Shown here: piece after piece, positions 1-64,000 of the stretch | Layout: every line of letters starts with the position of its first letter | Numbering within the stretch: the stretch's first letter is position 1 | Assembly: GCF_045037415.1 (NCBI RefSeq) | Contig: NZ_CP173438.1 | DNA length: 64,000 nucleotides | Source of the DNA: Escherichia coli | GTDB lineage: Bacteria > Pseudomonadota > Gammaproteobacteria > Enterobacterales > Enterobacteriaceae | Direction: 5' to 3' (one strand) | The notes under the pieces: model-generated | What the model saw: only the letters and a program-made list of their open reading frames with translations | Database searches by the model: none | What the model was told of the DNA's origin: nothing | Made by a program: the position numbers and the translations under genes

Positions 1-226
1 CGAGGATTTTTCTGGCTTCGCTACGTTTTTCACGAGCGTCGGCTAGCGTTACATCGGGGTATACGCCAATAGAAAGCATCTTTTCTTTACCAGCAAAGCG
101 GTACTTCATACGCCAGTATTTAGAACCATTAGTGTTAATCAGTAGATACATACCGCCGCCATCAGCAAGTTTATAGGGCTTTTCTTTTGGTTTTGCGGTT
201 TTCACTTTAATATCGGTTAATGCCAT
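1..226 (-). CDS. Site-specific tyrosine integrase, P4-like, N-terminal 75 codons only; gene continues beyond the left edge of the window
   Basis: Manual translation of the minus strand from ATG at 226 (RBS GGAGGA 7 nt upstream) gives MALTDIKVKTAKPKEKPYKLADGGGMYLLINTNGSKYWRMKYRFAGKEKMLSIGVYPDVTLADAREKRSEARKIL, the characteristic arm-DNA-binding N-terminus of P4-family integrases; no stop before position 1. Not in the ORF track because it is open at the edge. Confidence 0.8.
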   Translation of the reverse strand, partial: MALTDIKVKTAKPKEKPYKLADGGGMYLLINTNGSKYWRMKYRFAGKEKMLSIGVYPDVTLADAREKRSEARKIL

Positions 227-524
227 GACATCCTCCGGCTTTTAATGAATTCATGTTCCTGAGGGGGACTTCTGCCAGTAATTAACCTGATACCCCCAAT
301 GCACCCCTTGTATAACAAAGATGTTGTTGAAAGCCGTTGTTATATATCATATTTTACCAATTATGGGGGTGCTGATATTTCAATAGGAAATAATACCCCC
401 TAAAGTACCCCCAAAAGCAACTTGATACGGGGTGAAGTCGGTTGACTTCTGGATACAAAGGAATCCTGATACACAAGGGATTAGAAGGGGGGGTTGACAT
501 CGGGAGAGTTCAGAAGATGTTAAT

Positions 525-619
525 TGGCGGAAGATCACAGGAGTCGAACCTGCCCGGGACCGCTGGCGGCCCCAACTGGATTTGAAGTCCAGCCGCCTCA
601 CCGGAGACGACGATCTTCC
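525..619 (-). tRNA. selC: tRNA-Sec (selenocysteine, anticodon UCA), 95 nt with encoded CCA
   Basis: Reverse complement of 525..619 reads GGAAGATCGTCGTCTCCGGTGAGGCGGCTGGACTTCAAATCCAGTTGGGGCCGCCAGCGGTCCCGGGCAGGTTCGACTCCTGTGATCTTCCGCCA, matching the E. coli selC sequence as I recall it, including the long extra arm and 8-bp acceptor stem. Confidence 0.93.
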
Positions 620-911
620 GCGCCTCGATTGCTACATGGAGGCGGGGCGCATTATAGCTACTTCCTTGAGTTTCTACATCCCCCAGATCAGTTTTTTCCG
701 CCTAATACACGCAGCGTATTATCACGAAAGCATTATAGTTCATATAAAACTCATATTTTACAATGATATATGAGCGAAATTAACGCTACCACGATCACAT
801 AAAACAAGAATCATAAATTAATAACCAGATATCGGAATATTCGCTCTCGCAGGGATGGTTTACAAAATGCGTTATCGGTTCCAGCACCCCTATAGCATCA
901 AGGAAAAGCAG

Positions 912-2294
912 ATGAAGAGTGAAGTGTTGTCCGTTAAAGAGAAAATTGGTTATGGCATGGGAGACGCCGCCAGCCACATTATTTTCGATAACGTAATGTT
1001 ATATATGATGTTCTTTTATACCGATATTTTTGGCATTCCTGCCGGATTTGTCGGAACCATGTTTTTGGTCGCTCGTGCACTGGATGCGATTTCCGATCCT
1101 TGCATGGGATTGTTGGCCGATCGAACGCGCTCTCGCTGGGGTAAATTTCGGCCGTGGGTACTGTTTGGTGCACTGCCATTCGGGATCGTCTGTGTACTAG
1201 CCTATAGCACGCCAGATCTCAGTATGAACGGAAAAATGATTTATGCAGCAATTACTTACACCCTACTTACCTTACTTTATACCATCGTCAATATCCCTTA
1301 CTGCGCATTGGGTGGTGTAATCACCAATGACCCGACTCAGCGTATCTCGCTGCAATCCTGGCGTTTTGTGCTGGCGACCGCGGGAGGCATGCTCTCTACT
1401 GTTCTGATGATGCCACTGGTTAATTTAATTGGTGGTGATAATAAACCACTCGGTTTCCAGGGCGGTATCGCGGTCCTTTCCGTGGTGGCATTTATGATGC
1501 TGGCATTCTGTTTCTTCACCACTAAAGAACGCGTTGAAGCACCACCTACAACGACGTCTATGCGGGATGATTTACGTGATATCTGGCAAAACGACCAGTG
1601 GCGTATTGTCGGTTTCCTGACCATTTTCAATATCCTGGCGGTGTGCGTACGTGGTGGGGCGATGATGTATTACGTCACATGGATTTTGGGTACGCCGGAA
1701 GTATTTGTTGCTTTTCTCACCACTTATTGCGTGGGTAACCTGATTGGTTCCGCACTGGCAAAACCGCTGACCGACTGGAAATGTAAAGTCACTATCTTCT
1801 GGTGGACGAACGCCCTGCTGGCAGTGATTAGCCTCGCGATGTTCTTTGTTCCTATGCAGGCCAGCATCACCATGTTTGTCTTCATCTTCGTGATTGGTGT
1901 GTTGCATCAACTGGTGACACCTATCCAGTGGGTAATGATGTCCGATACCGTCGACTACGGCGAGTGGTGTAATGGTAAACGCCTGACCGGGATCAGTTTT
2001 GCTGGCACGCTGTTTGTGCTCAAACTGGGGTTGGCCTTCGGTGGTGCCCTTATCGGCTGGATGCTGGCTTATGGCGGATATGATGCGGCAGAAAAAGCGC
2101 AGAACAGCGCCACAATTAGCATCATTATCGCGCTATTCACGATTGTTCCGGCGATCTGTTACTTGCTGAGCGCGATTATCGCTAAACGCTACTACTCGCT
2201 CACGACGCACAATCTGAAAACCGTTATGGAACAGCTGGCGCAGGGCAAACGCCGTTGCCAGCAACAATTCACCTCTCAAGAAGTGCAGAACTAA
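912..2294 (+). CDS. yicJ: GPH-family glycoside/pentoside/hexuronide:cation symporter (putative xyloside transporter)
   Basis: ORF-track protein from the internal Met MKSEVLSVKEKIGYGMGDAASH gives 460 aa, the E. coli YicJ length; polytopic membrane protein; immediately upstream of yicI. Confidence 0.85.
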   Translation: MKSEVLSVKEKIGYGMGDAASHIIFDNVMLYMMFFYTDIFGIPAGFVGTMFLVARALDAISDPCMGLLADRTRSRWGKFRPWVLFGALPFGIVCVLAYSTPDLSMNGKMIYAAITYTLLTLLYTIVNIPYCALGGVITNDPTQRISLQSWRFVLATAGGMLSTVLMMPLVNLIGGDNKPLGFQGGIAVLSVVAFMMLAFCFFTTKERVEAPPTTTSMRDDLRDIWQNDQWRIVGFLTIFNILAVCVRGGAMMYYVTWILGTPEVFVAFLTTYCVGNLIGSALAKPLTDWKCKVTIFWWTNALLAVISLAMFFVPMQASITMFVFIFVIGVLHQLVTPIQWVMMSDTVDYGEWCNGKRLTGISFAGTLFVLKLGLAFGGALIGWMLAYGGYDAAEKAQNSATISIIIALFTIVPAICYLLSAIIAKRYYSLTTHNLKTVMEQLAQGKRRCQQQFTSQEVQN

Positions 2295-2303
2295 GGAACG
2301 GCA

Positions 2304-4622
2304 ATGAAAATTAGCGACGGAAACTGGTTGATTCAACCTGGCCTCAATTTGATTCACCCGCTTCAGGTGTTCGAGGTTGAACAGCAGGGTAATGAAATGG
2401 TGGTCTATGCTGCCCCTCGTGATGTGCGTGAACGTACCTGGCAGCTTGATACGCCTTTATTTACGCTGCGCTTTTTCTCCCCACAGGAAGGTATTGTCGG
2501 TGTACGGATTGAGCATTTTCAGGGGGCGCTGAATAACGGTCCTCATTACCCGCTCAATATTTTGCAGGACGTGAAGGTCACTATCGAAAACACAGAACGT
2601 TACGCTGAGTTTAAAAGTGGCAACTTAAGTGCGCGTGTCAGCAAAGGTGAGTTCTGGTCACTGGATTTTCTGCGCAACGGCGAACGTATTACCGGTAGTC
2701 AGGTGAAAAATAATGGCTACGTGCAGGACACGAATAATCAACGAAATTATATGTTTGAACGGCTGGATCTTGGCGTTGGCGAAACAGTTTACGGCCTGGG
2801 AGAGCGCTTTACTGCCCTGGTGCGCAATGGTCAGACGGTAGAAACCTGGAACCGGGACGGCGGCACAAGTACTGAACAGGCGTATAAAAATATCCCGTTT
2901 TATGTGACTAACCGTGGTTATGGGGTACTGGTCAATCATCCCCAATGTGTCTCTTTTGAAGTGGGATCGGAGAAAGTCTCCAAAGTACAGTTCAGCGTTG
3001 AGAGTGAATATCTCGAATACTTTGTTATCGACGGCCCGACGCCTAAAGCGGTACTTGATCGTTATACCCGTTTTACTGGCCGTCCGGCGCTGCCGCCCGC
3101 GTGGTCCTTCGGTCTGTGGCTAACCACTTCATTTACCACCAACTACGACGAAGCGACGGTAAACAGCTTTATCGATGGTATGGCGGAACGCAATCTGCCG
3201 CTGCATGTTTTCCACTTTGACTGTTTCTGGATGAAAGCCTTCCAGTGGTGCGATTTTGAGTGGGATCCGCTGACTTTTCCGGACCCGGAAGGGATGATCC
3301 GCCGCCTGAAAGCGAAAGGGCTGAAAATCTGCGTCTGGATTAACCCCTATATTGGGCAAAAATCCCCCGTCTTTAAAGAGTTACAAGAGAAAGGTTATTT
3401 ACTCAAACGCCCGGACGGTTCGCTGTGGCAGTGGGATAAATGGCAGCCAGGTCTGGCGATTTATGACTTTACCAATCCGGATGCCTGCAAATGGTACGCC
3501 GACAAACTGAAAGGTCTGGTCGCGATGGGCGTTGATTGCTTTAAGACCGACTTTGGCGAACGTATTCCAACCGATGTTCAATGGTTTGATGGTTCCGATC
3601 CGCAGAAAATGCATAACCATTATGCATACATCTACAACGAACTGGTGTGGAACGTGCTCAAGGACACCGTTGGTGAGGAAGAAGCCGTCTTGTTTGCCCG
3701 CTCGGCCTCCGTTGGTGCGCAGAAATTTCCGGTACACTGGGGTGGCGACTGTTACGCTAACTACGAATCAATGGCGGAAAGCCTGCGCGGTGGTTTGTCT
3801 ATTGGCCTTTCAGGTTTTGGCTTCTGGAGCCACGATATCGGCGGCTTTGAAAATACCGCTCCGGCGCACGTTTACAAACGCTGGTGCGCGTTTGGTTTGC
3901 TCTCCAGCCATAGCCGTTTACATGGCAGCAAATCTTATCGTGTGCCGTGGGCCTACGATGATGAGTCCTGTGATGTGGTGCGCTTCTTCACGCAACTGAA
4001 ATGCCGCATGATGCCGTATCTGTATCGTGAAGCTGCACGTGCAAACGCCCGGGGTACGCCGATGATGCGGGCCATGATGATGGAGTTCCCGGACGATCCG
4101 GCTTGTGATTACCTTGACCGTCAATACATGTTAGGCGACAACGTGATGGTTGCGCCTGTGTTCACTGAAGCGGGCGATGTGCAGTTCTACCTGCCGGAAG
4201 GTCGCTGGACACACCTGTGGCACAACGATGAACTCGACGGTAGTCGCTGGCATAAACAGCAGCACAGCTTCCTGAGTCTGCCCGTTTATGTGCGTGATAG
4301 CACCCTACTGGCGCTGGGCAACAACGATCAACGTCCCGATTACGCGTGGCACGAAGGTACGGCATTCCACCTCTTTAATCTGCAAGACGGGCATGAAGCC
4401 GTCTGTGAAGTGCCCACTGCTGACGGTTCGGTGATCTTTACTTTAAAAGCAGCACGTACTGGCAACACGATTACTGTGACTGGTACGGGCGAGGCGAAGA
4501 ACTGGACACTGTGCTTGCGCAATATTGTGAAAGTAAATGGTCTGCAAGGCGGTTCGCAGGCTGAAAGTGAGCAGGGACTGGTGGTGACTCCTCAAGGGAA
4601 TGCGCTGACAATTACGTTGTAA
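2304..4622 (+). CDS. yicI: Alpha-xylosidase, glycoside hydrolase family 31
   Basis: 772-aa ORF, same length as E. coli YicI; GH31-type motifs (WIDMNE-like region, catalytic Asp context FKTDFGE); 10-bp gap after yicJ (operon). Confidence 0.9.
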
Positions 4623-4636
4623 TCTATTGAAGAATG

Positions 4637-4667
4637 CCGGATACGAATGGTTTTGTGTCGTATCCGG
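4637..4667 (+). terminator. Stem-loop downstream of yicI (10-bp stem CCGGATACGA/TCGTATCCGG, 11-nt loop), no T-tract
   Basis: Perfect inverted repeat read directly from the sequence 15 nt after the yicI stop; lacks a U-run so it may be a stability or REP-like element rather than an intrinsic terminator. Confidence 0.3.
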
Positions 4668-4916
4668 TAAATAATCTCACATCTGGTAATAAATATTTCT
4701 TCCATCGTATTTGCGAGCATGATCACGATTATTCATCACGAAAATGTGATCTGTGCTGAAAAATATCCCTTAACCGCCTTGCTTTGTTTTATCACTGTCC
4801 GGATTACGGACAGATTTTAGTATTGTTGTGAAATTATTCTGCTTTATATTTACCCTCAGAGATGGCAACTGAAGCTCTTCCATATGGGGCTTCTTAATCT
4901 GTGATAAGGGTAAAAA

Positions 4917-6470
4917 ATGCAAATGATTACCTCGCGACAAAACAGATTATTACGATTCCTTTTACCTCGAAGGGAATATACGACTATTGTTACGATTGCC
5001 GGCTATTTAAATGTTTCGGAAAAAACCATTCAACGTGATTTACGTTTACTTGAGCAATGGCTGGGACAATGGAGAATAAATGTTGAGAAGCGTGCTGGCG
5101 CGGGTGTGATGTTAAGCGCGGAGAATATTGCTGATTTGCTGCATCTTGATCATTTGTTGGTGGCAGAATGTGAAGAGATTGATGGTGTAATGAATAATGC
5201 CAGGCGCGTTAAAATAGCGTCGCAGTTATTAAGTGAAACACCGAATGAAACGTCGATCAGTAAATTGTCAGAACGCTATTTTATCAGCGGAGCCTCTATT
5301 GTTAATGACCTGAGAGTAATTGAGTCCTGGCTTGCGCCGTTGGGGTTATCGTTGATCCGCAGCCCAAGTGGTACGCATATTGAAGGTAGTGAAGGGCAAG
5401 TCCGACAGGCAATGGCATTACTGATTAACGGCATTATTAACCATAATGAGCCGCAAGGTGTCGTGTATTCACGTCTGGATCCCGGAAGCTATAAAGCATT
5501 AGTCCATTATTTTGGAGAGGAAGAAGTGTTATTTGTCCAGTCATTGTTACTGGATATGGAAAATGAATTAAGTTGGTCTTTGGGAGAACCTTATTACGTT
5601 AACATTTTTACTCATATCCTTATTATGATGTATCGCAACACGCACGGGAATGCGTTATCAAGAGAAGAAGATCAAACCAGGCAATATGATGAAAATATCT
5701 TTAATGTTGCCAGTCAGATGATTCATAAGATAGAACAACGAATTGCACATACATTGCCCGATGATGAAGTCTGGTTTATTTATCAATATATCATTTCATC
5801 AGGTGTGGCGATTGATGGACAAAAAGATGTTAGCATTATTTCACATATGCAGGCCAGCAATGAAGCGCGTCTGATTACCTGGCGTTTAATTACGGTATTC
5901 AGTGACATCGTGGACTGCGATTTTAGTGAAGACAGCGCATTATATGATGGCTTATTGGTGCATATTAAACCGCTGATTAACCGACTAAATTATCGTATTC
6001 ATATCCGTAATCCATTGCTGGAAGATATTAAAGCAGAATTAGCGGATGTCTGGCGGTTGACGCAATATGTGGTGAATCAGGTATTTAAAACCTGGGGTGA
6101 GAATGCGGTGAGCGAGGATGAAGTGGATTACCTGACCGTTCATTTTCAGGCTGCGATGGAACGGCAAATTGCCCGTAAACGCGTATTACTGGTCTGTTCA
6201 ACCGGAATCGGAACTTCGCATCTACTGAAAAGCCGTATTCTGCGAGCATTTCCTGAATGGACGATTGTTGATGTTATTTCAGCAGCGAATTTATCACAGG
6301 TTTTGCCTGACAATATCGAACTGATTATTTCGACCATTAATTTGCCTACAGTCACTATGCCGGTCGCTTATGTTACCGCTTTTTTTAATGATGCCGATAT
6401 TAAGCGGGTCACTGAAATGGTGATTACGGAAAAATTACATCATGCGACGTCTCGGGTCGTTGAAATTTAA
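4917..6470 (+). CDS. PRD-containing, PTS-regulated transcriptional activator (MtlR/LicR-like): N-terminal HTH, PRD region, C-terminal EIIB(Gat)-like domain
   Basis: 517-aa ORF; N-terminal HTH-like segment (TIVTIAGYLNVSEKTIQRDLRLLEQWL); C-terminal RKRVLLVCSTGIGTSHLLKSRI resembles the phosphorylatable Cys loop of galactitol-type EIIB domains found in PRD activators; AT-rich gene heading a PTS operon. Confidence 0.6.
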   Translation: MQMITSRQNRLLRFLLPRREYTTIVTIAGYLNVSEKTIQRDLRLLEQWLGQWRINVEKRAGAGVMLSAENIADLLHLDHLLVAECEEIDGVMNNARRVKIASQLLSETPNETSISKLSERYFISGASIVNDLRVIESWLAPLGLSLIRSPSGTHIEGSEGQVRQAMALLINGIINHNEPQGVVYSRLDPGSYKALVHYFGEEEVLFVQSLLLDMENELSWSLGEPYYVNIFTHILIMMYRNTHGNALSREEDQTRQYDENIFNVASQMIHKIEQRIAHTLPDDEVWFIYQYIISSGVAIDGQKDVSIISHMQASNEARLITWRLITVFSDIVDCDFSEDSALYDGLLVHIKPLINRLNYRIHIRNPLLEDIKAELADVWRLTQYVVNQVFKTWGENAVSEDEVDYLTVHFQAAMERQIARKRVLLVCSTGIGTSHLLKSRILRAFPEWTIVDVISAANLSQVLPDNIELIISTINLPTVTMPVAYVTAFFNDADIKRVTEMVITEKLHHATSRVVEI

Positions 6471-6496
6471 TGTCAGAATTTTATGAGGTATGACGA

Positions 6497-6967
6497 ATGG
6501 ACATAACAAAAATCCTGAATACGAATCGCGTTATTTTAGATATGCAAGCGACGAATAAAGCGGAGGCGATTGAAGAATTAACTAATCTTCTCAAAAAAGA
6601 TGGTGCGATCGATTGTCGGGAAACCTTTATTAAAGATGTCTGGCAGCGCGAAGCGGAAGGCTCGACTGGTTTTGAAAATCATATTGCGATCCCGCATGGT
6701 AAATCTTCAGCTGTGATTAATACTACGCTGGCAATTGGCCGTACCCGCCAGGATATTCCCTGGGAAACGCTGGATGGCAGTAGCGTGCGCTGTATTATTT
6801 TATTTGCGGTACGTCTTGAAGATCAAAATACCACCCATATCCGTTTACTTTCCCAGGTCGCGGGCGCGCTGGCGGATGATGACATCATAGAACAATTGTT
6901 AGTTGAGACGAGTCCGCAAAAAATCATTGATCTCTTTAGTCAGTATGCACAATCCGATGTCTGCTAA
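6497..6967 (+). CDS. PTS EIIA component, fructose/mannitol (type 2) family
   Basis: 156-aa ORF with the EIIA-2 His motif context (NHIAIPHGKS); RBS-spaced 26 nt after the regulator gene. Confidence 0.7.
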   Translation: MDITKILNTNRVILDMQATNKAEAIEELTNLLKKDGAIDCRETFIKDVWQREAEGSTGFENHIAIPHGKSSAVINTTLAIGRTRQDIPWETLDGSSVRCIILFAVRLEDQNTTHIRLLSQVAGALADDDIIEQLLVETSPQKIIDLFSQYAQSDVC

Positions 6968-6984
6968 ATAACAGGGAGTATGTC

Positions 6985-7299
6985 ATGAATATTGTCTGTG
7001 TTGCCGCCTGTACGGCGGGTATTGCTCATACCTATATTGCTCGTGAAAAGTTAATCAAAGGAGCAAAAGCTCTGGGCCATACCATTAAAGTTGAAACCCA
7101 GGGAACCATTGGTACAGAAAATGAATTACAGGCGGCAGATATCTCTGCTGCTGACGTCGTGATTCTTGCTGTAGATGTGAAAATAAAAGGAGAAGAACGC
7201 TTCACCAATAAACGTATTGTGCGAGTAAAGACAGAGATCGTCATTAAGTCGCCCGTTCAATTTCTTGAAAAGGTCGAAAAATCACTGGGAAACAAATGA
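6985..7299 (+). CDS. PTS EIIB component, fructose-type
   Basis: 104-aa ORF; N-terminal active-site Cys loop (NIVCVAACTAGIAHT) typical of fructose-family EIIB (FrwB-like). Confidence 0.7.
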   Translation: MNIVCVAACTAGIAHTYIAREKLIKGAKALGHTIKVETQGTIGTENELQAADISAADVVILAVDVKIKGEERFTNKRIVRVKTEIVIKSPVQFLEKVEKSLGNK

Positions 7300-7323
7300 T
7301 CCTTATACTGGAGGGATCTTAAT

Positions 7324-8415
7324 ATGAAAGAAAATAAAATTACGGTTTCACAGGAAATTAAAAAACATTTATTAACCGGCATCTCGTGGATGATACCCCT
7401 TATTGTGGCCGCCGGGATATGTATTGCGTTGGGGCAAGTTCTTGGCGGTACAGATGTTGGTGAAAAAACAGGAACAATCCCGTGGATGCTTAATCAGATT
7501 GGCGGCTGGGGAATGGGGCTGATTGTGCCGCTGATTAGCGCGGCAATTGCCTATTCTATTGCCGATCGTCCCGGATTTGCCCCGGGCCTGATTGTCGGCT
7601 TTCTCTGTGGGCAAATCCATACCGGATTTATTGGCGGTATGTTGGGTGGTTTCCTGGTGGGCTACACCATTTTGCTACTTAAACGCTATATCCGCCTGCC
7701 GCAGTCGATGCAAGGACTCATGCCAATCATGGTGTTGCCGGTATTAAGCACCATTATCGGTGGGCTGTTAATGATGACGCTGATTGGTAAACCCATCGCC
7801 TGGTTACAAGAAGCACTGATTCATTTGCTCGAGTCGATGCAGGGCGGATCGCGCTTCCTGATGGGGGCCATACTTGGCGCGATGGCAACCTTCGATTTCG
7901 GTGGTCCGGTCAACAAAACCATGTCGCTGTTTTCCGATGGCTTGCTGGTCAGTGGCGTCTACGGACCAGAAGCCGTGAAATTTGTCGGCTCAATCATCCC
8001 TCCGTTTGGCATCACACTTTCGTTCTTACTGACACGCCATAAATACACCCGTGCGGAGCGCGAGGCGCTGAAAGCCGCGTTTCCGATGGGGATCTGCATG
8101 ATTACTGAAGGAGTCATTCCGATCGCCGCGCGTGACCTACTGCGAGTAGTGGGATCTTGTGTGGTGGCATCGGCGGTCGCGGGCGGCTTAATCATGGTGT
8201 GGGGCGTGGAGAGTCCGGTTCCGCATGGCGGCATGTTTGTTGTGCCTCTGTTCACCCATCCTCTGCTGTTTTGCCTGGCGCTGGGTATAGGCACGGTGAT
8301 TTGTGGCGTGATGCTTTCACTCTGGAAGAAACCGGTAACGGAACGCGACGAAGAGTTTGACGAACTGAGCGATCAAAAGCTGAAAGATGAAGAGATCACT
8401 TTCACCCTCGAATAA
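7324..8415 (+). CDS. PTS EIIC permease, fructose-like family
   Basis: 363-aa polytopic membrane ORF, similar in size and hydropathy pattern to FrwC-type IIC; follows the IIA and IIB genes. Confidence 0.7.
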   Translation: MKENKITVSQEIKKHLLTGISWMIPLIVAAGICIALGQVLGGTDVGEKTGTIPWMLNQIGGWGMGLIVPLISAAIAYSIADRPGFAPGLIVGFLCGQIHTGFIGGMLGGFLVGYTILLLKRYIRLPQSMQGLMPIMVLPVLSTIIGGLLMMTLIGKPIAWLQEALIHLLESMQGGSRFLMGAILGAMATFDFGGPVNKTMSLFSDGLLVSGVYGPEAVKFVGSIIPPFGITLSFLLTRHKYTRAEREALKAAFPMGICMITEGVIPIAARDLLRVVGSCVVASAVAGGLIMVWGVESPVPHGGMFVVPLFTHPLLFCLALGIGTVICGVMLSLWKKPVTERDEEFDELSDQKLKDEEITFTLE

Positions 8416-8426
8416 CCGGAGGCCCT

Positions 8427-9278
8427 ATGTTTGCCGATATGAAAAGTATGGTGATGAAAGCCTGGCATGAACATTACGCCTTGCTGGCGATCAACTGTAT
8501 GAATCTGGAAAGTGCTCACGCAGCTATCCGCGTGGCGGAGAAGAATCGCGCTCCGATCATTCTCAATCTCTATCAGGGGCATCTGGCGCATTTTCCTGCA
8601 CCCGTCGCGGCGGCAGTGGTTAAAACGCTCGCGGAATCTGCCTCAGTACCGGTCGCTCTGGCGCTTGATCATGGCAAAAATCCGGACTGTATTCGTCAGG
8701 CGTTTCGTGCTGGTTTCAGCGGATTAATGATTGATGCTTCTGCTTTTCCCCTGGAGGAAAACGTGCGCCAGACCAGGGCGGTGGTGGAACTCGCCGCCAG
8801 CGCGCAGCTCTGCGTGGAAGGCGAACTGGGCCATCTGGCAGATGCGCCGCGTTACGACCAGGCCGCCAATGCAGACCTGATGACGCAACCCACTGATGTG
8901 GAACCGTTTATCGCGCAGACAGGCATTGATCTACTGGCCGTCTCGGTAGGCACGGCGCACGGCATGTACGCGCCTGGCGTTGTACCTGCTATTGATTTTC
9001 AGCGTCTGGCGGAGATTTTCCACTGCTCGAGCGTGCCTCTGGCATTACATGGCGGTAGCGGTACGCCGTTCGATCAGCTCCAGCTCTGTACGACTCTGGG
9101 GGTAGCAAAAATCAACGTGGGGGCGGCCATTTTTGAACGGGGGAAATCCGCGCTCCTGCATACCCTCTGTCACGATATATCCATTGAACTGGTGGACGCG
9201 CTGAAAGCTATGGAACTGGCCTTCGAAGAAGCGATTACACCGTATTTACAGGCGAGCGGCGCTATCGGCAAAGCCTGA
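8427..9278 (+). CDS. Class II ketose-bisphosphate aldolase family protein (paralogue 1, divergent N-terminus)
   Basis: 283-aa ORF retaining class II aldolase metal/catalytic motifs (LALDHG, VEGELG, GTAHG, LHGGSG) but with an N-terminal region diverged from the canonical substrate-binding motif. Confidence 0.6.
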   Translation: MFADMKSMVMKAWHEHYALLAINCMNLESAHAAIRVAEKNRAPIILNLYQGHLAHFPAPVAAAVVKTLAESASVPVALALDHGKNPDCIRQAFRAGFSGLMIDASAFPLEENVRQTRAVVELAASAQLCVEGELGHLADAPRYDQAANADLMTQPTDVEPFIAQTGIDLLAVSVGTAHGMYAPGVVPAIDFQRLAEIFHCSSVPLALHGGSGTPFDQLQLCTTLGVAKINVGAAIFERGKSALLHTLCHDISIELVDALKAMELAFEEAITPYLQASGAIGKA

Positions 9279-9358
9279 TTCATTTTCTGTCATGGCCTTT
9301 ATGCCAGTGCAATAACGCACCGGCAGGGCGGACTACACGCTGAAACTGGAGATTTAAC

Positions 9359-18730: not shown

Positions 18731-19420
18731 TTACCCTGCGGCCTGCATGGTGGACCACCAGTCAGCATCGGCTTCAATCTCGCCTTGCTGATTAACGTGG
18801 GGGTAGGGCAGACCTTTGCGTTTTGCGACTTTCGCCAGCACCGGATAGCCGCCTTCAAACAGCAGGCGTTGTTGCTCGGCTTCCGGCAACATGCTGTTTT
18901 CACGCAGGTACATGCCCGCATTTTGCCGCTGGCGCTGGGCTTCGTAAAGAATGAGGGCTGAGGCAACGGAAACATTCAGCGACTGCACCATGCCGATCAT
19001 CGGAATGATGATATCCTGATCCGCCAGGGCCAACGCTTCCTGCGTGATGCCCGTTTTCTCCTGTCCCATCAAAATACAGGTCGGGCGAGTGTAATCAATT
19101 TCGCGGAAATCAACAGCGTTATCAGAAAGATGGGTTGCCAGAATCTGCATGCCCTGGCCTTTCAGATGAGCGACGGCATCGCCAATGGTGCGGTGCGTTT
19201 TCACCTGTACCCAGCTGTTACTACCCGCAGCTGCCGAAGCCATGGTGCGCATCCGGCTGCCAGGCCAGACAGCATGAACTTCATGTACGCCAACGGCATC
19301 TGCGGTACGAATAATCGCAGAAACGTTATGAGGTTTGTGGACCTGCTCCATGCAGACGGTCAGATCAGGCTGCCGCCTGGCGAGCATTTCGCAGATGCGT
19401 GCATAACGTGTTGGGTTCAT
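18731..19420 (-). CDS. trmH: tRNA (Gm18) 2'-O-methyltransferase
   Basis: 229-aa ORF, SpoU-family methyltransferase; final gene of the rpoZ-spoT-trmH-recG arrangement. Confidence 0.9.
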   Translation of the reverse strand: MNPTRYARICEMLARRQPDLTVCMEQVHKPHNVSAIIRTADAVGVHEVHAVWPGSRMRTMASAAAGSNSWVQVKTHRTIGDAVAHLKGQGMQILATHLSDNAVDFREIDYTRPTCILMGQEKTGITQEALALADQDIIIPMIGMVQSLNVSVASALILYEAQRQRQNAGMYLRENSMLPEAEQQRLLFEGGYPVLAKVAKRKGLPYPHVNQQGEIEADADWWSTMQAAG

Positions 19421-19426
19421 AAAACA

Positions 19427-21535
19427 TTAATTTCGGTTTCGGGTGACTTTAATCACGTCTGGCATCACGCGGATTTTGCGCATGATATTCGCCAGATGCA
19501 CACGGTCACGGGCGGTCAGACGAATAAAGGCGCTATAGACGCGACCATCTTTCTCTTCCGTATTCAAACTTTGAATATTCGAGGTCGTGGTGTTAATTGC
19601 CGCCGTCAGGTTTGCCAGCGCGCCCTGATGATTGAACATCTCCACCTTGATTTCGGTGATGAATTCCTGCGCCGTCTCTTTATCCCATTCAACAGCCATA
19701 AACTTCTCTGGCTCTTTCTGGTAGCCACGGATGTTACGGCAGGATTCATGGTGGATCACCAGACCTTTACCGGGGCTGACGTGGGCGATAATCGGGTCGC
19801 CAGGAATTGGGCGGCAGCATTTCGCAAAGGTGATCAGCACGCCATCGGCACCTTTAATGGGCAGATGTCCGTGACTTTGGGTTGCCGGTGGAATGGAGGC
19901 GTCCCCATGTTGCAGATTTTTCGCGACCACCACGCTCATTGCGTTACCAAGGCCGATTTCTGCCAGCAGATCGTCAAGCGTTGCCAGCTTCATGCGGTCC
20001 AGCTCGCGCTGAATATTTTCCTGCGGGATTTCATTGAGCTTACGGCTACCACCCAACGCATGGTTGAGCAGACGACGGCCCAGGCTTACAGAATCATCAC
20101 GCTTGAGGTTTTTCAGCAACTGACGAATTTTGGCGCGCGCTTTCGAGCTGACGACAAAGTTCAGCCACGCGGCATTCGGGCGAGCACCCGGTGCGGTAAT
20201 GATTTCAACGGTTTGACCGCTAGTAAGCGGCTGCGACAGCGGGTAAGGCTGGCGGTCGACGCGTGCGCCCACGCAGGCATGGCCGATATCGGTATGCACC
20301 GCATAAGCGAAGTCGACGGGCGTTGCACCGGCAGGCAGTTCGACAATGCGCCCTTCTGGTGTGAAAACGTAAATCTCATCCGGGAAGAGATCGGATTTAA
20401 CGCTCTCGATAAATTCAAACGAGCTACCGGCACTCTGTTGCAGCTCCAGCAGGCTTTGCATCCAGCGCTGGGCGCGTATTTGCGCGGTAGTGCTGGTTTC
20501 GCCGTGCTCTTTATAAGCCCAGTGCGCGGCAACACCCATCTCCGCCATCTGATCCATATCTTCGGTACGGATCTGGACCTCAACCGGCACGCCGTGCGGG
20601 CCAATCATCGAGGTGTGCAAAGACTGATAGCCGTTCGCTTTTGGAATGGCGATATAGTCTTTCACGCGGCCCGGACGCGGCTTGTACAGGCTGTGCATCT
20701 GGCCCAGCACGCGATAACAGGTGTCAGAATCATTGACGATCACGCGGAAAGCGTAGATGTCCATGATTGAGTGAAAACGCTGCTCTTTGAGCACCATTTT
20801 GCAGTAAATCGAATAAAGATGCTTTTCGCGACCACTGACGCGGCACGGTATTCCCGCTTCCTGCAAACGCCCTTCGATTTCAGAAAGAATCTTCTGGATC
20901 ATCTCTTTACGGTTGCCGCGCGCGGCTTTCACCACTTCTTTGATTACGCGATAACGGTTGGGATACAGCGCCTCAAAACCCAGCTCCTCGAGTTCGGTTT
21001 TAATGTGGTGGATACCTAAACGGTGCGCCAGCGGGCTGTATATTTCGAGAGTTTCACGGGCGATGCGGCGACGTTTGTCCGGGCGAAGTGAGCCCAGCGT
21101 GCGCATGTTGTGGGTACGGTCGGCAAGTTTGATGAGAATGACGCGGATATCCTGCACCATCGCCATAATCATCTTGCGAAAGTTTTCGGCCTGCGCCTCT
21201 TTCTTATCGCGGAACTTGAGTTTATCAAGTTTCGACACCCCCTCTACCAGCTCGGCGACGCTTTTACCAAAAAGCTGTTCCATGTCCTGGTAGGTGGCGG
21301 GTGTATCTTCAATCACATCATGCAGCAGCGCCGCCATCAGCGTTTCATAGTCGAGTTTCATCTCGGCCAGAATGCAGGCAACCGCCACCGGATGCGTGAT
21401 ATAGGGTTCACCGCTTGAACGTGTTTGCCCCTCGTGAGCATCACGTGCAACGAGATACGCCTGCCGCAGACGCTTGATTTGGTCTTCCGGCAGGTAGTTT
21501 TGAATCAGCTGATTCAGGCTTTCAAACAGATACAA
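19427..21535 (-). CDS. spoT: Bifunctional (p)ppGpp synthetase II / guanosine-3',5'-bis(diphosphate) 3'-pyrophosphohydrolase
   Basis: 702-aa ORF starting MYLFESLNQLIQNYLPEDQIKRLRQAY; HD domain and synthetase domain sequence; SpoT length. Confidence 0.93.
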   Translation of the reverse strand: MYLFESLNQLIQNYLPEDQIKRLRQAYLVARDAHEGQTRSSGEPYITHPVAVACILAEMKLDYETLMAALLHDVIEDTPATYQDMEQLFGKSVAELVEGVSKLDKLKFRDKKEAQAENFRKMIMAMVQDIRVILIKLADRTHNMRTLGSLRPDKRRRIARETLEIYSPLAHRLGIHHIKTELEELGFEALYPNRYRVIKEVVKAARGNRKEMIQKILSEIEGRLQEAGIPCRVSGREKHLYSIYCKMVLKEQRFHSIMDIYAFRVIVNDSDTCYRVLGQMHSLYKPRPGRVKDYIAIPKANGYQSLHTSMIGPHGVPVEVQIRTEDMDQMAEMGVAAHWAYKEHGETSTTAQIRAQRWMQSLLELQQSAGSSFEFIESVKSDLFPDEIYVFTPEGRIVELPAGATPVDFAYAVHTDIGHACVGARVDRQPYPLSQPLTSGQTVEIITAPGARPNAAWLNFVVSSKARAKIRQLLKNLKRDDSVSLGRRLLNHALGGSRKLNEIPQENIQRELDRMKLATLDDLLAEIGLGNAMSVVVAKNLQHGDASIPPATQSHGHLPIKGADGVLITFAKCCRPIPGDPIIAHVSPGKGLVIHHESCRNIRGYQKEPEKFMAVEWDKETAQEFITEIKVEMFNHQGALANLTAAINTTTSNIQSLNTEEKDGRVYSAFIRLTARDRVHLANIMRKIRVMPDVIKVTRNRN

Positions 21536-21553
21536 GGGCGACCCGCTTTGTGA

Positions 21554-21829
21554 TTAACGACGACCTTCAGCAATAGCGGTAACGGCTTGTAATTCAGCGG
21601 CTTCCTGCTCTTGCTGCTCCTGGCGTTCGCGAACGTCGAGGATCTGGTTGTTGATCAGACCTTCTTCGATTTCGCGCAGCGCGATTACAGTGGTTTTATC
21701 GTTTTCTTCCGGTACCAGCGGATCCTTTCCGCCTACCTGCATCTGACGAGCGCGACGCGCGGCGACCAGTACCAGGTCAAAACGGTTACCAATTTTCTCT
21801 ACAGCGTCCTGAACAGTTACGCGTGCCAT
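21554..21829 (-). CDS. rpoZ: DNA-directed RNA polymerase subunit omega
   Basis: 91-aa [32 protein letters not shown], matches RpoZ. Confidence 0.93.
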
Positions 21830-21883
21830 ACTTAAAAAGCTCCACAGGTGAAGAAATGACTGGGCATGATACTGAAATCAGGT

Positions 21884-22648
<765 letters not shown>

Positions 22649-22672
22649 GATTCACTGCAATAAAGACGATTC

Positions 22673-22717
<45 letters not shown>

Positions 22718-22727
22718 CTTCACCACA

Positions 22728-25061
<2,334 letters not shown>

Positions 25062-25312
25062 GGTTCTCTCCCTAAAAATCTGTCTGGAAGGGTAGCGATT
25101 TGTGCGCATTGTCACGATTGAGATTTTTTAAGGAGAGAATAGATTGATAATTTGTAGTTATGTGAAATTGCTATTTTCTGTAGTAAGAATGCATTTTTCT
25201 GATTTTGTGATAAGTAAAATGCATTAGAAAAAGTATGGAGTAAATAAATATGAGGACGAAACTATATGCGTAGCGCCGCTGTAATTAACAACGGCCTACG
25301 GAGATATGTCGC

Positions 25313-26176
25313 TTACTCGATATTCTGAATCTGCTCGCGCATCTGTTCAATCAACACTTTCAGCTCGATGGCGGAGTTTGTCACTTCGGCGTTGATAGAT
25401 TTCGACGCAAGAGTGTTCGACTCGCGGTTGAACTCCTGCATCATAAAGTCCAGACGACGACCAACGGCTTCTTTTTTCTTCAGAATGTTGTAGGTTTCTT
25501 TGACATGCGCTTCGAGGCGGTCCAGTTCTTCGGCAACGTCAATTCGTTGTGCCAGCAGAACCAACTCCTGCTCCAGACGGTTGTTTTCCAGTTGCACCTG
25601 AGCATCTTCCAGCTTCGCTACCAGACGCTCACGCTGCCATTGCAGGATTTCCGGCATATGGGCGCGGACTTTGACCACTTCGGCGGTGACGCCTTCCAGA
25701 CGCTGCTCAATCAACACTTTCAGCGCCTGACCTTCGGTTTCGCGCGCGATGATAAAGTCATCCAGGGTGCCATCCAACGCCGCGAGAATTTCAGCTGCAA
25801 TCGCGTCGAGATCTTGCTCCTGGGCTGCCATCACGCCCGGCCAGCGTAGAATATCAACCGGGTTGATTTCTCCTTCGTCGCTCTGCATTTTTACCCAGTT
25901 CGCGGCAGTTACCAGCTGTTTAGCCAGTTTTTCGTTGAGGATCAGCTCACCTTGCGCGCTAACATCTGGCTCATAGCGCAGAGTACATTCCACTTTACCG
26001 CGCGTCAGGCGAGAACGAATACGCTCGCGAACGACAGGTTCAAGGCTACGGAACTGCTCCGGCAGACGAAAGTAAGTTTCCAGATAACGCTGGTTTACCG
26101 AGCGCATTTCCCAGGTTGCGCTCCCCCATTCACCCTTGATTTCACGCCGGGCGTAGGCGGTCATACTGCGGATCAT
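25313..26176 (-). CDS. yicC: YicC-family stress-induced protein (putative RNase adaptor/endoribonuclease)
   Basis: 287-aa ORF MIRSMTAYARREIKGEWGSATWEMRSVNQRYLETYFRLPEQFR, matches YicC. Confidence 0.9.
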   Translation of the reverse strand: MIRSMTAYARREIKGEWGSATWEMRSVNQRYLETYFRLPEQFRSLEPVVRERIRSRLTRGKVECTLRYEPDVSAQGELILNEKLAKQLVTAANWVKMQSDEGEINPVDILRWPGVMAAQEQDLDAIAAEILAALDGTLDDFIIARETEGQALKVLIEQRLEGVTAEVVKVRAHMPEILQWQRERLVAKLEDAQVQLENNRLEQELVLLAQRIDVAEELDRLEAHVKETYNILKKKEAVGRRLDFMMQEFNRESNTLASKSINAEVTNSAIELKVLIEQMREQIQNIE

Positions 26177-26302
26177 AGACGTTCCTGTTTATAAAAGGAG
26201 AGGTGGAAGGATTATAGCCATCGATGCCTTGTCAGGATAGGAATAACCGCCGGAAGTCCGTATAATGCGCAGCCACATTTGTTTCAAGCCGGAGATTTCA
26301 AT

Positions 26303-27020
26303 ATGCGTCCAGCAGGCCGTAGCAATAATCAGGTGCGTCCCGTTACCCTGACTCGTAACTATACAAAACATGCAGAAGGCTCGGTGCTGGTCGAATTTGG
26401 CGATACCAAAGTATTGTGTACCGCCTCTATTGAAGAAGGCGTGCCGCGCTTCCTGAAAGGTCAGGGCCAGGGCTGGATCACCGCAGAGTACGGTATGCTG
26501 CCGCGTTCTACCCATACCCGTAACGCGCGTGAAGCGGCGAAAGGTAAGCAGGGTGGACGCACAATGGAAATCCAGCGTCTAATCGCCCGTGCTCTTCGCG
26601 CGGCAGTAGATTTGAAAGCACTGGGTGAGTTCACCATTACGCTGGACTGTGACGTGCTTCAGGCTGATGGTGGCACGCGTACCGCTTCGATTACGGGTGC
26701 CTGCGTGGCGCTGGCAGATGCGCTACAGAAGCTGGTGGAAAACGGCAAGCTGAAAACTAATCCAATGAAAGGGATGGTAGCCGCGGTCTCTGTCGGGATT
26801 GTGAACGGTGAAGCGGTTTGCGATCTGGAATATGTTGAAGACTCTGCCGCAGAGAACCGACATGAACGTAGTGATGACCGAAGACGGGCGTATCATTGAA
26901 GTGCAGGGGACGGCAGAAGGCGAACCGTTCACCCACGAAGAGTTACTCACCTTGTTGGCGCTGGCCCGAGGGGGAATCGAATCCATTGTAGCGACGCAGA
27001 AGGCGGCGCTGGCAAACTGA
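26303..27020 (+). pseudogene. rph: Ribonuclease PH gene interrupted by a +1 frameshift (1-nt insertion near 26855); frame 1 terminates at 26897-26899, while the conserved C-terminus continues in the next frame to 27020
   Basis: Frame 1 encodes [14 protein letters not shown]...EYVEDSAAE then [18 protein letters not shown]; the adjacent frame (ORF 26808..27020) encodes [54 protein letters not shown], the normal RNase PH C-terminus. The junction GAGAACCGAC carries one extra A relative to an in-frame GAG-ACC-GAC. Confidence 0.8.
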
Positions 27021-27027
27021 TTTTTAA

Positions 27028-27053
27028 GGCGACTGATGAGTCGCCTTTTTTTT
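27028..27053 (+). terminator. pyrE attenuator (intrinsic terminator hairpin between rph and pyrE)
   Basis: GGCGACT / AGTCGCC stem with GATG loop followed by eight T, between the rph stop at 27020 and the pyrE start at 27086; consistent with the known rph-pyrE translation-coupled attenuation. Confidence 0.75.
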
Positions 27054-27085
27054 GTCTGTAGAAAAGTAAGATGAGGAGCGAAGGC

Positions 27086-27727
27086 ATGAAACCATATCAG
27101 CGCCAGTTTATTGAATTTGCGCTTAGCAAGCAGGTGTTAAAGTTTGGCGAGTTTACGCTGAAATCCGGGCGCAAAAGCCCCTATTTCTTCAACGCCGGGC
27201 TGTTTAATACCGGGCGCGATCTGGCACTGTTAGGCCGTTTTTACGCTGAAGCATTGGTGGATTCCGGCATTGAGTTCGATCTGCTGTTTGGCCCTGCTTA
27301 CAAAGGGATCCCGATTGCCACCACTACCGCCGTGGCGCTGGCGGAGCATCATGACCTTGACCTACCGTACTGCTTTAACCGCAAAGAGGCAAAAGACCAC
27401 GGTGAAGGCGGTAATCTGGTTGGTAGCGCGTTACAAGGACGCGTAATGCTGGTAGATGATGTGATCACCGCCGGAACGGCGATTCGCGAGTCGATGGAAA
27501 TTATTCAGGCCAATGGCGCGACGCTTGCAGGCGTGTTGATTTCGCTTGATCGTCAGGAACGCGGGCGCGGCGAAATTTCGGCGATTCAGGAAGTTGAGCG
27601 TGATTACAACTGCAAGGTGATCTCTATCATCACCCTGAAAGACCTGATTGCTTACCTGGAAGAGAAGCCAGAAATGGCGGAACATCTGGCGGCGGTTAAG
27701 GCCTATCGCGAAGAGTTTGGCGTTTAA
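27086..27727 (+). CDS. pyrE: Orotate phosphoribosyltransferase
   Basis: From [36 protein letters not shown] gives 213 aa; PRPP-binding motif [13 protein letters not shown]. Confidence 0.93.
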
Positions 27728-27734
27728 CGAAACT

Positions 27735-27758
27735 CGCCGGATGAAAAGTCATCCGGCG
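27735..27758. terminator. Bidirectional stem-loop between convergent pyrE and slmA
   Basis: CGCCGGATGA / TCATCCGGCG 10-bp perfect stem with AAAG loop, read directly from the sequence. Confidence 0.45.
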
Positions 27759-27763
27759 TCATA

Positions 27764-28360
27764 TTACTGCAACTGTGCGGCAATTAGCGGCCAGCGGGCG
27801 TCAAAATCATCCGTCGGGCGGTATTTAAACTCGCTGCGGACAAATCGTGACAGCATACCTTCACAAAATGCCAGCAACTGGCTTGCCAGCAGGGTTTCAT
27901 CGGTGGTGTAACCTTCACCCTCACGCATTCTCTTTTCACGCAATACCTGACGCAACTGCGCTTCAATACGCTCGAACAGCTGGTTGATGCGCCCTTGCAG
28001 ACGATCCTGTTCGAACATTAGCGCATGACCAGTGAGGATGCGAGTCAGGCCAGGATTACGCTCACCAAAACCGAGGAGCAACAACACGATCAGACGCAGG
28101 CGCGCTGTGGTGTCTTTCTCATCTTTCAGAATCAGGTTGATACGAGTAATCAGGCTATCTTCGATAAACTCAATCAGGCTATCGAACATGCGGGTCTTAC
28201 TGGGGAAGTGGCGATACAGTGCCGCTTCGGAAACGCCGACAGAGGCGGCCAGTTTTGCCGTCGTGATACGTTGGCTTCCATCGCTGGATTCCAGCATCAG
28301 CGCCAGAGACTGAAGTATTTCCTCGCGACGGTTCCTTTTCGCAGTTTGTTTTTCTGCCAT
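27764..28360 (-). CDS. slmA: Nucleoid occlusion factor SlmA (TetR family)
   Basis: From [24 protein letters not shown] gives 198 aa, matches SlmA (Ttk). Confidence 0.9.
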
Positions 28361-28466
28361 GTTACAAAATACCCCTGAAAATAAGCACTTGCCAGGCGGC
28401 ACCCACGCTATGACCGCAAACGAAATGTTTGCGGCTATGTTATGACGTTATTCGGATGCGTATGTG

Positions 28467-28925
28467 TTACTGACGACCAGAGTGACCAAAGCCGCCTTCA
28501 CCGCGGTCGGTGGCGTCGAAATCTTCCACCAGATTAAATTCAGCCTGTACTACCGGAACAAAAATCATCTGGGCGATGCGTTCGCCAGGTTGAATGGTGA
28601 AGCTGTCCTGACCACGGTTCCACACGGAAATCATCAACTGGCCCTGATAGTCAGAATCGATCAATCCTACCAGGTTACCAAGCACGATACCGTGCTTATG
28701 TCCCAATCCGGAGCGCGGTAGCATCATTGCCGCCAGTGAAGGATCGGCAATATGAATCGCCAGCCCGGTCGGAACCAGCGTAGTGTCACCCGGAGCCAGT
28801 TCTACGGCGTCGTCGAGACAGGCACGCAGGTCAAGTCCGGCAGAGCCAGAGGTGGCATAAGTCGGGAGCGGAAATTCCTTCCCAACGCGCGGGTCCAGAA
28901 TCTTAACGTCGATTTTTTTCATCAT
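28467..28925 (-). CDS. dut: dUTP diphosphatase
   Basis: 152-aa [38 protein letters not shown], matches Dut. Confidence 0.93.
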
Positions 28926-30123
28926 AACGGGTCACGATCTCGTCGAGTAATAATTGGCCAAGGAGCTCTTTGCGCTCAAGCGGTAAGACTTTATCTCCGT
29001 CCTGCCAGAAAAGGTGTAATGCGTTGTTGTCGCTGTTAAATCCTTGAGTTGGCTGGGAAACATCGTTCGCGCAGATCAGATCAAGGTTTTTACGGATACG
29101 TTTTTGCCGGGCGTATTCTTCCACATTATTTGTTTCGGCGGCAAATCCAACGACGTAAGGTCGATGGTCTTTTAGTGCGGCAACGCCTGCGACGATATCG
29201 GGGTTTTTAACCATTTTTATTGTTAATTCATCACCCTGCGTGGCCTGCTTTTTGATTTTTTCTGGGGCCACGGTAGCTGCGCGATAATCCGCCACGGCGG
29301 CGCAACCGATAAAAATATTTTGCTGCTGTACTGAAGCATTCACGGCGGCTTCCATTTCCAGCGCGGTCATCACATCAACACGGTTAACAAACGGTGGCGT
29401 CGGTAGTGAAACCGGACCTGATACCAGCGTGACGTTCGCGCCACGACGGGCTGCGGCGGCGGCGATAGCAAAACCCATCTTGCCGGAGCTGTGATTAGAG
29501 ATATAACGCACGGGATCGAGCGGTTCACGCGTCGGACCGGCGGTAATCATAATGTTCAGATGTTTCAGGTCGTTGACGGGCGAAAAATGCGCTACCGCCA
29601 TATCCACAATAGTTAACGGATCGAGCATTCGTCCTGGGCCGATATCACCACAAGCCTGACTGCCGCTGTCTGGCCCCCAGATGAGCAAACCACGTGAGGC
29701 AAGCACCTCTAAATTATGCTGGGTGGCGGCGGCACGGTACATCTGCTGGTTCATGGCGGGGAGCACGGCTACAGGCGCAGGTGTAGCCAGACAAATCGTC
29801 GATACCAGGTCATTCGCCATTCCGGCTGCAACACGGGCAATTAAATCTGCCGTGGCAGGGGCGAGAATCACTAAATCAGCCCATTTTCCCAGCTCAATAT
29901 GGCCCATAGCGGCTTCGGCTGCCGGGTCCAGCAGACTGTCGGAAACGGGATAACCAGAAACCGCCTGCAAGCTAAGTGGGGTGATAAAGGCTTTTGCCGC
30001 TTCGGTCATGGCTACGCAGACATCGGCCCCGCGATCGCGCAAACGACGCACCAGTTCAGGGGTTTTATAGGCAGCAATACCGCCGCTAACGCCGAGAACG
30101 ATTTTTTTACCGGCCAGGCTCAT
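28903..30123 (-). CDS. coaBC: Bifunctional phosphopantothenoylcysteine decarboxylase / phosphopantothenate-cysteine ligase
   Basis: From [20 protein letters not shown] gives 406 aa; flavoprotein N-terminal domain and CoaB C-terminal domain; overlaps the start of dut. Confidence 0.92.
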
Positions 30124-30288
30124 GATGATTTTTCCTGTTGGGTGACACCAGAAGTTGGCGATTTTATCACAATACTTTTGTTGTCGTGCCTTCACCTGAG
30201 ATTCACTTTGCGAGGCGCTTTCCAGGATTGAAAACTGGCCGTCGATTTAAAGGAACGGCTATGACAGGATGCGAGCACCACAAAGGAG

Positions 30289-30963
30289 GTGAAGGTGAAA
30301 AACAATGTACAGCTGTTGATGCCGCGCGAAAAAATGCTGAAGTTTGGTATTAGCGCCTTAACGGATGTCGAGCTGCTGGCGCTATTTCTGCGTACCGGAA
30401 CGCGCGGTAAAGATGTATTAACCCTGGCAAAAGAGATGCTGGAGAATTTCGGCTCTCTTTATGGCTTGTTAACCTCTGAATATGAGCAATTTAGTGGCGT
30501 TCATGGAATTGGCGTGGCGAAATTCGCCCAGTTAAAGGGGATTGCCGAACTGGCGCGGCGTTACTACAACGTACGGATGCGTGAAGAAAGCCCTTTACTC
30601 AGCCCGGAGATGACGAGGGAATTTTTACAAAGCCAGCTCACGGGCGAGGAGCGGGAGATCTTTATGGTGATCTTTCTCGACTCCCAACACAGGGTTATAA
30701 CGCATAGCCGTCTTTTTTCCGGCACGCTAAACCATGTTGAAGTCCATCCTCGGGAAATTATCCGCGAAGCGATAAAAATAAACGCCTCGGCGCTGATCCT
30801 TGCGCATAATCACCCTTCGGGTTGTGCTGAACCCAGTAAAGCGGATAAACTCATTACTGAACGGATAATAAAGAGTTGTCAGTTCATGGATTTACGCGTG
30901 CTCGACCATATCGTGATTGGGCGTGGAGAGTATGTTTCTTTTGCCGAACGCGGCTGGATTTAA
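30289..30963 (+). CDS. yicR: RadC-like JAB domain protein (UPF0758)
   Basis: 224-aa ORF with the JAMM-like motif context HNHPSG; position between coaBC and rpmB as in E. coli. Confidence 0.85.
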
Positions 30964-31158
30964 CCCGCTATGCGCGATCCTTCGGGATCTTTGTCTGTTC
31001 GGGACTTGAGCACATCGCTGAGTCAGCGTATACTACGCCACCTTTGAGAATCTCGGGTTTGGCATTTGGGCCTGGCAATCGAGAGTTCACATAGAACTGC
31101 GATGACCGGGCTGTAAAGCCTGACGAGGCGCCAATACCCCATACGAAGCTCGAGCTAA

Positions 31159-31416
<258 letters not shown>

Positions 31417-31433
31417 GTACTTAGAGGAAATAA

Positions 31434-31604
<171 letters not shown>

Positions 31605-31628
31605 TTTCCGCTTTGATGTAACAAAAAA

Positions 31629-31651
31629 CCTCGCCCCGGCGGGGTTTTTTG
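31629..31651 (+). terminator. Intrinsic terminator after rpmB-rpmG
   Basis: A-run, GC-rich hairpin CCCCGGCGGGG, then six T, 25 nt downstream of the rpmG stop. Confidence 0.5.
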
Positions 31652-31701
31652 TTATCTGCTTGCCCCCATATTGACTGCATCTGTTCATTCCTGGAGATGC
31701 T

Positions 31702-32511
31702 ATGCCTGAATTACCCGAAGTTGAAACCAGCCGTCGCGGCATAGAACCGCATCTCGTTGGTGCAACCATTCTTCATGCGGTGGTGCGCAACGGACGCTTG
31801 CGCTGGCCGGTTTCAGAAGAGATCTACCGTTTAAGCGACCAACCAGTGCTTAGCGTGCAGCGCCGGGCTAAATATCTGCTGCTGGAGCTGCCTGAGGGCT
31901 GGATTATCATTCATTTGGGGATGTCTGGCAGCCTGCGCATCCTTCCAGAAGAACTTCCCCCTGAAAAGCATGACCATGTGGATTTGGTGATGAGCAACGG
32001 CAAAGTGCTGCGCTACACCGATCCGCGCCGCTTTGGTGCCTGGCTATGGACCAAAGAGCTGGAAGGGCACAACGTGCTGGCCCATCTTGGACCGGAGCCG
32101 CTTAGTGACGATTTCAACGGTGAGTACCTGCATCAGAAGTGCGCGAAGAAAAAAACGGCGATTAAACCGTGGCTGATGGATAACAAGCTGGTGGTAGGCG
32201 TAGGGAATATTTATGCCAGCGAATCGCTGTTTGCGGCGGGGATCCATCCGGATCGGCTGGCGTCATCACTGTCGCTGGCGGAGTGTGAATTGTTAGCTCG
32301 GGTGATTAAAGCGGTGTTGCTGCGTTCGATTGAGCAGGGCGGTACAACGCTGAAAGATTTTCTGCAAAGTGATGGTAAACCGGGCTATTTCGCTCAGGAA
32401 TTGCAGGTTTACGGGCGAAAAGGTGAGCCGTGTCGGGTGTGCGGTACGCCGATTGTGGCGACTAAACATGCGCAGCGGGCAACGTTTTATTGTCGGCAGT
32501 GCCAGAAGTAA
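31702..32511 (+). CDS. mutM: Formamidopyrimidine-DNA glycosylase
   Basis: 269-aa ORF starting [13 protein letters not shown] (catalytic N-terminal Pro after Met) with C-terminal zinc finger CRVCGTPI...CRQCQ. Confidence 0.95.
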
Positions 32512-32521
32512 TTGATGCGCG

Positions 32522-32544
32522 CCGGATGGCATACCATCCGGCAT
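32522..32544. terminator. Stem-loop between convergent mutM and coaD
   Basis: GCCGGATGG / CCATCCGGC 9-bp stem with CATAC loop; no clear T-tract. Confidence 0.35.
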
Positions 32545-32549
32545 AAACT

Positions 32550-34314
<1,765 letters not shown>

Positions 34315-34666
34315 AGTAAATAGCTGACTTATGGATGTGCTGGGGATTCTATGTATTTAGCTGTGGCTTTACCATTACTTTTCCCGTTTTTGACTTAAAT
34401 AGCAATTTACCCGCCAATTCTTGCTGAACATCTATACTTTTTTTGTATTTTTATGCGATTCATTGATTTCTGCAGTACGTGCAGGAAGGAATCGCAGAGC
34501 AACAGTAAAAAGAATATGGTTGCTAATGATTTTATTTGATTGATTTCTTTATTGAAAATCAACAATGTGCTTAAAAATCATTCGGGTCGGATTGCCGCGA
34601 AAGAAGTGATACACTAGCGCGTCAATATCAGTGCGGTATCAGTATTCAGGTAGCTGTTGAGCCTGG

Positions 34667-34678
34667 GGCGGTAGCGTG
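34667..34678 (+). promoter_or_regulatory. ops element (GGCGGTAGCGTG) within the JUMPstart region upstream of the waaQ operon; RfaH recruitment site
   Basis: Exact 12-nt match GGCGGTAGCGTG about 50 nt upstream of the waaQ start, in the 413-bp divergent waaA-waaQ intergenic region. Confidence 0.65.
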
Positions 34679-34727
34679 CTTTTTCTGCTTCACCTTAATC
34701 GGATAATCTCAACAAAAAGAGTTACTT

Positions 34728-35786
34728 GTGGATAAGCCATTTCGAAGAATTTTGCTCATTAAGATGCGTTTTCATGGGGATATGTTATTAACTACTCCCG
34801 TCATTAGTTCGCTGAAAAAAAATTACCCTGACGCAAAAATCGATGTGCTGCTTTATCAGGACACCATCCCGATCCTGTCTGAAAATCCAGAGATTAACGC
34901 GCTCTACGGCATAAAAAATAAAAAAGCAAAAGCCTCAGAAAAAATTGCCAACTTTTTTCATCTCATCAAGGTATTACGTGCCAATAAGTATGACCTTATC
35001 GTTAATCTTACCGATCAATGGATGGTTGCTATACTGGTTCGCTTATTAAATGCCCGTGTGAAAATTTCCCAGGATTATCATCATCGGCAGTCTGCTTTTT
35101 GGCGTAATAGTTTCACTCATTTGGTGCCGTTGCAGGGTGGAAATGTGGTGGAAAGTAACTTATCCGTGCTGACGCCATTGGGACTTGAATCGTTGGTGAA
35201 GCAGACAACCATGAGTTACCCGCCTGCAAACTGGAAACGTATGCGTCGCGAACTTGATCACGCTGGTGTTGGACAAAATTATGTGGTTATCCAACCTACG
35301 GCGCGGCAAATCTTCAAATGCTGGGACAACGCCAAGTTTTCCGCTGTGATTGATGCCTTACATGCTCGTGGTTATGAAGTCGTTCTGACGTCCGGCCCAG
35401 ATAAAGACGATCTGGCCTGCGTCAATGAAATTGCGCAGGGATGCCAGACGCCACCAGTAACGGCGCTGGCCGGAAAGGTGACCTTCCCGGAACTTGGTGC
35501 GTTAATCGATCATGCGCAGCTGTTTATTGGCGTTGATTCCGCACCGGCGCATATTGCCGCTGCAGTTAATACGCCGCTGATATCGCTGTTTGGTGCGACG
35601 GACCATATTTTCTGGCGTCCCTGGTCAAATAACATGATTCAATTCTGGGCGGGAGATTACCGGGAAATGCCAACGCGCGATCAGCGTGACCGAAATGAGA
35701 TGTATCTTTCGGTTATTCCGGCGGCAGATGTCATTGCAGCTGTCGATAAATTACTTCCCTCCTCCACGACAGGTACGTCGTTATGA
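34728..35786 (+). CDS. waaQ: LPS heptosyltransferase III
   Basis: 352-aa ORF, GT9 heptosyltransferase family; first gene of the long core operon. Confidence 0.88.
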   Translation: MDKPFRRILLIKMRFHGDMLLTTPVISSLKKNYPDAKIDVLLYQDTIPILSENPEINALYGIKNKKAKASEKIANFFHLIKVLRANKYDLIVNLTDQWMVAILVRLLNARVKISQDYHHRQSAFWRNSFTHLVPLQGGNVVESNLSVLTPLGLESLVKQTTMSYPPANWKRMRRELDHAGVGQNYVVIQPTARQIFKCWDNAKFSAVIDALHARGYEVVLTSGPDKDDLACVNEIAQGCQTPPVTALAGKVTFPELGALIDHAQLFIGVDSAPAHIAAAVNTPLISLFGATDHIFWRPWSNNMIQFWAGDYREMPTRDQRDRNEMYLSVIPAADVIAAVDKLLPSSTTGTSL

Positions 35787-36907
35787 TCGTTGCTTTTTGT
35801 TTATATAAATATTTTCCCTTTGGCGGTTTGCAGCGCGATTTTATGCGTATTGCTCAGACAGTCGCCGCCCGAGGCCATCATGTTCGGGTTTATACCCAGT
35901 CGTGGGAAGGCGAATGCCCTGATGTATTTGAACTGATCAAAGTGCCGGTTAAATCGCATACCAATCACGGGCGCAATGCGGAATATTTTGCCTGGGTGCA
36001 AAAACATTTACGTGAACACCCCGTCGATAGAGTTGTTGGATTTAATAAAATGCCGGGGCTGGACGTTTATTATGCCGCTGATGTTTGTTATGCCGAGAAA
36101 GTAGCGCAGGAGAAAGGCTTTTTCTATCGCCTGACGTCACGTTATCGCCATTATGCTGCCTTTGAGCGGGCAACCTTCGAACAGGGCAAGCCGACACAGC
36201 TGCTGATGCTGACAGATAAGCAAATCGCCGATTTCCAGAAACATTATCAGACTGAAGCGGAACGTTTTCATATTCTGCCACCGGGGATTTATCCTGATCG
36301 TAAATATAGCCAGCAGCCAGCCAATAGCCGTGAAATCTTCCGTAAGAAGAATGGAATAACCGAACAACAATATTTATTGTTGCAGGTTGGTTCAGACTTC
36401 ACGCGTAAAGGTGTCGATCGTTCCATTGAAGCACTTGCTTCGTTACCGGATTCGCTGCGCCACAACACATTGCTATATGTTGTTGGGCAGGATAAACCGC
36501 GAAAATTTGAGGCGCTGGCAGAAAAACGCGGCGTGCGCAGTAATGTTCACTTCTTCTCGGGGCGCAACGATGTCTCGGAATTAATGGCGGCGGCGGATTT
36601 ATTACTTCATCCTGCCTACCAGGAAGCCGCGGGAATTGTACTGCTGGAAGCGATAACTGCAGGATTACCGGTACTAACAACAGCCGTTTGTGGCTATGCG
36701 CATTATATTGTTGACGCCAATTGCGGCGAGGCTATTGCTGAGCCATTCCGCCAGGAAACATTGAATGAGATTTTACGCAAAGCGTTAACGCAATCTTCAT
36801 TGCGCCAGGCCTGGGCGGAAAATGCGCGACATTATGCTGATACACAAGATTTATACAGTCTGCCAGAGAAAGCGGCGGACATCATAACGGGTGGTCTGGA
36901 TGGTTGA
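35783..36907 (+). CDS. waaG: LPS core glucosyltransferase I
   Basis: 374-aa ORF, GT4 family; start overlaps the waaQ stop (ATGA). Confidence 0.9.
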
Positions 36908-37697
36908 ACTTAAAGAGCCGTTTGCCACGTTATGGCGCGGTAAAGATCCTTTTGAGGAAGTTAAAACCTTGCAGGGTGAGGTATTTCGTGAACTGGAAAC
37001 TCGCCGCACTCTGCGCTTTGAAATGGCGGGCAAAAGCTATTTTCTCAAATGGCATCGCGGCACGACCCTGAAAGAGATAATCAAAAATTTACTCTCATTG
37101 CGGATGCCAGTATTAGGCGCAGACCGCGAATGGAATGCGATTCATCGACTGCGGGATGTCGGCGTTGATACTATGTATGGGGTGGCATTCGGCGAAAAAG
37201 GCATTAATCCGCTGACCAGAACCTCGTTTATTATTACCGAAGATCTGACACCAACCATCAGTCTGGAAGATTACTGTGCTGACTGGGCGACCAACCCACC
37301 AGATGTTCGCGTGAAGCGTATGCTTATTAAGCGTGTCGCGACGATGGTGCGCGATATGCATGCTGCGGGCATTAACCACCGTGACTGTTATATCTGTCAT
37401 TTCCTGCTGCACTTGCCTTTTTCCGGTAAGGAAGAGGAGTTAAAAATTTCAGTAATTGACCTGCACCGGGCGCAGATACGTGCAAAAGTACCGCGTCGTT
37501 GGCGGGATAAAGATTTGATTGGTTTGTATTTTTCATCAATGAATATTGGGCTGACGCAGAGAGATATCTGGCGATTTATGAAGGTTTATTTTGGGATGCC
37601 TTTACGTAAGATATTATCTTTTGAACGGAATTTATTGAACATGGCAAGTGTTAAGGCCGAGCATATTAAAGAGCGAACACAACGCAAAGGATTATAA
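36900..37697 (+). CDS. waaP: LPS core heptose(I) kinase
   Basis: From [21 protein letters not shown] gives 265 aa; kinase-like fold. Confidence 0.9.
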
Positions 37698-37733
37698 AAA
37701 TATTAATCAGTATGTACTGGAACTAACTTCATT

Positions 37734-38669
37734 ATGACTATTTATTTTATAAACTGGGTTGCAGATTATGAATTAAAAATGATCCAGTACTTGAAAAAAA
37801 AGCACAAGATAAAAAATATAACAACACCAAAAAAATACAACTGGGTTAATAAGAAAATTTCGAAATTAGGGATGGATAATGCATGGTTGGGACGATTATT
37901 TATCAAACATCACCTAAATGCTGTAAAAAAGGATGATATCATTATATTTAATGACAGTGTCATTAATAAAAGTATTAACAAGCAAATATTAAAAAATATT
38001 AATTGTCATAAAGTATTACTTCTAAGAAATACTGTCAGTGAAAATTTTATTTTTGATAACGCTAATTATTTTGATATTATCTATGATTTTGAGCATAGAT
38101 TTATAGGGAATGAAAAGATCAAGGCAATAGAACAATTTTTTCCTATAGGAATGGATGAAATTAGAAATTATAGTTTATCTGACAAAAATAACAGTCAGCC
38201 AATATGTTTTTTTCTTGGTCGTGATAAAGGACGTCTTCAAATAATTAATGAATTAGCCGATAGATTAACAACACTAGGATGTAAGTTAGATTTTAATGTT
38301 GTCAAAGATAAAACATCATCTCCGACTTCAAAGTATTTGATTGAAAAACAAATATCGTATGAAGAGAATATTAGAAGAACATTAAATGCTAATATAATTG
38401 TTGATATAACTAAAGAAAACCAATCTGGCTGGACTCTTCGTATACTTGAGGCACTATTTTTCAATAAAAAATTAATTACTAATAATATAAATGTACTTGG
38501 TTCGGAAATCTATAGTGAGTCTCGCTTTTTTATAATAGGTCATGATGATTGGGATAAGTTAGAGTATTTTATTAATTCATCTGTTAAACCAATGGATTAT
38601 GATAGTTTATATAAATTCAGCCCTGATAAAATGATGTCAACAATTGTTTATGATTTTATAGAAAAATAA
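37734..38669 (+). CDS. waaS: LPS core biosynthesis protein WaaS (K-12-type core)
   Basis: 311-aa ORF in a markedly AT-rich gene at the position waaS occupies in the K-12-type core cluster. Confidence 0.8.
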
Positions 38670-38712
38670 AACCGTTAAAACAGTGAGTTTTACTCAATTA
38701 ATGAGAGTTTCA

Positions 38713-39792
38713 ATGAAAATAGCATTTATCGGCGAAGCTGTTTCTGGATTTGGCGGCATGGAAACGGTCATTCGTGATGTTATTACTACCTTCAGGCAAC
38801 AACATATCTATAGTGAAATGTTTTTCTTTTGTCGTAATGATAAAATGGATAAGGGATGGCTGGAAGGTATTAAGTACTCGTGTTCATTTTCCAATATTCG
38901 CTTAGGTTTTTTGCGTCGGGCGAAACATATTCATGCTTTAAGCAAATGGCTTCAAGATTATCAGCCAGATGTTGTTATTTGTATTGACGTTATCTCGTGT
39001 TTGTATGCGGCCAAAGCACGTAAAAAATCAGGAATTGATGTGCCAGTATTTTCATGGCCGCATTTTTCTTTAGATCACAAAAAACATGCTGAATATATCA
39101 CCTGTGCAGACTATCATTTAGCCATCAGCTCTGGCATTAAACAGCAAATGATTAATCGGGGTGTACCAGAATCGACGATAAATGTTATTTTTAATCCAGT
39201 CGAAGCTAAAGACACAGTCATTCCTGGGCCTGAGGAAGGTGAAACGGCAACGTTCATTTATGTTGGGCGTATGAAATTCGAGGGCCAGAAGAGGGTTAAA
39301 GACCTGCTTGATGGTTTATCACAAGCGCAAGGTGACTGGAAACTCCATGTACTGGGTGATGGTTCTGATTTTGAAAAATGCCAGGCATATGGTAGAGAAT
39401 TGAAGATTGATAATCGAATTGTCTGGCATGGTTGGCAAAAACATCCATGGGAGGTAGTGCGTCAGGATATTAAGAAAGTCAGTGCATTGTTATTAACCTC
39501 ATCTTTTGAAGGTTTTCCAATGACCTTACTTGAATCGATGTCATGGGGGATTCCGTGTATCAGTGCCGATTGTGTCTCCGGTCCTGGTGACATTATTCAA
39601 CCTGATGTCAATGGCCATTTGTATCAACCGGGAGATATTGCTGGTTTTGTTACTCTTCTAAATAAATATATAGCAGGTGAAATTCATATCGAACATGAAA
39701 AAATTCCTGCGTCGATCGATAAGTTTTATCAATCTAAGTATTATGATAGATTACATAATATAATTATTTCTGCTATTTCCCGGAGGAAATAA
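38713..39792 (+). CDS. waaB: LPS core alpha-1,6-galactosyltransferase
   Basis: From MKIAFIGEAVSGFGGMETV gives 359 aa, GT4 family. Confidence 0.85.
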   Translation: MKIAFIGEAVSGFGGMETVIRDVITTFRQQHIYSEMFFFCRNDKMDKGWLEGIKYSCSFSNIRLGFLRRAKHIHALSKWLQDYQPDVVICIDVISCLYAAKARKKSGIDVPVFSWPHFSLDHKKHAEYITCADYHLAISSGIKQQMINRGVPESTINVIFNPVEAKDTVIPGPEEGETATFIYVGRMKFEGQKRVKDLLDGLSQAQGDWKLHVLGDGSDFEKCQAYGRELKIDNRIVWHGWQKHPWEVVRQDIKKVSALLLTSSFEGFPMTLLESMSWGIPCISADCVSGPGDIIQPDVNGHLYQPGDIAGFVTLLNKYIAGEIHIEHEKIPASIDKFYQSKYYDRLHNIIISAISRRK

Positions 39793-40811
39793 TGCAGCAG
39801 GTATTTTTCCAGGAAACTGAGTATCTAAATTCAGTTATTGATTATAATCATAAAGTAGAAACAGAAAATCTTTGTCTGGACATCGCTTATGGAACTGACA
39901 AAAACTTTCTATTTGGTTGCGGAATTTCGATTGCTTCAATATTAAAGTATAATGAAGGAAGTCGGTTGTGTTTTCACATTTTTACTGATTATTTTGGTGA
40001 TAATGATCGTAAGTATTTTGATGCCCTGGCGTTACAGTATAAAACCAGAATTAAAATATATCTGATTAATGGTGATCGACTGCGCTCATTGCCTAGCACA
40101 AAGAACTGGACTCATGCAATATATTTTCGTTTTGTTATTGCTGATTACTTTATTAGTAAGGTGGCTAAAGTCCTTTATCTGGATGCAGATATCATTTGTC
40201 AGGGGACTATTGAGCCACTAATTAAATTCTCATTTCCTGACGATAAAGTCGCAATGGTTGTTACAGAAGGGCAAGCTGACTGGTGGGAAAAACGCGCCCA
40301 TTCGTTAGGTGTTGCGGGAATTTCTAAAGGTTACTTTAACTCCGGTTTTTTATTGATTAATACTGCCAAATGGGCAGCTCAGCAGGTTTCTGCACGAGCC
40401 ATTGCAATGCTAAATGAGCCAGAAGTAATCAAAAAAATAACACATCCTGATCAGGATGTATTAAATATGTTGCTGGCAGATAAACTTATTTTCGCTGATA
40501 TTAAATATAACACCCAGTTTAGCTTAAATTATCAACTAAAAGAAAGCTTTATAAACCCAGTAACCAACAATACTATTTTTATCCATTATATCGGGCCAAC
40601 CAAGCCCTGGCATGATTGGGCCTGGGATTATCCTGTATCACAAGCCTTTATGGAGGCAAAAAATGCTTCGCCATGGAAGAATACAGCGTTGCTGAAACCG
40701 AACAATAGCAATCAATTAAGATATAGCGCAAAACATATGCTTAAAAAACATAGATATCTAAAAGGATTTAGCAACTATCTTTTTTATTTTATTGAAAAGA
40801 TAAAGCATTAA
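39792..40811 (+). CDS. waaO: LPS core alpha-1,3-glucosyltransferase (GT8)
   Basis: 339-aa ORF, GT8 family (rfaI); start overlaps the waaB stop. Confidence 0.85.
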   Translation: MQQVFFQETEYLNSVIDYNHKVETENLCLDIAYGTDKNFLFGCGISIASILKYNEGSRLCFHIFTDYFGDNDRKYFDALALQYKTRIKIYLINGDRLRSLPSTKNWTHAIYFRFVIADYFISKVAKVLYLDADIICQGTIEPLIKFSFPDDKVAMVVTEGQADWWEKRAHSLGVAGISKGYFNSGFLLINTAKWAAQQVSARAIAMLNEPEVIKKITHPDQDVLNMLLADKLIFADIKYNTQFSLNYQLKESFINPVTNNTIFIHYIGPTKPWHDWAWDYPVSQAFMEAKNASPWKNTALLKPNNSNQLRYSAKHMLKKHRYLKGFSNYLFYFIEKIKH

Positions 40812-40850
40812 AACTGGGAAACAATAAAGTAATGATATAAGGGTAGCATT

Positions 40851-41867
40851 GTGGACTCATTTCCTGCCATAGAGATAGATAAAGTTAAAGCCTGGGATTT
40901 TCGGCTGGCTAATATAAATACTTCTGAATGTTTAAATGTTGCCTATGGTGTCGATGCTAATTATCTTGATGGTGTAGGTGTTTCCATTACATCAATTGTC
41001 CTAAATAATCGACATATTAATCTTGATTTTTATATTATTGCTGATGTTTATAATGATGCTTTTTTCCAAAAAGTTGCAAAGCTTGCAGAGCAATACCAAT
41101 TAAGAATCACATTATATAGAATTAACACTGATAAGCTCCAGTGCTTGCCTTGTACACAGGTCTGGTCAAGAGCAATGTACTTCCGTTTATTTGCATTTCA
41201 ATTATTGGGTTTAACACTTGATCGTTTGCTTTATCTTGATGCAGATGTTGTTTGTAAAGGCGATATTAGCCAACTATTGCATCTGGATTTAAACGGCGCG
41301 GTTGCTGCTGTTGTTAAAGATGTTGACCCAATGCAGGAAAAGGCGGCATCCAGGTTGTCTGATCCAGAATTACTCGGGCAGTACTTTAATTCCGGTGTCG
41401 TTTATTTAGATTTAAAAAAATGGGCTAACGCAAAACTAACAGAAAAAGCGTTGTCTATTCTTATGAGTAAAGATAATGTGTATAAATACCCTGATCAAGA
41501 TGTTATGAATGTCTTACTGAAAGGGATGACAATATTTTTGCCTCGTGGATATAATACAATTTATACAATTAAAAGTGAATTAAAAGACAAAACACATCAA
41601 AACTATAAAAAGCTGATTATAGAAAATACTCTTCTTATTCATTATACAGGTGCAACTAAACCGTGGCACAAATGGGCAATTTATCCATCGACAAAATACT
41701 ATAAAATAGCTTTAGACAATTCCCCCTGGAAAGATGACTCTCCACGAGATGCGAAATCAATTATTGAATTCAAAAAAAGATATAAACATCTTTTAGTGCA
41801 ACATCACTATATCTCAGGAATTATAGCAGGAGTCTGTTATCTTTGCCGAAAATATTACCCTAAATAA
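40851..41867 (+). CDS. waaJ: LPS core alpha-1,2-glucosyltransferase (GT8; rfaJ, also called waaR in K-12)
   Basis: 338-aa ORF, GT8 paralogue of the preceding gene. Confidence 0.85.
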   Translation: MDSFPAIEIDKVKAWDFRLANINTSECLNVAYGVDANYLDGVGVSITSIVLNNRHINLDFYIIADVYNDAFFQKVAKLAEQYQLRITLYRINTDKLQCLPCTQVWSRAMYFRLFAFQLLGLTLDRLLYLDADVVCKGDISQLLHLDLNGAVAAVVKDVDPMQEKAASRLSDPELLGQYFNSGVVYLDLKKWANAKLTEKALSILMSKDNVYKYPDQDVMNVLLKGMTIFLPRGYNTIYTIKSELKDKTHQNYKKLIIENTLLIHYTGATKPWHKWAIYPSTKYYKIALDNSPWKDDSPRDAKSIIEFKKRYKHLLVQHHYISGIIAGVCYLCRKYYPK

Positions 41868-41884
41868 CATTTAACTGGTTTGTT

Positions 41885-42583
41885 ATGATTCAGAAGAGCA
41901 AGATCAAAGACTTGGTTGTTTTTACCGATGAAGAGAATTCAAAGTACCTCAATGTATTAAATGACTTCTTGTCTTATAATATAAATATCATCAAGGTTTT
42001 TCGTTCTATTGATGATACAAAAGTTATGCTTATTGATACCGATTACGGTAAATTGATTCTTAAGGTTTTTTCTCCGAAAGTTAAGCGTAACGAACGTTTC
42101 TTTAAGTCTCTGTTAAAAGGTGATTATTACGAACGCCTTTTTGTGCAAACTCAAAAAGTACGAAATGAAGGGTTAAATACACTCAATGATTTTTATTTAT
42201 TGGCTGAACGGAAAACCTTACGATTTGTCCATACTTATATCATGATCATCGAGTATATTGATGGTATAGAGTTATGTGATATGCCCGATATTGATGATTC
42301 GCTAAAAAATAAAATTCAACAATCAATTAATGCCTTGCATAAACATGGCATGGTTTCTGGCGACCCTCATCGTGGTAACTTCATTATAAAAAATGGTGAG
42401 GTCCGAATTATTGATCTCTCTGGAAAACGTGCTTCAGCGCAGCGTAAAGCGAAAGATCGCATTGACTTAGAGCGTCATTACGGTATTAAAAATGAGATTA
42501 AAGATCTAGGCTATTATCTTTTAGTATATCGTAAAAAAATGCGCAATTTTATGCGGCGTTTGAAAGGGAAACCAGCTCGCTAA
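41885..42583 (+). CDS. waaY: LPS core heptose(II) kinase
   Basis: 232-aa ORF, kinase-like (HKHGMVSGDPHRGNFI). Confidence 0.85.
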   Translation: MIQKSKIKDLVVFTDEENSKYLNVLNDFLSYNINIIKVFRSIDDTKVMLIDTDYGKLILKVFSPKVKRNERFFKSLLKGDYYERLFVQTQKVRNEGLNTLNDFYLLAERKTLRFVHTYIMIIEYIDGIELCDMPDIDDSLKNKIQQSINALHKHGMVSGDPHRGNFIIKNGEVRIIDLSGKRASAQRKAKDRIDLERHYGIKNEIKDLGYYLLVYRKKMRNFMRRLKGKPAR

Positions 42584-42652
42584 AAAAATCCCACAATTAC
42601 ATGTCTTCACCAGGACAGTTTTAAGCGGAGTTATTTATTTCACAGGTTTATC

Positions 42653-43504
42653 ATGAAGAATATTAGATATATTGACAAAAAAGATGTTGAAAACCTGATT
42701 GAAAATAAAACATCTGATGATGTTATTATTTTTCTTTCGGGCCCTACATCGCAAAAAACACCTTTGTCAGTATTACGAACAAAGGATATTATTGCTGTCA
42801 ATGGTTCTGTGCAATATCTGTTAAGTCATAATATCGTTCCTTTTATATATGTACTTACAGATGTCCGCTTTTTACATCAGCGTCGTGATGATTTTTATAA
42901 ATTTAGCCAGAGAAGCCGTTATACCATAGTAAACGTTGACGTTTATGAACATGCTTCCAAAGAAGATAAACTTTATATCCTCCAGAACTGCCTCGTATTA
43001 CGGTCCTTTTATCGCCGGGAAAAAGGTGGTTTTATAAAGAAGATTAAATTTAATATATTGAGTCAGATTCACAAAGAACTGCTGATCTCTGTACCGTTGT
43101 CTAAAAAAGGTCGTCTGGTTGGATTTTGCAAGGACATTAGTTTTGGTTATTGTTCATGCCATACTATTGCCTTTGCTGCAATTCAAATAGCATATTCACT
43201 TAAGTATGCACGGATTATTTGTTCTGGTCTTGATTTAACGGGTAACTGCTCTCGTTTCTATGACGAAAATAATAATCCCATGCCCTCGGAATTGAGTAAG
43301 GATTTATTCAAAATCTTGCCATTTTTCCGTTTTATGCGTGATAATGTAGAAGATATTAATATCTATAATTTATCAGATGATACAGCTATTTCTTACGATG
43401 TAATTCCATTTATTAAATTTCAAGATATCAGTAGAGAAGAATCAAAAGATAAGACAAGAAAAAAAATGCAATATAGAACTTCAACTGATTCTTATGCTAA
43501 TTAA
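42653..43504 (+). CDS. waaZ: LPS core biosynthesis protein WaaZ (KdoIII addition)
   Basis: 283-aa ORF, AT-rich, K-12 core position. Confidence 0.8.
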   Translation: MKNIRYIDKKDVENLIENKTSDDVIIFLSGPTSQKTPLSVLRTKDIIAVNGSVQYLLSHNIVPFIYVLTDVRFLHQRRDDFYKFSQRSRYTIVNVDVYEHASKEDKLYILQNCLVLRSFYRREKGGFIKKIKFNILSQIHKELLISVPLSKKGRLVGFCKDISFGYCSCHTIAFAAIQIAYSLKYARIICSGLDLTGNCSRFYDENNNPMPSELSKDLFKILPFFRFMRDNVEDINIYNLSDDTAISYDVIPFIKFQDISREESKDKTRKKMQYRTSTDSYAN

Positions 43505-43536
43505 TCATCCTGAAACTAAAGTAATATGGTATAAAA

Positions 43537-44610
43537 ATGCGTTTAGGAACTTTTCACAAAAAGAAAAGATTTTATATAAACAAAATAAAAATTAATTTCC
43601 TTTCTTTTTTATTTCGTAAAAAAATAAATAATCAAATTACAGAACCAGCGCAAGTTAATTCATGTCTTATTATTCATGATAATAATAAGCTCGGTGATCT
43701 AATTGTATTAAGTTCGATTTATCGTGAACTTTATAGTAAAGGGGTTAAAATAACCATTCTTACAAATAGTAAGGGTGGGGCGTTTCTCTCTAACAATAAA
43801 AATATATTTGAGTTCTGTATTAAAGAATCAACCGGTTTCCTTAAAATGCTTACTCTATGTAAGCATCTGCGGGATTTGCAGTTCGATATTGTATTAGACC
43901 CCTTTGAAACCATGCCCTCATTTAAGCATAGTTTAATATTATCAAGTTTAAAAGATTCTTACATTCTGGGTTTTGATCAATGGTATAAACGTTACTATTC
44001 ATTTTACCATCCCCACGATGAATGTTTAAAAGAACATATGAGTACACGAGCAACAGAAATACTGAAGCATATTTATGGTGAGGGTGAATTCTCCACCGAC
44101 TACGACTTGCATTTACCAGTAGATGTTGAAGATAAAATAAAAGAATTTATTGGAGATACAAGAATAGTCATTATTAACCCATTAGGTGCAAAAAAAATAT
44201 GCCGACTTACGTTTGAGCAAATAAAAGTTATATATCAAGAAATGAAACTACACTTTGAAAATTATCGGGTGATATTTACCGGGTTACCGCAAGATTTATT
44301 GACAATACCAATACCTGAAATCGAAACACTACCATTTAATGAGTTTATTTATACCGTTGCGTTGACCAAGTATAGTGATTTTGTCATTTCTGTTGATACA
44401 GCTCTTGTTCATATCGCTGCGGCTTATCATAAACCAACGCTTGCATTTTATCCTAATTCACGTACTCCGGAATATCCCTCACATTTAATTTGGTCCCCAA
44501 ATAATCATAAATCAATACAAATAGTATCCCCAACATTTACGGTGAAAGATATCGATACTGAAACTTTAACTGATTCAGTAAAGAGATTAAGTTGTATAGA
44601 TAAGAAGTGA
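43537..44610 (+). CDS. waaU: LPS core heptosyltransferase IV (rfaK)
   Basis: 357-aa ORF, GT9-like; last gene of the operon. Confidence 0.8.
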   Translation: MRLGTFHKKKRFYINKIKINFLSFLFRKKINNQITEPAQVNSCLIIHDNNKLGDLIVLSSIYRELYSKGVKITILTNSKGGAFLSNNKNIFEFCIKESTGFLKMLTLCKHLRDLQFDIVLDPFETMPSFKHSLILSSLKDSYILGFDQWYKRYYSFYHPHDECLKEHMSTRATEILKHIYGEGEFSTDYDLHLPVDVEDKIKEFIGDTRIVIINPLGAKKICRLTFEQIKVIYQEMKLHFENYRVIFTGLPQDLLTIPIPEIETLPFNEFIYTVALTKYSDFVISVDTALVHIAAAYHKPTLAFYPNSRTPEYPSHLIWSPNNHKSIQIVSPTFTVKDIDTETLTDSVKRLSCIDKK

Positions 44611-44635
44611 GTTTTAACTCACTTCTTAAACTTGT

Positions 44636-45901
44636 TTATTCTTGATTAATAGTATTGTTACGATTATTAATAACGAGTAAGAGGACTATAGCGGATATAA
44701 CGATAATTGGAATGCTGCGTGCCCATATGATCACATCACTGAGTCCAATCCCCACAATGCCAAGCGTTAATATCAACAAACCCAAAGCTCGTCTTTTATA
44801 TGCTGTATAAAACAGTGAAAAATAGAGGAAAAGGATGGAAATAATTCCCATCAGACCTTTCAGTGACCCTGCTTCAATTATCTCATTATGTAGATGTACG
44901 TTAGAAAACTCCAATGCCCCTCTTAGCCTGTTGTGTTCTGCAACTAACAAATTCATATTTTCAGCGCGTGACTCTGCTGATCTAAATGAAAAAGGTGACT
45001 TTATGAATATATTTAAACCAATTTCGTACATTGCCAGTCTTGCACCTAGGGAAGTCACGCTATTAGCATTGGTATAACTGTTTAAATCATTTAATGCTTC
45101 ATTATAGCGATTCTGTATTGGTTTATTAAATATAATTACTATGCTAGCTAATATAGCAATTAGTAGAACAATAGAGGAAGTGAATTTCTTGGGTGATTTA
45201 TTATAATAAGCTATTAATGCAGCAACACAAATTATAGGGAACAGGAGTAGGGTTGCTCTGGTTTGTGTTAGCGCCAGAACATAAAGTACCGCGCAACTAT
45301 TTAATAAAAATAAAAAAGGATGGTTTTTCTTAGTATAAAGAATCGCAACGCCACTAACTATCCCTATTAGCATAGTTGAATATGCTGCTCCTGTTGCCGT
45401 TCCTACACCAAAAGAAATGCGGTCATTTTCATGAATGCTATTAATATACATTGCATATCCAGCAATTAGAAATGACAGAGAATATAAAGTGTATAATACA
45501 CTCTCTTTTTTTGATTTTAGCTGGCTAGTTAGTGTCAAGAAAACAATAAAAGAACCAAATATAAAAATTTTGGCAGTATTTAAATAACTATGGTAAGTAG
45601 CACGAAATGGCGAATTATCTATTTTAAACGCAGAATACCAAATTAAATCAAGTAAGCCTATTAAAAATATAGAAAGGGGAAGAATAAGGTTTTTTATATT
45701 ATAATTTTCTTGTCTGCCACGTAAAATTAGTGCCACTAAGCAAACTATAGCAGTGATATTATATATTTTTATGCTGAAAGTATTATCAACGAATGCAATT
45801 ATCATTGAAAAAAAACATAATATATAAGTTATTATCTCTAAAATCATTGATGATTTAAGAGAGTAAGGTTTCAATGAATGAAGTTTAAAGGATGTTAGCA
45901 T
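44636..45901 (-). CDS. waaL: O-antigen ligase
   Basis: 421-aa highly hydrophobic ORF, AT-rich, convergent with waaU; start could be slightly downstream (K-12 WaaL is about 419 aa by recollection). Confidence 0.85.
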   Translation of the reverse strand: MLTSFKLHSLKPYSLKSSMILEIITYILCFFSMIIAFVDNTFSIKIYNITAIVCLVALILRGRQENYNIKNLILPLSIFLIGLLDLIWYSAFKIDNSPFRATYHSYLNTAKIFIFGSFIVFLTLTSQLKSKKESVLYTLYSLSFLIAGYAMYINSIHENDRISFGVGTATGAAYSTMLIGIVSGVAILYTKKNHPFLFLLNSCAVLYVLALTQTRATLLLFPIICVAALIAYYNKSPKKFTSSIVLLIAILASIVIIFNKPIQNRYNEALNDLNSYTNANSVTSLGARLAMYEIGLNIFIKSPFSFRSAESRAENMNLLVAEHNRLRGALEFSNVHLHNEIIEAGSLKGLMGIISILFLYFSLFYTAYKRRALGLLILTLGIVGIGLSDVIIWARSIPIIVISAIVLLLVINNRNNTINQE

Positions 45902-45910
45902 GTTTTACCT

Positions 45911-57497: not shown

Positions 57498-57965
57498 ATG
57501 TCAGAACAAAACAACACCGAAATGACTTTCCAGATCCAACGTATTTATACCAAGGATATTTCTTTCGAAGCGCCGAACGCGCCGCACGTTTTCCAGAAAG
57601 ATTGGCAACCAGAAGTTAAACTTGATCTGGATACGGCATCTACTCAACTGGCAGATGACGTTTACGAAGTGGTACTGCGTGTTACCGTAACGGCCTCCCT
57701 GGGCGAAGAAACCGCGTTCCTGTGTGAAGTTCAGCAGGGCGGTATTTTCTCCATCGCGGGTATCGAAGGCACCCAGATGGCACATTGCCTGGGCGCATAC
57801 TGCCCGAACATTCTGTTCCCGTATGCTCGTGAGTGCATCACCAGCATGGTATCCCGCGGTACATTCCCGCAACTGAACCTTGCGCCGGTTAACTTCGATG
57901 CGCTGTTCATGAACTATTTGCAGCAGCAGGCTGGCGAAGGTACTGAAGAACATCAGGATGCCTGA
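57498..57965 (+). CDS. secB: Protein-export chaperone SecB
   Basis: From [29 protein letters not shown] gives 155 aa. Confidence 0.95.
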
Positions 57966-58984
57966 TGAACCAACGTAATGCTTCAATGACTGTGATCGGT
58001 GCCGGCTCGTACGGCACCGCTCTTGCCATCACCCTGGCAAGAAATGGCCACGAGGTTGTCCTCTGGGGCCATGACCCTGAACATATCGCAACGCTTGAAC
58101 GCGACCGCTGTAACGCCGCGTTTCTCCCCGATGTGCCTTTTCCCGATACGCTCCATCTTGAAAGCGATCTCGCCACTGCGCTGGCAGCCAGCCGTAATAT
58201 TCTCGTCGTCGTACCCAGCCATGTCTTTGGTGAAGTGCTGCGCCAGATTAAACCGCTGATGCGTCCTGATGCGCGTCTGGTGTGGGCAACCAAAGGGCTG
58301 GAAGCAGAAACCGGACGTCTGTTACAGGACGTGGCGCGTGAGGCCTTAGGCGATCAAATTCCGCTGGCGGTTATCTCTGGCCCAACGTTTGCGAAAGAAC
58401 TGGCGGCAGGTTTACCGACGGCCATTTCGCTGGCCTCGACGGACCAGACCTTTGCCGATGACCTCCAGCAATTGCTGCACTGTGGCAAAAGTTTCCGCGT
58501 TTACAGCAACCCGGATTTCATCGGTGTGCAGCTTGGCGGCGCGGTGAAAAACGTCATTGCCATTGGCGCGGGGATGTCCGACGGTATCGGTTTTGGTGCG
58601 AATGCGCGTACGGCGCTGATCACTCGTGGGCTGGCTGAGATGTCGCGTCTTGGCGCGGCGCTGGGTGCCGATCCTGCCACCTTTATGGGCATGGCGGGGC
58701 TGGGCGATCTGGTGCTTACCTGTACCGACAACCAGTCGCGTAACCGCCGTTTTGGCATGATGCTCGGTCAGGGCATGGATGTACAAAGCGCGCAGGAGAA
58801 AATTGGTCAAGTGGTGGAAGGCTACCGCAATACGAAAGAAGTCCGCGAACTGGCGCATCGCTTCGGCGTTGAAATGCCAATAACCGAGGAAATTTATCAA
58901 GTATTATATTGCGGAAAAAACGCGCGCGAGGCAGCATTGACTTTACTAGGTCGTGCACGCAAGGACGAGCGCAGCAGCCACTAA
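57965..58984 (+). CDS. gpsA: Glycerol-3-phosphate dehydrogenase [NAD(P)+]
   Basis: 339-aa [34 protein letters not shown]; overlaps the secB stop. Confidence 0.95.
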
Positions 58985-59063
58985 ACCCAGGGAACCTTTG
59001 TTACCACTATGACCCGGCCCGCGCAGAACGGGTCGGTCATTATCTCATCGTGTGGAGTAAGCA

Positions 59064-59885
59064 ATGTCGTGTGAAGAACTGGAAATTGTCTGGAACAATA
59101 TTAAAGCTGAAGCCAGAACGCTGGCGGACTGTGAGCCAATGCTGGCCAGTTTTTACCACGCGACGCTACTCAAGCACGAAAACCTTGGCAGTGCACTGAG
59201 CTACATGCTGGCGAACAAGCTGTCATCGCCCATTATGCCGGCTATTGCTATCCGTGAAGTGGTGGAAGAAGCCTACGCCGCCGACCCGGAAATGATCGCC
59301 TCTGCGGCCTGTGATATTCAGGCGGTGCGTACCCGTGACCCGGCGGTGGATAAATACTCAACCCCGTTGCTATACCTGAAGGGTTTTCATGCTTTGCAGG
59401 CGTATCGCATCGGTCACTGGTTGTGGAATCAGGGGCGTCGCGCACTGGCTATTTTTCTGCAAAACCAGGTTTCTGTGACGTTCCAGGTTGATATTCACCC
59501 GGCAGCAAAAATTGGTCGCGGTATCATGCTCGACCACGCGACAGGCATCGTCGTTGGTGAAACGGCGGTGATTGAAAACGACGTATCGATTCTGCAATCT
59601 GTGACGCTTGGCGGTACGGGTAAATCTGGTGGCGACCGTCACCCGAAAATTCGTGAAGGTGTGATGATTGGCGCGGGCGCGAAAATTCTCGGCAATATTG
59701 AAGTTGGGCGCGGCGCGAAGATTGGCGCAGGTTCCGTGGTGCTGCAACCGGTGCCGCCGCACACTACTGCCGCTGGCGTTCCGGCACGCATTGTCGGCAA
59801 GCCGGATAGCGATAAACCGTCAATGGATATGGATCAGCATTTCAACGGCATTAACCATACGTTTGAGTATGGTGATGGGATCTGA
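59064..59885 (+). CDS. cysE: Serine O-acetyltransferase
   Basis: 273-aa ORF MSCEELEIVWNNIKAEARTLADCEPMLASFYHATLLKHENLGSAL with hexapeptide repeats. Confidence 0.95.
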   Translation: MSCEELEIVWNNIKAEARTLADCEPMLASFYHATLLKHENLGSALSYMLANKLSSPIMPAIAIREVVEEAYAADPEMIASAACDIQAVRTRDPAVDKYSTPLLYLKGFHALQAYRIGHWLWNQGRRALAIFLQNQVSVTFQVDIHPAAKIGRGIMLDHATGIVVGETAVIENDVSILQSVTLGGTGKSGGDRHPKIREGVMIGAGAKILGNIEVGRGAKIGAGSVVLQPVPPHTTAAGVPARIVGKPDSDKPSMDMDQHFNGINHTFEYGDGI

Positions 59886-59898
59886 TGTCCTGTGATCG

Positions 59899-59933
59899 TG
59901 CCGGATGCGATGTAATCATCTATCCGGCCTACA
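59899..59933. repeat. REP-like palindromic unit between convergent cysE and trmL
   Basis: TGCCGGATGCGATGTAATCATCTATCCGGCCTACA: GCCGGATG...ATCCGGCCTAC imperfect palindrome resembling REP consensus, read from the sequence. Confidence 0.4.
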
Positions 59934-59937
59934 GTAA

Positions 59938-60411
59938 CTAATCTCTCAATACCGCTCCCGGATACCCCAACTGCCGCCAGGCTTCATACACCACGACCGA
60001 CACCGCATTGGACAGGTTCATGCTGCGGCTGTCCGGCACCATTGGAATACGAATTTTTTGTTCAGCGGGCAGGGCATCAAGAATGCTCGCTGGCAGGCCG
60101 CGTGTTTCCGGGCCGAACATCAGATAATCGCCATCCTGATAGCTTACGGCGCTGTGAGCAGGCGTACCTTTCGTGGTGAGGGCAAACAGACGCTGGGGAT
60201 TTTCTGCTTCGAGAAACGCGCGATAGTCATGATGACGCGTAACGGCGGTAAACTCGTGATAGTCCAGCCCCGCGCGGCGCAGGCGCTTATCGTCCCAGGC
60301 AAATCCCATCGGTTCGATGATATGCAGACGAAAGCCGGTATTAGCGCAAAGACGGATGATGTTGCCAGTATTTGGCGGAATTTCTGGTTCGTAAAGTACG
60401 ATGTTTAGCAT
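59938..60411 (-). CDS. trmL: tRNA (Cm34/cmnm5Um34) 2'-O-methyltransferase
   Basis: 157-aa [42 protein letters not shown] family. Confidence 0.93.
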
Positions 60412-60458
60412 ACTGCCCCCTTAGTGCGGGGGCAGGATAGCAGATATTCGTCTAACCC

Positions 60459-61649
60459 TTAAGCTGCATTCCCTTTCGCCATCGGAGCCAATGCCGCCGG
60501 CAACTCTTTACCCAGCCCCTGCACCAGCGAATCTTGCGTAATTTCGCTAATCGATTTCGCGCCAGTCAGCGTCATTGCCACTTTCATCTCTTTTTCGATC
60601 AGATTTAGCAGGTTAGCTACACCCGCCTGGCCCGCTGTTGCCAGCGCATACAGGAAAGCACGACCCAGCAGTACGGTGTCGGCACCGAGCGCAATCATAC
60701 GCACGACATCAAGCCCGTTACGTATTCCGCTATCTGCCAGAATGGCGATATCACCTTTCACGGCATCTGCAATAGCAGGCAGTGCACGGGCAGAAGAGAG
60801 CACACCGTCCAGCTGGCGGCCACCGTGGTTAGAAACCACAATTCCATCAGCACCAAAACGTACTGCATCGCGCGCATCTTCTGGGTCGAGGATCCCTTTG
60901 ATCACCATCGGGCCATCCCAGAAATCGCGGATCCACTCAAGGTCTTTCCATGAGATGGACGGATCGAAGTTATTCCCCAGCCAGCCGATGTAATCTTCCA
61001 GTCCGGTCGGTTTGCCGAGGTAAGCCGAGATATTACCTAAATCATGCGGACGACCGTTCAGGCCCACATCCCACGCCCATTGCGGATGCGTCACCGCCTG
61101 CAAATAGCGGCGCATTGCCGCGTTCGGGCCGCTCATCCCAGAATGCGCATCACGATAACGCGCTCCCGGTGTCGGCATATCCACGGTGAAAACCAGCGTC
61201 GAACAACCCGCGGCTTTTGCTCGCTCCAGTGCGTTACGCATAAAGCCGCGATCGCGCAGCACATAAAGCTGGAACCACATCGGACGTTTGATAGCTGGAG
61301 CGACTTCTTCAATCGGGCAAACGGAAACCGTCGAGAGAGTAAACGGAATGCCATGCGCATCCGCGGCTTTGGCAGCCTGAACTTCGCCGCGTCGCGCATA
61401 CATGCCACACAAACCTACCGGACCTAGCGCCACCGGCATCGACAATTTCTCATTAAACAGCGTCGTTTCCAGGCTTAAGTCAGACATGTTTTTCAGAATA
61501 CGCTGGCGCAGCGCCACTTCTGACAAATCTTCCACGTTGCGGCGTAGGGTGTATTCAGAATATGCCCCCCCATCCATATAGTGAAACAGGAACGGCGGCA
61601 GAATGCGTTGCGCTGCGGCGCGATAATCGCTGGCTGCGGAAATAATCAT
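60459..61649 (-). CDS. lldD: L-lactate dehydrogenase (FMN-dependent)
   Basis: 396-aa [37 protein letters not shown]. Confidence 0.95.
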
Positions 61650-62422
61650 GCGTTTTTCTCCCTCGAATGCTCATTATGGTCACCAGGCAGGCGGGTAATT
61701 CGTGCATGGCGAGCCTGATCTTCATCGAATCGTTTCATGGTGGTGTGAACAAAGCTAAGGTGCGCCATCATTGCTTTACGCGCCCCGTCAGCATCACCGA
61801 CAAAAATGGCGTCAATGACCGCCTGATGTTGTTCGGTCAGCTGAGAAAAAACCGGGGGTACCAGGTACATCCGCTGGCGGCTATGCTTCACAGAGGATTG
61901 CAGGACATCGAAGAAACCGCGCATGGTTTGCAGCAACACAATGTTATGTGAAGCTTCGGCAATCGCCAGATGAAAACGAACGTCCGCTTGTGAGGCGAGA
62001 TCCGGGTCTTCACTTAGCGTTGCTTCAAAGCAAAGCTGAATCTTTTCTTTTTCGCCAGGTGTGGCGCGCATTGCTGCATGCCATGCGGTGCTGGCTTCAA
62101 TGGCGTAGCGGGCTTCCAGAATATCGAAACTGTAATCCGGATCATCGGCCATCAGCGTTTTCAGCGGCTGGACGATGTTTTGCTCCGACCATGTGTCATG
62201 ACGCCAGCGAATAAACGTCCCGCCGCCACGTCGACTGAGCAGCACACCTTCGCTTACCAGTTTCGCCAGCGCCTCGCGCAGTGAATTTCTCGACACGCCG
62301 AGTTGCATCGCCAGTTGACGTTCAGCGGGCAACTTCATGCCCGCTTCCAGGTTTTTTTCATCAATCAGCGCCCGCACACGATCGGCAACCTCGTCTGACA
62401 GGCGTCTGGGTAAAACAATCAT
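61646..62422 (-). CDS. lldR: GntR-family transcriptional regulator of the lld operon
   Basis: From [26 protein letters not shown] gives 258 aa; overlaps lldD and lldP by 4 nt and 1 nt. Confidence 0.92.
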
Positions 62423-64000
62423 TAAGGAATCATCCACGTTAAGACATAGGCCTGAAGCGTGGTGATCACGCCCACCATACAGGTGAAGATCAGGCTGTGT
62501 TTGACAGTAAAGCGGAACAAATCAGACTCTTTGCCCACCAGGCCTACCGCCGCACAGGCGATAGCGATAGATTGCGGAGAGATCATTTTGCCGGTGACAC
62601 CACCGGTGGTGTTGGCAGCAACCAGCAACAGGTCAGAAACGCCAATTTGTTGTGCGGCGGTAGCCTGCAAAGCGGCAAACAAAGCATTAGATGACGTATC
62701 CGACCCGGTCAGGAATACCCCAAGCCAGCCGAGGAACGGCGAGAAGAAGGTGAATGCATGACCGGTGTGCGCCAGTGCCAGCGCCAGTGTTGATGACAAA
62801 CCGGAATAGTTCGAGATAAAGGCGAACGCCAGCACCATGCCGATGGAGTAGATAGGCAGAGCCAGTTCTTTCAGCGTGCTGCCGAAGGTGCTGATAGCGT
62901 CAGATGGTTTCATCTTCAGCCAGACAATCGAGAGCAGGGCAGCAAACAGAATGGCGGTACCGGTGGCAGAGAACCAGTCGAACTTAAACACGGCGGCATA
63001 CGCTGTCGCTTCGCTGACCACTGGCGGCATACGGGCAACCAGTTTATCGAGGTACGGCACCGGAATGTTGATCACCCACTCATACAGCGCACCGCCTGAA
63101 GTGAACAGGGCTTTAAACGGCGGGATACTCCACAGTGTTACGGTGGCGGTCAGGAACAGGAACGGTGTCCAGGCGCGCAGCACCTGACCTGCCGTGTAAC
63201 CTGTGTGAGCCAGCGTCATATCAACCTGTGACGCCCCTAAGTCACCGAAGCGGAATACGCGCACGGGTTGCCAGCGTTTGAGGAACAGTGTCAGACAGAG
63301 CAGCGATACCAGCGAAGAGATAATGTCTGGCAGTTCCGGCCCAATAAAGTTAGAGCTGAGGTATTGAGCGATGGCAAACGACCCGCCCGCAACCACGACC
63401 GCAGGCCAGGTTTCTTTGATACCGCGCCAGCCGTCCATAATCGCCATGATCCAGAACAGCACGATAATGGTCATAAACGGCAGCTGACGCCCCACCATCT
63501 GACCAATCTCAAAGCTGTCGATGCCTGTTACCTGCCCGGCGACCAGAATCGGAATACCCATCGCACCAAATGCCACTGGCGCGGTGTTAACAATCAGGCA
63601 CAGCCCGGCGGCGTACAGCGGTTTAAAGCCCAGGCCGACCAGCAATGCGGCGGTAATTGCTACCGGTGCGCCAAAGCCTGCGGCTCCTTCAAGGAAAGCG
63701 CCGAAACAGAAACCGACGATCAGCATTTGCAGGCGCTGGTCAGGGGTTATCGAAAGAATAGACGAGCGGATGATGTCAAACTGCCCGGTTTTCACCGAGA
63801 TCTTATAGACGAACACCGCTGCAATAATGATCCACGCGATGGGCCACAACCCGTAGAAGAAGCCATAAACCACCGAGGCCAGCGCGTTAGCGACCGGCAT
63901 TTTATAGAACAGCAAAGCCACGGCAAGGGCGATTGCCACCGTCCATGAGGCGGCGACGTATCCTTTCAGTTTGAGCTTAATCAGCGCAAAGAAGAAAAAC
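62422..64000 (-). CDS. lldP: L-lactate permease, C-terminal ~525 codons; 5' end lies beyond the right edge of the window
   Basis: ORF open to the window end; C-terminus ...[11 protein letters not shown] matches LldP; full length is about 551 aa, so about 26 codons are missing. Confidence 0.9.

Follow-up and report, generated by a model that had tools for sequence, protein, structure and literature searches.

The first 524 bp of the Escherichia coli DNA analysed here (64 kb in all, hereafter the window) are very probably attL, the int-proximal junction of an island of about 40-45 kb that is inserted at the 3' end of selC and belongs to the family of the Tia PAI, GI-selC and GIselC17584/1. selC is a textbook hot spot for islands, and at the left edge of the window the core chromosome stops and strain-variable DNA starts at the selC boundary. 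The junction, the integrase allele, the 16-bp direct repeat, the GGGGG-centred repeats and the island family are all already known and common. The sole detail added by this analysis is an explicit side-by-side match of the repeats in the spacer between int and selC with those of the annotated attP of phage P4. Placing the boundary is useful for annotating the window and guards against over-reading bases 1-524; biologically it brings nothing new. The features discussed are listed in Table 1.

Table 1. Features at the selC end of the window.
Feature	Position	Strand	Basis and remarks
Integrase gene, first 75 codons, arm-type DNA-binding domain	1..226	-	translation, PF13356; continues past the window edge
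Shine-Dalgarno GGAGGA	231..236	-	4 nt upstream of the int ATG (226-224); read from the sequence
Second tandem pair of putative arm-type repeats, ACAAGGGGTGCA TTGGGGGTATCA	288..311	-	adjoins the int start
Single putative arm-type site, inverted, + strand TTATGGGGGTGCT	361..373	+	inverted repeat relative to 404-416
Tandem pair of 12-nt putative arm-type repeats, CTTTTGGGGGTA CTTTAGGGGGTA	394..417	-	107 nt from the core; repeat search
selC, tRNA-Sec (UCA)	525..619	-	ARAGORN (anticodon TCA), Rfam RF01852; intact
attL core, 3'-terminal 24 nt of selC, TTCGACTCCTGTGATCTTCCGCCA	525..548	-	
Direct repeat, first 16 nt of the attL core	548-533	-	in relatives, a second copy stands at the distal end of the island

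The sole tRNA that ARAGORN found in the window is tRNA-Sec at 525-619 on the minus strand. The Rfam tRNA-Sec family (RF01852) matches at 529-619 on the same strand with 83.8 bits, against a gathering score of 47, and the gene is 100% identical to selC of K-12. Identity with K-12 is lost one base past the 3' end of the tRNA and is regained just upstream of yicL. selC and the yicJ-yicI side are common to the window and K-12, but in K-12, where the site is empty, the yicT pseudogene and setC stand directly after selC without an annotated integrase. Relative to this empty site, the DNA of the window is foreign from the selC 3' end onward, as in a selC island, and the G+C content of the island side is 42% compared with 49% for the whole window. 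When the integrase was compared by tblastn with the 683 bp downstream of K-12 selC, no significant match was found. The statement of the first-pass annotation that K-12 lacks an integrase at selC was therefore correct, only the yicT pseudogene and setC being present there. The idea that yicT is itself an integrase remnant was rejected on the same tblastn result.

The integrase reading frame is stop-free over 75 codons, down to base 2. Its 75 residues match the Pfam family Arm-DNA-bind_3 (PF13356) over residues 3-74 with E = 1.6e-25, far beyond chance. On the minus strand, AGCCGGAGGATGTCATG contains GGAGGA (236-231), a 4-nt spacer and the ATG (226-224), and the GGAGGA is invariant across six alleles; a simple consensus scan of 1-1000 for sigma-70-like promoters found none on the minus strand that could serve int. 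In P4, Int represses its own expression. Bases 227-524 make up 298 bp from the int start codon to the tRNA 3' end, and both genes lie on the same strand. The first-pass annotation had placed the N-terminus of a P4-type integrase next to the selC 3' end, with its own RBS, 298 bp from the tRNA, in the orientation of selC and running out of the window. All of this was borne out by the domain match, by the position of the junction at the tRNA 3' end, by the GGAGGA 4 nt from the ATG and by a frame still open at the window edge, and the distance is exact.

The rest of the gene can be read in close relatives. Over 64 kb, only 4 mismatches and one 1-bp indel separate the window from IPCEC48 (NZ_AP026794.1), and over 1-879 the two are identical. 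The IPCEC48 integrase is the 396-aa protein WP_001218917.1, and the DNA of the shared part is identical to the window. Its domains are Arm-DNA-bind_3, Phage_int_M (PF22022, 1.5e-35) and Phage_integrase (PF00589, 8.3e-28). This 396-aa integrase of the relatives is 44% identical to P4 Int (E = 6e-115) in an alignment that is continuous across the 75 residues of the window, and its R241, H330, R333, H356 and Y366 align with the corresponding P4 residues. The full-length protein shares with P4 Int both the domain order and the aligned catalytic residues. By sequence, the closest phage integrases are of the Sf6/HK620 IntS type (about 49-51% identity over 97% of the length, same domain organisation). 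These come from complete temperate phages, which integrate at other tRNA genes, and the attB of P4 lies in a leucine tRNA gene, likewise a site other than selC.

The first-pass annotation had also proposed a search for a direct repeat of the 3'-terminal 15-20 nt of selC at the distal end of the island, and such a repeat was found in three relatives. The 16-mer TTCGACTCCTGTGATC has exactly one further copy in each of them, although chance alone would give 0.00-0.03 matches per locus, and the two copies are separated by 44.7 kb in IPCEC48, 41.6 kb in UID2309220015 and 43.9 kb in ST131 strain 751. In all three, the second copy leads into the sequence natively found downstream of selC. In IPCEC48 the second TTCGACTCCTGTGATC copy adjoins yicL and reads TTCGACTCCTGTGATC-GCCAAAATGCCTCT, in which GCCAAAATGCCTCT is the native sequence downstream of K-12 selC minus TTCC. 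Searches with the full 24-nt selC end (up to 3 mismatches) or its last 16 nt (up to 2 mismatches) recovered only selC itself; for the 24-nt end, this is because the distal copy has a 4-nt deletion (TTCC). The possibility that the distal repeat had been lost was considered and rejected, as the exact TTCGACTCCTGTGATC is present in 3/3 relatives. A distal copy joined to native sequence is the classical outcome of integration at a tRNA 3' end. The Tia PAI and related selC islands have the same 16-bp TTCGACTCCTGTGATC and the same TTTGGGGGTACTTTAGGGGGT repeat as the window, and both have already been published for a selC island (PMC6174562).

Within the 298-bp spacer, three groups of repeats were located (Table 1). 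The pattern TACCCCCWA has 3 matches in the 64-kb window, all three inside the spacer, whereas 0.46 are expected for the whole window. The repeats were compared with the annotated attP of P4. In P4 as in the island, tandem pairs of 12-nt GGGGG-centred repeats flank the core on both sides, a single inverted copy is added on the int side, and int begins close to the core and is oriented outward. The int-side pair of P4, ATTGGGGGCATA ATTGGGGGCATC, stands 112 nt from the core, against 107 nt in the window. The pair on the other side lies 53 nt from the core in P4; in IPCEC48, the distal side of the island has a tandem pair TTTGGGGGTTCTTATGGGGGT, which precedes the core there by about 50 nt. The inverted arm repeat of P4 stands at the int start, on the int side of the core. 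The two systems differ in the arm motif, which is TGGGGGTA in the selC island and TGGGGGCA in P4, and in the distance from the int start to the core, which is 298 nt here and about 150 nt in P4. The match with the annotated arm sites of P4 supports our reading of the spacer repeats as probable arm-type binding sites of the integrase. A core in the tRNA 3' end (525-548), repeats at 288-311, 361-373 and 394-417 and an adjacent int together have the composition of an att site.

Six selC-integrase alleles were aligned (89% mean column identity). The core-proximal pair does not vary among those that retain this part of the spacer: TTTTGGGGGTACTTTAGGGGGT of the 394-417 pair is unchanged in 5/6 alleles, and the inverted site at 361-373 is conserved in five of the six. 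The int-proximal block GGGGTGCATTGGGGGTAT is found in 6/6 aligned alleles and varies at two positions, one with T in place of C in EC958 and EAEC 042, the other with A in place of G in BEN5202; it was kept in the O157 allele even though 105 nt of spacer were lost there. In O157:H7 PA20 (locus 1725-1919), this 105-nt deletion takes the core-proximal pair and the inverted copy, and it might affect integrase binding or excision of the O157 island. A second short motif occurs three times on the plus strand, as AACCTGATAC, AACTTGATAC and ATCCTGATAC at 284-293, 419-428 and 463-472. Its copies alternate with the arm-type repeats and are mostly conserved across the six alleles; they could extend the arm sites or serve an accessory factor.

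By analogy with P4, the following course of events can be proposed. The N-terminal domain of the tyrosine integrase, the part visible in the window, would bind arm repeats of the TTGGGGGTA type, and its central and catalytic domains would bind the core. The integrase would then have recombined the attP of the island with the last 24 nt or so of selC. The island would have brought a replacement for the tRNA 3' end, which would explain why selC is intact. The displaced original 3' part of selC would now be attR, about 42-45 kb away and adjoining yicL.

We determined how widely this DNA is distributed among complete E. coli genomes. The island-side 524 bp are present in 1473 of 5426 (about 27%), always on the chromosome and as a single copy in all but one carrier genome; 117 genomes match at 99% identity or more. 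In the sampled matches, the gene under the 524 bp is nearly always annotated as 'tyrosine-type recombinase/integrase'. No complete genome in the collection is fully identical to the window. The first 25 kb of the window are essentially 100% identical to ST131-like genomes, and the background is an ST131-like B2 strain.

Like the DNA seen here, the Tia PAI of ETEC H10407, the ST131 GI-selC and the STEC GIselC17584/1 are inserted at the 3' end of selC and have a P4/CP4-type integrase adjoining the tRNA. A 46-kb tia PAI at selC with direct repeats on its flanks has been described (PMC7545054) and matches the island of the relatives; GI-selC of ST131 has been described as well (PMC3203889, PMC4134206). 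Islands of the Tia PAI type measure about 42-46 kb, and those of the nearest relatives carry tia, with or without leoABC, and a phosphoethanolamine transferase. The window holds only the first 524 bp of such an element, and the relatives differ in their middle modules. The gene content of the island was read in three of them, IPCEC48, UID2309220015 and ST131 strain 751, in which the nearest-relative island is 41.6-44.7 kb long and is bounded at its far end by the direct repeat of selC 3' sequence. With their 396-aa integrase, these relatives agree with the first-pass view of the window edge as the int-proximal boundary of a selC island.

In the relatives, a TPR protein, the phosphoethanolamine transferase and tia make up the int-proximal module, behind which stands an integrase remnant; ST131 strain 751 has leoABC in addition. 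tia is present in IPCEC48, Eco889, UID2309220015 and ST131 strain 751 and absent from the GI-selC of EC958. Examples of what the variable middle segment holds are two different type I restriction-modification systems, RhuM, MobI and nanXY, along with genes resembling P4 beta and cII and numerous IS elements. The relatives examined have different systems in the slot that runs from the tia-side integrase remnant to the CP4-like distal module. It is quite unlikely, though conceivable, that the unseen island carries in its middle segment a defence or virulence module absent from the sequenced relatives. At the distal end stands a CP4-type module (GTPase, DUF932, antirestriction, YeeU/CbtA, DUF4942). 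A small helix-turn-helix protein of the AlpA/Vis type also belongs to the island. In the island of ST131 strain 751 (locus 24374-27304), a 'beta family protein' and an 'sce7726 family protein', the family names of P4 beta and cII, adjoin an internal integrase remnant. This points to the remains of a P4-type defence hot spot within the island.

What lies behind the same junction could be other cargo: an EC958-type GI-selC with BREX and Afa/Dr, the LEE, SHI-2, an island of the PAI I536 type or an undescribed mosaic. The DNA behind the conserved int-TPR module is indeed highly mosaic, at least 80% of the int-proximal 25 kb of IPCEC48 is present in only 16 of the 5426 complete genomes, and GI-selC is reported in the ST131 papers to vary within the clone. 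EC958 illustrates the point, as its GI-selC has only int and the TPR gene in common with the relatives and continues with a LacI/MFS/GH31 cluster, BREX and Afa/Dr. Against this, int allele and spacer of the window are 100% identical in IPCEC48, IPCEC42 and strain 219, whereas over the int-proximal stretch identity falls to about 93% for the EC958 allele and about 89% for that of O157. All carriers of WP_001218917.1 that were examined (IPCEC48, Eco889, UID2309220015) have the module of TPR protein, phosphoethanolamine transferase and tia, and so does strain 219, whose 524 bp of int-proximal DNA are identical to the window. Different cargo is thus unlikely. Since the int allele is identical to that of the relatives, Tia-type cargo is our best guess for the island of this genome, but it is not certain.

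That only attL and a truncated or otherwise damaged int remain of an old island, its cargo wholly or largely lost by deletion, is very unlikely. The window ends at codon 75 and shows nothing past it, so its own integrase could be disrupted further on, and integrase remnants are common inside selC islands. A gene name that gives only the domain, instead of 'tyrosine-type recombinase/integrase', was found in 2 of the 30 best-matching relatives and in 2 of 40 sampled further down the ranking; at selC such names may mark truncated int alleles. On the other hand, int is full-length in all seven relatives of this int family whose selC locus was inspected, and the closest genomes, nearly identical over 64 kb, have an island of 42-45 kb. 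The first-pass annotation had named two outcomes that would speak against its reading: an integrase remnant without an island, and a translated segment unlike arm-binding domains. Neither was found, as every relative examined has a full-length int and an island, and the 75 residues of the window match PF13356 by themselves.

A P4-like satellite prophage or a phiR73-type retronphage at selC, in place of a genomic island, is a most improbable reading, although the integrase and the att layout are P4-like and homologues of P4 beta and cII are present inside the island of one relative. The P4-like cryptic prophage phiR73 is described as using selC (Sun et al. 1991, as cited in PMC6174562). However, the islands of the three closest relatives examined have no annotated alpha primase, sid, psu, delta or retron reverse transcriptase. 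The element behind their integrase is a mosaic island of 40-45 kb with metabolic, virulence and IS content, unlike the 11.6-kb satellite phage P4. An island of the Tia PAI family therefore remains the preferred interpretation of bases 1-524. We infer that its integrase is active and that the island is still mobile. In the relatives, attR is 4 nt short and IS elements and integrase remnants are numerous, so that the island may also be fixed and no longer mobile.

Several observations were made elsewhere in the window. At 880-881, upstream of the annotated yicJ start at 912, the window has TC where IPCEC48 and Eco889 have CT, and neither the genome nor the metagenome contig collection contained an exact match to a 40-nt probe carrying this variant. 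In rph (about 26303-27020), an extra A at 26855 gives GCAGAGAACCGAC compared with GCAGAGACCGAC in IPCEC48. The RNase PH frame consequently ends early, at 26899, and the C-terminal part stands in another frame (26808-27020), with pyrE at 27071. The frameshift recalls the rph-1 frameshift of K-12, which is polar on pyrE, although the position is different; the extra A could be a real mutation or a sequencing error. Between yicI and yicH, which are adjacent in K-12, the window has a 7-kb operon (about 4917-11860) that is absent from K-12 and encodes a BglG-family regulator, PTS IIA/IIB/IIC, two ketose-bisphosphate aldolases, a ROK kinase and a cupin-type isomerase. It corresponds to the frz operon of ExPEC (PMC12928451). 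A JUMPstart RNA (RF01707, 55.2 bits) is present at 34640-34678 on the plus strand, where it would be expected: upstream of rfaQ, in the waa cluster for the LPS core.

Follow-up and report, generated by a model that had tools for sequence, protein, structure and literature searches.

Probable P4-type arm repeats in the spacer between an integrase gene and selC in Escherichia coli

Within the window, by which we mean the whole 64-kb stretch of Escherichia coli DNA analyzed here, the 298-bp spacer between an integrase gene and the tRNA gene selC (positions 227-524) holds six runs of five or more G or C residues, together with copies of the hexamer TGATAC. Are these motifs read by the integrase, by some accessory protein, or by nothing at all? 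We consider it likely, from comparison with related sequences, that in this selC island the G5/C5 runs correspond to the attP arm repeats of P4, present here in duplicate, a feature that is real but ordinary. We favor this assignment because the runs resemble the P4 repeats in sequence and layout, are found on both arms, are conserved across genera, and co-vary with the N-terminal domain of the integrase.

The integrase-selC junction

The spacer is bounded by the int start codon (224-226, minus strand) and by selC, which encodes tRNA-Sec (525-619, minus strand; identified by ARAGORN, and by Rfam as tRNA-Sec with 83.8 bits). An Rfam search of the spacer region returned tRNA-Sec only, with no RNA family inside the spacer. 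The open reading frame and its translation place the first 75 codons of a P4-family tyrosine integrase of 396 amino acids at positions 1-226 on the minus strand, a segment that covers most of the N-terminal arm DNA-binding domain. The protein has the Pfam domains Arm-DNA-bind_3 (PF13356, residues 3-88, E = 7e-29), Phage_int_M, and Phage_integrase. These three domains are arranged as in P4 Int, to which the protein shows 44% identity along its full length. A likely ribosome-binding site read from the sequence, GGAGG (232-236, minus strand), is located 5 nt upstream of the int ATG, and the surrounding ccggagg is nearly invariant among the 11 long related spacers from other genera that form our conservation set (hereafter, the relatives).

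The two genes share an orientation (minus strand), selC being the upstream one, and the spacer would therefore hold attL and the int promoter, as in the class of tRNA-associated integrase genes described in PMC2951348. Beyond selC are the chromosomal genes yicJ and yicI. The crossover core corresponds to the 3´-terminal 24 nt of selC (525-548, minus strand), a copy of which (TTCGACTCCTGTGATCTTCCGCCA) is found at the far end of the island in E. coli strain 219. This strain is 100% identical to the window across positions 1-700, and its integrase gene (396 aa) lies at the head of a ~46-kb island flanked by selC and setC, with tia, a type I restriction system, toxin-antitoxin genes, and insertion sequences among its contents. 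The island also encodes an AlpA-family protein, a member of the Pfam family shared with P4 Vis. The far island end was not found within 20 kb and is instead ~46 kb away. About 1,554 of 5,426 complete E. coli genomes carry the integrase-selC junction when a match is required to cover at least 80% of the 700-bp query. We suggest that the spacer represents the int-proximal arm of attL of a selC island of ~46 kb, which would be mobilized by a P4-family tyrosine integrase.

Two side observations concern tandem arrangements at selC. Past the far-end core copy of strain 219 (24336-24290 of locus L084) there is sequence like the start of another selC-island spacer (aaatgcctctcctgacg...ccccttgtaatac), beyond which are a rhuM fragment and then setC; the spacer-like sequence looks like the remnant of a second, formerly tandem island. 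In Kluyvera georgiana (L017) we noted two tRNA-Sec genes (1265-1357 and 1744-1838) ~390 bp apart, with the same promoter-like sequence before each and the upstream copy diverged.

Two modules of G5-core repeats

On the plus strand of the spacer, C5 runs are found at 293-297, 396-400, and 408-412, G5 runs at 263-267 and 365-369, and a G7 run at 487-493. Exact copies of TGATAC are found at 288-293, 423-428, and 467-472, with the variant GGATAC at 451-456. All of the motifs listed in the original prediction exist, and 3 of its 10 coordinates were off by one (TGATAC had been placed at 289-294, GGATAC at 452-457, and the G7 run at 486-492).

Five of the six G5/C5 runs, together with one G4 run, form two modules, each composed of two direct GGGGGT-type repeats and an inverted copy ~30 bp downstream. 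The 12-bp arm-type repeat has the approximate consensus T(T/A)(T/A)GGGGGT(A/G). Read along the int strand, the distal module, module A, consists of TTTGGGGGTACT (404-415, minus strand, with the C5 run at 408-412), TTAGGGGGTATT (392-403, minus strand, with the C5 run at 396-400), 19 bp, and then the inverted repeat GCACCCCCATAA, which reads TTATGGGGGTGC on the plus strand (361-372, with the G5 run at 365-369). The first direct repeat begins 112 nt from the selC 3´ end and is invariant in all 11 relatives. The second starts 12 bp after the first, a period equal to that of P4, and the inverted repeat, which is invariant wherever the relatives have the region, is the counterpart of the P4 repeat at the start of int. 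Here, the int start codon is 135 bp beyond module A.

The proximal module, module B, reads CAAGGGGTGCAT (299-310, minus strand), ATTGGGGGTATC (289-300, minus strand, with the C5 run at 293-297), 17 bp, and then the inverted repeat AAGTCCCCCTCA on the int strand, corresponding to TGAGGGGGACTT on the plus strand (260-271, with the G5 run at 263-267). The strong direct repeat (289-300), which includes the TGATAC copy at 288-293, has G5 in 9 of the 11 relatives and G4 in the remaining two. The rest of the module is imperfect. The weak first direct repeat has a G4 run only, as it does in 10 of 11 relatives, and its function is doubtful because its spacing from the next repeat is variable (5-10 bp). 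The inverted copy has C4 in most relatives, with a C run of at least four in 10 of 11 and C5 in 3 of 11. Module B is confined to the long form of the selC spacer. At 195 bp, the O157:H7 spacer has lost what lies between the first module A repeat and the strong module B repeat, and thus one complete hybrid module remains, with the inverted repeat of module B as its inverted member.

The sixth run, G7 (487-493 on the plus strand, within 487-498 on the minus strand), overlaps a core-proximal GTCAAC unit (493-498) by one base. It is conserved in none of the 11 relatives, most of which have (T/C)AAA(A/T)CCC(C) at this position. A G-quadruplex reading of the runs was set aside: the four G runs of the int strand fall into two pairs ~90 nt apart, and the conserved pattern has inverted copies.

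The other arm of the attachment site lies outside the window and could be read in strain 219, where the far end of the island carries TTTGGGGGTTCT and TATGGGGGTTAC, G5 repeats with a 12-bp period, 56 bp upstream of the 24-bp copy of the selC 3´ end. G5 repeats are therefore present on both sides of the crossover core, placed as expected of arm sites. The integrase gene itself is without any G5 or C5 run.

The layout of module A closely matches that of P4. The P4 record (NC_001609) carries annotations of an "attP arm sequence repeat" upstream of int, with TTGGGGGCATAA and TTGGGGGCATCT as direct copies at a 12-bp period and ATGTGCCCCCAA as an inverted copy, and it is as sequence annotation that the P4 repeats enter our comparison. 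The first P4 repeat is 112 bp from the core, and a second tandem pair is found on the other arm, ~55 bp from the core. The P4 arm repeats are reportedly the work of Pierson and Kahn, 1987, J Mol Biol 196:487. Distance to the core, period, and offset of the inverted copy are 112, 12, and 31 for module A and 112, 12, and 32 for P4. The G5 core is present in five repeats of the spacer (TTTGGGGGTACT, TTAGGGGGTATT, TTATGGGGGTGC, ATTGGGGGTATC, and TGAGGGGGACTT), compared with (T/A)(T/G)GGGGGCA(T/C) in P4. The island thus has the P4-type integrase family, the G5 core, the tandem plus inverted layout, repeats on the other arm, and conservation of the repeats amid diverging flanks. Literature searches on the arm-type sites of P4-like integrases and on GGGGGCAT gave nothing relevant, and the ICEKp1 paper contains no discussion of arm sites.

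The layout is widespread. A scan of one genome per species yielded 80 loci with relatives of the integrase (57-98% amino acid identity), 66 of which have a tRNA gene just upstream of int (Sec, Arg, Thr, Phe, Gly, Ser, or Asn); the window and P4 bring the total to 68 spacers. A motif-blind search for the layout, defined as two direct 7-mers 10-14 bp apart with an inverted copy downstream, found a match in 67 of the 68 tRNA-int spacers, compared with any match in 134 of 1360 shuffled controls. The best match has a period of 11-13 bp and a first copy that starts 111-124 nt past the tRNA end in at least 64 spacers of the 68. Among the 11 relatives, all three runs of module A are invariant while the flanking bases vary, and module B keeps G/C runs of at least four. 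An alignment between islands had been proposed as a check on the original prediction; it upholds the G5/C5 runs, but not the G7 run or two of the TGATAC copies, which are conserved in 0 of 11.

Candidate readers of the repeats and of the TGATAC motifs

The strongest indication of what reads the repeats comes from spacers in which they differ. In 15 spacers belonging to a sister clade, the positions of the G5 repeats, about 112-175 nt past the tRNA end, are occupied by TGTATAG, TGTATAG, and CTATACA (L028, L029, L045, L049, L054, L055, L058, L059, L063, L071-L073, L075, L076, and L079). The G5 and TGTATAG types are separated perfectly by 9 of 100 alignment columns in the N-terminal part of the integrase and by 0 of 299 columns in the C-terminal part. 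The separating positions, in the numbering of the window integrase, are 6, 10, 19, 27, 37, 40, 41, 48, and 85.

Two independent pairs at tRNA-Ser genes are natural mosaics (L038 versus L055/L071, and L070 versus L075). Within each pair, the integrases share 98% identity beyond residue 100 and 47-52% ahead of it; the type of repeat goes with the N-terminal part. At the DNA level, identity is 75-100% from the tRNA gene to ~95 nt of the spacer, 35-65% over the repeats and the first 95-105 codons, and mostly >90% thereafter; the mosaic boundaries fall immediately before the repeats and close to codons 95-105 (a variable stretch at about 1930-2320 in L038/L070 coordinates). The co-variation and the mosaics together are the best available evidence, from sequence, suggesting that the N-terminal arm-binding domain reads the repeats. 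The repeats adjoin the N-terminal coding region, and therefore one recombination tract could swap both without functional coupling.

It is possible, although we think unlikely, that some protein other than the integrase binds the repeats, either one encoded by the element, such as an excisionase of the AlpA/Vis family, or a host factor. In favor of this reading, the strain 219 island encodes an AlpA-family protein (P4 Vis family), and P4 Vis reportedly binds and footprints the attP region (PMC2603039). Neither type of reader fits the comparisons as well as the integrase does. In the two natural mosaics, the repeat type switches with the integrase N-terminal domain while the rest of the spacer and integrase are ~90-100% identical DNA. 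A host factor would leave unexplained why G5 changed to TGTATAG between elements in related hosts. For an excisionase, a separate family of helically phased repeats in the same spacers fits the usual site layout better, in which direct repeats typically follow one another at intervals of one helical turn (PMC7498355).

The separate repeat family accounts for part of the TGATAC pattern. On the minus strand, GTATCC (451-456), GTCAAC (441-446), CTTCAC (432-437), and ATCAAG (421-426) form a four-unit array with a 10-bp period (421-456), of which GGATAC at 451-456 and TGATAC at 423-428 are the first and last units, respectively. When 48 G-type spacers are aligned on the first arm repeat, their consensus has TC at -43, -33, -23, and -13 and a conserved aATCAAg. 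We also observed that this (G/A)TC(A/T)AC-like array, just upstream of the arm repeats, is accompanied by one or two more units near the core (493-498 in the window). The units differ by clade (TCAAC here, TCTAC in L036, and TCCG in P4) and vary independently of the arm-repeat type, which suggests that whatever reads them is encoded by the element and is distinct from the arm-binding domain. They are direct repeats one helical turn apart, located between the core and int, and the strain 219 island has an AlpA-family gene. By analogy with known excisionase sites, the array units are candidate boxes for this AlpA-family accessory protein.

TGATAC as a repeated unit in its own right, as it was first proposed, was not supported: the copies prove to be the flank of an arm repeat, array units, or strain-specific sequence. 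The copy at 288-293 flanks the strong repeat of module B (GGGGGTATCAGG), and its int-strand form, GTATCA, is kept in 9 of 11 relatives. GTATCC at 451-456 is kept in 7 of 11. GTATCA at 423-428 is kept in 0 of 11, with just ATCAAG (421-426) conserved there (10 of 11). The copy at 467-472 is part of GTATCAGG (465-472, minus strand), whose leading G is strain-specific; most relatives have ATATCAGG, none of the 11 keeps GTATCA, and in L011, L014, and L026 the segment is swapped for unrelated sequence.

We therefore regard it as improbable that TGATAC, or GTATCA as read along the int strand, is a true binding motif of its own, for example the WATCAR half of an IHF site or a site for an accessory factor. 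The idea draws on the three exact copies and one variant in one orientation, more frequent than in shuffles or in the remainder of the window, on the TATCAR core of the IHF consensus included in GTATCA(A/G), and on the conservation of ATCAAG at 421-426 in most of the 48 G-type spacers. It has to contend with the absence of the hexamer at 423-428 and 467-472 from every relative, and with the location of the segment required for an IHF gel shift in PAI I536, which is elsewhere, at the equivalent of 309-332. A host-factor reader of ATCAAG is further disfavored by the change of the conserved part with clade (ATCCGG in P4 and ATCTAC in L036). The 13-bp IHF consensus WATCARNNNNTTR was also tried as an explanation of TGATAC and rejected, with no match at up to one mismatch anywhere in 227-524.

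The numbers behind these enrichments bear on whether the motifs need a reader at all. Across 5000 dinucleotide-preserving shuffles of the spacer, at least three copies of TGATAC occurred in 0.02%, at least six G5+/C5+ runs in 0.04%, and three copies of TACCCCC in 0%. A shuffled-sequence check had been put forward with the original prediction, and the named motifs do exceed expectation (at most 0.04% of shuffles), in tests that are post hoc, the motifs having been picked by eye. A motif-blind version, which scores the top count of any k-mer, was marginal (p = 0.03-0.45). The 64-kb window has 39 G5+/C5+ runs, 6 of them in the 298-bp spacer, where 0.15 are expected (Poisson P ~2e-8), and the maximum in any other 298-bp stretch is 3. 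For TGATAC, 3 of 31 copies are in the spacer, compared with an expected 0.13 (P ~3e-4). That the runs reflect base composition or chance and have no function, as the marginal motif-blind tests on the spacer alone and the unconserved G7 run might suggest, is extremely improbable and is refuted for five of the six runs by their density within the window, by the invariance of the module A runs across genera while the flanks vary, and by the constant distance from the tRNA at which the layout recurs in 67 of 68 spacers; it stands only for G7 at 487-493.

The initial reading of all these motifs as sites for arm-type integrase binding or int promoter control thus appears sound for the G5/C5 runs, given the match to P4, the presence on both arms, the conservation, the co-variation with the N-terminal domain, and the self-repression by homologous integrases described below. 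Its inclusion of TGATAC and G7 in a shared repeated motif is not supported.

Regulation of int and comparison with known systems

An experimental reference is PAI I536, located at selC in uropathogenic E. coli 536. Two primers used to study it, MC125 (TTTAACAACATCTTTGTTAT) and MC124 (AGGGGTGTATTGGGGTATCA; PMC7286903), match the window at 312-332 and 288-308, respectively, with one or two differences, and the selC spacers are therefore homologous. In PAI I536, the integrase IntI strongly represses its own promoter, an IHF gel shift requires the segment equivalent to window positions 309-332, and loss of IHF or its site increases promoter firing ~20-fold and destabilizes the island; the study left the integrase binding sites and the transcription start unmapped (PMC7286903). 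Other homologues behave similarly: IntL of O157 represses PintL 4-fold (PMC2951348), and P4 Int is cited as a repressor of its own transcription.

Between the two modules of the window is a block conserved in the 11 relatives (309-344, unstranded), which contains a palindrome formed by TTGTTATA (311-318) and TATAACAA (337-344). The arms are separated by 18 nt, and the palindrome overlaps the segment that IHF requires for binding in PAI I536. Among the relatives, the palindrome arms showed no compensatory changes.

A search of the int strand of the spacer for sigma-70 promoters gave none that was convincing (best score 7.3, below the shuffle median of 9.1), and any overlap between repeats and promoter is therefore only putative in the window. 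In P4 and L036, there is a promoter-like TTGAAA-18-CATAAT with its -10 element inside the first arm repeat. The single promoter-like site from the scan (327-355, plus strand, TTGAAA-17-TATTTT) is directed toward selC, antisense to int, and its hexamers are poorly conserved in the relatives.

We suggest the following model. The 12-bp arm-type repeats would be the expected binding sites of the N-terminal arm-binding domain of the integrase. Module A (361-415), the family-universal module, would together with the G5 pair on the other arm let the integrase bridge arm and core sites to form the recombination complex. Module B (260-310) is an extra int-proximal copy, possibly with a separate regulatory role, and is separated from module A by the block that binds IHF in PAI I536. 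Integrase bound to the repeats would most likely also shut off its own promoter, whose position we infer.

Two extensions of this model are tentative, and we put them forward as possibilities only. In long selC spacers, the module may have been duplicated such that module A serves recombination, while module B and the IHF block form an operator that sets int promoter firing and island stability. Separately, the repeats and the first ~95-105 int codons might constitute an exchangeable specificity cassette, of the GGGGG or the TGTATAG type. If this is true, the nine N-terminal residues that track the repeat switch would be a readable recognition code for the domain family. What would go beyond routine here is the second, int-proximal module with the IHF-binding block, along with the cassette in which repeats and arm domain could be exchanged together; in all other respects, the feature has the anatomy expected of a P4-type attachment site. 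Junctions related to this one are found beside islands of clinical importance, such as PAI I536 and the O157 selC element, and the repeats described here provide exact candidate integrase sites where the PAI I536 study showed tight self-repression (PMC7286903). The natural switch from G5 to TGTATAG, together with the two mosaic pairs, offers a direct route to how the arm-binding domain reads DNA.

Among known systems, PAI I536 shares with this island a homologous spacer in which IHF binds between the modules and lowers the chance of promoter firing. The two differ in cargo, which comprises haemolysin and fimbriae in PAI I536 and tia and a type I restriction system here. The attL/intS region of KplE1 (CPS-53) is similar in that the tRNA gene and int are co-oriented with the int promoter inside attL, and int is repressed both by the integrase, via arm sites, and by the excisionase, via phased sites in two blocks (PMC2951348). 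However, its integrase belongs to another lineage, its IntS arm sites share TAAA, and its TorI sites are GTTCG-like. Some related loci are located at the Arg-CCT tRNA gene, and the KplE1 IntS and TorI sites were considered as a template; TAAA and GTTCG are unrelated to the repeats, and KplE1 serves as an analogue only. A more distant parallel is lambda attP (P1, P2, and P'1-P'3), where the integrase recognizes two classes of site: its N-terminal domain likewise contacts repeated arm sites that flank the core, and IHF bends the intervening DNA (PMC2951348). Lambda differs in the N-terminal domain family, in the sequence and arrangement of the sites, and in that transcription of its int gene does not start inside the attachment site.

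P4 itself shares with this island the integrase family and its domains, a 12-bp repeat with a G5 core, an int-side layout that begins ~110 bp from the core, and a tandem pair ~55 bp from the core on the other arm. The base that follows G5 is T in this island and C in P4, and P4 has a further repeat inside int, whereas the integrase gene of this island has no G5 or C5 run. The module is present twice in this island, where int begins 135 bp past module A; the inverted repeat of P4 instead extends over the int start codon. In P4 (L083, 3914-3926), as well as in relatives with short spacers (such as L016 and L039), we observed that the inverted arm repeat overlaps two in-frame ATG codons, ATG-(T)GC-CCC-CAA-ATG, and integrase bound at such a repeat would cover the translation start as well. 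Finally, the two elements differ in their target, which is selC for this island and leuX for P4.

Follow-up and report, generated by a model that had tools for sequence, protein, structure and literature searches.

The frz operon of Escherichia coli: an MtlR/LicR-lineage PRD activator without a fused EIIA-like domain, and its probable operator

A 517-aa regulator that ends in an EIIB-like domain, followed directly by the gene for a separate 156-aa EIIA protein, raises the question of which locus this is, how the two genes are related, and by which phosphorylation route such a regulator may be controlled. The pair lies in the window analysed here, a stretch of 64,000 nt of E. coli DNA. The locus is the frz operon of extraintestinal pathogenic E. 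coli (ExPEC), with frzR and frzA as its first two genes; of this identity and of the domain architecture described below we are close to certain. The operon was reportedly described by Rouquet et al. in 2009 (J Bacteriol 191:4427) in the ExPEC strain BEN2908, with a gene list that is said to comprise a PTS activator, fructose-family EIIA, EIIB and EIIC, two class II aldolases, a ROK kinase and a cupin protein. Compared with frz of BEN2908, the locus studied here carries the same eight genes in the same place between yicI and yicH, with no sequence-level difference. The identification follows from the agreement of gene content, yicI-yicH position (both also consistent with the RefSeq annotation of an identical locus) and primer product size: published frz primers with an 843-bp product (PMC6238794) match inside frzR at 5322-5341 (0 mismatches) and 6145-6164 (1 mismatch), and span the same 843 bp. 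The frz island measures 7.2 kb and is inserted in the yicI-yicH spacer, which is just 52 nt long in the island-free K-12; it is carried by 1601 of 5426 complete E. coli genomes. The frz locus, which the first-pass annotation did not recognise as such, has already been published, and the finding of the genome scan is a correct reading of it, not a discovery. In the portions of the secondary literature available to us, frz is a virulence and fitness marker of avian and human extraintestinal E. coli and has been connected with survival when oxygen and nutrients are restricted and with type 1 fimbriae in the ON state, only an indirect effect on fim switch orientation being reported; these portions make no mention of an operator, of phosphorylation sites, of the loss of an EIIA-like domain or of sugar sensing by the activator.

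All genes of the operon are encoded on the plus strand. The ORF of frzR, whose product Pfam domains mark as a PRD-containing transcriptional activator, occupies 4917-6470 and is separated by a 26-nt spacer (6471-6496) with a GAGG ribosome-binding site from frzA (6497-6967), which encodes a stand-alone PTS EIIA of the Fru/Mtl/Ntr family; a consensus scan detected no terminator-like site at this junction. The first-pass annotation, made from the DNA alone, had placed a 156-aa EIIA-2 gene exactly there, and the ORFs together with matches to Pfam PTS_EIIA_2 (residues 6-149, E=3.8e-35, 121.4 bits, gathering score 27) and to the fructose-type IIA model TIGR00848 (127 bits, cut-off 103.5) agree with it. 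Downstream lie frzB (6985-7299), encoding a fructose-type EIIB of 104 aa (PTS_IIB E=4.4e-19; TIGR00829 100 bits, cut-off 76.85), and frzC (7324-8415), encoding a fructose-type EIIC of 363 aa (TIGR01427 311 bits, cut-off 157.55). They are followed by two genes for class II ketose-bisphosphate aldolases at 8427-9278 and 9359-10219 (Pfam F_bP_aldolase E=8.3e-75 and 7.9e-91, respectively) and, within 10234-11860, by the overlapping ORFs of a ROK-family sugar kinase (end 11199) and a D-lyxose/D-mannose isomerase of the cupin type (end 11860), which were assigned from domain profiles and the RefSeq annotation. The island ends at 11870-11895 with a terminator-like hairpin and T run on the plus strand, found by the terminator scan just before the stop codon of yicH. 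An Rfam scan of the whole window detected only tRNA-Sec and a JUMPstart element, and none in the frz region.

Pfam searches resolve FrzR into an HTH_11 domain (residues 7-63, E=2.4e-14), a Mga HTH domain (residues 100-169, E=3.9e-13), two PRD stretches (PRD1 at about 190-295 and PRD2 at 324-413, the latter giving the best match with E=2.6e-29) and, at residues 422-498, a PTS_IIB match of 24.5 bits, barely over the gathering score of 23.6. They returned neither a PTS_EIIA_2 nor a CAT RNA-binding domain match, and the C-terminus is reached 19 residues past the EIIB-like domain. The HTH N-terminus, the C-terminal EIIB-like Cys loop and the missing fused EIIA-like domain that had been read from the DNA are thus all confirmed. 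The loop, VCSTGIGTS, corresponds to residues 426-434 and includes Cys427, whose codon (6195-6197, plus strand) was located by alignment within C-S-T-G-I-G-T-S-H. The first-pass annotation had staked its reading on such a domain search, which found PRD and EIIB-like domains and no hidden EIIA, and the reading stands. In an AlphaFold2 model of moderate confidence (pLDDT 75.2, pTM 0.50) a beta-alpha-beta fold is predicted at residues 422-516, and the EIIB-like region weakly matches GatB (5gqs, E=0.41); the best sequence match of FrzR in the PDB is the PRD structure of LicT (1tlv, E=2.7e-06).

This layout places FrzR close to MtlR of B. subtilis and to LicR and ManR, with which it has in common both N-terminal DNA-binding domains (HTH_11 and Mga HTH), a pair of PRDs whose histidines occupy canonical positions, and the conserved Cys of an EIIB(Gat)-like domain. 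It differs from MtlR by its occurrence in Gammaproteobacteria, by the position of frzR as first gene of its own operon, by a Tyr in place of the second His of PRD1 and by the lack of a C-terminal EIIA-like domain, and therefore of an equivalent of His599. All six domains are present in the closest long homologs of FrzR (about 40% identity), and the 17 long forms in our alignment run 132-157 aa beyond the end of the short forms. The short-form set consists of 93 gammaproteobacterial sequences (the query and its homologs, including Enterobacterales, Vibrio and Celerinatantimonas), all of them below 560 aa and with a common end point, and we consequently reject the notion of FrzR as a truncated pseudogene. 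Almost certainly, FrzR belongs to the MtlR/LicR lineage of DNA-binding PRD activators and has lost the EIIA-like domain at its C-terminus.

The residues through which a phosphorelay would act have been conserved. In 110 aligned homologs from two phyla, neither His233 nor His349 varies, and every one keeps the Cys427 loop as CS[TS]G[IV]GTSH (with A replacing S434 in one); of the 93 short forms, 92 have His409. In the alignment, His233, His349 and His409 of FrzR correspond to LicT His100, His207 and His269, and the position of LicT His159, the second His of PRD1, is taken by Tyr291. In B. subtilis, MtlR is controlled via His342, Cys419 and His599 by HPr and its transporter (PMC8560693, PMC3217849, PMC6148471), and in the proposed model HPr acts on PRD2 and the EII domains of the transporter on Cys419 and His599 (PMC8560693, PMC3217849). 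By analogy with MtlR and from the conserved acceptor positions, a similar control of FrzR by HPr and EIIA, as the first-pass annotation had suggested, appears plausible.

The conserved loop also bears on a different account, according to which FrzR would behave like the virulence regulators AtxA and Mga, its EIIB-like domain serving dimerisation only, with Cys427 unphosphorylated and with control, if any, exerted through the PRD histidines or by non-PTS signals. FrzR shares with AtxA, Mga, MgaSpn, MafR and AcpB the five-domain layout that ends at the EIIB-like domain (as defined in PMC8560693), and five domains without an EIIA are the hallmark of that group. When its predicted fold was compared with the PDB using Foldseek, the best matches were AtxA (4r6i, E=7.9e-15), MgaSpn (5way) and the E. 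faecalis Mga-like protein 3sqn (E=7.9e-15 to 6.7e-11, with about 490-550 columns aligned), with AcpB also found, although the TM-scores against AtxA/Mga are just 0.2-0.3 because the domain orientations differ. The EIIB-like domain of AtxA is needed for dimerisation and serves this purpose, not phosphorylation (PMC8560693), and frz is likewise tied, in what we have of the secondary literature, to type 1 fimbriae and other virulence-associated traits. However, regulators of the AtxA/Mga type, known only from Gram-positive pathogens, show no positional conservation of their PRD histidines and have no EIIB Cys loop, AtxA lacking one at the position aligned with the FrzR loop; in contrast, FrzR keeps the loop across both phyla together with His233, His349 and His409 at the canonical LicT/MtlR positions, and frzR sits in a sugar PTS operon. 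Moreover, the NCBIfam model for AcpB/EbpR/MafR scores FrzR at 83.8 bits (E=1.5e-23), below the 130-bit cut-off, and covers the N-terminal 160 residues only. We therefore consider a purely dimerising EIIB-like domain unlikely, and prefer MtlR-like control through conserved phospho-acceptors.

As for the stand-alone EIIA, it could be thought to represent the regulator's own lost domain, released by gene fission, or a dedicated regulatory EIIA that is not primarily a transporter subunit. Its gene starts within about 60 nt of the regulator end in 47 of 48 species loci, and the duplicated EIIAs of two Vibrio species resemble a division of labour. The Firmicutes, however, argue otherwise. The closest Firmicute relatives of FrzR (about 40% identity) keep a degenerate tail of EIIA fold, as predicted by a model (pLDDT 84.7) with TM-scores of 0.65-0.70 to PTS EIIA structures, and the loci with such tailed regulators also carry a stand-alone EIIA, 57-62% identical to FrzA. 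The tails give no Pfam match even at E=10, and their profile comparison with FrzA-type EIIAs yielded a probability of 6.9%, confined to the C-terminal helices. Because Firmicutes with a tail have the same EIIA gene, the stand-alone EIIA is a part of the transporter and no substitute for the lost domain, and the separate EIIA is not tied to the absence of a fused one in the way that the first-pass annotation had implied. FrzA also exceeds the cut-off of the transporter-type model TIGR00848, and the E. coli operon has no other EIIA that could serve FrzB and FrzC. We reject an origin of FrzA by gene fission, and a primarily regulatory role is improbable as well. In the split fructose-family IIA/IIB/IIC transporter made up of FrzA, FrzB and FrzC, FrzA supplies the EIIA subunit; its active-site His67 (codon 6695-6697) lies in AIPHG, is invariant in 8 orthologs and aligns with a solved EIIA(Ntr).

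The DNA target of FrzR probably lies directly upstream of frzR. Motif scanning and comparison of loci revealed at 4796-4812 the palindrome TGTCCGGATTACGGACA (TGTCC-N7-GGACA), which is followed on the plus strand by a conserved block, TTTAGTAT (4816-4823), invariant in eight of eight sites, both Firmicutes included, the sites being taken from loci fetched through the protein. Palindrome and block together span 4796-4823, beside a weak promoter: conservation suggests an activator-dependent sigma-70 promoter on the plus strand at 4823-4850, with TTGTTG (4823-4828) as -35 and TATATT (4845-4850) as -10, separated by a 16-nt spacer. Klebsiella, Salmonella, Pectobacterium and both Vibrio sites retain a similar arrangement of TTGTnn, 17 nt and a TAtatT-like hexamer. 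The consensus scan called no sigma-70 site upstream of frzR, because the -35 is weak (3 of 6). In the 64-kb window the palindrome motif matches once (0.16 matches expected), and it is found upstream of the regulator in five of six other-species loci, also fetched through the protein, the left half being degenerate in Paenibacillus; Vibrio has it twice. When 100,044 species genomes were scanned with exact half-sites required, so that motif sites and not frzR loci without the motif were counted, 63 of the 80 sites preceded a same-strand FrzR homolog by 94-304 nt. Since most sites genome-wide thus precede a FrzR homolog, the palindrome and TTTAGTAT are the probable FrzR operator. The MtlR operator, too, is a short palindrome; its flanks are conserved, and 7 bp separate its end from a TTGTAT -35 hexamer. 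The candidate resembles it as a palindrome placed just upstream of a weak TTGTxx -35. Somewhat further upstream, a conserved AAATGTGATCT at about 4742-4752 was considered as a CRP site; just one of its half-sites is good.

The consensus scan had flagged the stem-loop at 4795-4813 and the adjoining T-rich sequence as terminator-like, a reading that was dropped because the hairpin precedes the conserved -35/-10 pair and FrzR has no RNA-binding domain. That FrzR might be an RNA-binding antiterminator acting on this leader hairpin, a view invited by the product name of the protein in RefSeq ("BglG family transcription antiterminator"), by the flagged stem-loop and by the two PRDs shared with BglG/LicT, is hardly credible, since unlike those proteins it has two HTH DNA-binding domains and an EIIB-like domain in place of a CAT RNA-binding domain, only three T follow the stem in other species, and the hairpin stands upstream of the promoter hexamers.

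Returning to FrzR as a DNA-binding activator, we propose that a FrzR dimer would bind TGTCC-N7-GGACA and TTTAGTAT, abutting the weak -35, and activate its own operon. HPr~P would phosphorylate PRD2 at His349 and/or His409, and FrzR activity would therefore be confined to conditions without preferred PTS sugars. In the absence of the frz substrate, phosphorylated FrzA, and possibly FrzB, may pass phosphate to Cys427 (possibly also to His233) and switch FrzR off, while uptake of the substrate would drain the phosphates of FrzA and FrzB and so induce the operon. Note that the EIIB-like domain of FrzR gave no BLASTP alignment with FrzB; judged from their sequences the two are of different EIIB lineages, and sequence therefore offers no argument for a docking of FrzA on both. 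The phosphorelay and the operator, taken together, we hold to be slightly better than an even bet, and the explanation as a whole (frz identity, architecture, phosphorelay and operator) to be likely, the latter judgement blending this cautious estimate with the near certainty attached to identity and architecture.

AtxA/Mga-type virulence regulators have been proposed to descend from MtlR-like activators, and FrzR is of wider interest as a natural intermediate on that path, the evidence being an EIIA-like domain that decayed and was then lost, and the conserved phospho-acceptors together with the predicted operator and promoter at 4796-4850 bear on sugar sensing by the frz activator and on its DNA target. 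Tentatively, FrzR could be a Gram-negative link between the two groups that shed its EIIA-like domain and kept the canonical sites, with FrzA possibly having a dual role in the transporter and in phosphorylating Cys427 in trans. These roles may have been split between the duplicated EIIAs of the two Vibrio species, each unit behind its own operator: one EIIA lies there next to the regulator, and the second lies with EIIB and EIIC in a unit that is itself preceded by a copy of the operator motif.

The window is E. coli chromosome, in which selC, yicJ and yicI are followed by the eight frz genes and, on the opposite strand, by yicH and xanP. The eight-gene set comprises the regulator gene frzR (4917-6470, +; ATG-initiated, 517 aa), frzA (6497-6967, +; 156 aa), the EIIB (6985-7299) and EIIC (7324-8415) genes of the transporter, two class II ketose-bisphosphate aldolase genes (8427-9278 and 9359-10219), a ROK kinase gene after the second aldolase and, last, a gene for a cupin-fold D-lyxose/D-mannose isomerase, and it carries its own terminator at 11870-11895. 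Since the yicI-yicH spacer of K-12 measures only 52 nt, with one hairpin, the eight genes form an island of ~7.2 kb (about 4668 to 11900); at least 80% of a 7.3-kb island query (4600-11900) is present in 1601 of 5426 complete E. coli genomes. Right behind the yicI stop codon stands a 10-bp perfect hairpin CCGGATACGA...TCGTATCCGG (4637-4667), the counterpart of the single K-12 spacer hairpin and the left border of the island. At the other end of yicJ-yicI lies the tRNA-Sec gene selC (529-619, -), beyond which an identical genome (L001) carries a RhuM-family virulence gene, so that the window opens on the border of a selC-associated island.

This locus is the published frz operon, already named, and the domain layout of its regulator is also known. 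The operon was described by Rouquet et al. in 2009 in the avian ExPEC strain BEN2908; their abstract reportedly uses the words "a transcriptional activator of PTSs of the MgA family" for the regulator. The identity was tested by searching published frz PCR primers (PMC6238794) against the window: the first matches at 5322-5341 (+) with 0 mismatches and the second at 6145-6164 (-) with one mismatch, spanning 843 bp, equal to the published product. Both primers fall inside frzR, and thus the frz marker of the field is frzR itself. In a 2026 genome paper frz appears as GR 27, a region of 7227 bp; reviews ascribe to it a fitness role under oxygen and nutrient restriction and a favourable effect on type 1 fimbriae expression. 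Scanning gave nothing new at the frz locus, and what is added here is modest and comparative, namely a proposed decay and then loss of an EIIA-like domain, an invariant Cys loop, a predicted operator and a duplication in Vibrio.

The first-pass annotation had described a 517-aa PRD-type regulator with an HTH N-terminus and an EIIB-like Cys loop but apparently no fused EIIA, and the Pfam search bears this out in full. FrzR contains HTH_11 (residues 7-63), a Mga-type HTH (100-169), PRD in two stretches (best 324-413; overall E=2.6e-29) and PTS_IIB (422-498; 24.5 bits vs a gathering score of 23.6), with VCSTGIGTS at residues 426-434 (its Cys being Cys427), and gave no match to PTS_EIIA_2. In a moderate AlphaFold2 model (pLDDT 75.2, pTM 0.50) the C-terminus has the EIIB-type order beta-alpha-beta-alpha-beta-beta-alpha. 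Top-scoring Foldseek matches of the model in the PDB are AtxA (4r6i, E=7.9e-15), MgaSpn (5way), an E. faecalis Mga-family protein (3sqn), AcpB (9atx) and the LicT PRDs; TM-scores are low (0.2-0.3), as expected with five domains differently arranged. The layout is exactly the five-domain layout of AtxA/Mga-type regulators, and the main rival explanation is accordingly that FrzR behaves like AtxA and uses its EIIB-like domain for dimerisation only. However, FrzR scores 83.8 bits with the AcpB/EbpR/MafR model, under its 130-bit cut-off, its PRD histidines occupy canonical positions, unlike those of the AtxA/Mga-type group, and its EIIB phosphorylation loop is full, whereas the aligned AtxA residues are YTSQGCIH. 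We therefore regard AtxA-like behaviour as much the less probable reading.

Alignment to the LicT PRD structure pairs His233 (FTHILIM) with LicT LTDHINF, Tyr291 (IYQYII) with IALHIV, His349 (LLVHIKP) with FVTHLKF and His409 (LTVHFQ) with LTIHIE; the LicT residues opposite are His100, His159, His207 and His269, respectively. Conservation was assessed on 110 full-length homologs, in all of which His233 and His349 are invariant, while Tyr291 is nearly so. Of the 93 short forms (<560 aa), 92 keep His409 and the other has a gap there; of the 17 long forms, which bear an extra C-terminal tail, 13 have Tyr instead. All 110 sequences share the loop C427-S-[T/S]-G-[I/V]-G-T-S-H435, except that one has Ala at 434, and such constancy in two phyla speaks for a catalytic or acceptor function of Cys427 beyond a merely structural one.

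The tail of the long forms bears on how FrzR came to be without an EIIA-like domain. Among the 120 homologs listed by the database search, those of Enterobacterales, Vibrio and Celerinatantimonas are 50-99% identical to FrzR and nearly all full-length ones measure 510-544 aa, and the next group (Paenibacillus, Bacillus, Peribacillus and Priestia) shows 38-43% identity and 653-684 aa; in the 110-sequence alignment the long forms run 132-157 aa past the short-form end. These Firmicute tails (those of P0102-P0120, e.g., P0104 residues about 514-653, with loci L002 and L003) gave no Pfam match even at E=10. A confident AlphaFold2 tail model (pLDDT 84.7, pTM 0.80) finds its best PDB matches in PTS EIIA of the Mtl/Fru/Ntr type (3oxp, 1xiz, 1a3a, 1a6j and 2a0j; TM ~0.6-0.7), which suggests an EIIA(Mtl/Fru/Ntr) fold undetected by Pfam. 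No conserved His stands at the EIIA AIPH position in the tails. The nearest relatives are thus MtlR-like regulators with six domains, of which the EIIA-like one shows sequence decay. We infer that the domain was lost in the gammaproteobacterial branch, a gain in Firmicutes being less likely, since six domains are standard for such regulators and losing a degenerate domain is easier than inventing one.

A separate 156-aa EIIA-2 protein encoded 26 nt downstream had also been proposed, and FrzA is indeed a full PTS_EIIA_2 domain (E=3.8e-35) that passes the fructose-type IIA model TIGR00848 (127 bits vs a cut-off of 103.5), with His67 within AIPHG aligned to the solved EIIA(Ntr) and EIIA(Mtl) structures. 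The frzR-frzA gap contains a GAGG ribosome-binding site and, in our scan, no terminator-like site, so the two genes are very probably co-transcribed. Klebsiella aerogenes (whose locus likewise adjoins yicI), Salmonella, Pectobacterium and Paenibacillus share the order regulator-EIIA-EIIB-EIIC-aldolase, Peribacillus has the same genes with the regulator divergently transcribed, and in 47 of 48 scorable species-representative loci the EIIA gene starts ~30-61 nt past the end of the regulator match. Such adjacency might suggest that the EIIA arose from the regulator by gene fission. We consider this improbable: the separate EIIA coexists with regulators still bearing the EIIA-fold tail, and profile comparison of the Firmicute tails with FrzA-type EIIAs gave a probability of only 6.9%. 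From this coexistence it follows that FrzA is the A subunit of the transporter and no substitute for the regulator's lost domain; FrzA is 57-62% identical to Firmicute stand-alone EIIAs, the regulators only ~40%. Two Vibrio species differ, V. salinus (L007:10584-12118) and Vibrio sp. MEBiC08052 (L082:5133-6340), having two FrzA-like EIIA genes in the order regulator, EIIA-1, a second operator-motif copy, EIIA-2, EIIB and EIIC. In V. salinus the second conserved His of EIIA-1 is gone (NTTS instead of NTTH).

Upstream of frzR, alignment of E. coli, Klebsiella, Salmonella and Pectobacterium reveals three conserved blocks: the palindrome TGTCC-N7/8-GGACA (4796-4812), TTTAGTATTGT, which follows it by a few bases and is invariant, and TATATTTA ~17 nt beyond TTTAGTATTGT. 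From the sequence we read these as an operator abutting a predicted weak -35 hexamer (TTGTTG, 4823-4828), plus a -10 hexamer (TATATT, 4845-4850), with a predicted transcription start near 4857 and a leader of ~60 nt. This layout resembles that of MtlR in B. subtilis, whose operator is a short palindrome, conserved on its flanks, ending 7 bp from the TTGTAT -35 hexamer (PMC3217849). Within the 64-kb window the TGTCC-GGACA palindrome has a single match, against 0.16 expected. In loci obtained through the protein, and hence unselected for the motif, it precedes the regulator in E. coli, Klebsiella, Salmonella, Pectobacterium and Vibrio; in Peribacillus it lies inside the divergent regulator-PTS spacer, facing the PTS genes, and in Paenibacillus its left half is degenerate. 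One genome from each of 100,044 species was also scanned with TGTCC-N7-10-GGACA-N3-TTTAGTAT, a pattern demanding exact half-sites, so that the resulting 80 sites in 78 loci count motif sites and not frzR loci lacking the motif. Sixty-three of the 80 precede a FrzR homolog by 94-304 nt, on its strand, and two stand in front of EIIA-2 in the two Vibrio species; ~6 are in loci ending too soon to tell. The other ~9 are in unrelated phyla, about the chance level with 18 bases fixed and 298 Gb scanned.

A consensus scan labelled the 4796-4812 palindrome terminator-like, a reading we reject given where the palindrome sits with respect to the conserved promoter, how short the T run is in other species, and a regulator without an RNA-binding domain. 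RefSeq names the protein (WP_001296537.1, 4917-6470) "BglG family transcription antiterminator", but that FrzR acts as an RNA antiterminator is highly improbable, and the name is misleading, likely also for automated readers, since FrzR gave no Pfam match to the CAT RNA-binding domain and has two HTH DNA-binding domains. Further upstream, a conserved ATCAC...GTGATC pair (4712-4752) contains a good CRP-like half-site, AAATGTGATCT, and lies ~100 nt ahead of the predicted start; Klebsiella, Salmonella and Pectobacterium have the pair too, with spacing ~one helical turn shorter.

The architecture, conserved residues, synteny and motif association are observed, and the steps that follow are proposed by analogy with MtlR (PMC8560693, PMC3217849, PMC6148471). 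The phosphorelay control envisaged by the first-pass annotation is a reasonable idea. A FrzR dimer would bind the palindrome and activate the whole operon, frzR included. Phosphorylation of PRD2 (His349 and/or His409) by HPr~P would be required for activity, so that frz would be expressed only when preferred PTS sugars are lacking. When no frz substrate is present, FrzA~P would phosphorylate Cys427 and FrzB~P possibly His233, inactivating FrzR; uptake of substrate would drain the phosphates of FrzA and FrzB and thereby induce the operon. The His599 route of MtlR is not present, because FrzR has no EIIA-like domain.

Two minor observations concern other genes of the window. The first aldolase (8427-9278) falls under every NCBIfam cut-off (best 209 vs 343 bits), most matches ending near residue 235, and may be a diverged or non-catalytic partner; the second aldolase strongly passes its subfamily model (526 vs 405 bits). 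A JUMPstart RNA element (34640-34678, +; 55.2 bits) lies ~50 nt upstream of an ORF starting at 34728, and the same-strand ORF run from there presumably represents LPS core (waa) genes, where such an element would be ordinary.

Follow-up and report, generated by a model that had tools for sequence, protein, structure and literature searches.

The 251-bp spacer between yicC and yicG in the E. coli DNA analyzed here (64,000 nucleotides of contig NZ_CP173438.1, hereafter the window) probably represents the ancestral, unoccupied form of this junction, from which the majority haplotype of the species would have departed by swapping 77 bp for a cassette carrying dinD, with ST131 being without the gene; we put the probability of this reading at about 0.85. 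The anatomy of the locus, its frequencies in the population, the state of the outgroups, and the homology of a hairpin in the spacer were observed directly. According to the proposed scenario, a conserved hairpin would have ended the yicC transcript at the ancestral junction and would have been followed by the upstream region of yicG. In the majority haplotype, 77 bp including this hairpin would have been replaced by a 1160-bp cassette, which would have supplied its own yicC terminator, a LexA box, dinD (encoding a Bro-N protein), and a dinD terminator. The ST131 lineage would carry the unoccupied haplotype, with no dinD anywhere in the genome.

Anatomy of the yicC-yicG junction

The spacer (25062-25312, no strand assigned) lies between two genes encoded on the minus strand, yicG (24444-25061; 205 aa) and yicC (25313-26176; 287 aa). 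The yicG coding sequence was defined by its ORF and translation, with a tblastn self-match of 100%, and its ATG is the complement of 25059-25061. Its product belongs to the trimeric intracellular cation channel family (PRK10578), a RefSeq name taken from identical genomes, and its NCBIfam match scores under the cutoff of that model; tblastn indicated 94-96% amino acid identity with Citrobacter orthologues. yicC encodes a YicC/YloC family endoribonuclease (TIGR00255, 458.7 bits), and its stop codon is the complement of 25313-25315. The genes of this part of the window run gmk, ligB, yicG, yicC, rph, pyrE, slmA, dut, and coaBC, which is the K-12 order on the opposite strand.

The initial annotation had described yicC and yicG as separated by about 250 bp of AT-rich DNA without ORFs, and this description was accurate. 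The G+C content of the spacer is 35.9%, compared with 49.2% for the whole window and ~53% for yicC and yicG, and no ORF of at least 30 aa lies wholly within it; mechanical ORF calling returned only frames of 27, 21, and 20 aa, plus a GTG upstream extension of yicG. DinD was not found in the 64-kb window by tblastn with the K-12 and UTI89 alleles (best E = 4.3), and no match to Rfam was obtained in 24900-25500 at E values up to 1. On the basis of its low G+C content and the lack of DinD and Rfam matches, the spacer was classified as the dinD site in unoccupied form. It contains no LexA-box-like CTG-N10-CAG sequence, and with neither an integrase ORF nor a duplicated att core it corresponds to an empty attB. 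In the genomes identical to the window, the RefSeq annotation has no feature between the two genes. A consensus scan for promoters and terminators returned one promoter-like site on the plus strand, which is the level expected by chance, and no terminators.

The spacer can be divided into two parts, both assigned to the minus strand. The part next to yicG (25062-25235) aligns to positions 4701-4874 of the K-12 locus (L001); it is common to the dinD-bearing alleles, although strongly diverged from them, and would comprise the promoter and 5' leader of yicG. The part next to yicC (25236-25312) is a 77-bp segment specific to the empty allele, in place of which K-12 and UTI89 have the 1160-bp dinD cassette.

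A block just upstream of yicG (TCTCAATCGTGACAATGCGCACAAATCGCTA, within 25062-25130) hardly varied among E. coli, Citrobacter, and Pseudocitrobacter, whereas the other parts of the spacer were highly variable. After the block comes a short hairpin overlapping the ribosome-binding site (in Citrobacter, CCCCC...GGGGG). The block had no match in Rfam and may serve yicG as a promoter, operator, or leader element.

Comparison with K-12 MG1655

The gene order in MG1655 is yicC (b3644), dinD (b3645), yicG (b3646), ligB, and gmk. The K-12 order yicC-dinD-yicG, as given in the initial annotation, is thus correct, and yicC and yicG are not adjacent in the K-12 reference. Alignment with MG1655 and other E. 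coli genomes revealed a site that is empty in the window and occupied by dinD in K-12, UTI89, and NC101. The arrangement rph-yicC-[ ]-yicG-ligB is collinear and in the same orientation in the window, K-12, and UTI89.

K-12 and the window share orthologous yicC (96.5% nucleotide identity) and yicG (95.5%), the neighbors rph, pyrE, slmA, and dut on one side and ligB, gmk, rpoZ, and spoT on the other, and a homologous 174-bp region upstream of yicG. Homology runs to the yicC stop codon and restarts 174 bp upstream of yicG; in the interval, K-12 has 1160 bp (L001 3541-4700) where the window has 77 unrelated bp, and no K-12 counterpart of 25236-25312 was found by blastn or in the alignment. The 1160 bp contain a yicC terminator, a LexA box (CTGTATATAAATACAG), dinD, and a dinD terminator, and the G+C content of the cassette is 44.9%, compared with ~53% in the flanking genes. 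The right edge of the cassette in K-12 showed no convincing target-site duplication and no convincing leftover of the ancestral hairpin or the att core, and no other scar of an insertion mechanism was found.

The empty and K-12 alleles therefore differ through replacement (77 bp versus 1160 bp) and not through a clean insertion or deletion. The proposal that dinD is an insertion holds relative to the ancestral arrangement seen in relatives; as a clean insertion it does not hold, since 77 bp were replaced by 1160 bp.

Distribution of dinD in E. coli

We examined 5426 complete E. coli genomes. The K-12 1160-bp segment gave a match of any kind in 4714 of them (~87%) and was covered over at least 80% of its length in 4579. 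The window junction was covered over at least 80% in 689 genomes, 574 of which were at least 99% identical. A chimeric query that joined the 77 bp to the K-12 1160 bp matched 5420 genomes, and its lowest-ranked rows were single 77-bp matches. Comparison of the 5420 genomes with the 4714 that have dinD therefore left 706 genomes that carry the 77 bp and no dinD on any replicon, chromosome or plasmid, at the sensitivity of megablast. The whole-genome absence of dinD was established by proxy, from these 706 complete genomes with the 77-bp segment. The view that dinD varies between lineages was borne out by these counts. The difference is an ordinary presence/absence polymorphism of an accessory gene, which is visible in public annotation.

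The window was 100% identical over 24 kb to EC958 (O25b:H4-ST131), JJ1886, and JJ1887, and the empty site is essentially confined to ST131 and a few minor lineages. The absence of dinD had been taken as a mark of a non-K-12 strain. The strain is indeed non-K-12, with flanks 96.5-97.5% identical to MG1655, but the absence of the gene is of little diagnostic value: because most non-K-12 E. coli carry dinD, including the B2 strains UTI89 and NC101, it distinguishes little beyond ST131 and a few minor lineages.

Two further states of the locus were encountered. E. coli O166:H15 JNE21-009 has an internal dinD deletion of ~550 bp (L002 2654-2931); the remaining N- and C-terminal pieces are annotated as pseudogenes ('BRO family protein' and 'DnaD'). 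In isolate 30224_1#48 (NZ_OZ040716.1, L088 3001-5800), the 77-bp segment is broken after base 52; between yicG and the break there is a copy of ISEc23 (IS66 family), and the other side holds an element that includes a PerC-family regulator. No DinD homologue was found in this locus, where the unrelated element and ISEc23 part yicC and yicG.

The strain background also showed a change in rph (26303-27020). An extra A at 26855 (GAGAACC, versus GAGACC in UTI89) causes a +1 frameshift; the frameshifted ORF stops at 26899, and RNase PH has its last ~54 residues in another frame (26808-27020). An exact 61-mer spanning the frameshift occurred in 38 of the 5426 complete genomes, from several independent projects, and because of this sharing it appears to be a real mutation of an ST131 sub-clone. 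It is distinct from the rph-1 frameshift of K-12 and sits upstream of pyrE. The rph-1 frameshift of K-12 is polar on pyrE.

The junction in related species

A YicC scan with one genome per species listed 80 loci, among which E. fergusonii and the E. coli species representative were not included, and yicG fell within the fetched flank in 42 of the 80 loci listed. In two non-coli Escherichia species and seven species of Citrobacter, yicC and yicG are direct neighbors, and the gap of 195-290 bp between them lacks dinD. Adjacency without dinD was also found in Enterobacter, Superficieibacter, Trabulsiella, Buttiauxella, Kosakonia, and others, and in most of the Enterobacteriaceae sampled. The two Escherichia species, whose records are labelled E. 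coli, are ~90% identical to the window at the nucleotide level. E. albertii is uninformative on the ancestral state because an island occupies the site.

The spacers of Citrobacter and of the non-coli Escherichia resemble that of the window: the genes are adjacent, the distance is 249-259 bp without dinD, a homologous hairpin follows the yicC stop codon, and a conserved block precedes yicG. The middle of the spacer has ~60% identity and could not be aligned with confidence.

The hairpin lies within the 77-bp segment, just past the yicC stop codon (25269-25300, minus strand), and was identified by folding and comparative pairing as a stem of 13 bp with one bulge. The 91-nt fold that contains it had a free energy of -27.2 kcal/mol (z = -4.67). 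Homologous hairpins were present at the same place in both other Escherichia species and in all seven species of Citrobacter. Across 11 aligned sequences, the outer stem (GTAG/CTAC) was invariant, pairing was maintained in 95% of cells compared with 22-52% when the partners were slid, and two pairs showed changes on both sides. As expected of a terminator, a G+C-rich stem-loop stands directly 3' of the yicC stop; however, the stem in the window is not followed by a U run (its tail is GCAUAUAGUUUCGUCC), in contrast to the T-run found after the stem in most of the Citrobacter homologues. The consensus terminator scan missed the hairpin because no U-tract lies behind the stem, and for the same reason a terminator function of the window hairpin is uncertain. 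The hairpin is probably an ancestral structure of the yicC 3' end or a terminator.

The empty allele thus appears to keep sequence of the common ancestor that the dinD allele has lost, and from this we infer that dinD was inserted.

Among the 80 species loci listed, dinD occurred at the yicC-yicG site in two, a Pseudocitrobacter MAG, where it lies just downstream of yicC, and Serratia silvae, where it is truncated. DinD identity was 82% for Pseudocitrobacter and 78% for S. silvae, and YicC identity was 93% and 86%, respectively. The non-coding flanks of dinD were unrelated among E. coli, Pseudocitrobacter, and Serratia. The position beside yicC in both genera and a DinD divergence roughly in line with that of YicC would also be compatible with another, less likely history, in which dinD would be an old gene of this site that was lost many times.

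In eight loci from other genera, the gap between yicC and yicG held unrelated cargo of 1.2-3.6 kb, such as, in Salmonella arizonae, a LysR regulator and a metallo-beta-lactamase-fold protein and, in Klebsiella, a ClC-type channel that may be accompanied by Ada-like genes. Because unrelated cargo fills the gap in several genera, the junction can be regarded as variable throughout Enterobacteriaceae.

Divergence of the two haplotypes

The window is ~99-99.4% identical to UTI89 (B2) over tens of kilobases, and the mismatches cluster at ~24546-25496. The 500-bp bin 25000-25499 contained 30 mismatches in 420 aligned bases, compared with 0-10 in neighboring bins, and the part of yicC upstream of the cluster was 99.8% identical to UTI89. 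Over the 174 bp in front of yicG that both haplotypes share, the window was 86% identical to both K-12 and UTI89, whereas K-12 and UTI89 were 97% identical to each other; the identity of the window to the other Escherichia species in these 174 bp was 89%. Another empty allele, that of Z1323HEC0355, had a spacer 88% identical to that of the window. Because the divergence in the 174 bp rivals the distance between species, the empty and dinD haplotypes seem to be tightly delimited, and both are likely to be old.

The same tract is compatible with a secondary loss, in which the ancestor of ST131 had dinD, as other B2 strains do, and a recombination tract of ~1 kb from an empty-site lineage overwrote it. 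The confinement of the UTI89 mismatches to this tract, amid otherwise near-identical sequence that includes yicC beyond it, is what such an event would produce. However, two old haplotypes with recombination eroding the linkage on both sides would give the same pattern. No donor lineage was identified, and the spacer of the empty Z1323HEC0355 allele has just the 88% identity given above. We consider secondary loss a reasonable second choice, with odds of roughly one in three. Even if ST131 had re-acquired the empty site, this site would still be the older form at the level of the species.

Integrase islands at the 3' end of yicC

The last ~20 nt of yicC (25313-25333) coincide with the attB of integrase islands in other strains. 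In E. coli EC28 (L087 1-21537), a phage-like island of ~20 kb stands between yicC and an intact 77-bp segment. It encodes an integrase, a TOPRIM/DUF927 primase, Ash, an antirepressor, ejection proteins, and PerC, and at its far end, beside the 77-bp segment, the last yicC codons recur as an imperfect ~20-bp repeat. In the type strain of E. albertii, NBRC 107761 (L007 4862-8861), an integrase 80% identical to that of EC28 stands at the same point; the homology of this strain to the window ends at 25323, and the integrase comes after it. yicC is a published target of PICIs (bioRxiv 10.1101/2022.07.18.500453) and of MGIVmi1 (PMC4207636). The EC28 and E. albertii islands, the PICIs, and MGIVmi1 use the same chromosomal point, whereas the window has no integrase, island, or duplicated att core there.

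These islands bear on a further alternative, in which the dinD cassette would be the last remnant of a decayed integrase island at the yicC attachment site and the window would be the unoccupied attB. Besides the exact position held by the islands, two observations are consistent with it. The dinD- and island-bearing alleles end yicC with GAA-TAA, and the aligned empty alleles of E. coli and Citrobacter end it with GAG-TAA; and, according to PMC4129442, the dinD homologue of Streptococcus satellites or islands adjoins int. Yet the K-12 cassette carries neither an integrase remnant nor a second att copy, no DinD homologue was found within the yicC islands of EC28 and E. albertii, occupancy in other genera shows no consistent tie to the GAA/GAG codon, and the dinD flanks of E. 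coli, Pseudocitrobacter, and Serratia have nothing in common. We therefore regard an origin of the cassette as an island remnant as unlikely.

The DinD protein

DinD of K-12 (L001 3761-4585) scored 488 bits against the NCBIfam equivalog NF008573, with a Bro-N domain (PF02498) at residues 10-105. According to Uranga et al. (2011), cited in PMC4129442 and PMC4849656, DinD is a LexA-regulated inhibitor of RecA strand exchange that also assists in the removal of RecA filaments. DinD also matched the PHROG family phrog_8036 over its full length. Homologues with 51-55% identity were found in Streptococcus satellite phages, and others in Bacteroides and Akkermansia phages and in Zymomonas records of the phage collection. 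The low G+C content of the cassette, together with homologues carried as cargo of mobile elements, fits a horizontally acquired dinD.

Two types of dinD were distinguished by comparison of K-12 with UTI89 (L003 1722-2546), which differ by a cassette swap over codons 13-90, the Bro-N core. Over these residues, the two are 59% identical in nucleotides and 51% identical in amino acids, compared with 97-98% in the remainder. The DinD of Pseudocitrobacter and Serratia resembles the UTI89 type, which is also the type of most dinD genomes other than those of the K-12 type. The K-12-type Bro-N cassette was found in ~1569 of the 5426 genomes, and the junction as a whole shows three states: empty in ~13% of genomes (mostly ST131), K-12-type dinD in ~29%, and UTI89-type dinD in ~58%.

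Both types also matched the PADLOC-DB phage-defence candidate PDC-S13 over the full length (E = 2e-121 for K-12 and 1e-124 for UTI89), and DinD matched the first 267 of 717 positions of a model for the specificity subunit (HsdS) of type I restriction-modification systems. These matches could mean that a one-gene anti-phage candidate has long segregated here in three states, in which case DinD would be an SOS-induced factor against phages or other mobile elements that ST131 lacks; a role in defence would then stand in place of, or beside, the housekeeping regulation of RecA. This interpretation was kept in view because of the PDC-S13 and HsdS matches, the cassette swap, the species-deep divergence, the carriage on satellites, and the position at an att site. 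In the literature searched, we found no paper that links DinD to phage defence or discusses the absence of dinD, and the text of a preprint on E. coli defence-island hotspots does not mention yicC, yicG, or dinD. A defence role is given a low probability, comparable to that of the island remnant.

Remaining alternatives and biological meaning

A simple deletion of dinD from a K-12-like arrangement in an ST131-type lineage is highly improbable and already contradicted by the data: internal deletions do occur, as in JNE21-009, but a deletion cannot create 77 bp that are absent from the dinD-bearing alleles and homologous to the outgroup hairpin, and the haplotypes differ by 14% in the shared part of the spacer next to these 77 bp. 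An assembly artefact from a collapsed or mis-joined region can be practically dismissed, as 689 independent complete genomes have the same junction.

The site indicates that the window comes from an ST131-type strain, a lineage without one LexA-regulated gene. The only reported activity of DinD is the inhibition of RecA filaments in vitro, and the difference is of little importance by itself. If DinD were a defence factor, its absence from the pandemic ST131 clone would amount to a small, testable difference in susceptibility to phages and mobile elements. The locus offers a clear case of an old presence/absence haplotype located where mobile elements also insert.

Follow-up and report, generated by a model that had tools for sequence, protein, structure and literature searches.

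A perfect ops site in the JUMPstart leader of the Escherichia coli waaQ operon as a very probable RfaH loading site

The ops element is defined as the 12-nt sequence GGCGGTAGCGTG with the 8-nt core GGCGGTAG, in which G4, G5, A7 and G8 are essential and C3 and T6 are important (PMC5995543). It acts as a consensus pause, with RNA polymerase (RNAP) halting at C9 and U11, and bases 3 to 8 of its non-template strand form a small hairpin that is read by RfaH (PMC5995543). In the published work on the rfa/waa operon, ChIP places RfaH at the single leader ops and along the rest of the operon, which is coated by H-NS/StpA; in ΔrfaH, RNAP occupancy falls steeply towards the distal genes. Mutations in rho, nusG and hns suppress the phenotypes of rfaH mutants, and a main reason for the need for RfaH is now seen in the silencing of the distal, AT-rich genes by H-NS/StpA. 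According to reviews by the discoverers of the small RNA RirA, RirA and the waaQ mRNA have a common start, RirA includes both ops and JUMPstart, and it binds RfaH and damps the system.

Here, we compare these systems with the waaA–waaQ region of one E. coli chromosome, analysed within a 64-kb stretch of DNA (the window). Positions 34667–34678 are almost certainly the RfaH loading site of the waaQGPSBOJYZU lipopolysaccharide (LPS)-core operon, within its 5′ leader JUMPstart, and nothing in the sequence speaks against this reading. The motif, its context, its position on the transcript by homology mapping and its conservation come from our analysis, while RfaH binding, the pause, polarity, the involvement of H-NS and the activity of RirA are taken from the literature. 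The published RfaH binding and rfaH dependence refer to K-12 and CFT073, whose core element is identical or nearly identical to that of the window. RfaH-dependent antitermination of the waaQ operon, as first proposed for this DNA, thus agrees with the published ChIP signal from the leader ops, the distal loss of RNAP in ΔrfaH and the rho, nusG and hns suppressors. Since the waaQ ops/JUMPstart is already well described as an RfaH site, the window brings no novel biology. The value lies in annotation: the waaQ/rirA promoter and start, the ops pause site, the RirA equivalent and the proximal waaA promoter are placed on this allele, and the cross-genus survey adds natural cases of a decayed ops or a replaced leader.

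The ops motif and its JUMPstart context

Two nested features define the element.

34667..34678, plus strand: ops, GGCGGTAGCGTG, exact match, at transcript positions +46 to +57; without variation among E. coli alleles, and with the exact sequence at 44 of 70 cross-genus loci
34640..34678, plus strand: JUMPstart (Rfam RF01707), with a stem between 34647–34651 and 34661–34665 and GGTAGC at 34649 and 34670

The exact 12-mer occurs once in the 64-kb window, and base composition predicts ~0.007 copies per window on both strands and ~3e-5 per 413-nt spacer. The original prediction of a perfect ops at this position holds, as the match is exact and each of the mutationally studied positions (C3, G4, G5, T6, A7, G8, C9, G10, T11 and G12) carries the wild-type base. 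The motif is on the plus strand, which is the non-template strand of waaQ, and lies downstream of the mapped 5′ end of RirA/waaQ (34622) and upstream of the start codon. It agrees with the consensus pause in T11 (34677), in G12 (34678) and in the G ten bases before the pause (34668), and RNAP is therefore expected to pause at 34677/34678. Folded as DNA, the minimum free energy (MFE) structure of ops pairs G2 with T11, C3 with G10 and G4 with C9, at an energy (−0.9 kcal/mol) that makes it little informative; the published hairpin has C3:G8. When up to one mismatch is allowed, the window holds three sites against 0.25 expected from shuffles. The two one-mismatch sites lie outside leaders, were rejected as functional sites and are not expected to load RfaH: 6776–6787 (plus strand, G4→A) lies inside a PTS IIA coding sequence, and 62656–62667 (plus strand, G10→C) lies on the template strand of lldP.

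A missing JUMPstart context on alignment had been named beforehand as the observation that would speak against the prediction. The context is present: RF01707, with a curated threshold of 35 bits, matches 34640–34678 over model positions 1–38 of 38 at 55.2 bits, its sole match in 64 kb, and the K-12 rfb leader can be aligned to the element base for base. The same model also matches K-12 waaQ, two other E. coli allele classes, K-12 rfb and a plasmid-borne O-antigen leader, with 53.1–60.5 bits. The element adjoins an LPS cluster, with waaQGPSBOJYZU directly downstream. A search of plasmids with the 47-nt core returned mainly chromosomes filed as plasmids, together with one plasmid-borne O-antigen leader, and at that sensitivity it returned no ops of F-like tra operons.

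The JUMPstart stem upstream of ops has five base pairs (CAGGU/GCCUG), which are 94.7% paired across 48 leaders from different genera, a sample whose counts, here and below, are not phylogenetically independent. Its second pair is A–U in waaQ versus U–A in the rfb copies, a compensatory difference, and G–U in some E. coli alleles. Such changes might suggest that the element acts mainly as RNA, with the JUMPstart hairpin and ops of RirA titrating or remodelling RfaH and with recruitment through DNA secondary here. The stem is indeed kept across genera by pairing-compatible changes, and the difference from rfb is compensatory. However, recruitment of RfaH by non-template DNA is established by structure and by ChIP, with the signal beginning at the waaQ leader, and the RirA phenotypes stem from overexpression. 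We therefore regard a mainly RNA-based action as improbable. The RNA and DNA roles are not exclusive, so an RNA role is better seen as a layer added to DNA-based loading of RfaH than as its rival.

The waaQ/rirA transcript and its leader

In MG1655, the small-RNA gene rirA (b4760, 73 nt) lies between waaQ and waaA, and it maps to 34622–34694 of the window with ~90% identity. The leader features that follow from this mapping and from the sequence are these.

34607..34615, plus strand: putative waaQ/rirA extended −10, TG-a-TACACT; 6 nt upstream of the mapped 5′ end of RirA and invariant in E. coli alleles
34622..34694, plus strand: RirA equivalent, from the MG1655 annotation and alignment; its 5′ end is the waaQ mRNA start by homology mapping
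34680..34684, plus strand: T-tract directly 3′ of ops, T5 here and T6 in K-12
34717..34730, plus strand: weak SD-like AAGAG, a 6-nt spacer and the waaQ GTG, read from the sequence

The ops falls within the rirA equivalent (34622–34694, plus strand). The original prediction was silent on rirA, and also on the extended −10 waaQ promoter and on H-NS/StpA silencing of the distal operon. From the MG1655 rirA annotation and the conservation of the promoter, we infer that waaQ transcription starts at ~34622; since transcripts seldom begin with a T, the base annotated at the 5′ end, the position may be 1–2 nt off. TGaTACACT would then be the extended −10 of the waaQ/rirA promoter, with 45 nt of transcript before ops. 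A TGnTAyAnT motif is found 49–58 nt upstream of ops in 47 of the 48 leaders, compared with ~0.013 expected per sequence. A generic sigma-70 and terminator scan of 34200–34850 returned 2 promoter-like sites versus 1.7 expected, and no terminator. A null result for promoters in the spacer is to be expected for an extended −10 promoter with a poor −35.

Two start codons have been annotated for waaQ, GTG at 34728 by PGAP/RefSeq versus an ATG in MG1655 that is equivalent to 34764, 36 nt downstream. GTG stands at the start of the WaaQ tblastn match in 42 of the 48 leaders, and the allele differences within 34728–34763 comprise 3 synonymous and 3 conservative changes. This conservation of GTG, along with the nature of the changes up to 34763, favours 34728 as the start. 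The distance from the end of ops to this GTG is 49 nt, within the 40–67 nt reported in the literature for wzx, kps and rfa. The weak AAGAG and the GTG start fit the proposed recruitment of the ribosome by RfaH.

The leader could also be read as an attenuator. In such a device, the ops RNA would pair with 34630–34643, and the resulting long hairpin and T-tract would terminate unmodified polymerase to give RirA, with RfaH-modified polymerase reading through. The MFE fold of 34622–34694 is in fact one long hairpin (34630–34680) ending at the T-tract, but its energy is no better than that of shuffled sequence (z = −0.46), and no terminator was found by the scan of 34200–34850. Across the 48 leaders, 91.5% of cells are paired compared with 28–54% in slid controls, a figure inflated by a structure that was derived from one aligned sequence and by a 3′ arm that is the invariant ops. 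Double changes are seen at two outer-stem pairs, but compatible and incompatible changes in the 5′ arm are about equal (43 versus 42 cells). In favour of the device, a T-tract follows ops in most waaQ leaders and in neither of two rfb-type leaders; against it, several genera lack the tract. In addition, the annotated 3′ end of RirA lies 14 nt past the stem, beyond the usual release position of an intrinsic terminator. On this balance, it is unlikely that the waaQ leader is an RfaH-sensitive attenuator with RirA as its terminated product. Should it be one, RfaH availability, read-through of the operon and production of an RfaH-damping RNA would be joined in one feedback device.

The divergent spacer, the waaQ operon and the course of RfaH action

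The spacer between waaA and waaQ covers 34315–34727 (413 bp), which matches the RefSeq/PGAP limits of waaA (start 34314, minus strand) and rfaQ/waaQ (GTG 34728, plus strand). Its GC content is 38.0%, compared with 49.2% in the window as a whole; of the 413-nt segments outside the waaS–waaL block, only ~1% are equally low. The original prediction had described a 413-bp AT-rich intergenic region that also carries the divergent waaA-coaD promoter. Gene limits and composition bear out the first part, and the second is matched by a validated start at 34338 (minus strand) with a conserved TAGAAT 7 nt before it. The ops/JUMPstart/RirA stretch itself has ~51% GC. On the waaA side and in the centre of the spacer, the features are as follows.

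33037..34314, minus strand: waaA (Kdo transferase), first gene of the waaA-coaD unit; NCBIfam NF004385, 905.7 bits, and RefSeq annotation of an identical stretch
34338, minus strand: proximal waaA-coaD transcription start, from MG1655 position 3,808,516 through an ungapped, identical K-12/window alignment
34346..34351, minus strand: putative proximal waaA −10, TAGAAT, at positions −13 to −8, 7 nt before the mapped start
34377..34391, minus strand: activator-like site AAAAACGGGAAAAGT from Reg-Seq, at −53 to −39, with no factor named; overlaps a conserved AAAAGTAATGGTAAAG block
34403..34573, no strand: variable central spacer, 32% GC, diverged between allele classes
34441..34469, no strand: conserved island, reading CAATGAATCGCATAAAAATACAAAAAAAG on the minus strand, kept between E. 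coli allele classes and in many genera

The Reg-Seq supplementary table gives MG1655 3,808,516 as one of two RegulonDB-validated start sites of waaA-coaD. TAGAAT at 34346–34351 (minus strand) would be the −10 hexamer of this proximal promoter; it lies within a highly conserved block, where 26 of the 28 sequences compared read TAGAAT and 2 read TAAAAT. The block just upstream of waaA, AAAAGTAATGGTAAAGCC...CTAAATACATAGAATCCCCAGCACAT, is kept in 28 of 28 sequences, including Siccibacter; a AAAAACGGGAAAAGTAATGGTAAAG block upstream of waaA is likewise conserved. Upstream of the waaA −10, AAAAACGGGAAAAGTAATGGTAAAGCC (34352–34376 and 34377–34391, minus strand) is likewise kept in the 28 sequences, and it overlaps the activator-like site of Reg-Seq. 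The island at 34441–34469 may be a candidate for the second, distal waaA promoter. The divergent waaQ and proximal waaA start sites are 284 bp apart.

Downstream of the leader lies the operon, followed by a hairpin.

34728..44610, plus strand: waaQ-G-P-S-B-O-J-Y-Z-U operon, ~10 kb, by annotation; a K-12-type core cluster
44601..44628, plus strand: 12-bp hairpin between the convergent waaU and waaL, terminator-like with a poor T-tract (AACTTGTTTA)

This hairpin is a likely, if tentative, end of the transcription unit. The distal 6.9 kb of the operon (waaS to waaU) has 33% GC, and the coding strand of the operon has 17.3% C, close to the literature value for the C-poor K-12 waa operon (17.4%). 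The low GC and low C fit RfaH targets as they have been described. From 37600 to 46000, waaS through waaL, GC falls sharply to 26–37%, with flanks at ~50%; this block looks like horizontally exchanged outer-core genes together with the H-NS-bound part of the operon.

Combining the mapped positions with the published mechanism, the following course of events can be proposed. RNAP would start at ~34622 from the extended −10 TGaTACACT (34607–34615) and, after ~56 nt, pause at T11/G12 of ops (34677/34678). In the paused complex, the non-template bases of ops would form the small hairpin recognised by RfaH, which would bind, open and remain on the polymerase through the rest of the operon. Bound RfaH would suppress pausing and exclude NusG, so that Rho termination is blunted, and would carry the polymerase across the H-NS/StpA-coated, AT-rich genes from waaS to waaU (33% GC). 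RfaH would also help to recruit the ribosome at the GTG with its weak SD, 49 nt downstream. Nucleotides 1–73 of the transcript would correspond to RirA, for which binding to RfaH and damping of the system have been reported. On the opposite side of the spacer, waaA-coaD would be transcribed from its separate promoter, with the start at 34338 (minus strand).

Several observations concern other parts of the window. Its left end (1–620) starts inside a RhuM-family 'virulence' gene that adjoins tRNA-Sec (selC, 529–619, minus strand). selC is a classic integration site for islands, and an island therefore probably abuts that end. Between yicI and yicH (~4918–11861) lie a BglG-type antiterminator, fructose-like PTS IIA, IIB and IIC components, two aldolases, a ROK protein and a lyxose/mannose isomerase, a cluster which we take to be absent from K-12 and to resemble the 'frz' operon of ExPEC. 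Sub-threshold Rfam matches to Leu_leader, istR, STnc370 and RNAI at 31547–31655 (plus strand) were rejected as not real members, since all of them coincide with a single strong hairpin of the terminator type, AAAAAACCUCGCCCCGGCGGGGUUUUUU, downstream of rpmG. Compared with the annotation of SK1144 (NZ_AP018784.2), the ORF coordinates show a one-base offset at ~6.5 kb and none at 34 kb; therefore, the window is either not exactly SK1144 or differs by a 1-nt indel.

Conservation and comparison with described leaders

Within E. coli, many complete genomes, SK1144 among them, match the 651 bases around ops with 100% identity. The spacer as a whole diverges: over the 413 bp, identity to the window is at least 99% in 4,365 records and only 60–80% in 946. 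The 47-nt core of JUMPstart and ops is found in 5,424 of 5,426 E. coli genomes, with at least 95% identity in all but 14 records, and rfaH, whose gene lies outside the window, is present in 5,425 of 5,426 complete genomes. An alignment of the window with K-12, M505, E400634 and an IS1-disrupted allele is nearly invariant from ~34574 to 34690, and the sole change inside JUMPstart/ops among those five alleles is the pairing-compatible A34648G. In E. coli SW07163, IS1 sits in the spacer ~100 bp upstream of the waaQ start; waaQ is thereby parted from waaA, and the promoter, JUMPstart and ops are intact.

A 12-mer in an intergenic region might be a functionless chance match, and the shortness of the motif is all that favours such an explanation. 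The ~3e-5 copies expected in the spacer and the full JUMPstart context stand against it, and it is refuted by the conservation data, namely near-invariance in over 5,400 genomes, in contrast to the divergence of the surrounding spacer, and the same position across ~20 genera. Its probability is thus negligible.

Across Enterobacterales, a WaaQ scan of species-representative genomes yielded 71 loci, 70 of them full-length. An exact ops lies 37–52 nt upstream of the WaaQ match in 44 of these 70 loci; a homologous leader with a variant ops occurs in 3, and 23 have no ops near waaQ. The genera with an exact ops include Escherichia, Salmonella, Citrobacter, Kluyvera, Cedecea, Kosakonia, Pluralibacter, Shimwellia and Leminorella, and the site is conserved at a like position across ~20 genera. 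The three variants are AGCAGTAGCGTA in Kluyvera cryocrescens (G1A, G4A and G12A), AGCGGTAGCGTA in Kluyvera intermedia (G1A and G12A) and GGCGGTAGCGTA in Citrobacter amalonaticus S646 (G12A). As G4 is essential, RfaH loading at waaQ may have been lost in K. cryocrescens. In Siccibacter turicensis and S. colletis, neither ops nor JUMPstart was found at waaQ, where an unrelated GC-rich leader is present instead; both species retain the divergent waaA–waaQ order and the extended −10 (TGGTACAAT). Given the decayed ops of K. cryocrescens and the replaced leader of Siccibacter, RfaH control of the LPS core may be evolutionarily dispensable.

The two Siccibacter species and the following loci make up the 23 without an ops near waaQ. 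Brenneria has an exact ops ~1.46 kb upstream of waaQ, and another gene therefore leads its operon. A one-mismatch ops lies ~1.3 kb upstream of waaQ in Superficieibacter sp. 1612_C1 and in the UBA5654 MAG, and the only match in Superficieibacter electus, also with one mismatch, is on the opposite strand. Providencia, Moellerella, Arsenophonus and Hartigia have no ops within 1.5 kb of waaQ, and their waaQ is without an adjacent waaA. An antisense ops 12-mer was also seen within waaG, the gene downstream of waaQ, exact in 2 loci and with one mismatch in 5, in several genera; it probably arises from the coding of a conserved protein motif, and at up to one mismatch the waaG of the window has none.

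How complete the LPS core becomes depends on the control of the waa operon by RfaH, which in this way affects outer-membrane integrity, tolerance to detergents and antibiotics, phage susceptibility and virulence. RfaH itself has been discussed as a drug target.

Among described systems, the MG1655 waaQ leader is the closest, with the same locus and gene order. Its 39-nt JUMPstart/ops and its extended −10 TGaTACACT are identical to those of the window, as are the 88 bp proximal to waaA, and RirA has 73 nt in both. Between the two RirA regions there are 5 substitutions and 2 single-base indels, with T6 versus T5 after ops among these differences, and the central spacer has diverged, such that K-12-type alleles reach only ~79% identity over the 413 bp. 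The O-antigen (rfb) leader of K-12, which precedes rfbB, has an identical 12-nt ops and shares the GGTAGC repeat and the hairpin with waaQ, and RF01707 matches it over its full length with 60.0 bits. Unlike waaQ, it has U–A at the second stem pair, no T-tract after ops and 75 nt, rather than 49 nt, between ops and the start codon. The hly, kps, wza and F-like tra leaders of pathogenic E. coli, compared here through the literature only, likewise carry a single leader ops on the non-template strand ahead of an H-NS-bound operon, and in hly the leader extends to ~600 nt.

Follow-up and report, generated by a model that had tools for sequence, protein, structure and literature searches.

We are confident that the block at 37734-45901 of the window, a stretch of 64,000 nucleotides of Escherichia coli DNA, is the intact and working K-12-type lipopolysaccharide (LPS) outer-core cassette of STc131, a lineage of phylogroup B2. 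This confidence extends to the explanation as a whole, i.e., the identity of the cassette, its RfaH-dependent transcription and the formation of a mosaic locus by homologous recombination. The ORF map showed eight intact genes in the block, with waaS-waaB-waaO-waaJ(waaR)-waaY-waaZ-waaU on the + strand and waaL convergent on the - strand. The eight ORFs are uninterrupted and keep the K-12 gene lengths, except that WaaL has two additional residues at its C-terminus, and all eight genes are full-length, colinear orthologues of those of MG1655, with identities of 91.6-97.8% at the nucleotide level and 93.0-97.8% at the amino acid level. The window was 100% identical to O25b:H4-ST131 chromosomes, consistent with the initial annotation, in which the strain was regarded as not K-12 outside the block. 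The differences from K-12 listed there were all observed: non-K-12 DNA beyond selC (1-523), a 7.25-kb insertion at yicI-yicH (4646-11899), 77 bp in the place of dinD (25236-25312) and 61 bp in the place of htrL (48911-48971). The K-12 core type of ST131 is itself already known (Szijarto 2012; Phan 2013; Leclercq 2021; LPSTyper 2025).

The first gene on the + strand, waaS (37734..38669), encodes a K-12-type specific glycosyltransferase of the WaaS/CpsH family with 93.6% nucleotide and 94.5% amino acid identity to K-12. WaaS scored 184 bits against NF053598 (WaaS/CpsH subfamily; cut-off 60), and blastp gave no match to it in the R1, R2 or R3 loci. It is followed on the same strand by waaB (38713..39792), for an alpha-1,6-galactosyltransferase (91.6% nucleotide and 93.0% amino acid identity to K-12; equivalog NF007396, 606.6 bits). 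The waaB ORF may start at 38683 or 38713. The product of waaO (39792..40811, +), which adds GlcII, is 96.8% identical to that of K-12 (97.2% at the nucleotide level), 85.5% to that of R2 and 51-56% to those of R1 and R3. The next + strand genes are waaJ (also waaR; 40851..41867), for the alpha-1,2-glucosyltransferase that adds GlcIII (96.8% nucleotide, 95.9% amino acid identity to K-12), waaY (41885..42583), for the heptose-II kinase (97.1% and 97.8%; equivalog NF007684, 398 bits), and waaZ (42653..43504), for the Kdo III transferase (96.1% and 95.4%; NF007333, 550 bits). NCBIfam equivalog models matched WaaB, WaaO, WaaY and WaaZ above their cut-offs. The last + strand gene, waaU (43537..44610), encodes the K-12-type specific GT9 heptosyltransferase IV, with 95.8% nucleotide identity to K-12 and 94.7% amino acid identity spanning 357 residues. 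On the - strand, waaL (44636..45901) encodes an O-antigen ligase of the K-12 type with 421 residues (97.8% nucleotide, 97.6% amino acid identity to K-12); it is 29.6% identical to R1 WaaL and had no blastp match to the R2 or R3 WaaL. A pattern scan found a hairpin with a 12-bp stem (44601..44628) between the stop codons of waaU and waaL, which is a candidate two-way terminator. It was the only element kept from the sigma-70 promoter and terminator scans, whose counts were no higher than in shuffled sequence.

The block has the K-12 gene set and order, waaU in the place of waaK, a K-12-type WaaL, and waaS between waaP and waaB. By blastp, none of the R1, R2 and R3 loci compared contained an orthologue of the three type-defining proteins, WaaS, WaaU and WaaL; WaaU matched only distant GT9 paralogues there. 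PCR with the LPSTyper primers was carried out in silico. Primers K12-R and K12-F each have a site with one mismatch, at 42443 (+) and 43883 (-), and the resulting waaY-waaU amplicon is 1441 bp, compared with the published 1,442. It was the only amplicon, as the R1, R2, R3 and R4 typing primers had no site with three or fewer mismatches in the window. Protein comparison covered R1 to R3, and R4 was excluded at the nucleotide level, where primers R4-F and R1R4-R, the pair for waaX and waaW, had no site and megablast gave no match in 3892 genomes. Full-length orthology, the absence of WaaS, WaaU and WaaL from R1-R3 and the response to K-12 primers alone confirmed the earlier assignment to the K-12 core type rather than R1-R4. 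Gene content and order had been used as the marker of this type, which holds for waaS and waaU, but a convergent waaL also occurs in R2 and R3, and waaZ in R2. One K-12 feature, a K-12-like waaQGP (the class II allele), was not found, and the window carries the class that occurs with R1 and R3. Since the outer-core type is not defined by waaQGP, which serve the inner core, it is unaffected by their class. The locus taken whole is not K-12-like, despite belonging to the K-12 type.

The genes upstream of the block had been treated as an ordinary flank. Instead, no part of the locus proved less like K-12 than waaQGP, with 70-81% nucleotide identity. On the + strand, waaQ (34728..35786), for heptosyltransferase III, and waaG (35783..36907), for glucosyltransferase I, are of the majority allele class. 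The former has 70% nucleotide and 73% amino acid identity to K-12, and its product is 99.4% identical to that of an R1 strain and 99.1% to that of an R3 strain; the latter has 80% and 90.6% identity to K-12, and its product is 100% identical to that of the R1 strain. The heptose-I kinase gene waaP (36900..37697, +; NCBIfam RfaP equivalog, 474.8 bits) has 81% overall nucleotide identity to K-12 and is a chimera, in which about 580 nucleotides at the 5' end belong to the majority (R1/R3-linked) class and about 180-220 nucleotides at the 3' end to the K-12/R2 class. The outer flanks are more conserved. On the - strand, waaA (33037..34314; divergent from the waaQ operon), for the Kdo transferase, is 98.7% identical to MG1655 in nucleotides and 100% in amino acids and is annotated as such in ST131 strain 5506. 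On the other side, waaC (45911..46870, -), for heptosyltransferase I, has 99.7% amino acid identity to K-12, and the inner-core genes waaF and hldD (46874..48862, -) have 98.4% and 96.1% nucleotide identity.

Alignment to the R1 strain and to K-12 gave a mosaic profile. From 34400 to 37479, identity to the R1 strain is 99.35% and identity to K-12 is 75.8%; the block is 95.8% identical to K-12 and did not align to R1 or R3; waaC-hldD is again 99.1% identical to the R1 strain. Within waaP, mismatches per 40 nucleotides to the R1 strain are 0-1 up to 37479 and then 2, 7 and 5, and those to K-12 are 5-13 up to 37479 and then 5, 4 and 0, which places the left crossover inside waaP at about 37480-37520, as judged from the alignments. 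On the right, the alignment to the R1 strain restarts at about 45950, with no mismatches per 50 nucleotides from there to 46550, and the crossover maps to the 3' end of waaC, at about 45911-45950. The K-12-type segment thus runs from about 37500 to about 45950, and the flanks, together with the greater part of waaQGP, agree with R1-type relatives.

The mosaic suggests that homologous recombination replaced the outer-core cassette in an STc131 ancestor; the direction and timing of this event are inferred. The direction, i.e., gain of the K-12 type by the STc131 ancestor as opposed to gain of R1 by the other B2 lineages, was judged by parsimony from the literature. Within B2, the strains with a K-12 core all belong to STc131 and most other strains are R1 (PMC8715443), and the flanks are R1-like up to the junctions; therefore, parsimony favours a single gain in STc131. 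In the opposite reading the ST131 line underwent no replacement; the K-12-type cassette and the majority-class waaQGP would be old and vertically inherited, and the R1 type of the other B2 strains would be derived. The cassette allele is indeed old and distinct. The junction could be ancient, because in all loci compared the 3' end of waaP differs according to core type, and a second, independent locus, in HS-01, has a K-12 cassette next to waaQGP of class I, with a crossover near 37600. We consider this reading unlikely, because it has to accommodate both the confinement of the K-12 type to STc131 within B2 and flanks whose 99.1-99.4% identity to an R1-type genome extends as far as the junctions.

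Recent transfer of the cassette into ST131 from a K-12-like strain of phylogroup A might be expected from the identical gene content and order, and K-12-type loci occur commonly outside B2, with about 475 genomes at about 95.8% identity. However, the cassette differs from K-12 by 4.2% (343 mismatches in 8168 nucleotides), compared with 1.5% and 2.4% for the conserved flanks. Since the cassette diverges more than the flanks, it was not imported recently from such a strain. In addition, 37734-39200 is nearer to a third allele, that of DETEC-S792 (96.6%), than to K-12 (93.7%), and the sampled ranking contained no genome between about 96% and 99%. Hence, recent transfer is very improbable. No donor allele less than 4.2% from the cassette was found in the genome ranking outside the group with at least 99% identity.

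The block was described in the initial annotation as much more AT-rich than its flanks, and this was confirmed by windowed GC: its GC content is 33.0%, compared with 47.0% for waaQGP, 52% for waaC-F-hldD and 51.6% for the window outside the block, and it is the lowest-GC 8.2-kb stretch of the window. GC3 is 0.21-0.32 for the block genes and 0.45-0.62 for the flanking genes. The low GC had also been taken as the signature of horizontal exchange. Exchange is supported by the mosaic, but the composition is uninformative; the outer cores of R1, R2, R3 and K-12 are all 33-35% GC. Because every core type has this composition, AT-richness is not itself evidence of exchange in the ST131 lineage, and it was rejected as a sign of recent transfer. 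What points to exchange is the mosaic identity profile.

Upstream of waaQ, the operon leader contains a JUMPstart element (34640..34678, +; 55.2 bits with Rfam RF01707, whose gathering score is 35), and within it an exact match to the ops sequence GGCGGTAGCGTG (34667-34678, +). This is the predicted site of RfaH-dependent antitermination. Transcription would start upstream of waaQ, and RfaH acting at JUMPstart/ops would carry it through the long AT-rich operon. With the enzyme roles taken from the literature, WaaG, WaaO and WaaJ(R) would build a Glc-Glc-Glc backbone and WaaB would add a Gal side branch; WaaU would then add HepIV, at which the K-12-type ligase WaaL would join the O antigen (O25b in ST131). 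The inner core would be modified by WaaP, WaaY, WaaQ, WaaS and WaaZ. The predicted core is therefore a Glc3 backbone with a Gal branch and HepIV on GlcIII, and the LPS patterns of EC958 mutants are indirectly consistent with it. Published mutants of EC958 in waaL, waaK (waaU), waaJ, waaI (waaO) and waaY produced lipid A-core only, and most EC958 waa mutants were serum-sensitive (PMC3789825). A decaying or silent remnant without function, for which the 33% GC typical of H-NS-silenced foreign DNA and the IS1 insertions in other ST131 genomes could be cited, is hardly credible given eight intact ORFs, at least 99% identity of the block across 548 genomes, the presence of the antitermination site and the loss of O-antigen attachment and serum resistance in EC958 mutants.

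The block was 100% identical in many O25b:H4-ST131 chromosomes. At least 80% of the block was found in 1031 of 5426 complete genomes, with the 548 genomes above being those that carry it at 99% identity or more. The K-12 type is strongly associated with ST131 (PMC13293308), and the K-12 core in ST131 is attributed to Szijarto et al. 2012 (FEMS Microbiol Lett 332:131) as cited in PMC5823992. The block in the window has no IS1, and several other ST131 genomes have IS1 in the block. A clonally shared IS1 in waaB was considered and rejected, as the exact junction occurred in one genome and three others had IS1 in different genes. We tentatively propose, with rather less than even confidence, that STc131 waa is a three-part mosaic undescribed at this resolution, with a chimeric WaaP, an allele lineage from an unsampled donor and repeated independent IS1 insertions; this estimate is for the four features jointly, including the cassette as an IS1 hot spot. 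In the chimeric WaaP, about 195 residues at the N-terminus would be of the R1/R3-linked class and about 70 at the C-terminus of the K-12/R2-linked class. If this is true, the IS1-prone ST131 cassette is a hot spot for core truncation, e.g., under phage or serum selection. The core type sets the residue to which the O antigen is attached. Phage receptors, serum resistance and recognition by antibodies and DC-SIGN are also influenced by it. Within B2, a K-12 core is a diagnostic oddity of pandemic ST131, and typing and vaccine work already make use of the link. The window adds nothing new to that link, and its breakpoints and allele divergence add only to the history of the ST131 core.

Among the loci compared, that of R2 (NDM_12_14482, L003) resembles the window in its low GC, in having waaB-O-J-Y-Z and in its convergent waaL, and its waaB, waaO, waaJ, waaY and waaZ have 84-96% nucleotide identity to the window (about 87% overall). 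Since K-12/R2 hybrids exist (PMC13293308; described in 2025), the locus could in principle be of R2 type or such a hybrid, with waaK and/or an R2-like waaL and a GlcNAc-capped core. However, R2 has a GT8 gene at the place of waaS, waaK (GlcNAc transferase) at the place of waaU, and its WaaL is unrelated, whereas the window has waaS, waaU without any WaaK orthologue, and the K-12-type ligase, and it lacks sites for the R2 primers. An R2 assignment, suggested earlier as what might overturn the K-12 type, was thus rejected by protein comparison with the R2 locus, and the chance of either form is negligible. The comparison of waaL and the glycosyltransferases with reference core types left the K-12 type in place.

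The R1 locus (23CRST044, L006), from a closely related genome, is 99.1-99.4% identical to the window in the flanks, waaQ, waaG and 5' waaP, but it has waaO-T-Y-W-V as outer-core genes and waaL on the operon strand, its homologous proteins are 30-53% identical, and it has no orthologue of WaaS, WaaB, WaaZ or WaaU. The R3 locus has a convergent waaL, as in the window. The K-12 locus of MG1655 (waaQGPSBOJYZU and convergent waaL) has the same content, order and orientation from waaS to waaL, and it agrees with the window in the arrangement of waaA, the JUMPstart leader and the waaC-F-hldD operon. It differs in its waaQ, waaG and 5' waaP, which belong to another deep allele class, in the 4.2% divergence of the cassette, in its shorter WaaL and in having htrL next to hldD. 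In ST131 the core bears O25b antigen; K-12, by contrast, is rough (PMC3789825). The ST131 reference loci of EC958 and 5506 (CP103508.1), of published K-12 core type, have the same annotation and no differences in the block, and from 34734 to 48901 they are 100% identical to the window in nucleotides, except for an IS1 in strain 5506.

Eight uninterrupted ORFs were found in the window at exactly the coordinates where the initial annotation had placed a block of K-12-type outer-core genes (37734-45901). Seven of them, waaS, waaB, waaO, waaJ(R), waaY, waaZ and waaU, are on the + strand (37734-44610), and waaL is on the - strand (44636-45901). Matches to NCBIfam equivalog models were above the curated cut-offs for WaaB (606.6 bits), WaaO (576.5), WaaY (398.1) and WaaZ (550.2), the WaaS/CpsH subfamily model matched the first ORF of the block, and the ORF upstream of the block was identified as RfaP. 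The windowed GC content is 0.28-0.39 across the block and 0.48-0.54 in the flanks. Overall, the GC content is 33.0% in the block, 47.0% in waaQGP, 52% in waaC-F-hldD and 51.6% in the remaining window, and no 8.2-kb stretch of the window is lower in GC than the block. The GC3 values are 0.21-0.32 for the block genes, compared with 0.45-0.62 for the flanking genes. These results bore out the annotated gene set, coordinates and AT-richness.

In the alignment, MG1655, the K-12 reference, was colinear with the window from dut to tdh, and all block genes were full-length orthologues of the K-12 genes without gaps; from this orthology the block genes were assigned the putative roles of the K-12 enzymes. 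The nucleotide and amino acid identities to K-12 are 93.6% and 94.5% for waaS, 91.6% and 93.0% for waaB, 97.2% and 96.8% for waaO, 96.8% and 95.9% for waaJ(R), 97.1% and 97.8% for waaY, 96.1% and 95.4% for waaZ, 95.8% and 94.7% for waaU, and 97.8% and 97.6% for waaL, respectively. The block proteins were also compared with three loci of other core types, R1, R2 and R3. A WaaS counterpart was absent from all three, and the WaaU matches in them were only distant GT9 paralogues. The R1 WaaL was 29.6% identical to the window WaaL, and the R2 and R3 WaaL were not matched. The R2 locus (NDM_12_14482) differs in having a GT8 gene at the waaS position and a GlcNAc transferase gene (waaK) at the waaU position. 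Hence the R2 type, which the initial annotation gave as an example of an assignment that would refute the K-12 type, was ruled out by the missing WaaS counterpart, waaK in place of waaU and the lack of a WaaL match. When nine published LPS typing primers (Table 2 of PMC13293308) were run on the window sequence, only the K-12 pair had sites (42443 and 43883, one mismatch per primer), with a product of 1441 bp (published size 1,442), and the R1, R2, R3 and R4 primers had no site in the window at ≤3 mismatches. The orthology, the protein comparison and the primer sites all supported the K-12 core type.

Directly upstream of waaQ (34640-34678) lies a JUMPstart element that contains the ops sequence. 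This element is the loading site of RfaH, which carries RNA polymerase through long AT-rich operons, and RfaH loaded here would carry transcription through the waaQ operon. The ops consensus (GGCGGTAGCCTG) is matched exactly once more in the window, at 62656-62667 on the + strand, antisense within lldP; this match is most likely due to chance (0.11 expected per window).

The block was 100% identical to many O25b:H4-ST131 chromosomes, and the ST131 strain 5506 was identical to the window at every base of 1-39537 and 39528-48901, the two segments flanking an IS1 in that strain. Alignment with K-12 and strain 5506 agreed with every point at which the strain had been annotated as differing from K-12. 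The tRNA-Sec gene selC is at 526-620 (- strand), and the non-K-12 DNA beyond it (1-523) encodes a RhuM-family gene; with this DNA the window covers one end of an island that is integrated at selC and extends past the window start. The 7.25-kb insertion between yicI and yicH (4646-11899), which K-12 lacks, encodes a BglG-family antiterminator, PTS IIA/IIB/IIC components of the fructose family, two aldolases, a ROK-family protein (ROK kinase) and a D-lyxose/D-mannose isomerase, and its GC content is ~40% near 5000-6500. There are 77 bp (25236-25312) in place of the 1160 bp of dinD in K-12, and 61 bp (48911-48971) in place of 1283 bp at htrL/yibB. The R1-type genome 23CRST044 has dinD and lacks htrL, whereas an O157 genome has htrL and carries an integrase at the dinD position. 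At 60445-60459, 15 bp replace ~165 bp of the lldD-trmL spacer of K-12, which probably form a repetitive extragenic element absent from this strain.

In several ST131 complete genomes, IS1 was observed inside the otherwise 100% identical cassette, at differing sites and genes: waaB in L002, waaJ in L012, waaZ in L013, the waaY-waaZ spacer and waaU in L011, and waaP in H26. The corresponding window sites lie within 36900-44610 (39528-39537 for waaB). Only one genome has the waaB junction, and at least 14 of the best 25 matches carry an extra piece of ~777 bp; the window itself contains no IS1. These insertions are independent and should truncate or alter the core.

The waaQGP genes had been treated as ordinary flank, but they are the least K-12-like genes of the region, with nucleotide identities to K-12 of 70% (waaQ), 80% (waaG) and 81% (waaP). 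Two deep waaQGP classes exist among 5426 complete genomes: ~4470, including O157:H7 (R3) and R1 strains, are ≥95% identical to the window waaQGP (class I), and ~950, including K-12 laboratory strains, are ~77% identical (class II). Comparing loci L001, L003 and L004 with L005, L006 and L007, the split spans the waaA-waaQ spacer, waaQ, waaG and 5' waaP (34400-37480) with ~76% nucleotide identity between classes and a sharp left edge at ~34400; the K-12 rirA sRNA region falls in the divergent stretch, and the JUMPstart core is conserved. The segment 34400-37479 is 99.35% identical to the R1-type genome and 75.8% to K-12, the block is 95.8% identical to K-12 and not alignable to the R1-type genome or R3, and waaC-hldD is 99.1% and 97.6% identical to the R1-type genome and K-12, respectively. 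The mismatch profile (40-nt resolution) placed the left switch at ~37480-37520, within waaP, and therefore WaaP is chimeric; the right switch is at ~45911-45950, at the 3' end of waaC. Judged by these alignments, the waa locus of the window is a mosaic.

The AT-richness of the block is real, but it does not serve as the signature of exchange that had been proposed, since the outer cores of R1, R2, R3 and K-12 are all 33-35% GC. Low GC is a trait of the outer-core region species-wide, not of this lineage; what points to exchange here is that flanks and cassette are discordant. Recent transfer from a K-12-like strain was rejected, because the cassette diverges from K-12 by 4.2%, exceeding the flanks (1.5% and 2.4%), its waaS-waaB end is nearer to a third allele, DETEC-S792 (96.6%), than to K-12 (93.7%), and the sampled identity ranking held no genome between ~96% and ~99% identity to the cassette.

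Thus the annotated observation was confirmed and its interpretation supported, with two corrections, that AT-richness is generic and that waaQGP is not K-12-like. The K-12 core type in ST131 is already known, and Szijarto et al. 2012 is reportedly among the prior accounts. Another is Leclercq et al. 2021, and ST131 is strongly associated with the K-12 type (LPSTyper 2025, PMC13293308). In the ST131 strain EC958, whose outer-core genes were described as resembling those of MG1655, block genes have been mutated; the waaB and waaP mutants kept the O-antigen ladder on an abnormal core, and serum sensitivity was seen in most waa mutants (PMC3789825). Only finer detail is added here, namely where the breakpoints lie, that waaP is chimeric and how old the allele is, of which no prior description was found in a small literature sample that did not include Szijarto et al. 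2012. A comparable mosaic of independent origin is present in HS-01 (NZ_CP172817.1), in which both the flanks and the outer-core cassette are identical to K-12, yet waaQGP is class I (R3-like; window 34400-37600). Its crossover is near window position 37600. Joins of this kind between waaQGP and the cassette thus arose more than once.

Follow-up and report, generated by a model that had tools for sequence, protein, structure and literature searches.

A probable single Y-type REP and three GCCGGAT-type 3′-end hairpins among the palindromes of a 64-kb segment of the Escherichia coli chromosome

The window, by which we mean the whole stretch of 64 kb (64,000 nucleotides) of DNA analysed here, is a segment of the Escherichia coli chromosome that extends from selC/yicJ to lldP, in reverse orientation relative to positions 3.78-3.835 Mb of K-12 MG1655. 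It is 100% identical to strain SK1144 over the stretches tested. Relative to SK1144, the window has one extra base between 11.9 kb and 27 kb, which shifts annotation-derived coordinates beyond this point by +1, and gene ends were therefore re-derived from open reading frames. Four palindromes with related stems lie just past gene ends in this segment, namely after yicI (4637-4667), between pyrE and slmA (27735-27758), between mutM and coaD (32521-32542) and between cysE and trmL (59900-59932). An earlier sequence-only reading had all four sites right, and its intervals need correction only from 32522-32544 to 32521-32542 and from 59899-59933 to 59900-59932. The pattern CCGGAT-N(2-30)-ATCCGG has exactly four matches in the 64 kb (4637-4667, 27737-27756, 32522-32541 and 59901-59927), compared to a chance expectation of 0.11 ± 0.31, and none of 100 dinucleotide-preserving shuffles reached four. 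Predicted folding of all four palindromes, on both strands, gives -15.5 to -21.3 kcal/mol with z-scores of -3.3 to -5.1. Match count and fold z-scores together show that these palindromes are not a product of chance.

Three of the four are perfect, short hairpins. The first, CCGGATACGA-atggttttgtg-TCGTATCCGG, has a stem of 10 bp and an 11-nt loop, and its stem starts 14 nt from the yicI stop codon (4620-4622). The second, CGCCGGATGA-aaag-TCATCCGGCG, also has a 10-bp stem, located 7 nt from the pyrE stop codon (27725-27727) and 5 nt from that of slmA (27764-27766). The third, GCCGGATGG-cata-CCATCCGGC, has a 9-bp stem that lies 9 nt from the mutM stop codon (32509-32511) and 7 nt from the coaD stop codon (32550-32552). 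The fourth element has the sequence GCCGGATGCGATGTAATCATCTATCCGGCCTAC and is extragenic, with both stop codons outside it: that of cysE (59883-59885) lies 14 nt before the element and that of trmL (59938-59940) 5 nt after it. On the MG1655 chromosome, the corresponding sites are 3832178-3832204 (yicI), 3815096-3815119 (pyrE/slmA), 3810312-3810333 (mutM/coaD) and 3781694-3781726 (cysE/trmL). The sequence-only reading had placed these elements at convergent gene ends, which holds for pyrE/slmA, mutM/coaD and cysE/trmL but not for yicI, which is followed in the window by a co-directional frzR-like gene; a convergent arrangement of yicI and yicH is found only in strains that lack the sugar island located at this point. 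Hairpins are a general feature of such junctions here, as a scan for perfect hairpins with stems of at least 8 bp found one at every one of the six convergent junctions whose genes do not overlap in the window, and three of these six carry the GCCGGAT type or a REP.

The RefSeq record of MG1655 is devoid of REP annotation, to the point that even RIP1 at 5565-5669 is missing, so that an absent label at these sites is uninformative, and Rfam holds no REP family; for these reasons we built our own REP model. An Rfam scan of the window gave no match at the four sites and recovered only tRNA-Sec and JUMPstart. Seeded alignment over 305 kb of K-12 yielded 23 bona fide REPs of the Y, Z1 and Z2 types, and the covariance model was built from their alignment, with the canonical structure of lower stem, bulge and upper stem. 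Scores within K-12 were bimodal, with REPs (the 23 training sequences) at 32.6-57.7 bits and everything else at 23 bits or below. With filters off, the sole significant match in the window was 59900-59932 (37.8 bits, E = 1e-6), and the next best score was 15.2 bits. The short hairpins scored 10.6-10.9 bits (4637-4667), 9.9 bits with an E value of 2.9 (27735-27758) and 15.2 bits with an E value of 0.17 (32521-32542), in alignments confined to the lower stem plus, at mutM/coaD, part of the tail. The profile scan thus bears out the REP-like unit that had been proposed between cysE and trmL, and finds no REP match in the three stem-loops that had been described as related to it. A further candidate at 25275-25299 (11.7 bits) was rejected as a chance similarity on reading its sequence. 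No BIME or REPIN, that is no alternation of inverted REPs with a short linker, is present in the window, as the single model match has no neighbouring match.

The element between cysE and trmL carries the hallmarks of a REP. The + strand CTAC at 59929-59932 reads as GTAG on the - strand, where the whole element is GTAG-GCCGGAT-A-GATG-atta-CATC-GC-ATCCGGC, so that the REP, read in the trmL sense, has its GTAG in front. In the predicted fold of this strand, a lower stem of 7 bp is followed by a 1x2 internal loop and then by an upper stem of 4 bp, which is closed by a loop of 4 nt. With the Y type of E. coli REP, which belongs to the group 2 REPtron and is a substrate of TnpA-REP/RAYT, it shares the GTAG tetranucleotide, the GCCGGAT/ATCCGGC lower stem, the bulge, the 4-bp upper stem, the extragenic position and the range of profile scores. 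It differs from a canonical Y REP in the sequence of the upper stem (GATG/CATC instead of GGCG/CGCC), in the loop and in a bulge of 1x2 in place of the canonical 2x2, and from a BIME or REPIN pair in being a single unit. On the covariance model, the tetranucleotide and the bulge, we annotate 59900-59932 on the - strand as a single, decayed Y-type REP.

A series of alleles at the same position clarifies the history of this REP. K-12 is identical to the window, whereas strain PG20180057 carries a canonical Y REP, GCCGGATGCGGCGTGAACGCCTTATCCGGCCTAC. Six substitutions and one deletion distinguish the window allele from the canonical one. In the upper stem, both members of two base pairs are replaced (G:C by A:T and C:G by T:A), which turns GGCG/CGCC into GATG/CATC; the loop is also altered and one bulge base is lost. 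These double-sided compensatory changes indicate that the hairpin was preserved while its sequence drifted. In ERL06-2497 the window variant ends in the tail GGCATAC, with GTAG changed to GTAT, and in GPEC1446 the tail is further degraded. In BH100 the loop of the canonical allele is occupied by IS1397, flanked by a duplicated GAA; IS1397 is an IS3-family element that inserts specifically into REPs (PMC1525189). Between the same two genes, Salmonella enterica and two further enterobacterial lineages hold GTAG REPs in the opposite orientation, and the junction evidently acquires REPs repeatedly. By profile score, tetranucleotide, fold and comparison of alleles, the element of the window is shown to be a genuine REP, a diverged allele of the canonical REP found in other E. 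coli lineages. Whether it would still be acted upon by TnpA-REP (YafM) is uncertain, given its 1x2 bulge and, in one sampled allele, a GTAT tail.

The three short hairpins do not share these hallmarks. Neither GTAG nor CTAC flanks any of them on either strand, the nearest approach being TTAT at mutM/coaD, and none has a bulge, their stems being perfect over 10, 10 and 9 bp. Both GTAG and the bulge are essential for binding and cleavage by TnpA-REP, and perfect stems are inactive (PMC8266576). Lacking the tail and bulge that define a TnpA-REP substrate, the three are not REPs. At the level of sequence they share with E. coli REPs only the lower stem, (T)GCCGGAT(G)...(C)ATCCGGC, and fail in the tetranucleotide, the bulge and the profile score; the claim that they are related stem-loops therefore stands for a non-random lower stem and no further. 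A slight exception is the ATAA that follows the mutM/coaD hairpin and resembles a degraded REP tail (GGCATAa, compared to GGCATAC or GGCCTAC). That the stem is common to all three is not due to chance. In the perfect hairpin stems that the K-12 sample of 305 kb contains outside REPs, no 6-mer is commoner than CCGGAT and GCCGGA (5 of 94), and hairpins of the GCCGGAT type occur about once per 50 kb in this sample. Further examples in K-12 lie at the gene 3′ ends of ushA/ybaK and fetB/cnoX, and after yodC. As a side observation, short hairpins of this type in E. coli are found mostly between convergent genes.

Conservation of the pyrE/slmA and mutM/coaD hairpins, both of which are identical in K-12 and the window, was investigated in 80 Enterobacterales species, with loci fetched using CoaBC as the anchor. 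The E. coli-trained REP model returned only seven significant matches in these 80 other species, because REP families differ by genus. What occupies the two sites was instead assigned by a crude, rule-based GTAG-plus-palindrome classifier, which reported irrelevant hairpins in those spacers that measure about 1.2 kb. At neither site does any stem position vary among E. coli, E. whittamii and E. albertii (0/18 at each), compared to 9/18 non-stem positions at pyrE/slmA (Fisher p = 0.001) and 10/21 at mutM/coaD (Fisher p = 0.0006). Such invariance, without covariation, could fit selection on an RNA structure or on a DNA sequence, for example a protein-binding site, equally well; alternatively, it could reflect a short divergence time together with gene conversion.

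The two junctions differ in how the hairpin is distributed among species. At mutM/coaD, it is present in all 5424 of the 5424 matching E. coli genomes, and the Escherichia spacer of 38-39 nt contains it. Stop codons that abut or overlap, with no hairpin, are found in 33 of about 70 other Enterobacterales species, which indicates that the Escherichia element is an insertion. Citrobacter and Pseudocitrobacter have similar REP-like GCCGGAT hairpins here (GCCGGATG), and true GTAG REPs occupy the junction in Pseudescherichia vulneris, Klebsiella oxytoca, Pluralibacter and 'Escherichia sp. ESNIH1'. At pyrE/slmA, a GC-rich hairpin was found in every species examined. It takes the form of classic bidirectional terminators, with A-tract, hairpin and T-tract, in Buttiauxella, Cedecea, Atlantibacter, Rahnella and others; REP-free lineages have terminators of the form AAAAGGGCC...GGCCCTTTT. 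Full REP pairs (GTAG/CTAC) are present in the Citrobacter freundii complex, Kluyvera georgiana and Enterobacter cloacae, and Escherichia species carry CGCCGGATG...CATCCGGCG without the pattern of A-tract and T-tract. The short hairpins of Enterobacter, Leclercia and Kluyvera use the stem of their own REP family, GCCCGGT, and those of Escherichia and Citrobacter use GCCGGAT.

A split at the pyrE/slmA hairpin occurs in about 382 E. coli genomes. In the one split genome that was read, IPCEC31, the 36 nt between the pyrE and slmA stop codons are replaced by 1302 nt, which encode a reverse transcriptase; its YCDD box is the one described for RT-Eco5/Ec107. Herzer is reported to have mapped Ec107 to pyrE/ttk in 1992. 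The hairpin between pyrE and slmA would appear to be the very palindrome that is replaced by this retron, the window carrying the retron-free allele and IPCEC31 the replaced one. In the passage of PMC6868368 that cites Herzer (1992), retron-Ec107 (Retron-Eco5) is stated to replace a palindromic intergenic sequence of 34 bp, and its site is given there only as 'an intergenic region'.

Regarding function, we infer that the short hairpins most likely act as 3′-end RNA stem-loops. Under a simple consensus rule for terminators, namely a GC-rich hairpin followed by a T-tract, only the hairpin at 27735-27758 qualifies, in the slmA sense; in five of the six strand combinations of the short hairpins no T-tract follows, and the yicI and mutM/coaD hairpins, like the REP between cysE and trmL, have none on either strand. 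Dar and Sorek (2018, PMC6061677) showed that, in Rho-dependent transcripts of E. coli, stable stem-loops without a U-tract determine where the steady-state 3′ end lies and shield it against PNPase and RNase II. Such stem-loops are stable and GC-rich, lie just past the open reading frame and lack a U- or A-tract. This description is matched, in sequence and predicted fold, by the hairpins at mutM/coaD and yicI, by the pyrE-sense side of the hairpin at pyrE/slmA, and by the REP. No transcript 3′ end is listed for any of the four sites in the supplements to PMC7815308 and PMC12207403.

In the mechanism that we propose, transcription would place each hairpin at the end of one or both converging mRNAs, where it would form a stable RNA stem-loop. 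This stem-loop would set or protect the mRNA 3′ end against 3′-5′ exonucleases, following Rho-dependent or weak intrinsic termination. Proximity to the stop codon might add a second effect. REPs located less than 16 nt from a stop codon lower translation, according to a passage in PMC12306157 that cites Liang (2015); as the hairpins lie within 15 nt of a stop codon, they too could damp translation termination of the upstream gene.

Where the short hairpins came from is a separate question, and a REP origin is plausible, but unproven. They may be REP fossils, in which a full REP or an inverted pair of REPs lost its apex and GTAG and the remaining lower stem was co-opted as a 3′-end hairpin, a reading that we put forward tentatively. 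The hairpin-free state of mutM/coaD in other species favours it, as do the true REPs and REP pairs that relatives hold at both junctions, and the correspondence between the stem of the short hairpins and the lower stem of each genus's own REP family. So too do the residual tails, GGCATAa at mutM/coaD and TTATCCGGCCcAC at a yicI hairpin in a Citrobacter-like contig, although this resemblance spans only four to five bases. Decay of a REP can be observed at one orthologous site, between cysE and trmL, and CCGGAT is the top 6-mer of the non-REP hairpin stems in K-12. However, no sampled E. coli lineage has a full REP at mutM/coaD, where the hairpin is fixed, and the sampled split genome at pyrE/slmA holds a retron and not a REP. 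Furthermore, the perfect GCCGGATG/CATCCGGC stem is unreachable from one REP by deletion alone, and requires in addition at least one T-to-C change, or else a deletion across two inverted REPs. The REPs of other genera may also represent independent insertions at a permissive site, and are no proof of descent.

It is unlikely that the short hairpins are instead independent bidirectional intrinsic terminators, which converged on a GC-rich stem and whose likeness to REPs is historically meaningless. The presence of a GC-rich hairpin at pyrE/slmA in every species, many of them with textbook bidirectional terminators, is what such a history would predict, and the hairpin of the window at this junction satisfies the terminator rule in the slmA sense. 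Against it stand the T-tracts missing from the remaining hairpin-strand combinations, an identical stem 7-8-mer in separate hairpins, which is far beyond chance, and the fact that stems follow the REP family of their lineage.

The hairpin after yicI requires separate consideration, since it lies at the start of an island. The sequence-only reading had placed it at the proximal junction of a sugar island, and this is correct: the island (4668-11903, + strand) begins at the distal foot of the hairpin, and megablast homology between the window and K-12 ends at 4645, within it. The island encodes a regulator of the BglG/PRD family, PTS IIA, IIB and IIC components, two aldolases, a ROK kinase and a lyxose/mannose isomerase, and has its own terminator-like hairpin at 11870-11895. 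It corresponds to the frz operon of ExPEC, which Rouquet is said to have described in 2009, in position (between yicH and yicI), size (about 7.2 kb) and gene content, and stands outside the palindrome family. In PMC12928451, the frz operon is listed as genomic region 27, between yicH and yicI, with 7227 bp. Among 5426 genomes, 1601 carry the island and 3814 have an empty site. Accessory DNA varies at three of the four palindromes of the window, as frz at yicI, retron-Ec107 at pyrE/slmA and IS1397 at cysE/trmL.

The hairpin itself is found with and without the island. In six of six sampled island-free strains (K-12 and five others), the sequence is GCCGGGTACG-tctgagt-CGTACCCGGC, followed by GAGATTGAT(G/T)T, and in four of four island-bearing strains it is GCCGGATACGA-atggttttgtg-TCGT(A/G)TCCGG, followed by island DNA. 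Apart from the loop, a single compensatory pair distinguishes the two versions, and their shared position in both kinds of strain indicates that the hairpin is orthologous in the two states. The comparison with K-12 that had been proposed, in which an identical intergenic sequence was to speak against a relation to the insertion, gave a mixed outcome, as the K-12 hairpin is orthologous, but not identical. A contig resembling Citrobacter braakii has the same order of yicJ, yicI and frz, with FrzR at about 74% identity, and carries a REP-like hairpin, TGCCGGATGCGTCTTATCCGGCCCAC, after yicI. The whole spacer between yicI and frzR, hairpin included, aligns between this contig and the window, which indicates that the arrangement of yicJ, yicI and frz is old.

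That the hairpin is a scar or attachment-type mark left by insertion of the island, as the sequence-only reading had suggested, is very unlikely: homology to island-free genomes does break inside it, and the A:T or G:C stem pair and the loop type covary perfectly with the island in ten strains, a pattern into which N1454 fits with its island-type upstream flank and empty-site hairpin, but an orthologous hairpin marks the empty site and the spacer aligns with the Citrobacter-like contig, there is neither integrase nor tRNA at the island, no repeat of 7 nt or more is common to its two junctions, its GC content of 48.7% is unremarkable, and neither a simple insertion nor a simple deletion interconverts the alleles, since 27 nt of K-12 sequence are replaced. 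On the evidence of these alignments, the yicI hairpin is best described as an ancestral, pre-existing 3′ hairpin that serves as a landmark for the start of the island, and not as an insertion scar.

Taken together, we consider it probable that the element between cysE and trmL is a true, single REP of the Y type, that the other three are 3′-end stem-loops and not REPs, and that the yicI hairpin is ancestral. All of these elements belong to known categories, and no new system is involved: REPs, 3′ stem-loops without U-tracts, the frz operon, the target palindrome of retron-Ec107 and the targeting of REPs by IS1397 are already in the literature. The analysis is accordingly of little value for discovery, and its use lies in annotation, where the label REP fits only one of the four elements that had been called REP-like, and where the yicI hairpin is not to be taken as an integration scar.

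The site between cysE and trmL offers a natural series of canonical, compensated-stem, GTAG-mutated and IS1397-interrupted forms at a single position, and could serve to study how a REP decays while its hairpin is retained. Beyond this site, the GCCGGAT(G)...(C)ATCCGGC hairpins may possibly be domesticated REP remnants, left by REPs that came to lie between stop codons and shed tail and apex, selected as 3′-end hairpins and also used as preferred points for the replacement or insertion of accessory DNA, an interpretation that we advance with some reserve. If it were true, the same pattern would be expected in each enterobacterial genus, built from that genus's own REP stem.

At the pyrE|slmA spacer, the site of a perfect short stem-loop at 27735-27758 with a GCCGGAT-type stem, the sequence 27728-27763 is split in approximately 382 E. 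coli genomes. The content of the insertion was read in one of these, strain IPCEC31, in which 1302 nt stand in place of the entire spacer, hairpin included (locus L114, 1200-2501). The replacement DNA, apparently retron-Ec107 (Retron-Eco5), codes for a reverse transcriptase that has a YCDD box. Separately, in the comparison across Enterobacterales species, an additional gene of approximately 1.2 kb was seen between slmA and pyrE in about 15 of the compared species (loci L030, L035, L039, L040, L042, L045, L049 and L050, among others); its product in Klebsiella pneumoniae is a protein of 339 amino acids with a twin-arginine-type signal peptide.

The cysE|trmL site can also be occupied by a mobile element. 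At the position equivalent to window 59886-59937, strain BH100 carries a copy of IS1397, annotated as frameshifted, which interrupts a canonical Y REP at its loop and is accompanied by duplication of GAA (locus L113, 2537-4024). Coverage of this site is incomplete in up to 137 genomes.

The frz operon island (4668-11903) has relatives in other Enterobacteriaceae (L107-L109), with 73-80% identity in the regulator and in differing contexts: a transposase adjoins the operon in a Salmonella contig, the gut operon adjoins it in a metagenome contig, and in the Citrobacter-like contig L109 it is placed downstream of yicI, the position that it has in E. coli. At 4795-4813, in the leader of the gene for the frz regulator, CTGTCCGGATTACGGACAG is a hairpin resembling a terminator, and ATTTTAGTAT comes after it. 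Both this hairpin and a nearby TGTGATCTG motif are kept in L109, and the hairpin may be a regulatory attenuator or a binding site. A JUMPstart element was detected at 34640-34678 (Rfam RF01707, 55.2 bits), where its position upstream of rfaQ matches expectation for the LPS core operon.

Compared with K-12, the window is missing dinD between yicG and yicC (25062-25312) and htrL between rfaD and kbl (48862-49075). It is also not exactly the SK1144 record (NZ_AP018784.2), because it has one additional base between 11.9 kb and 27 kb.

Further differences from K-12 lie in intergenic repeats. The lldD-trmL spacer measures 47 nt in the window (60412-60458) and 197 nt in K-12 (L003, 2019-2215), where it holds two GC-rich, Box C-like CCCTCTCCC…GGGAGAGGG repeats; the window has neither. 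Between gltS and recG, the bidirectional hairpin AAGCGGCGGT-cttctc-ACCGCCGCTT is uninterrupted in the window (16617-16642), whereas in K-12 it is broken by approximately 135 bp with two REPs in it, one Z1-like and degenerate, the other Y-like and inverted (L005, 43293-43460). The gltS|recG terminator hairpin is polymorphic for the presence or absence of a REP pair inside it.
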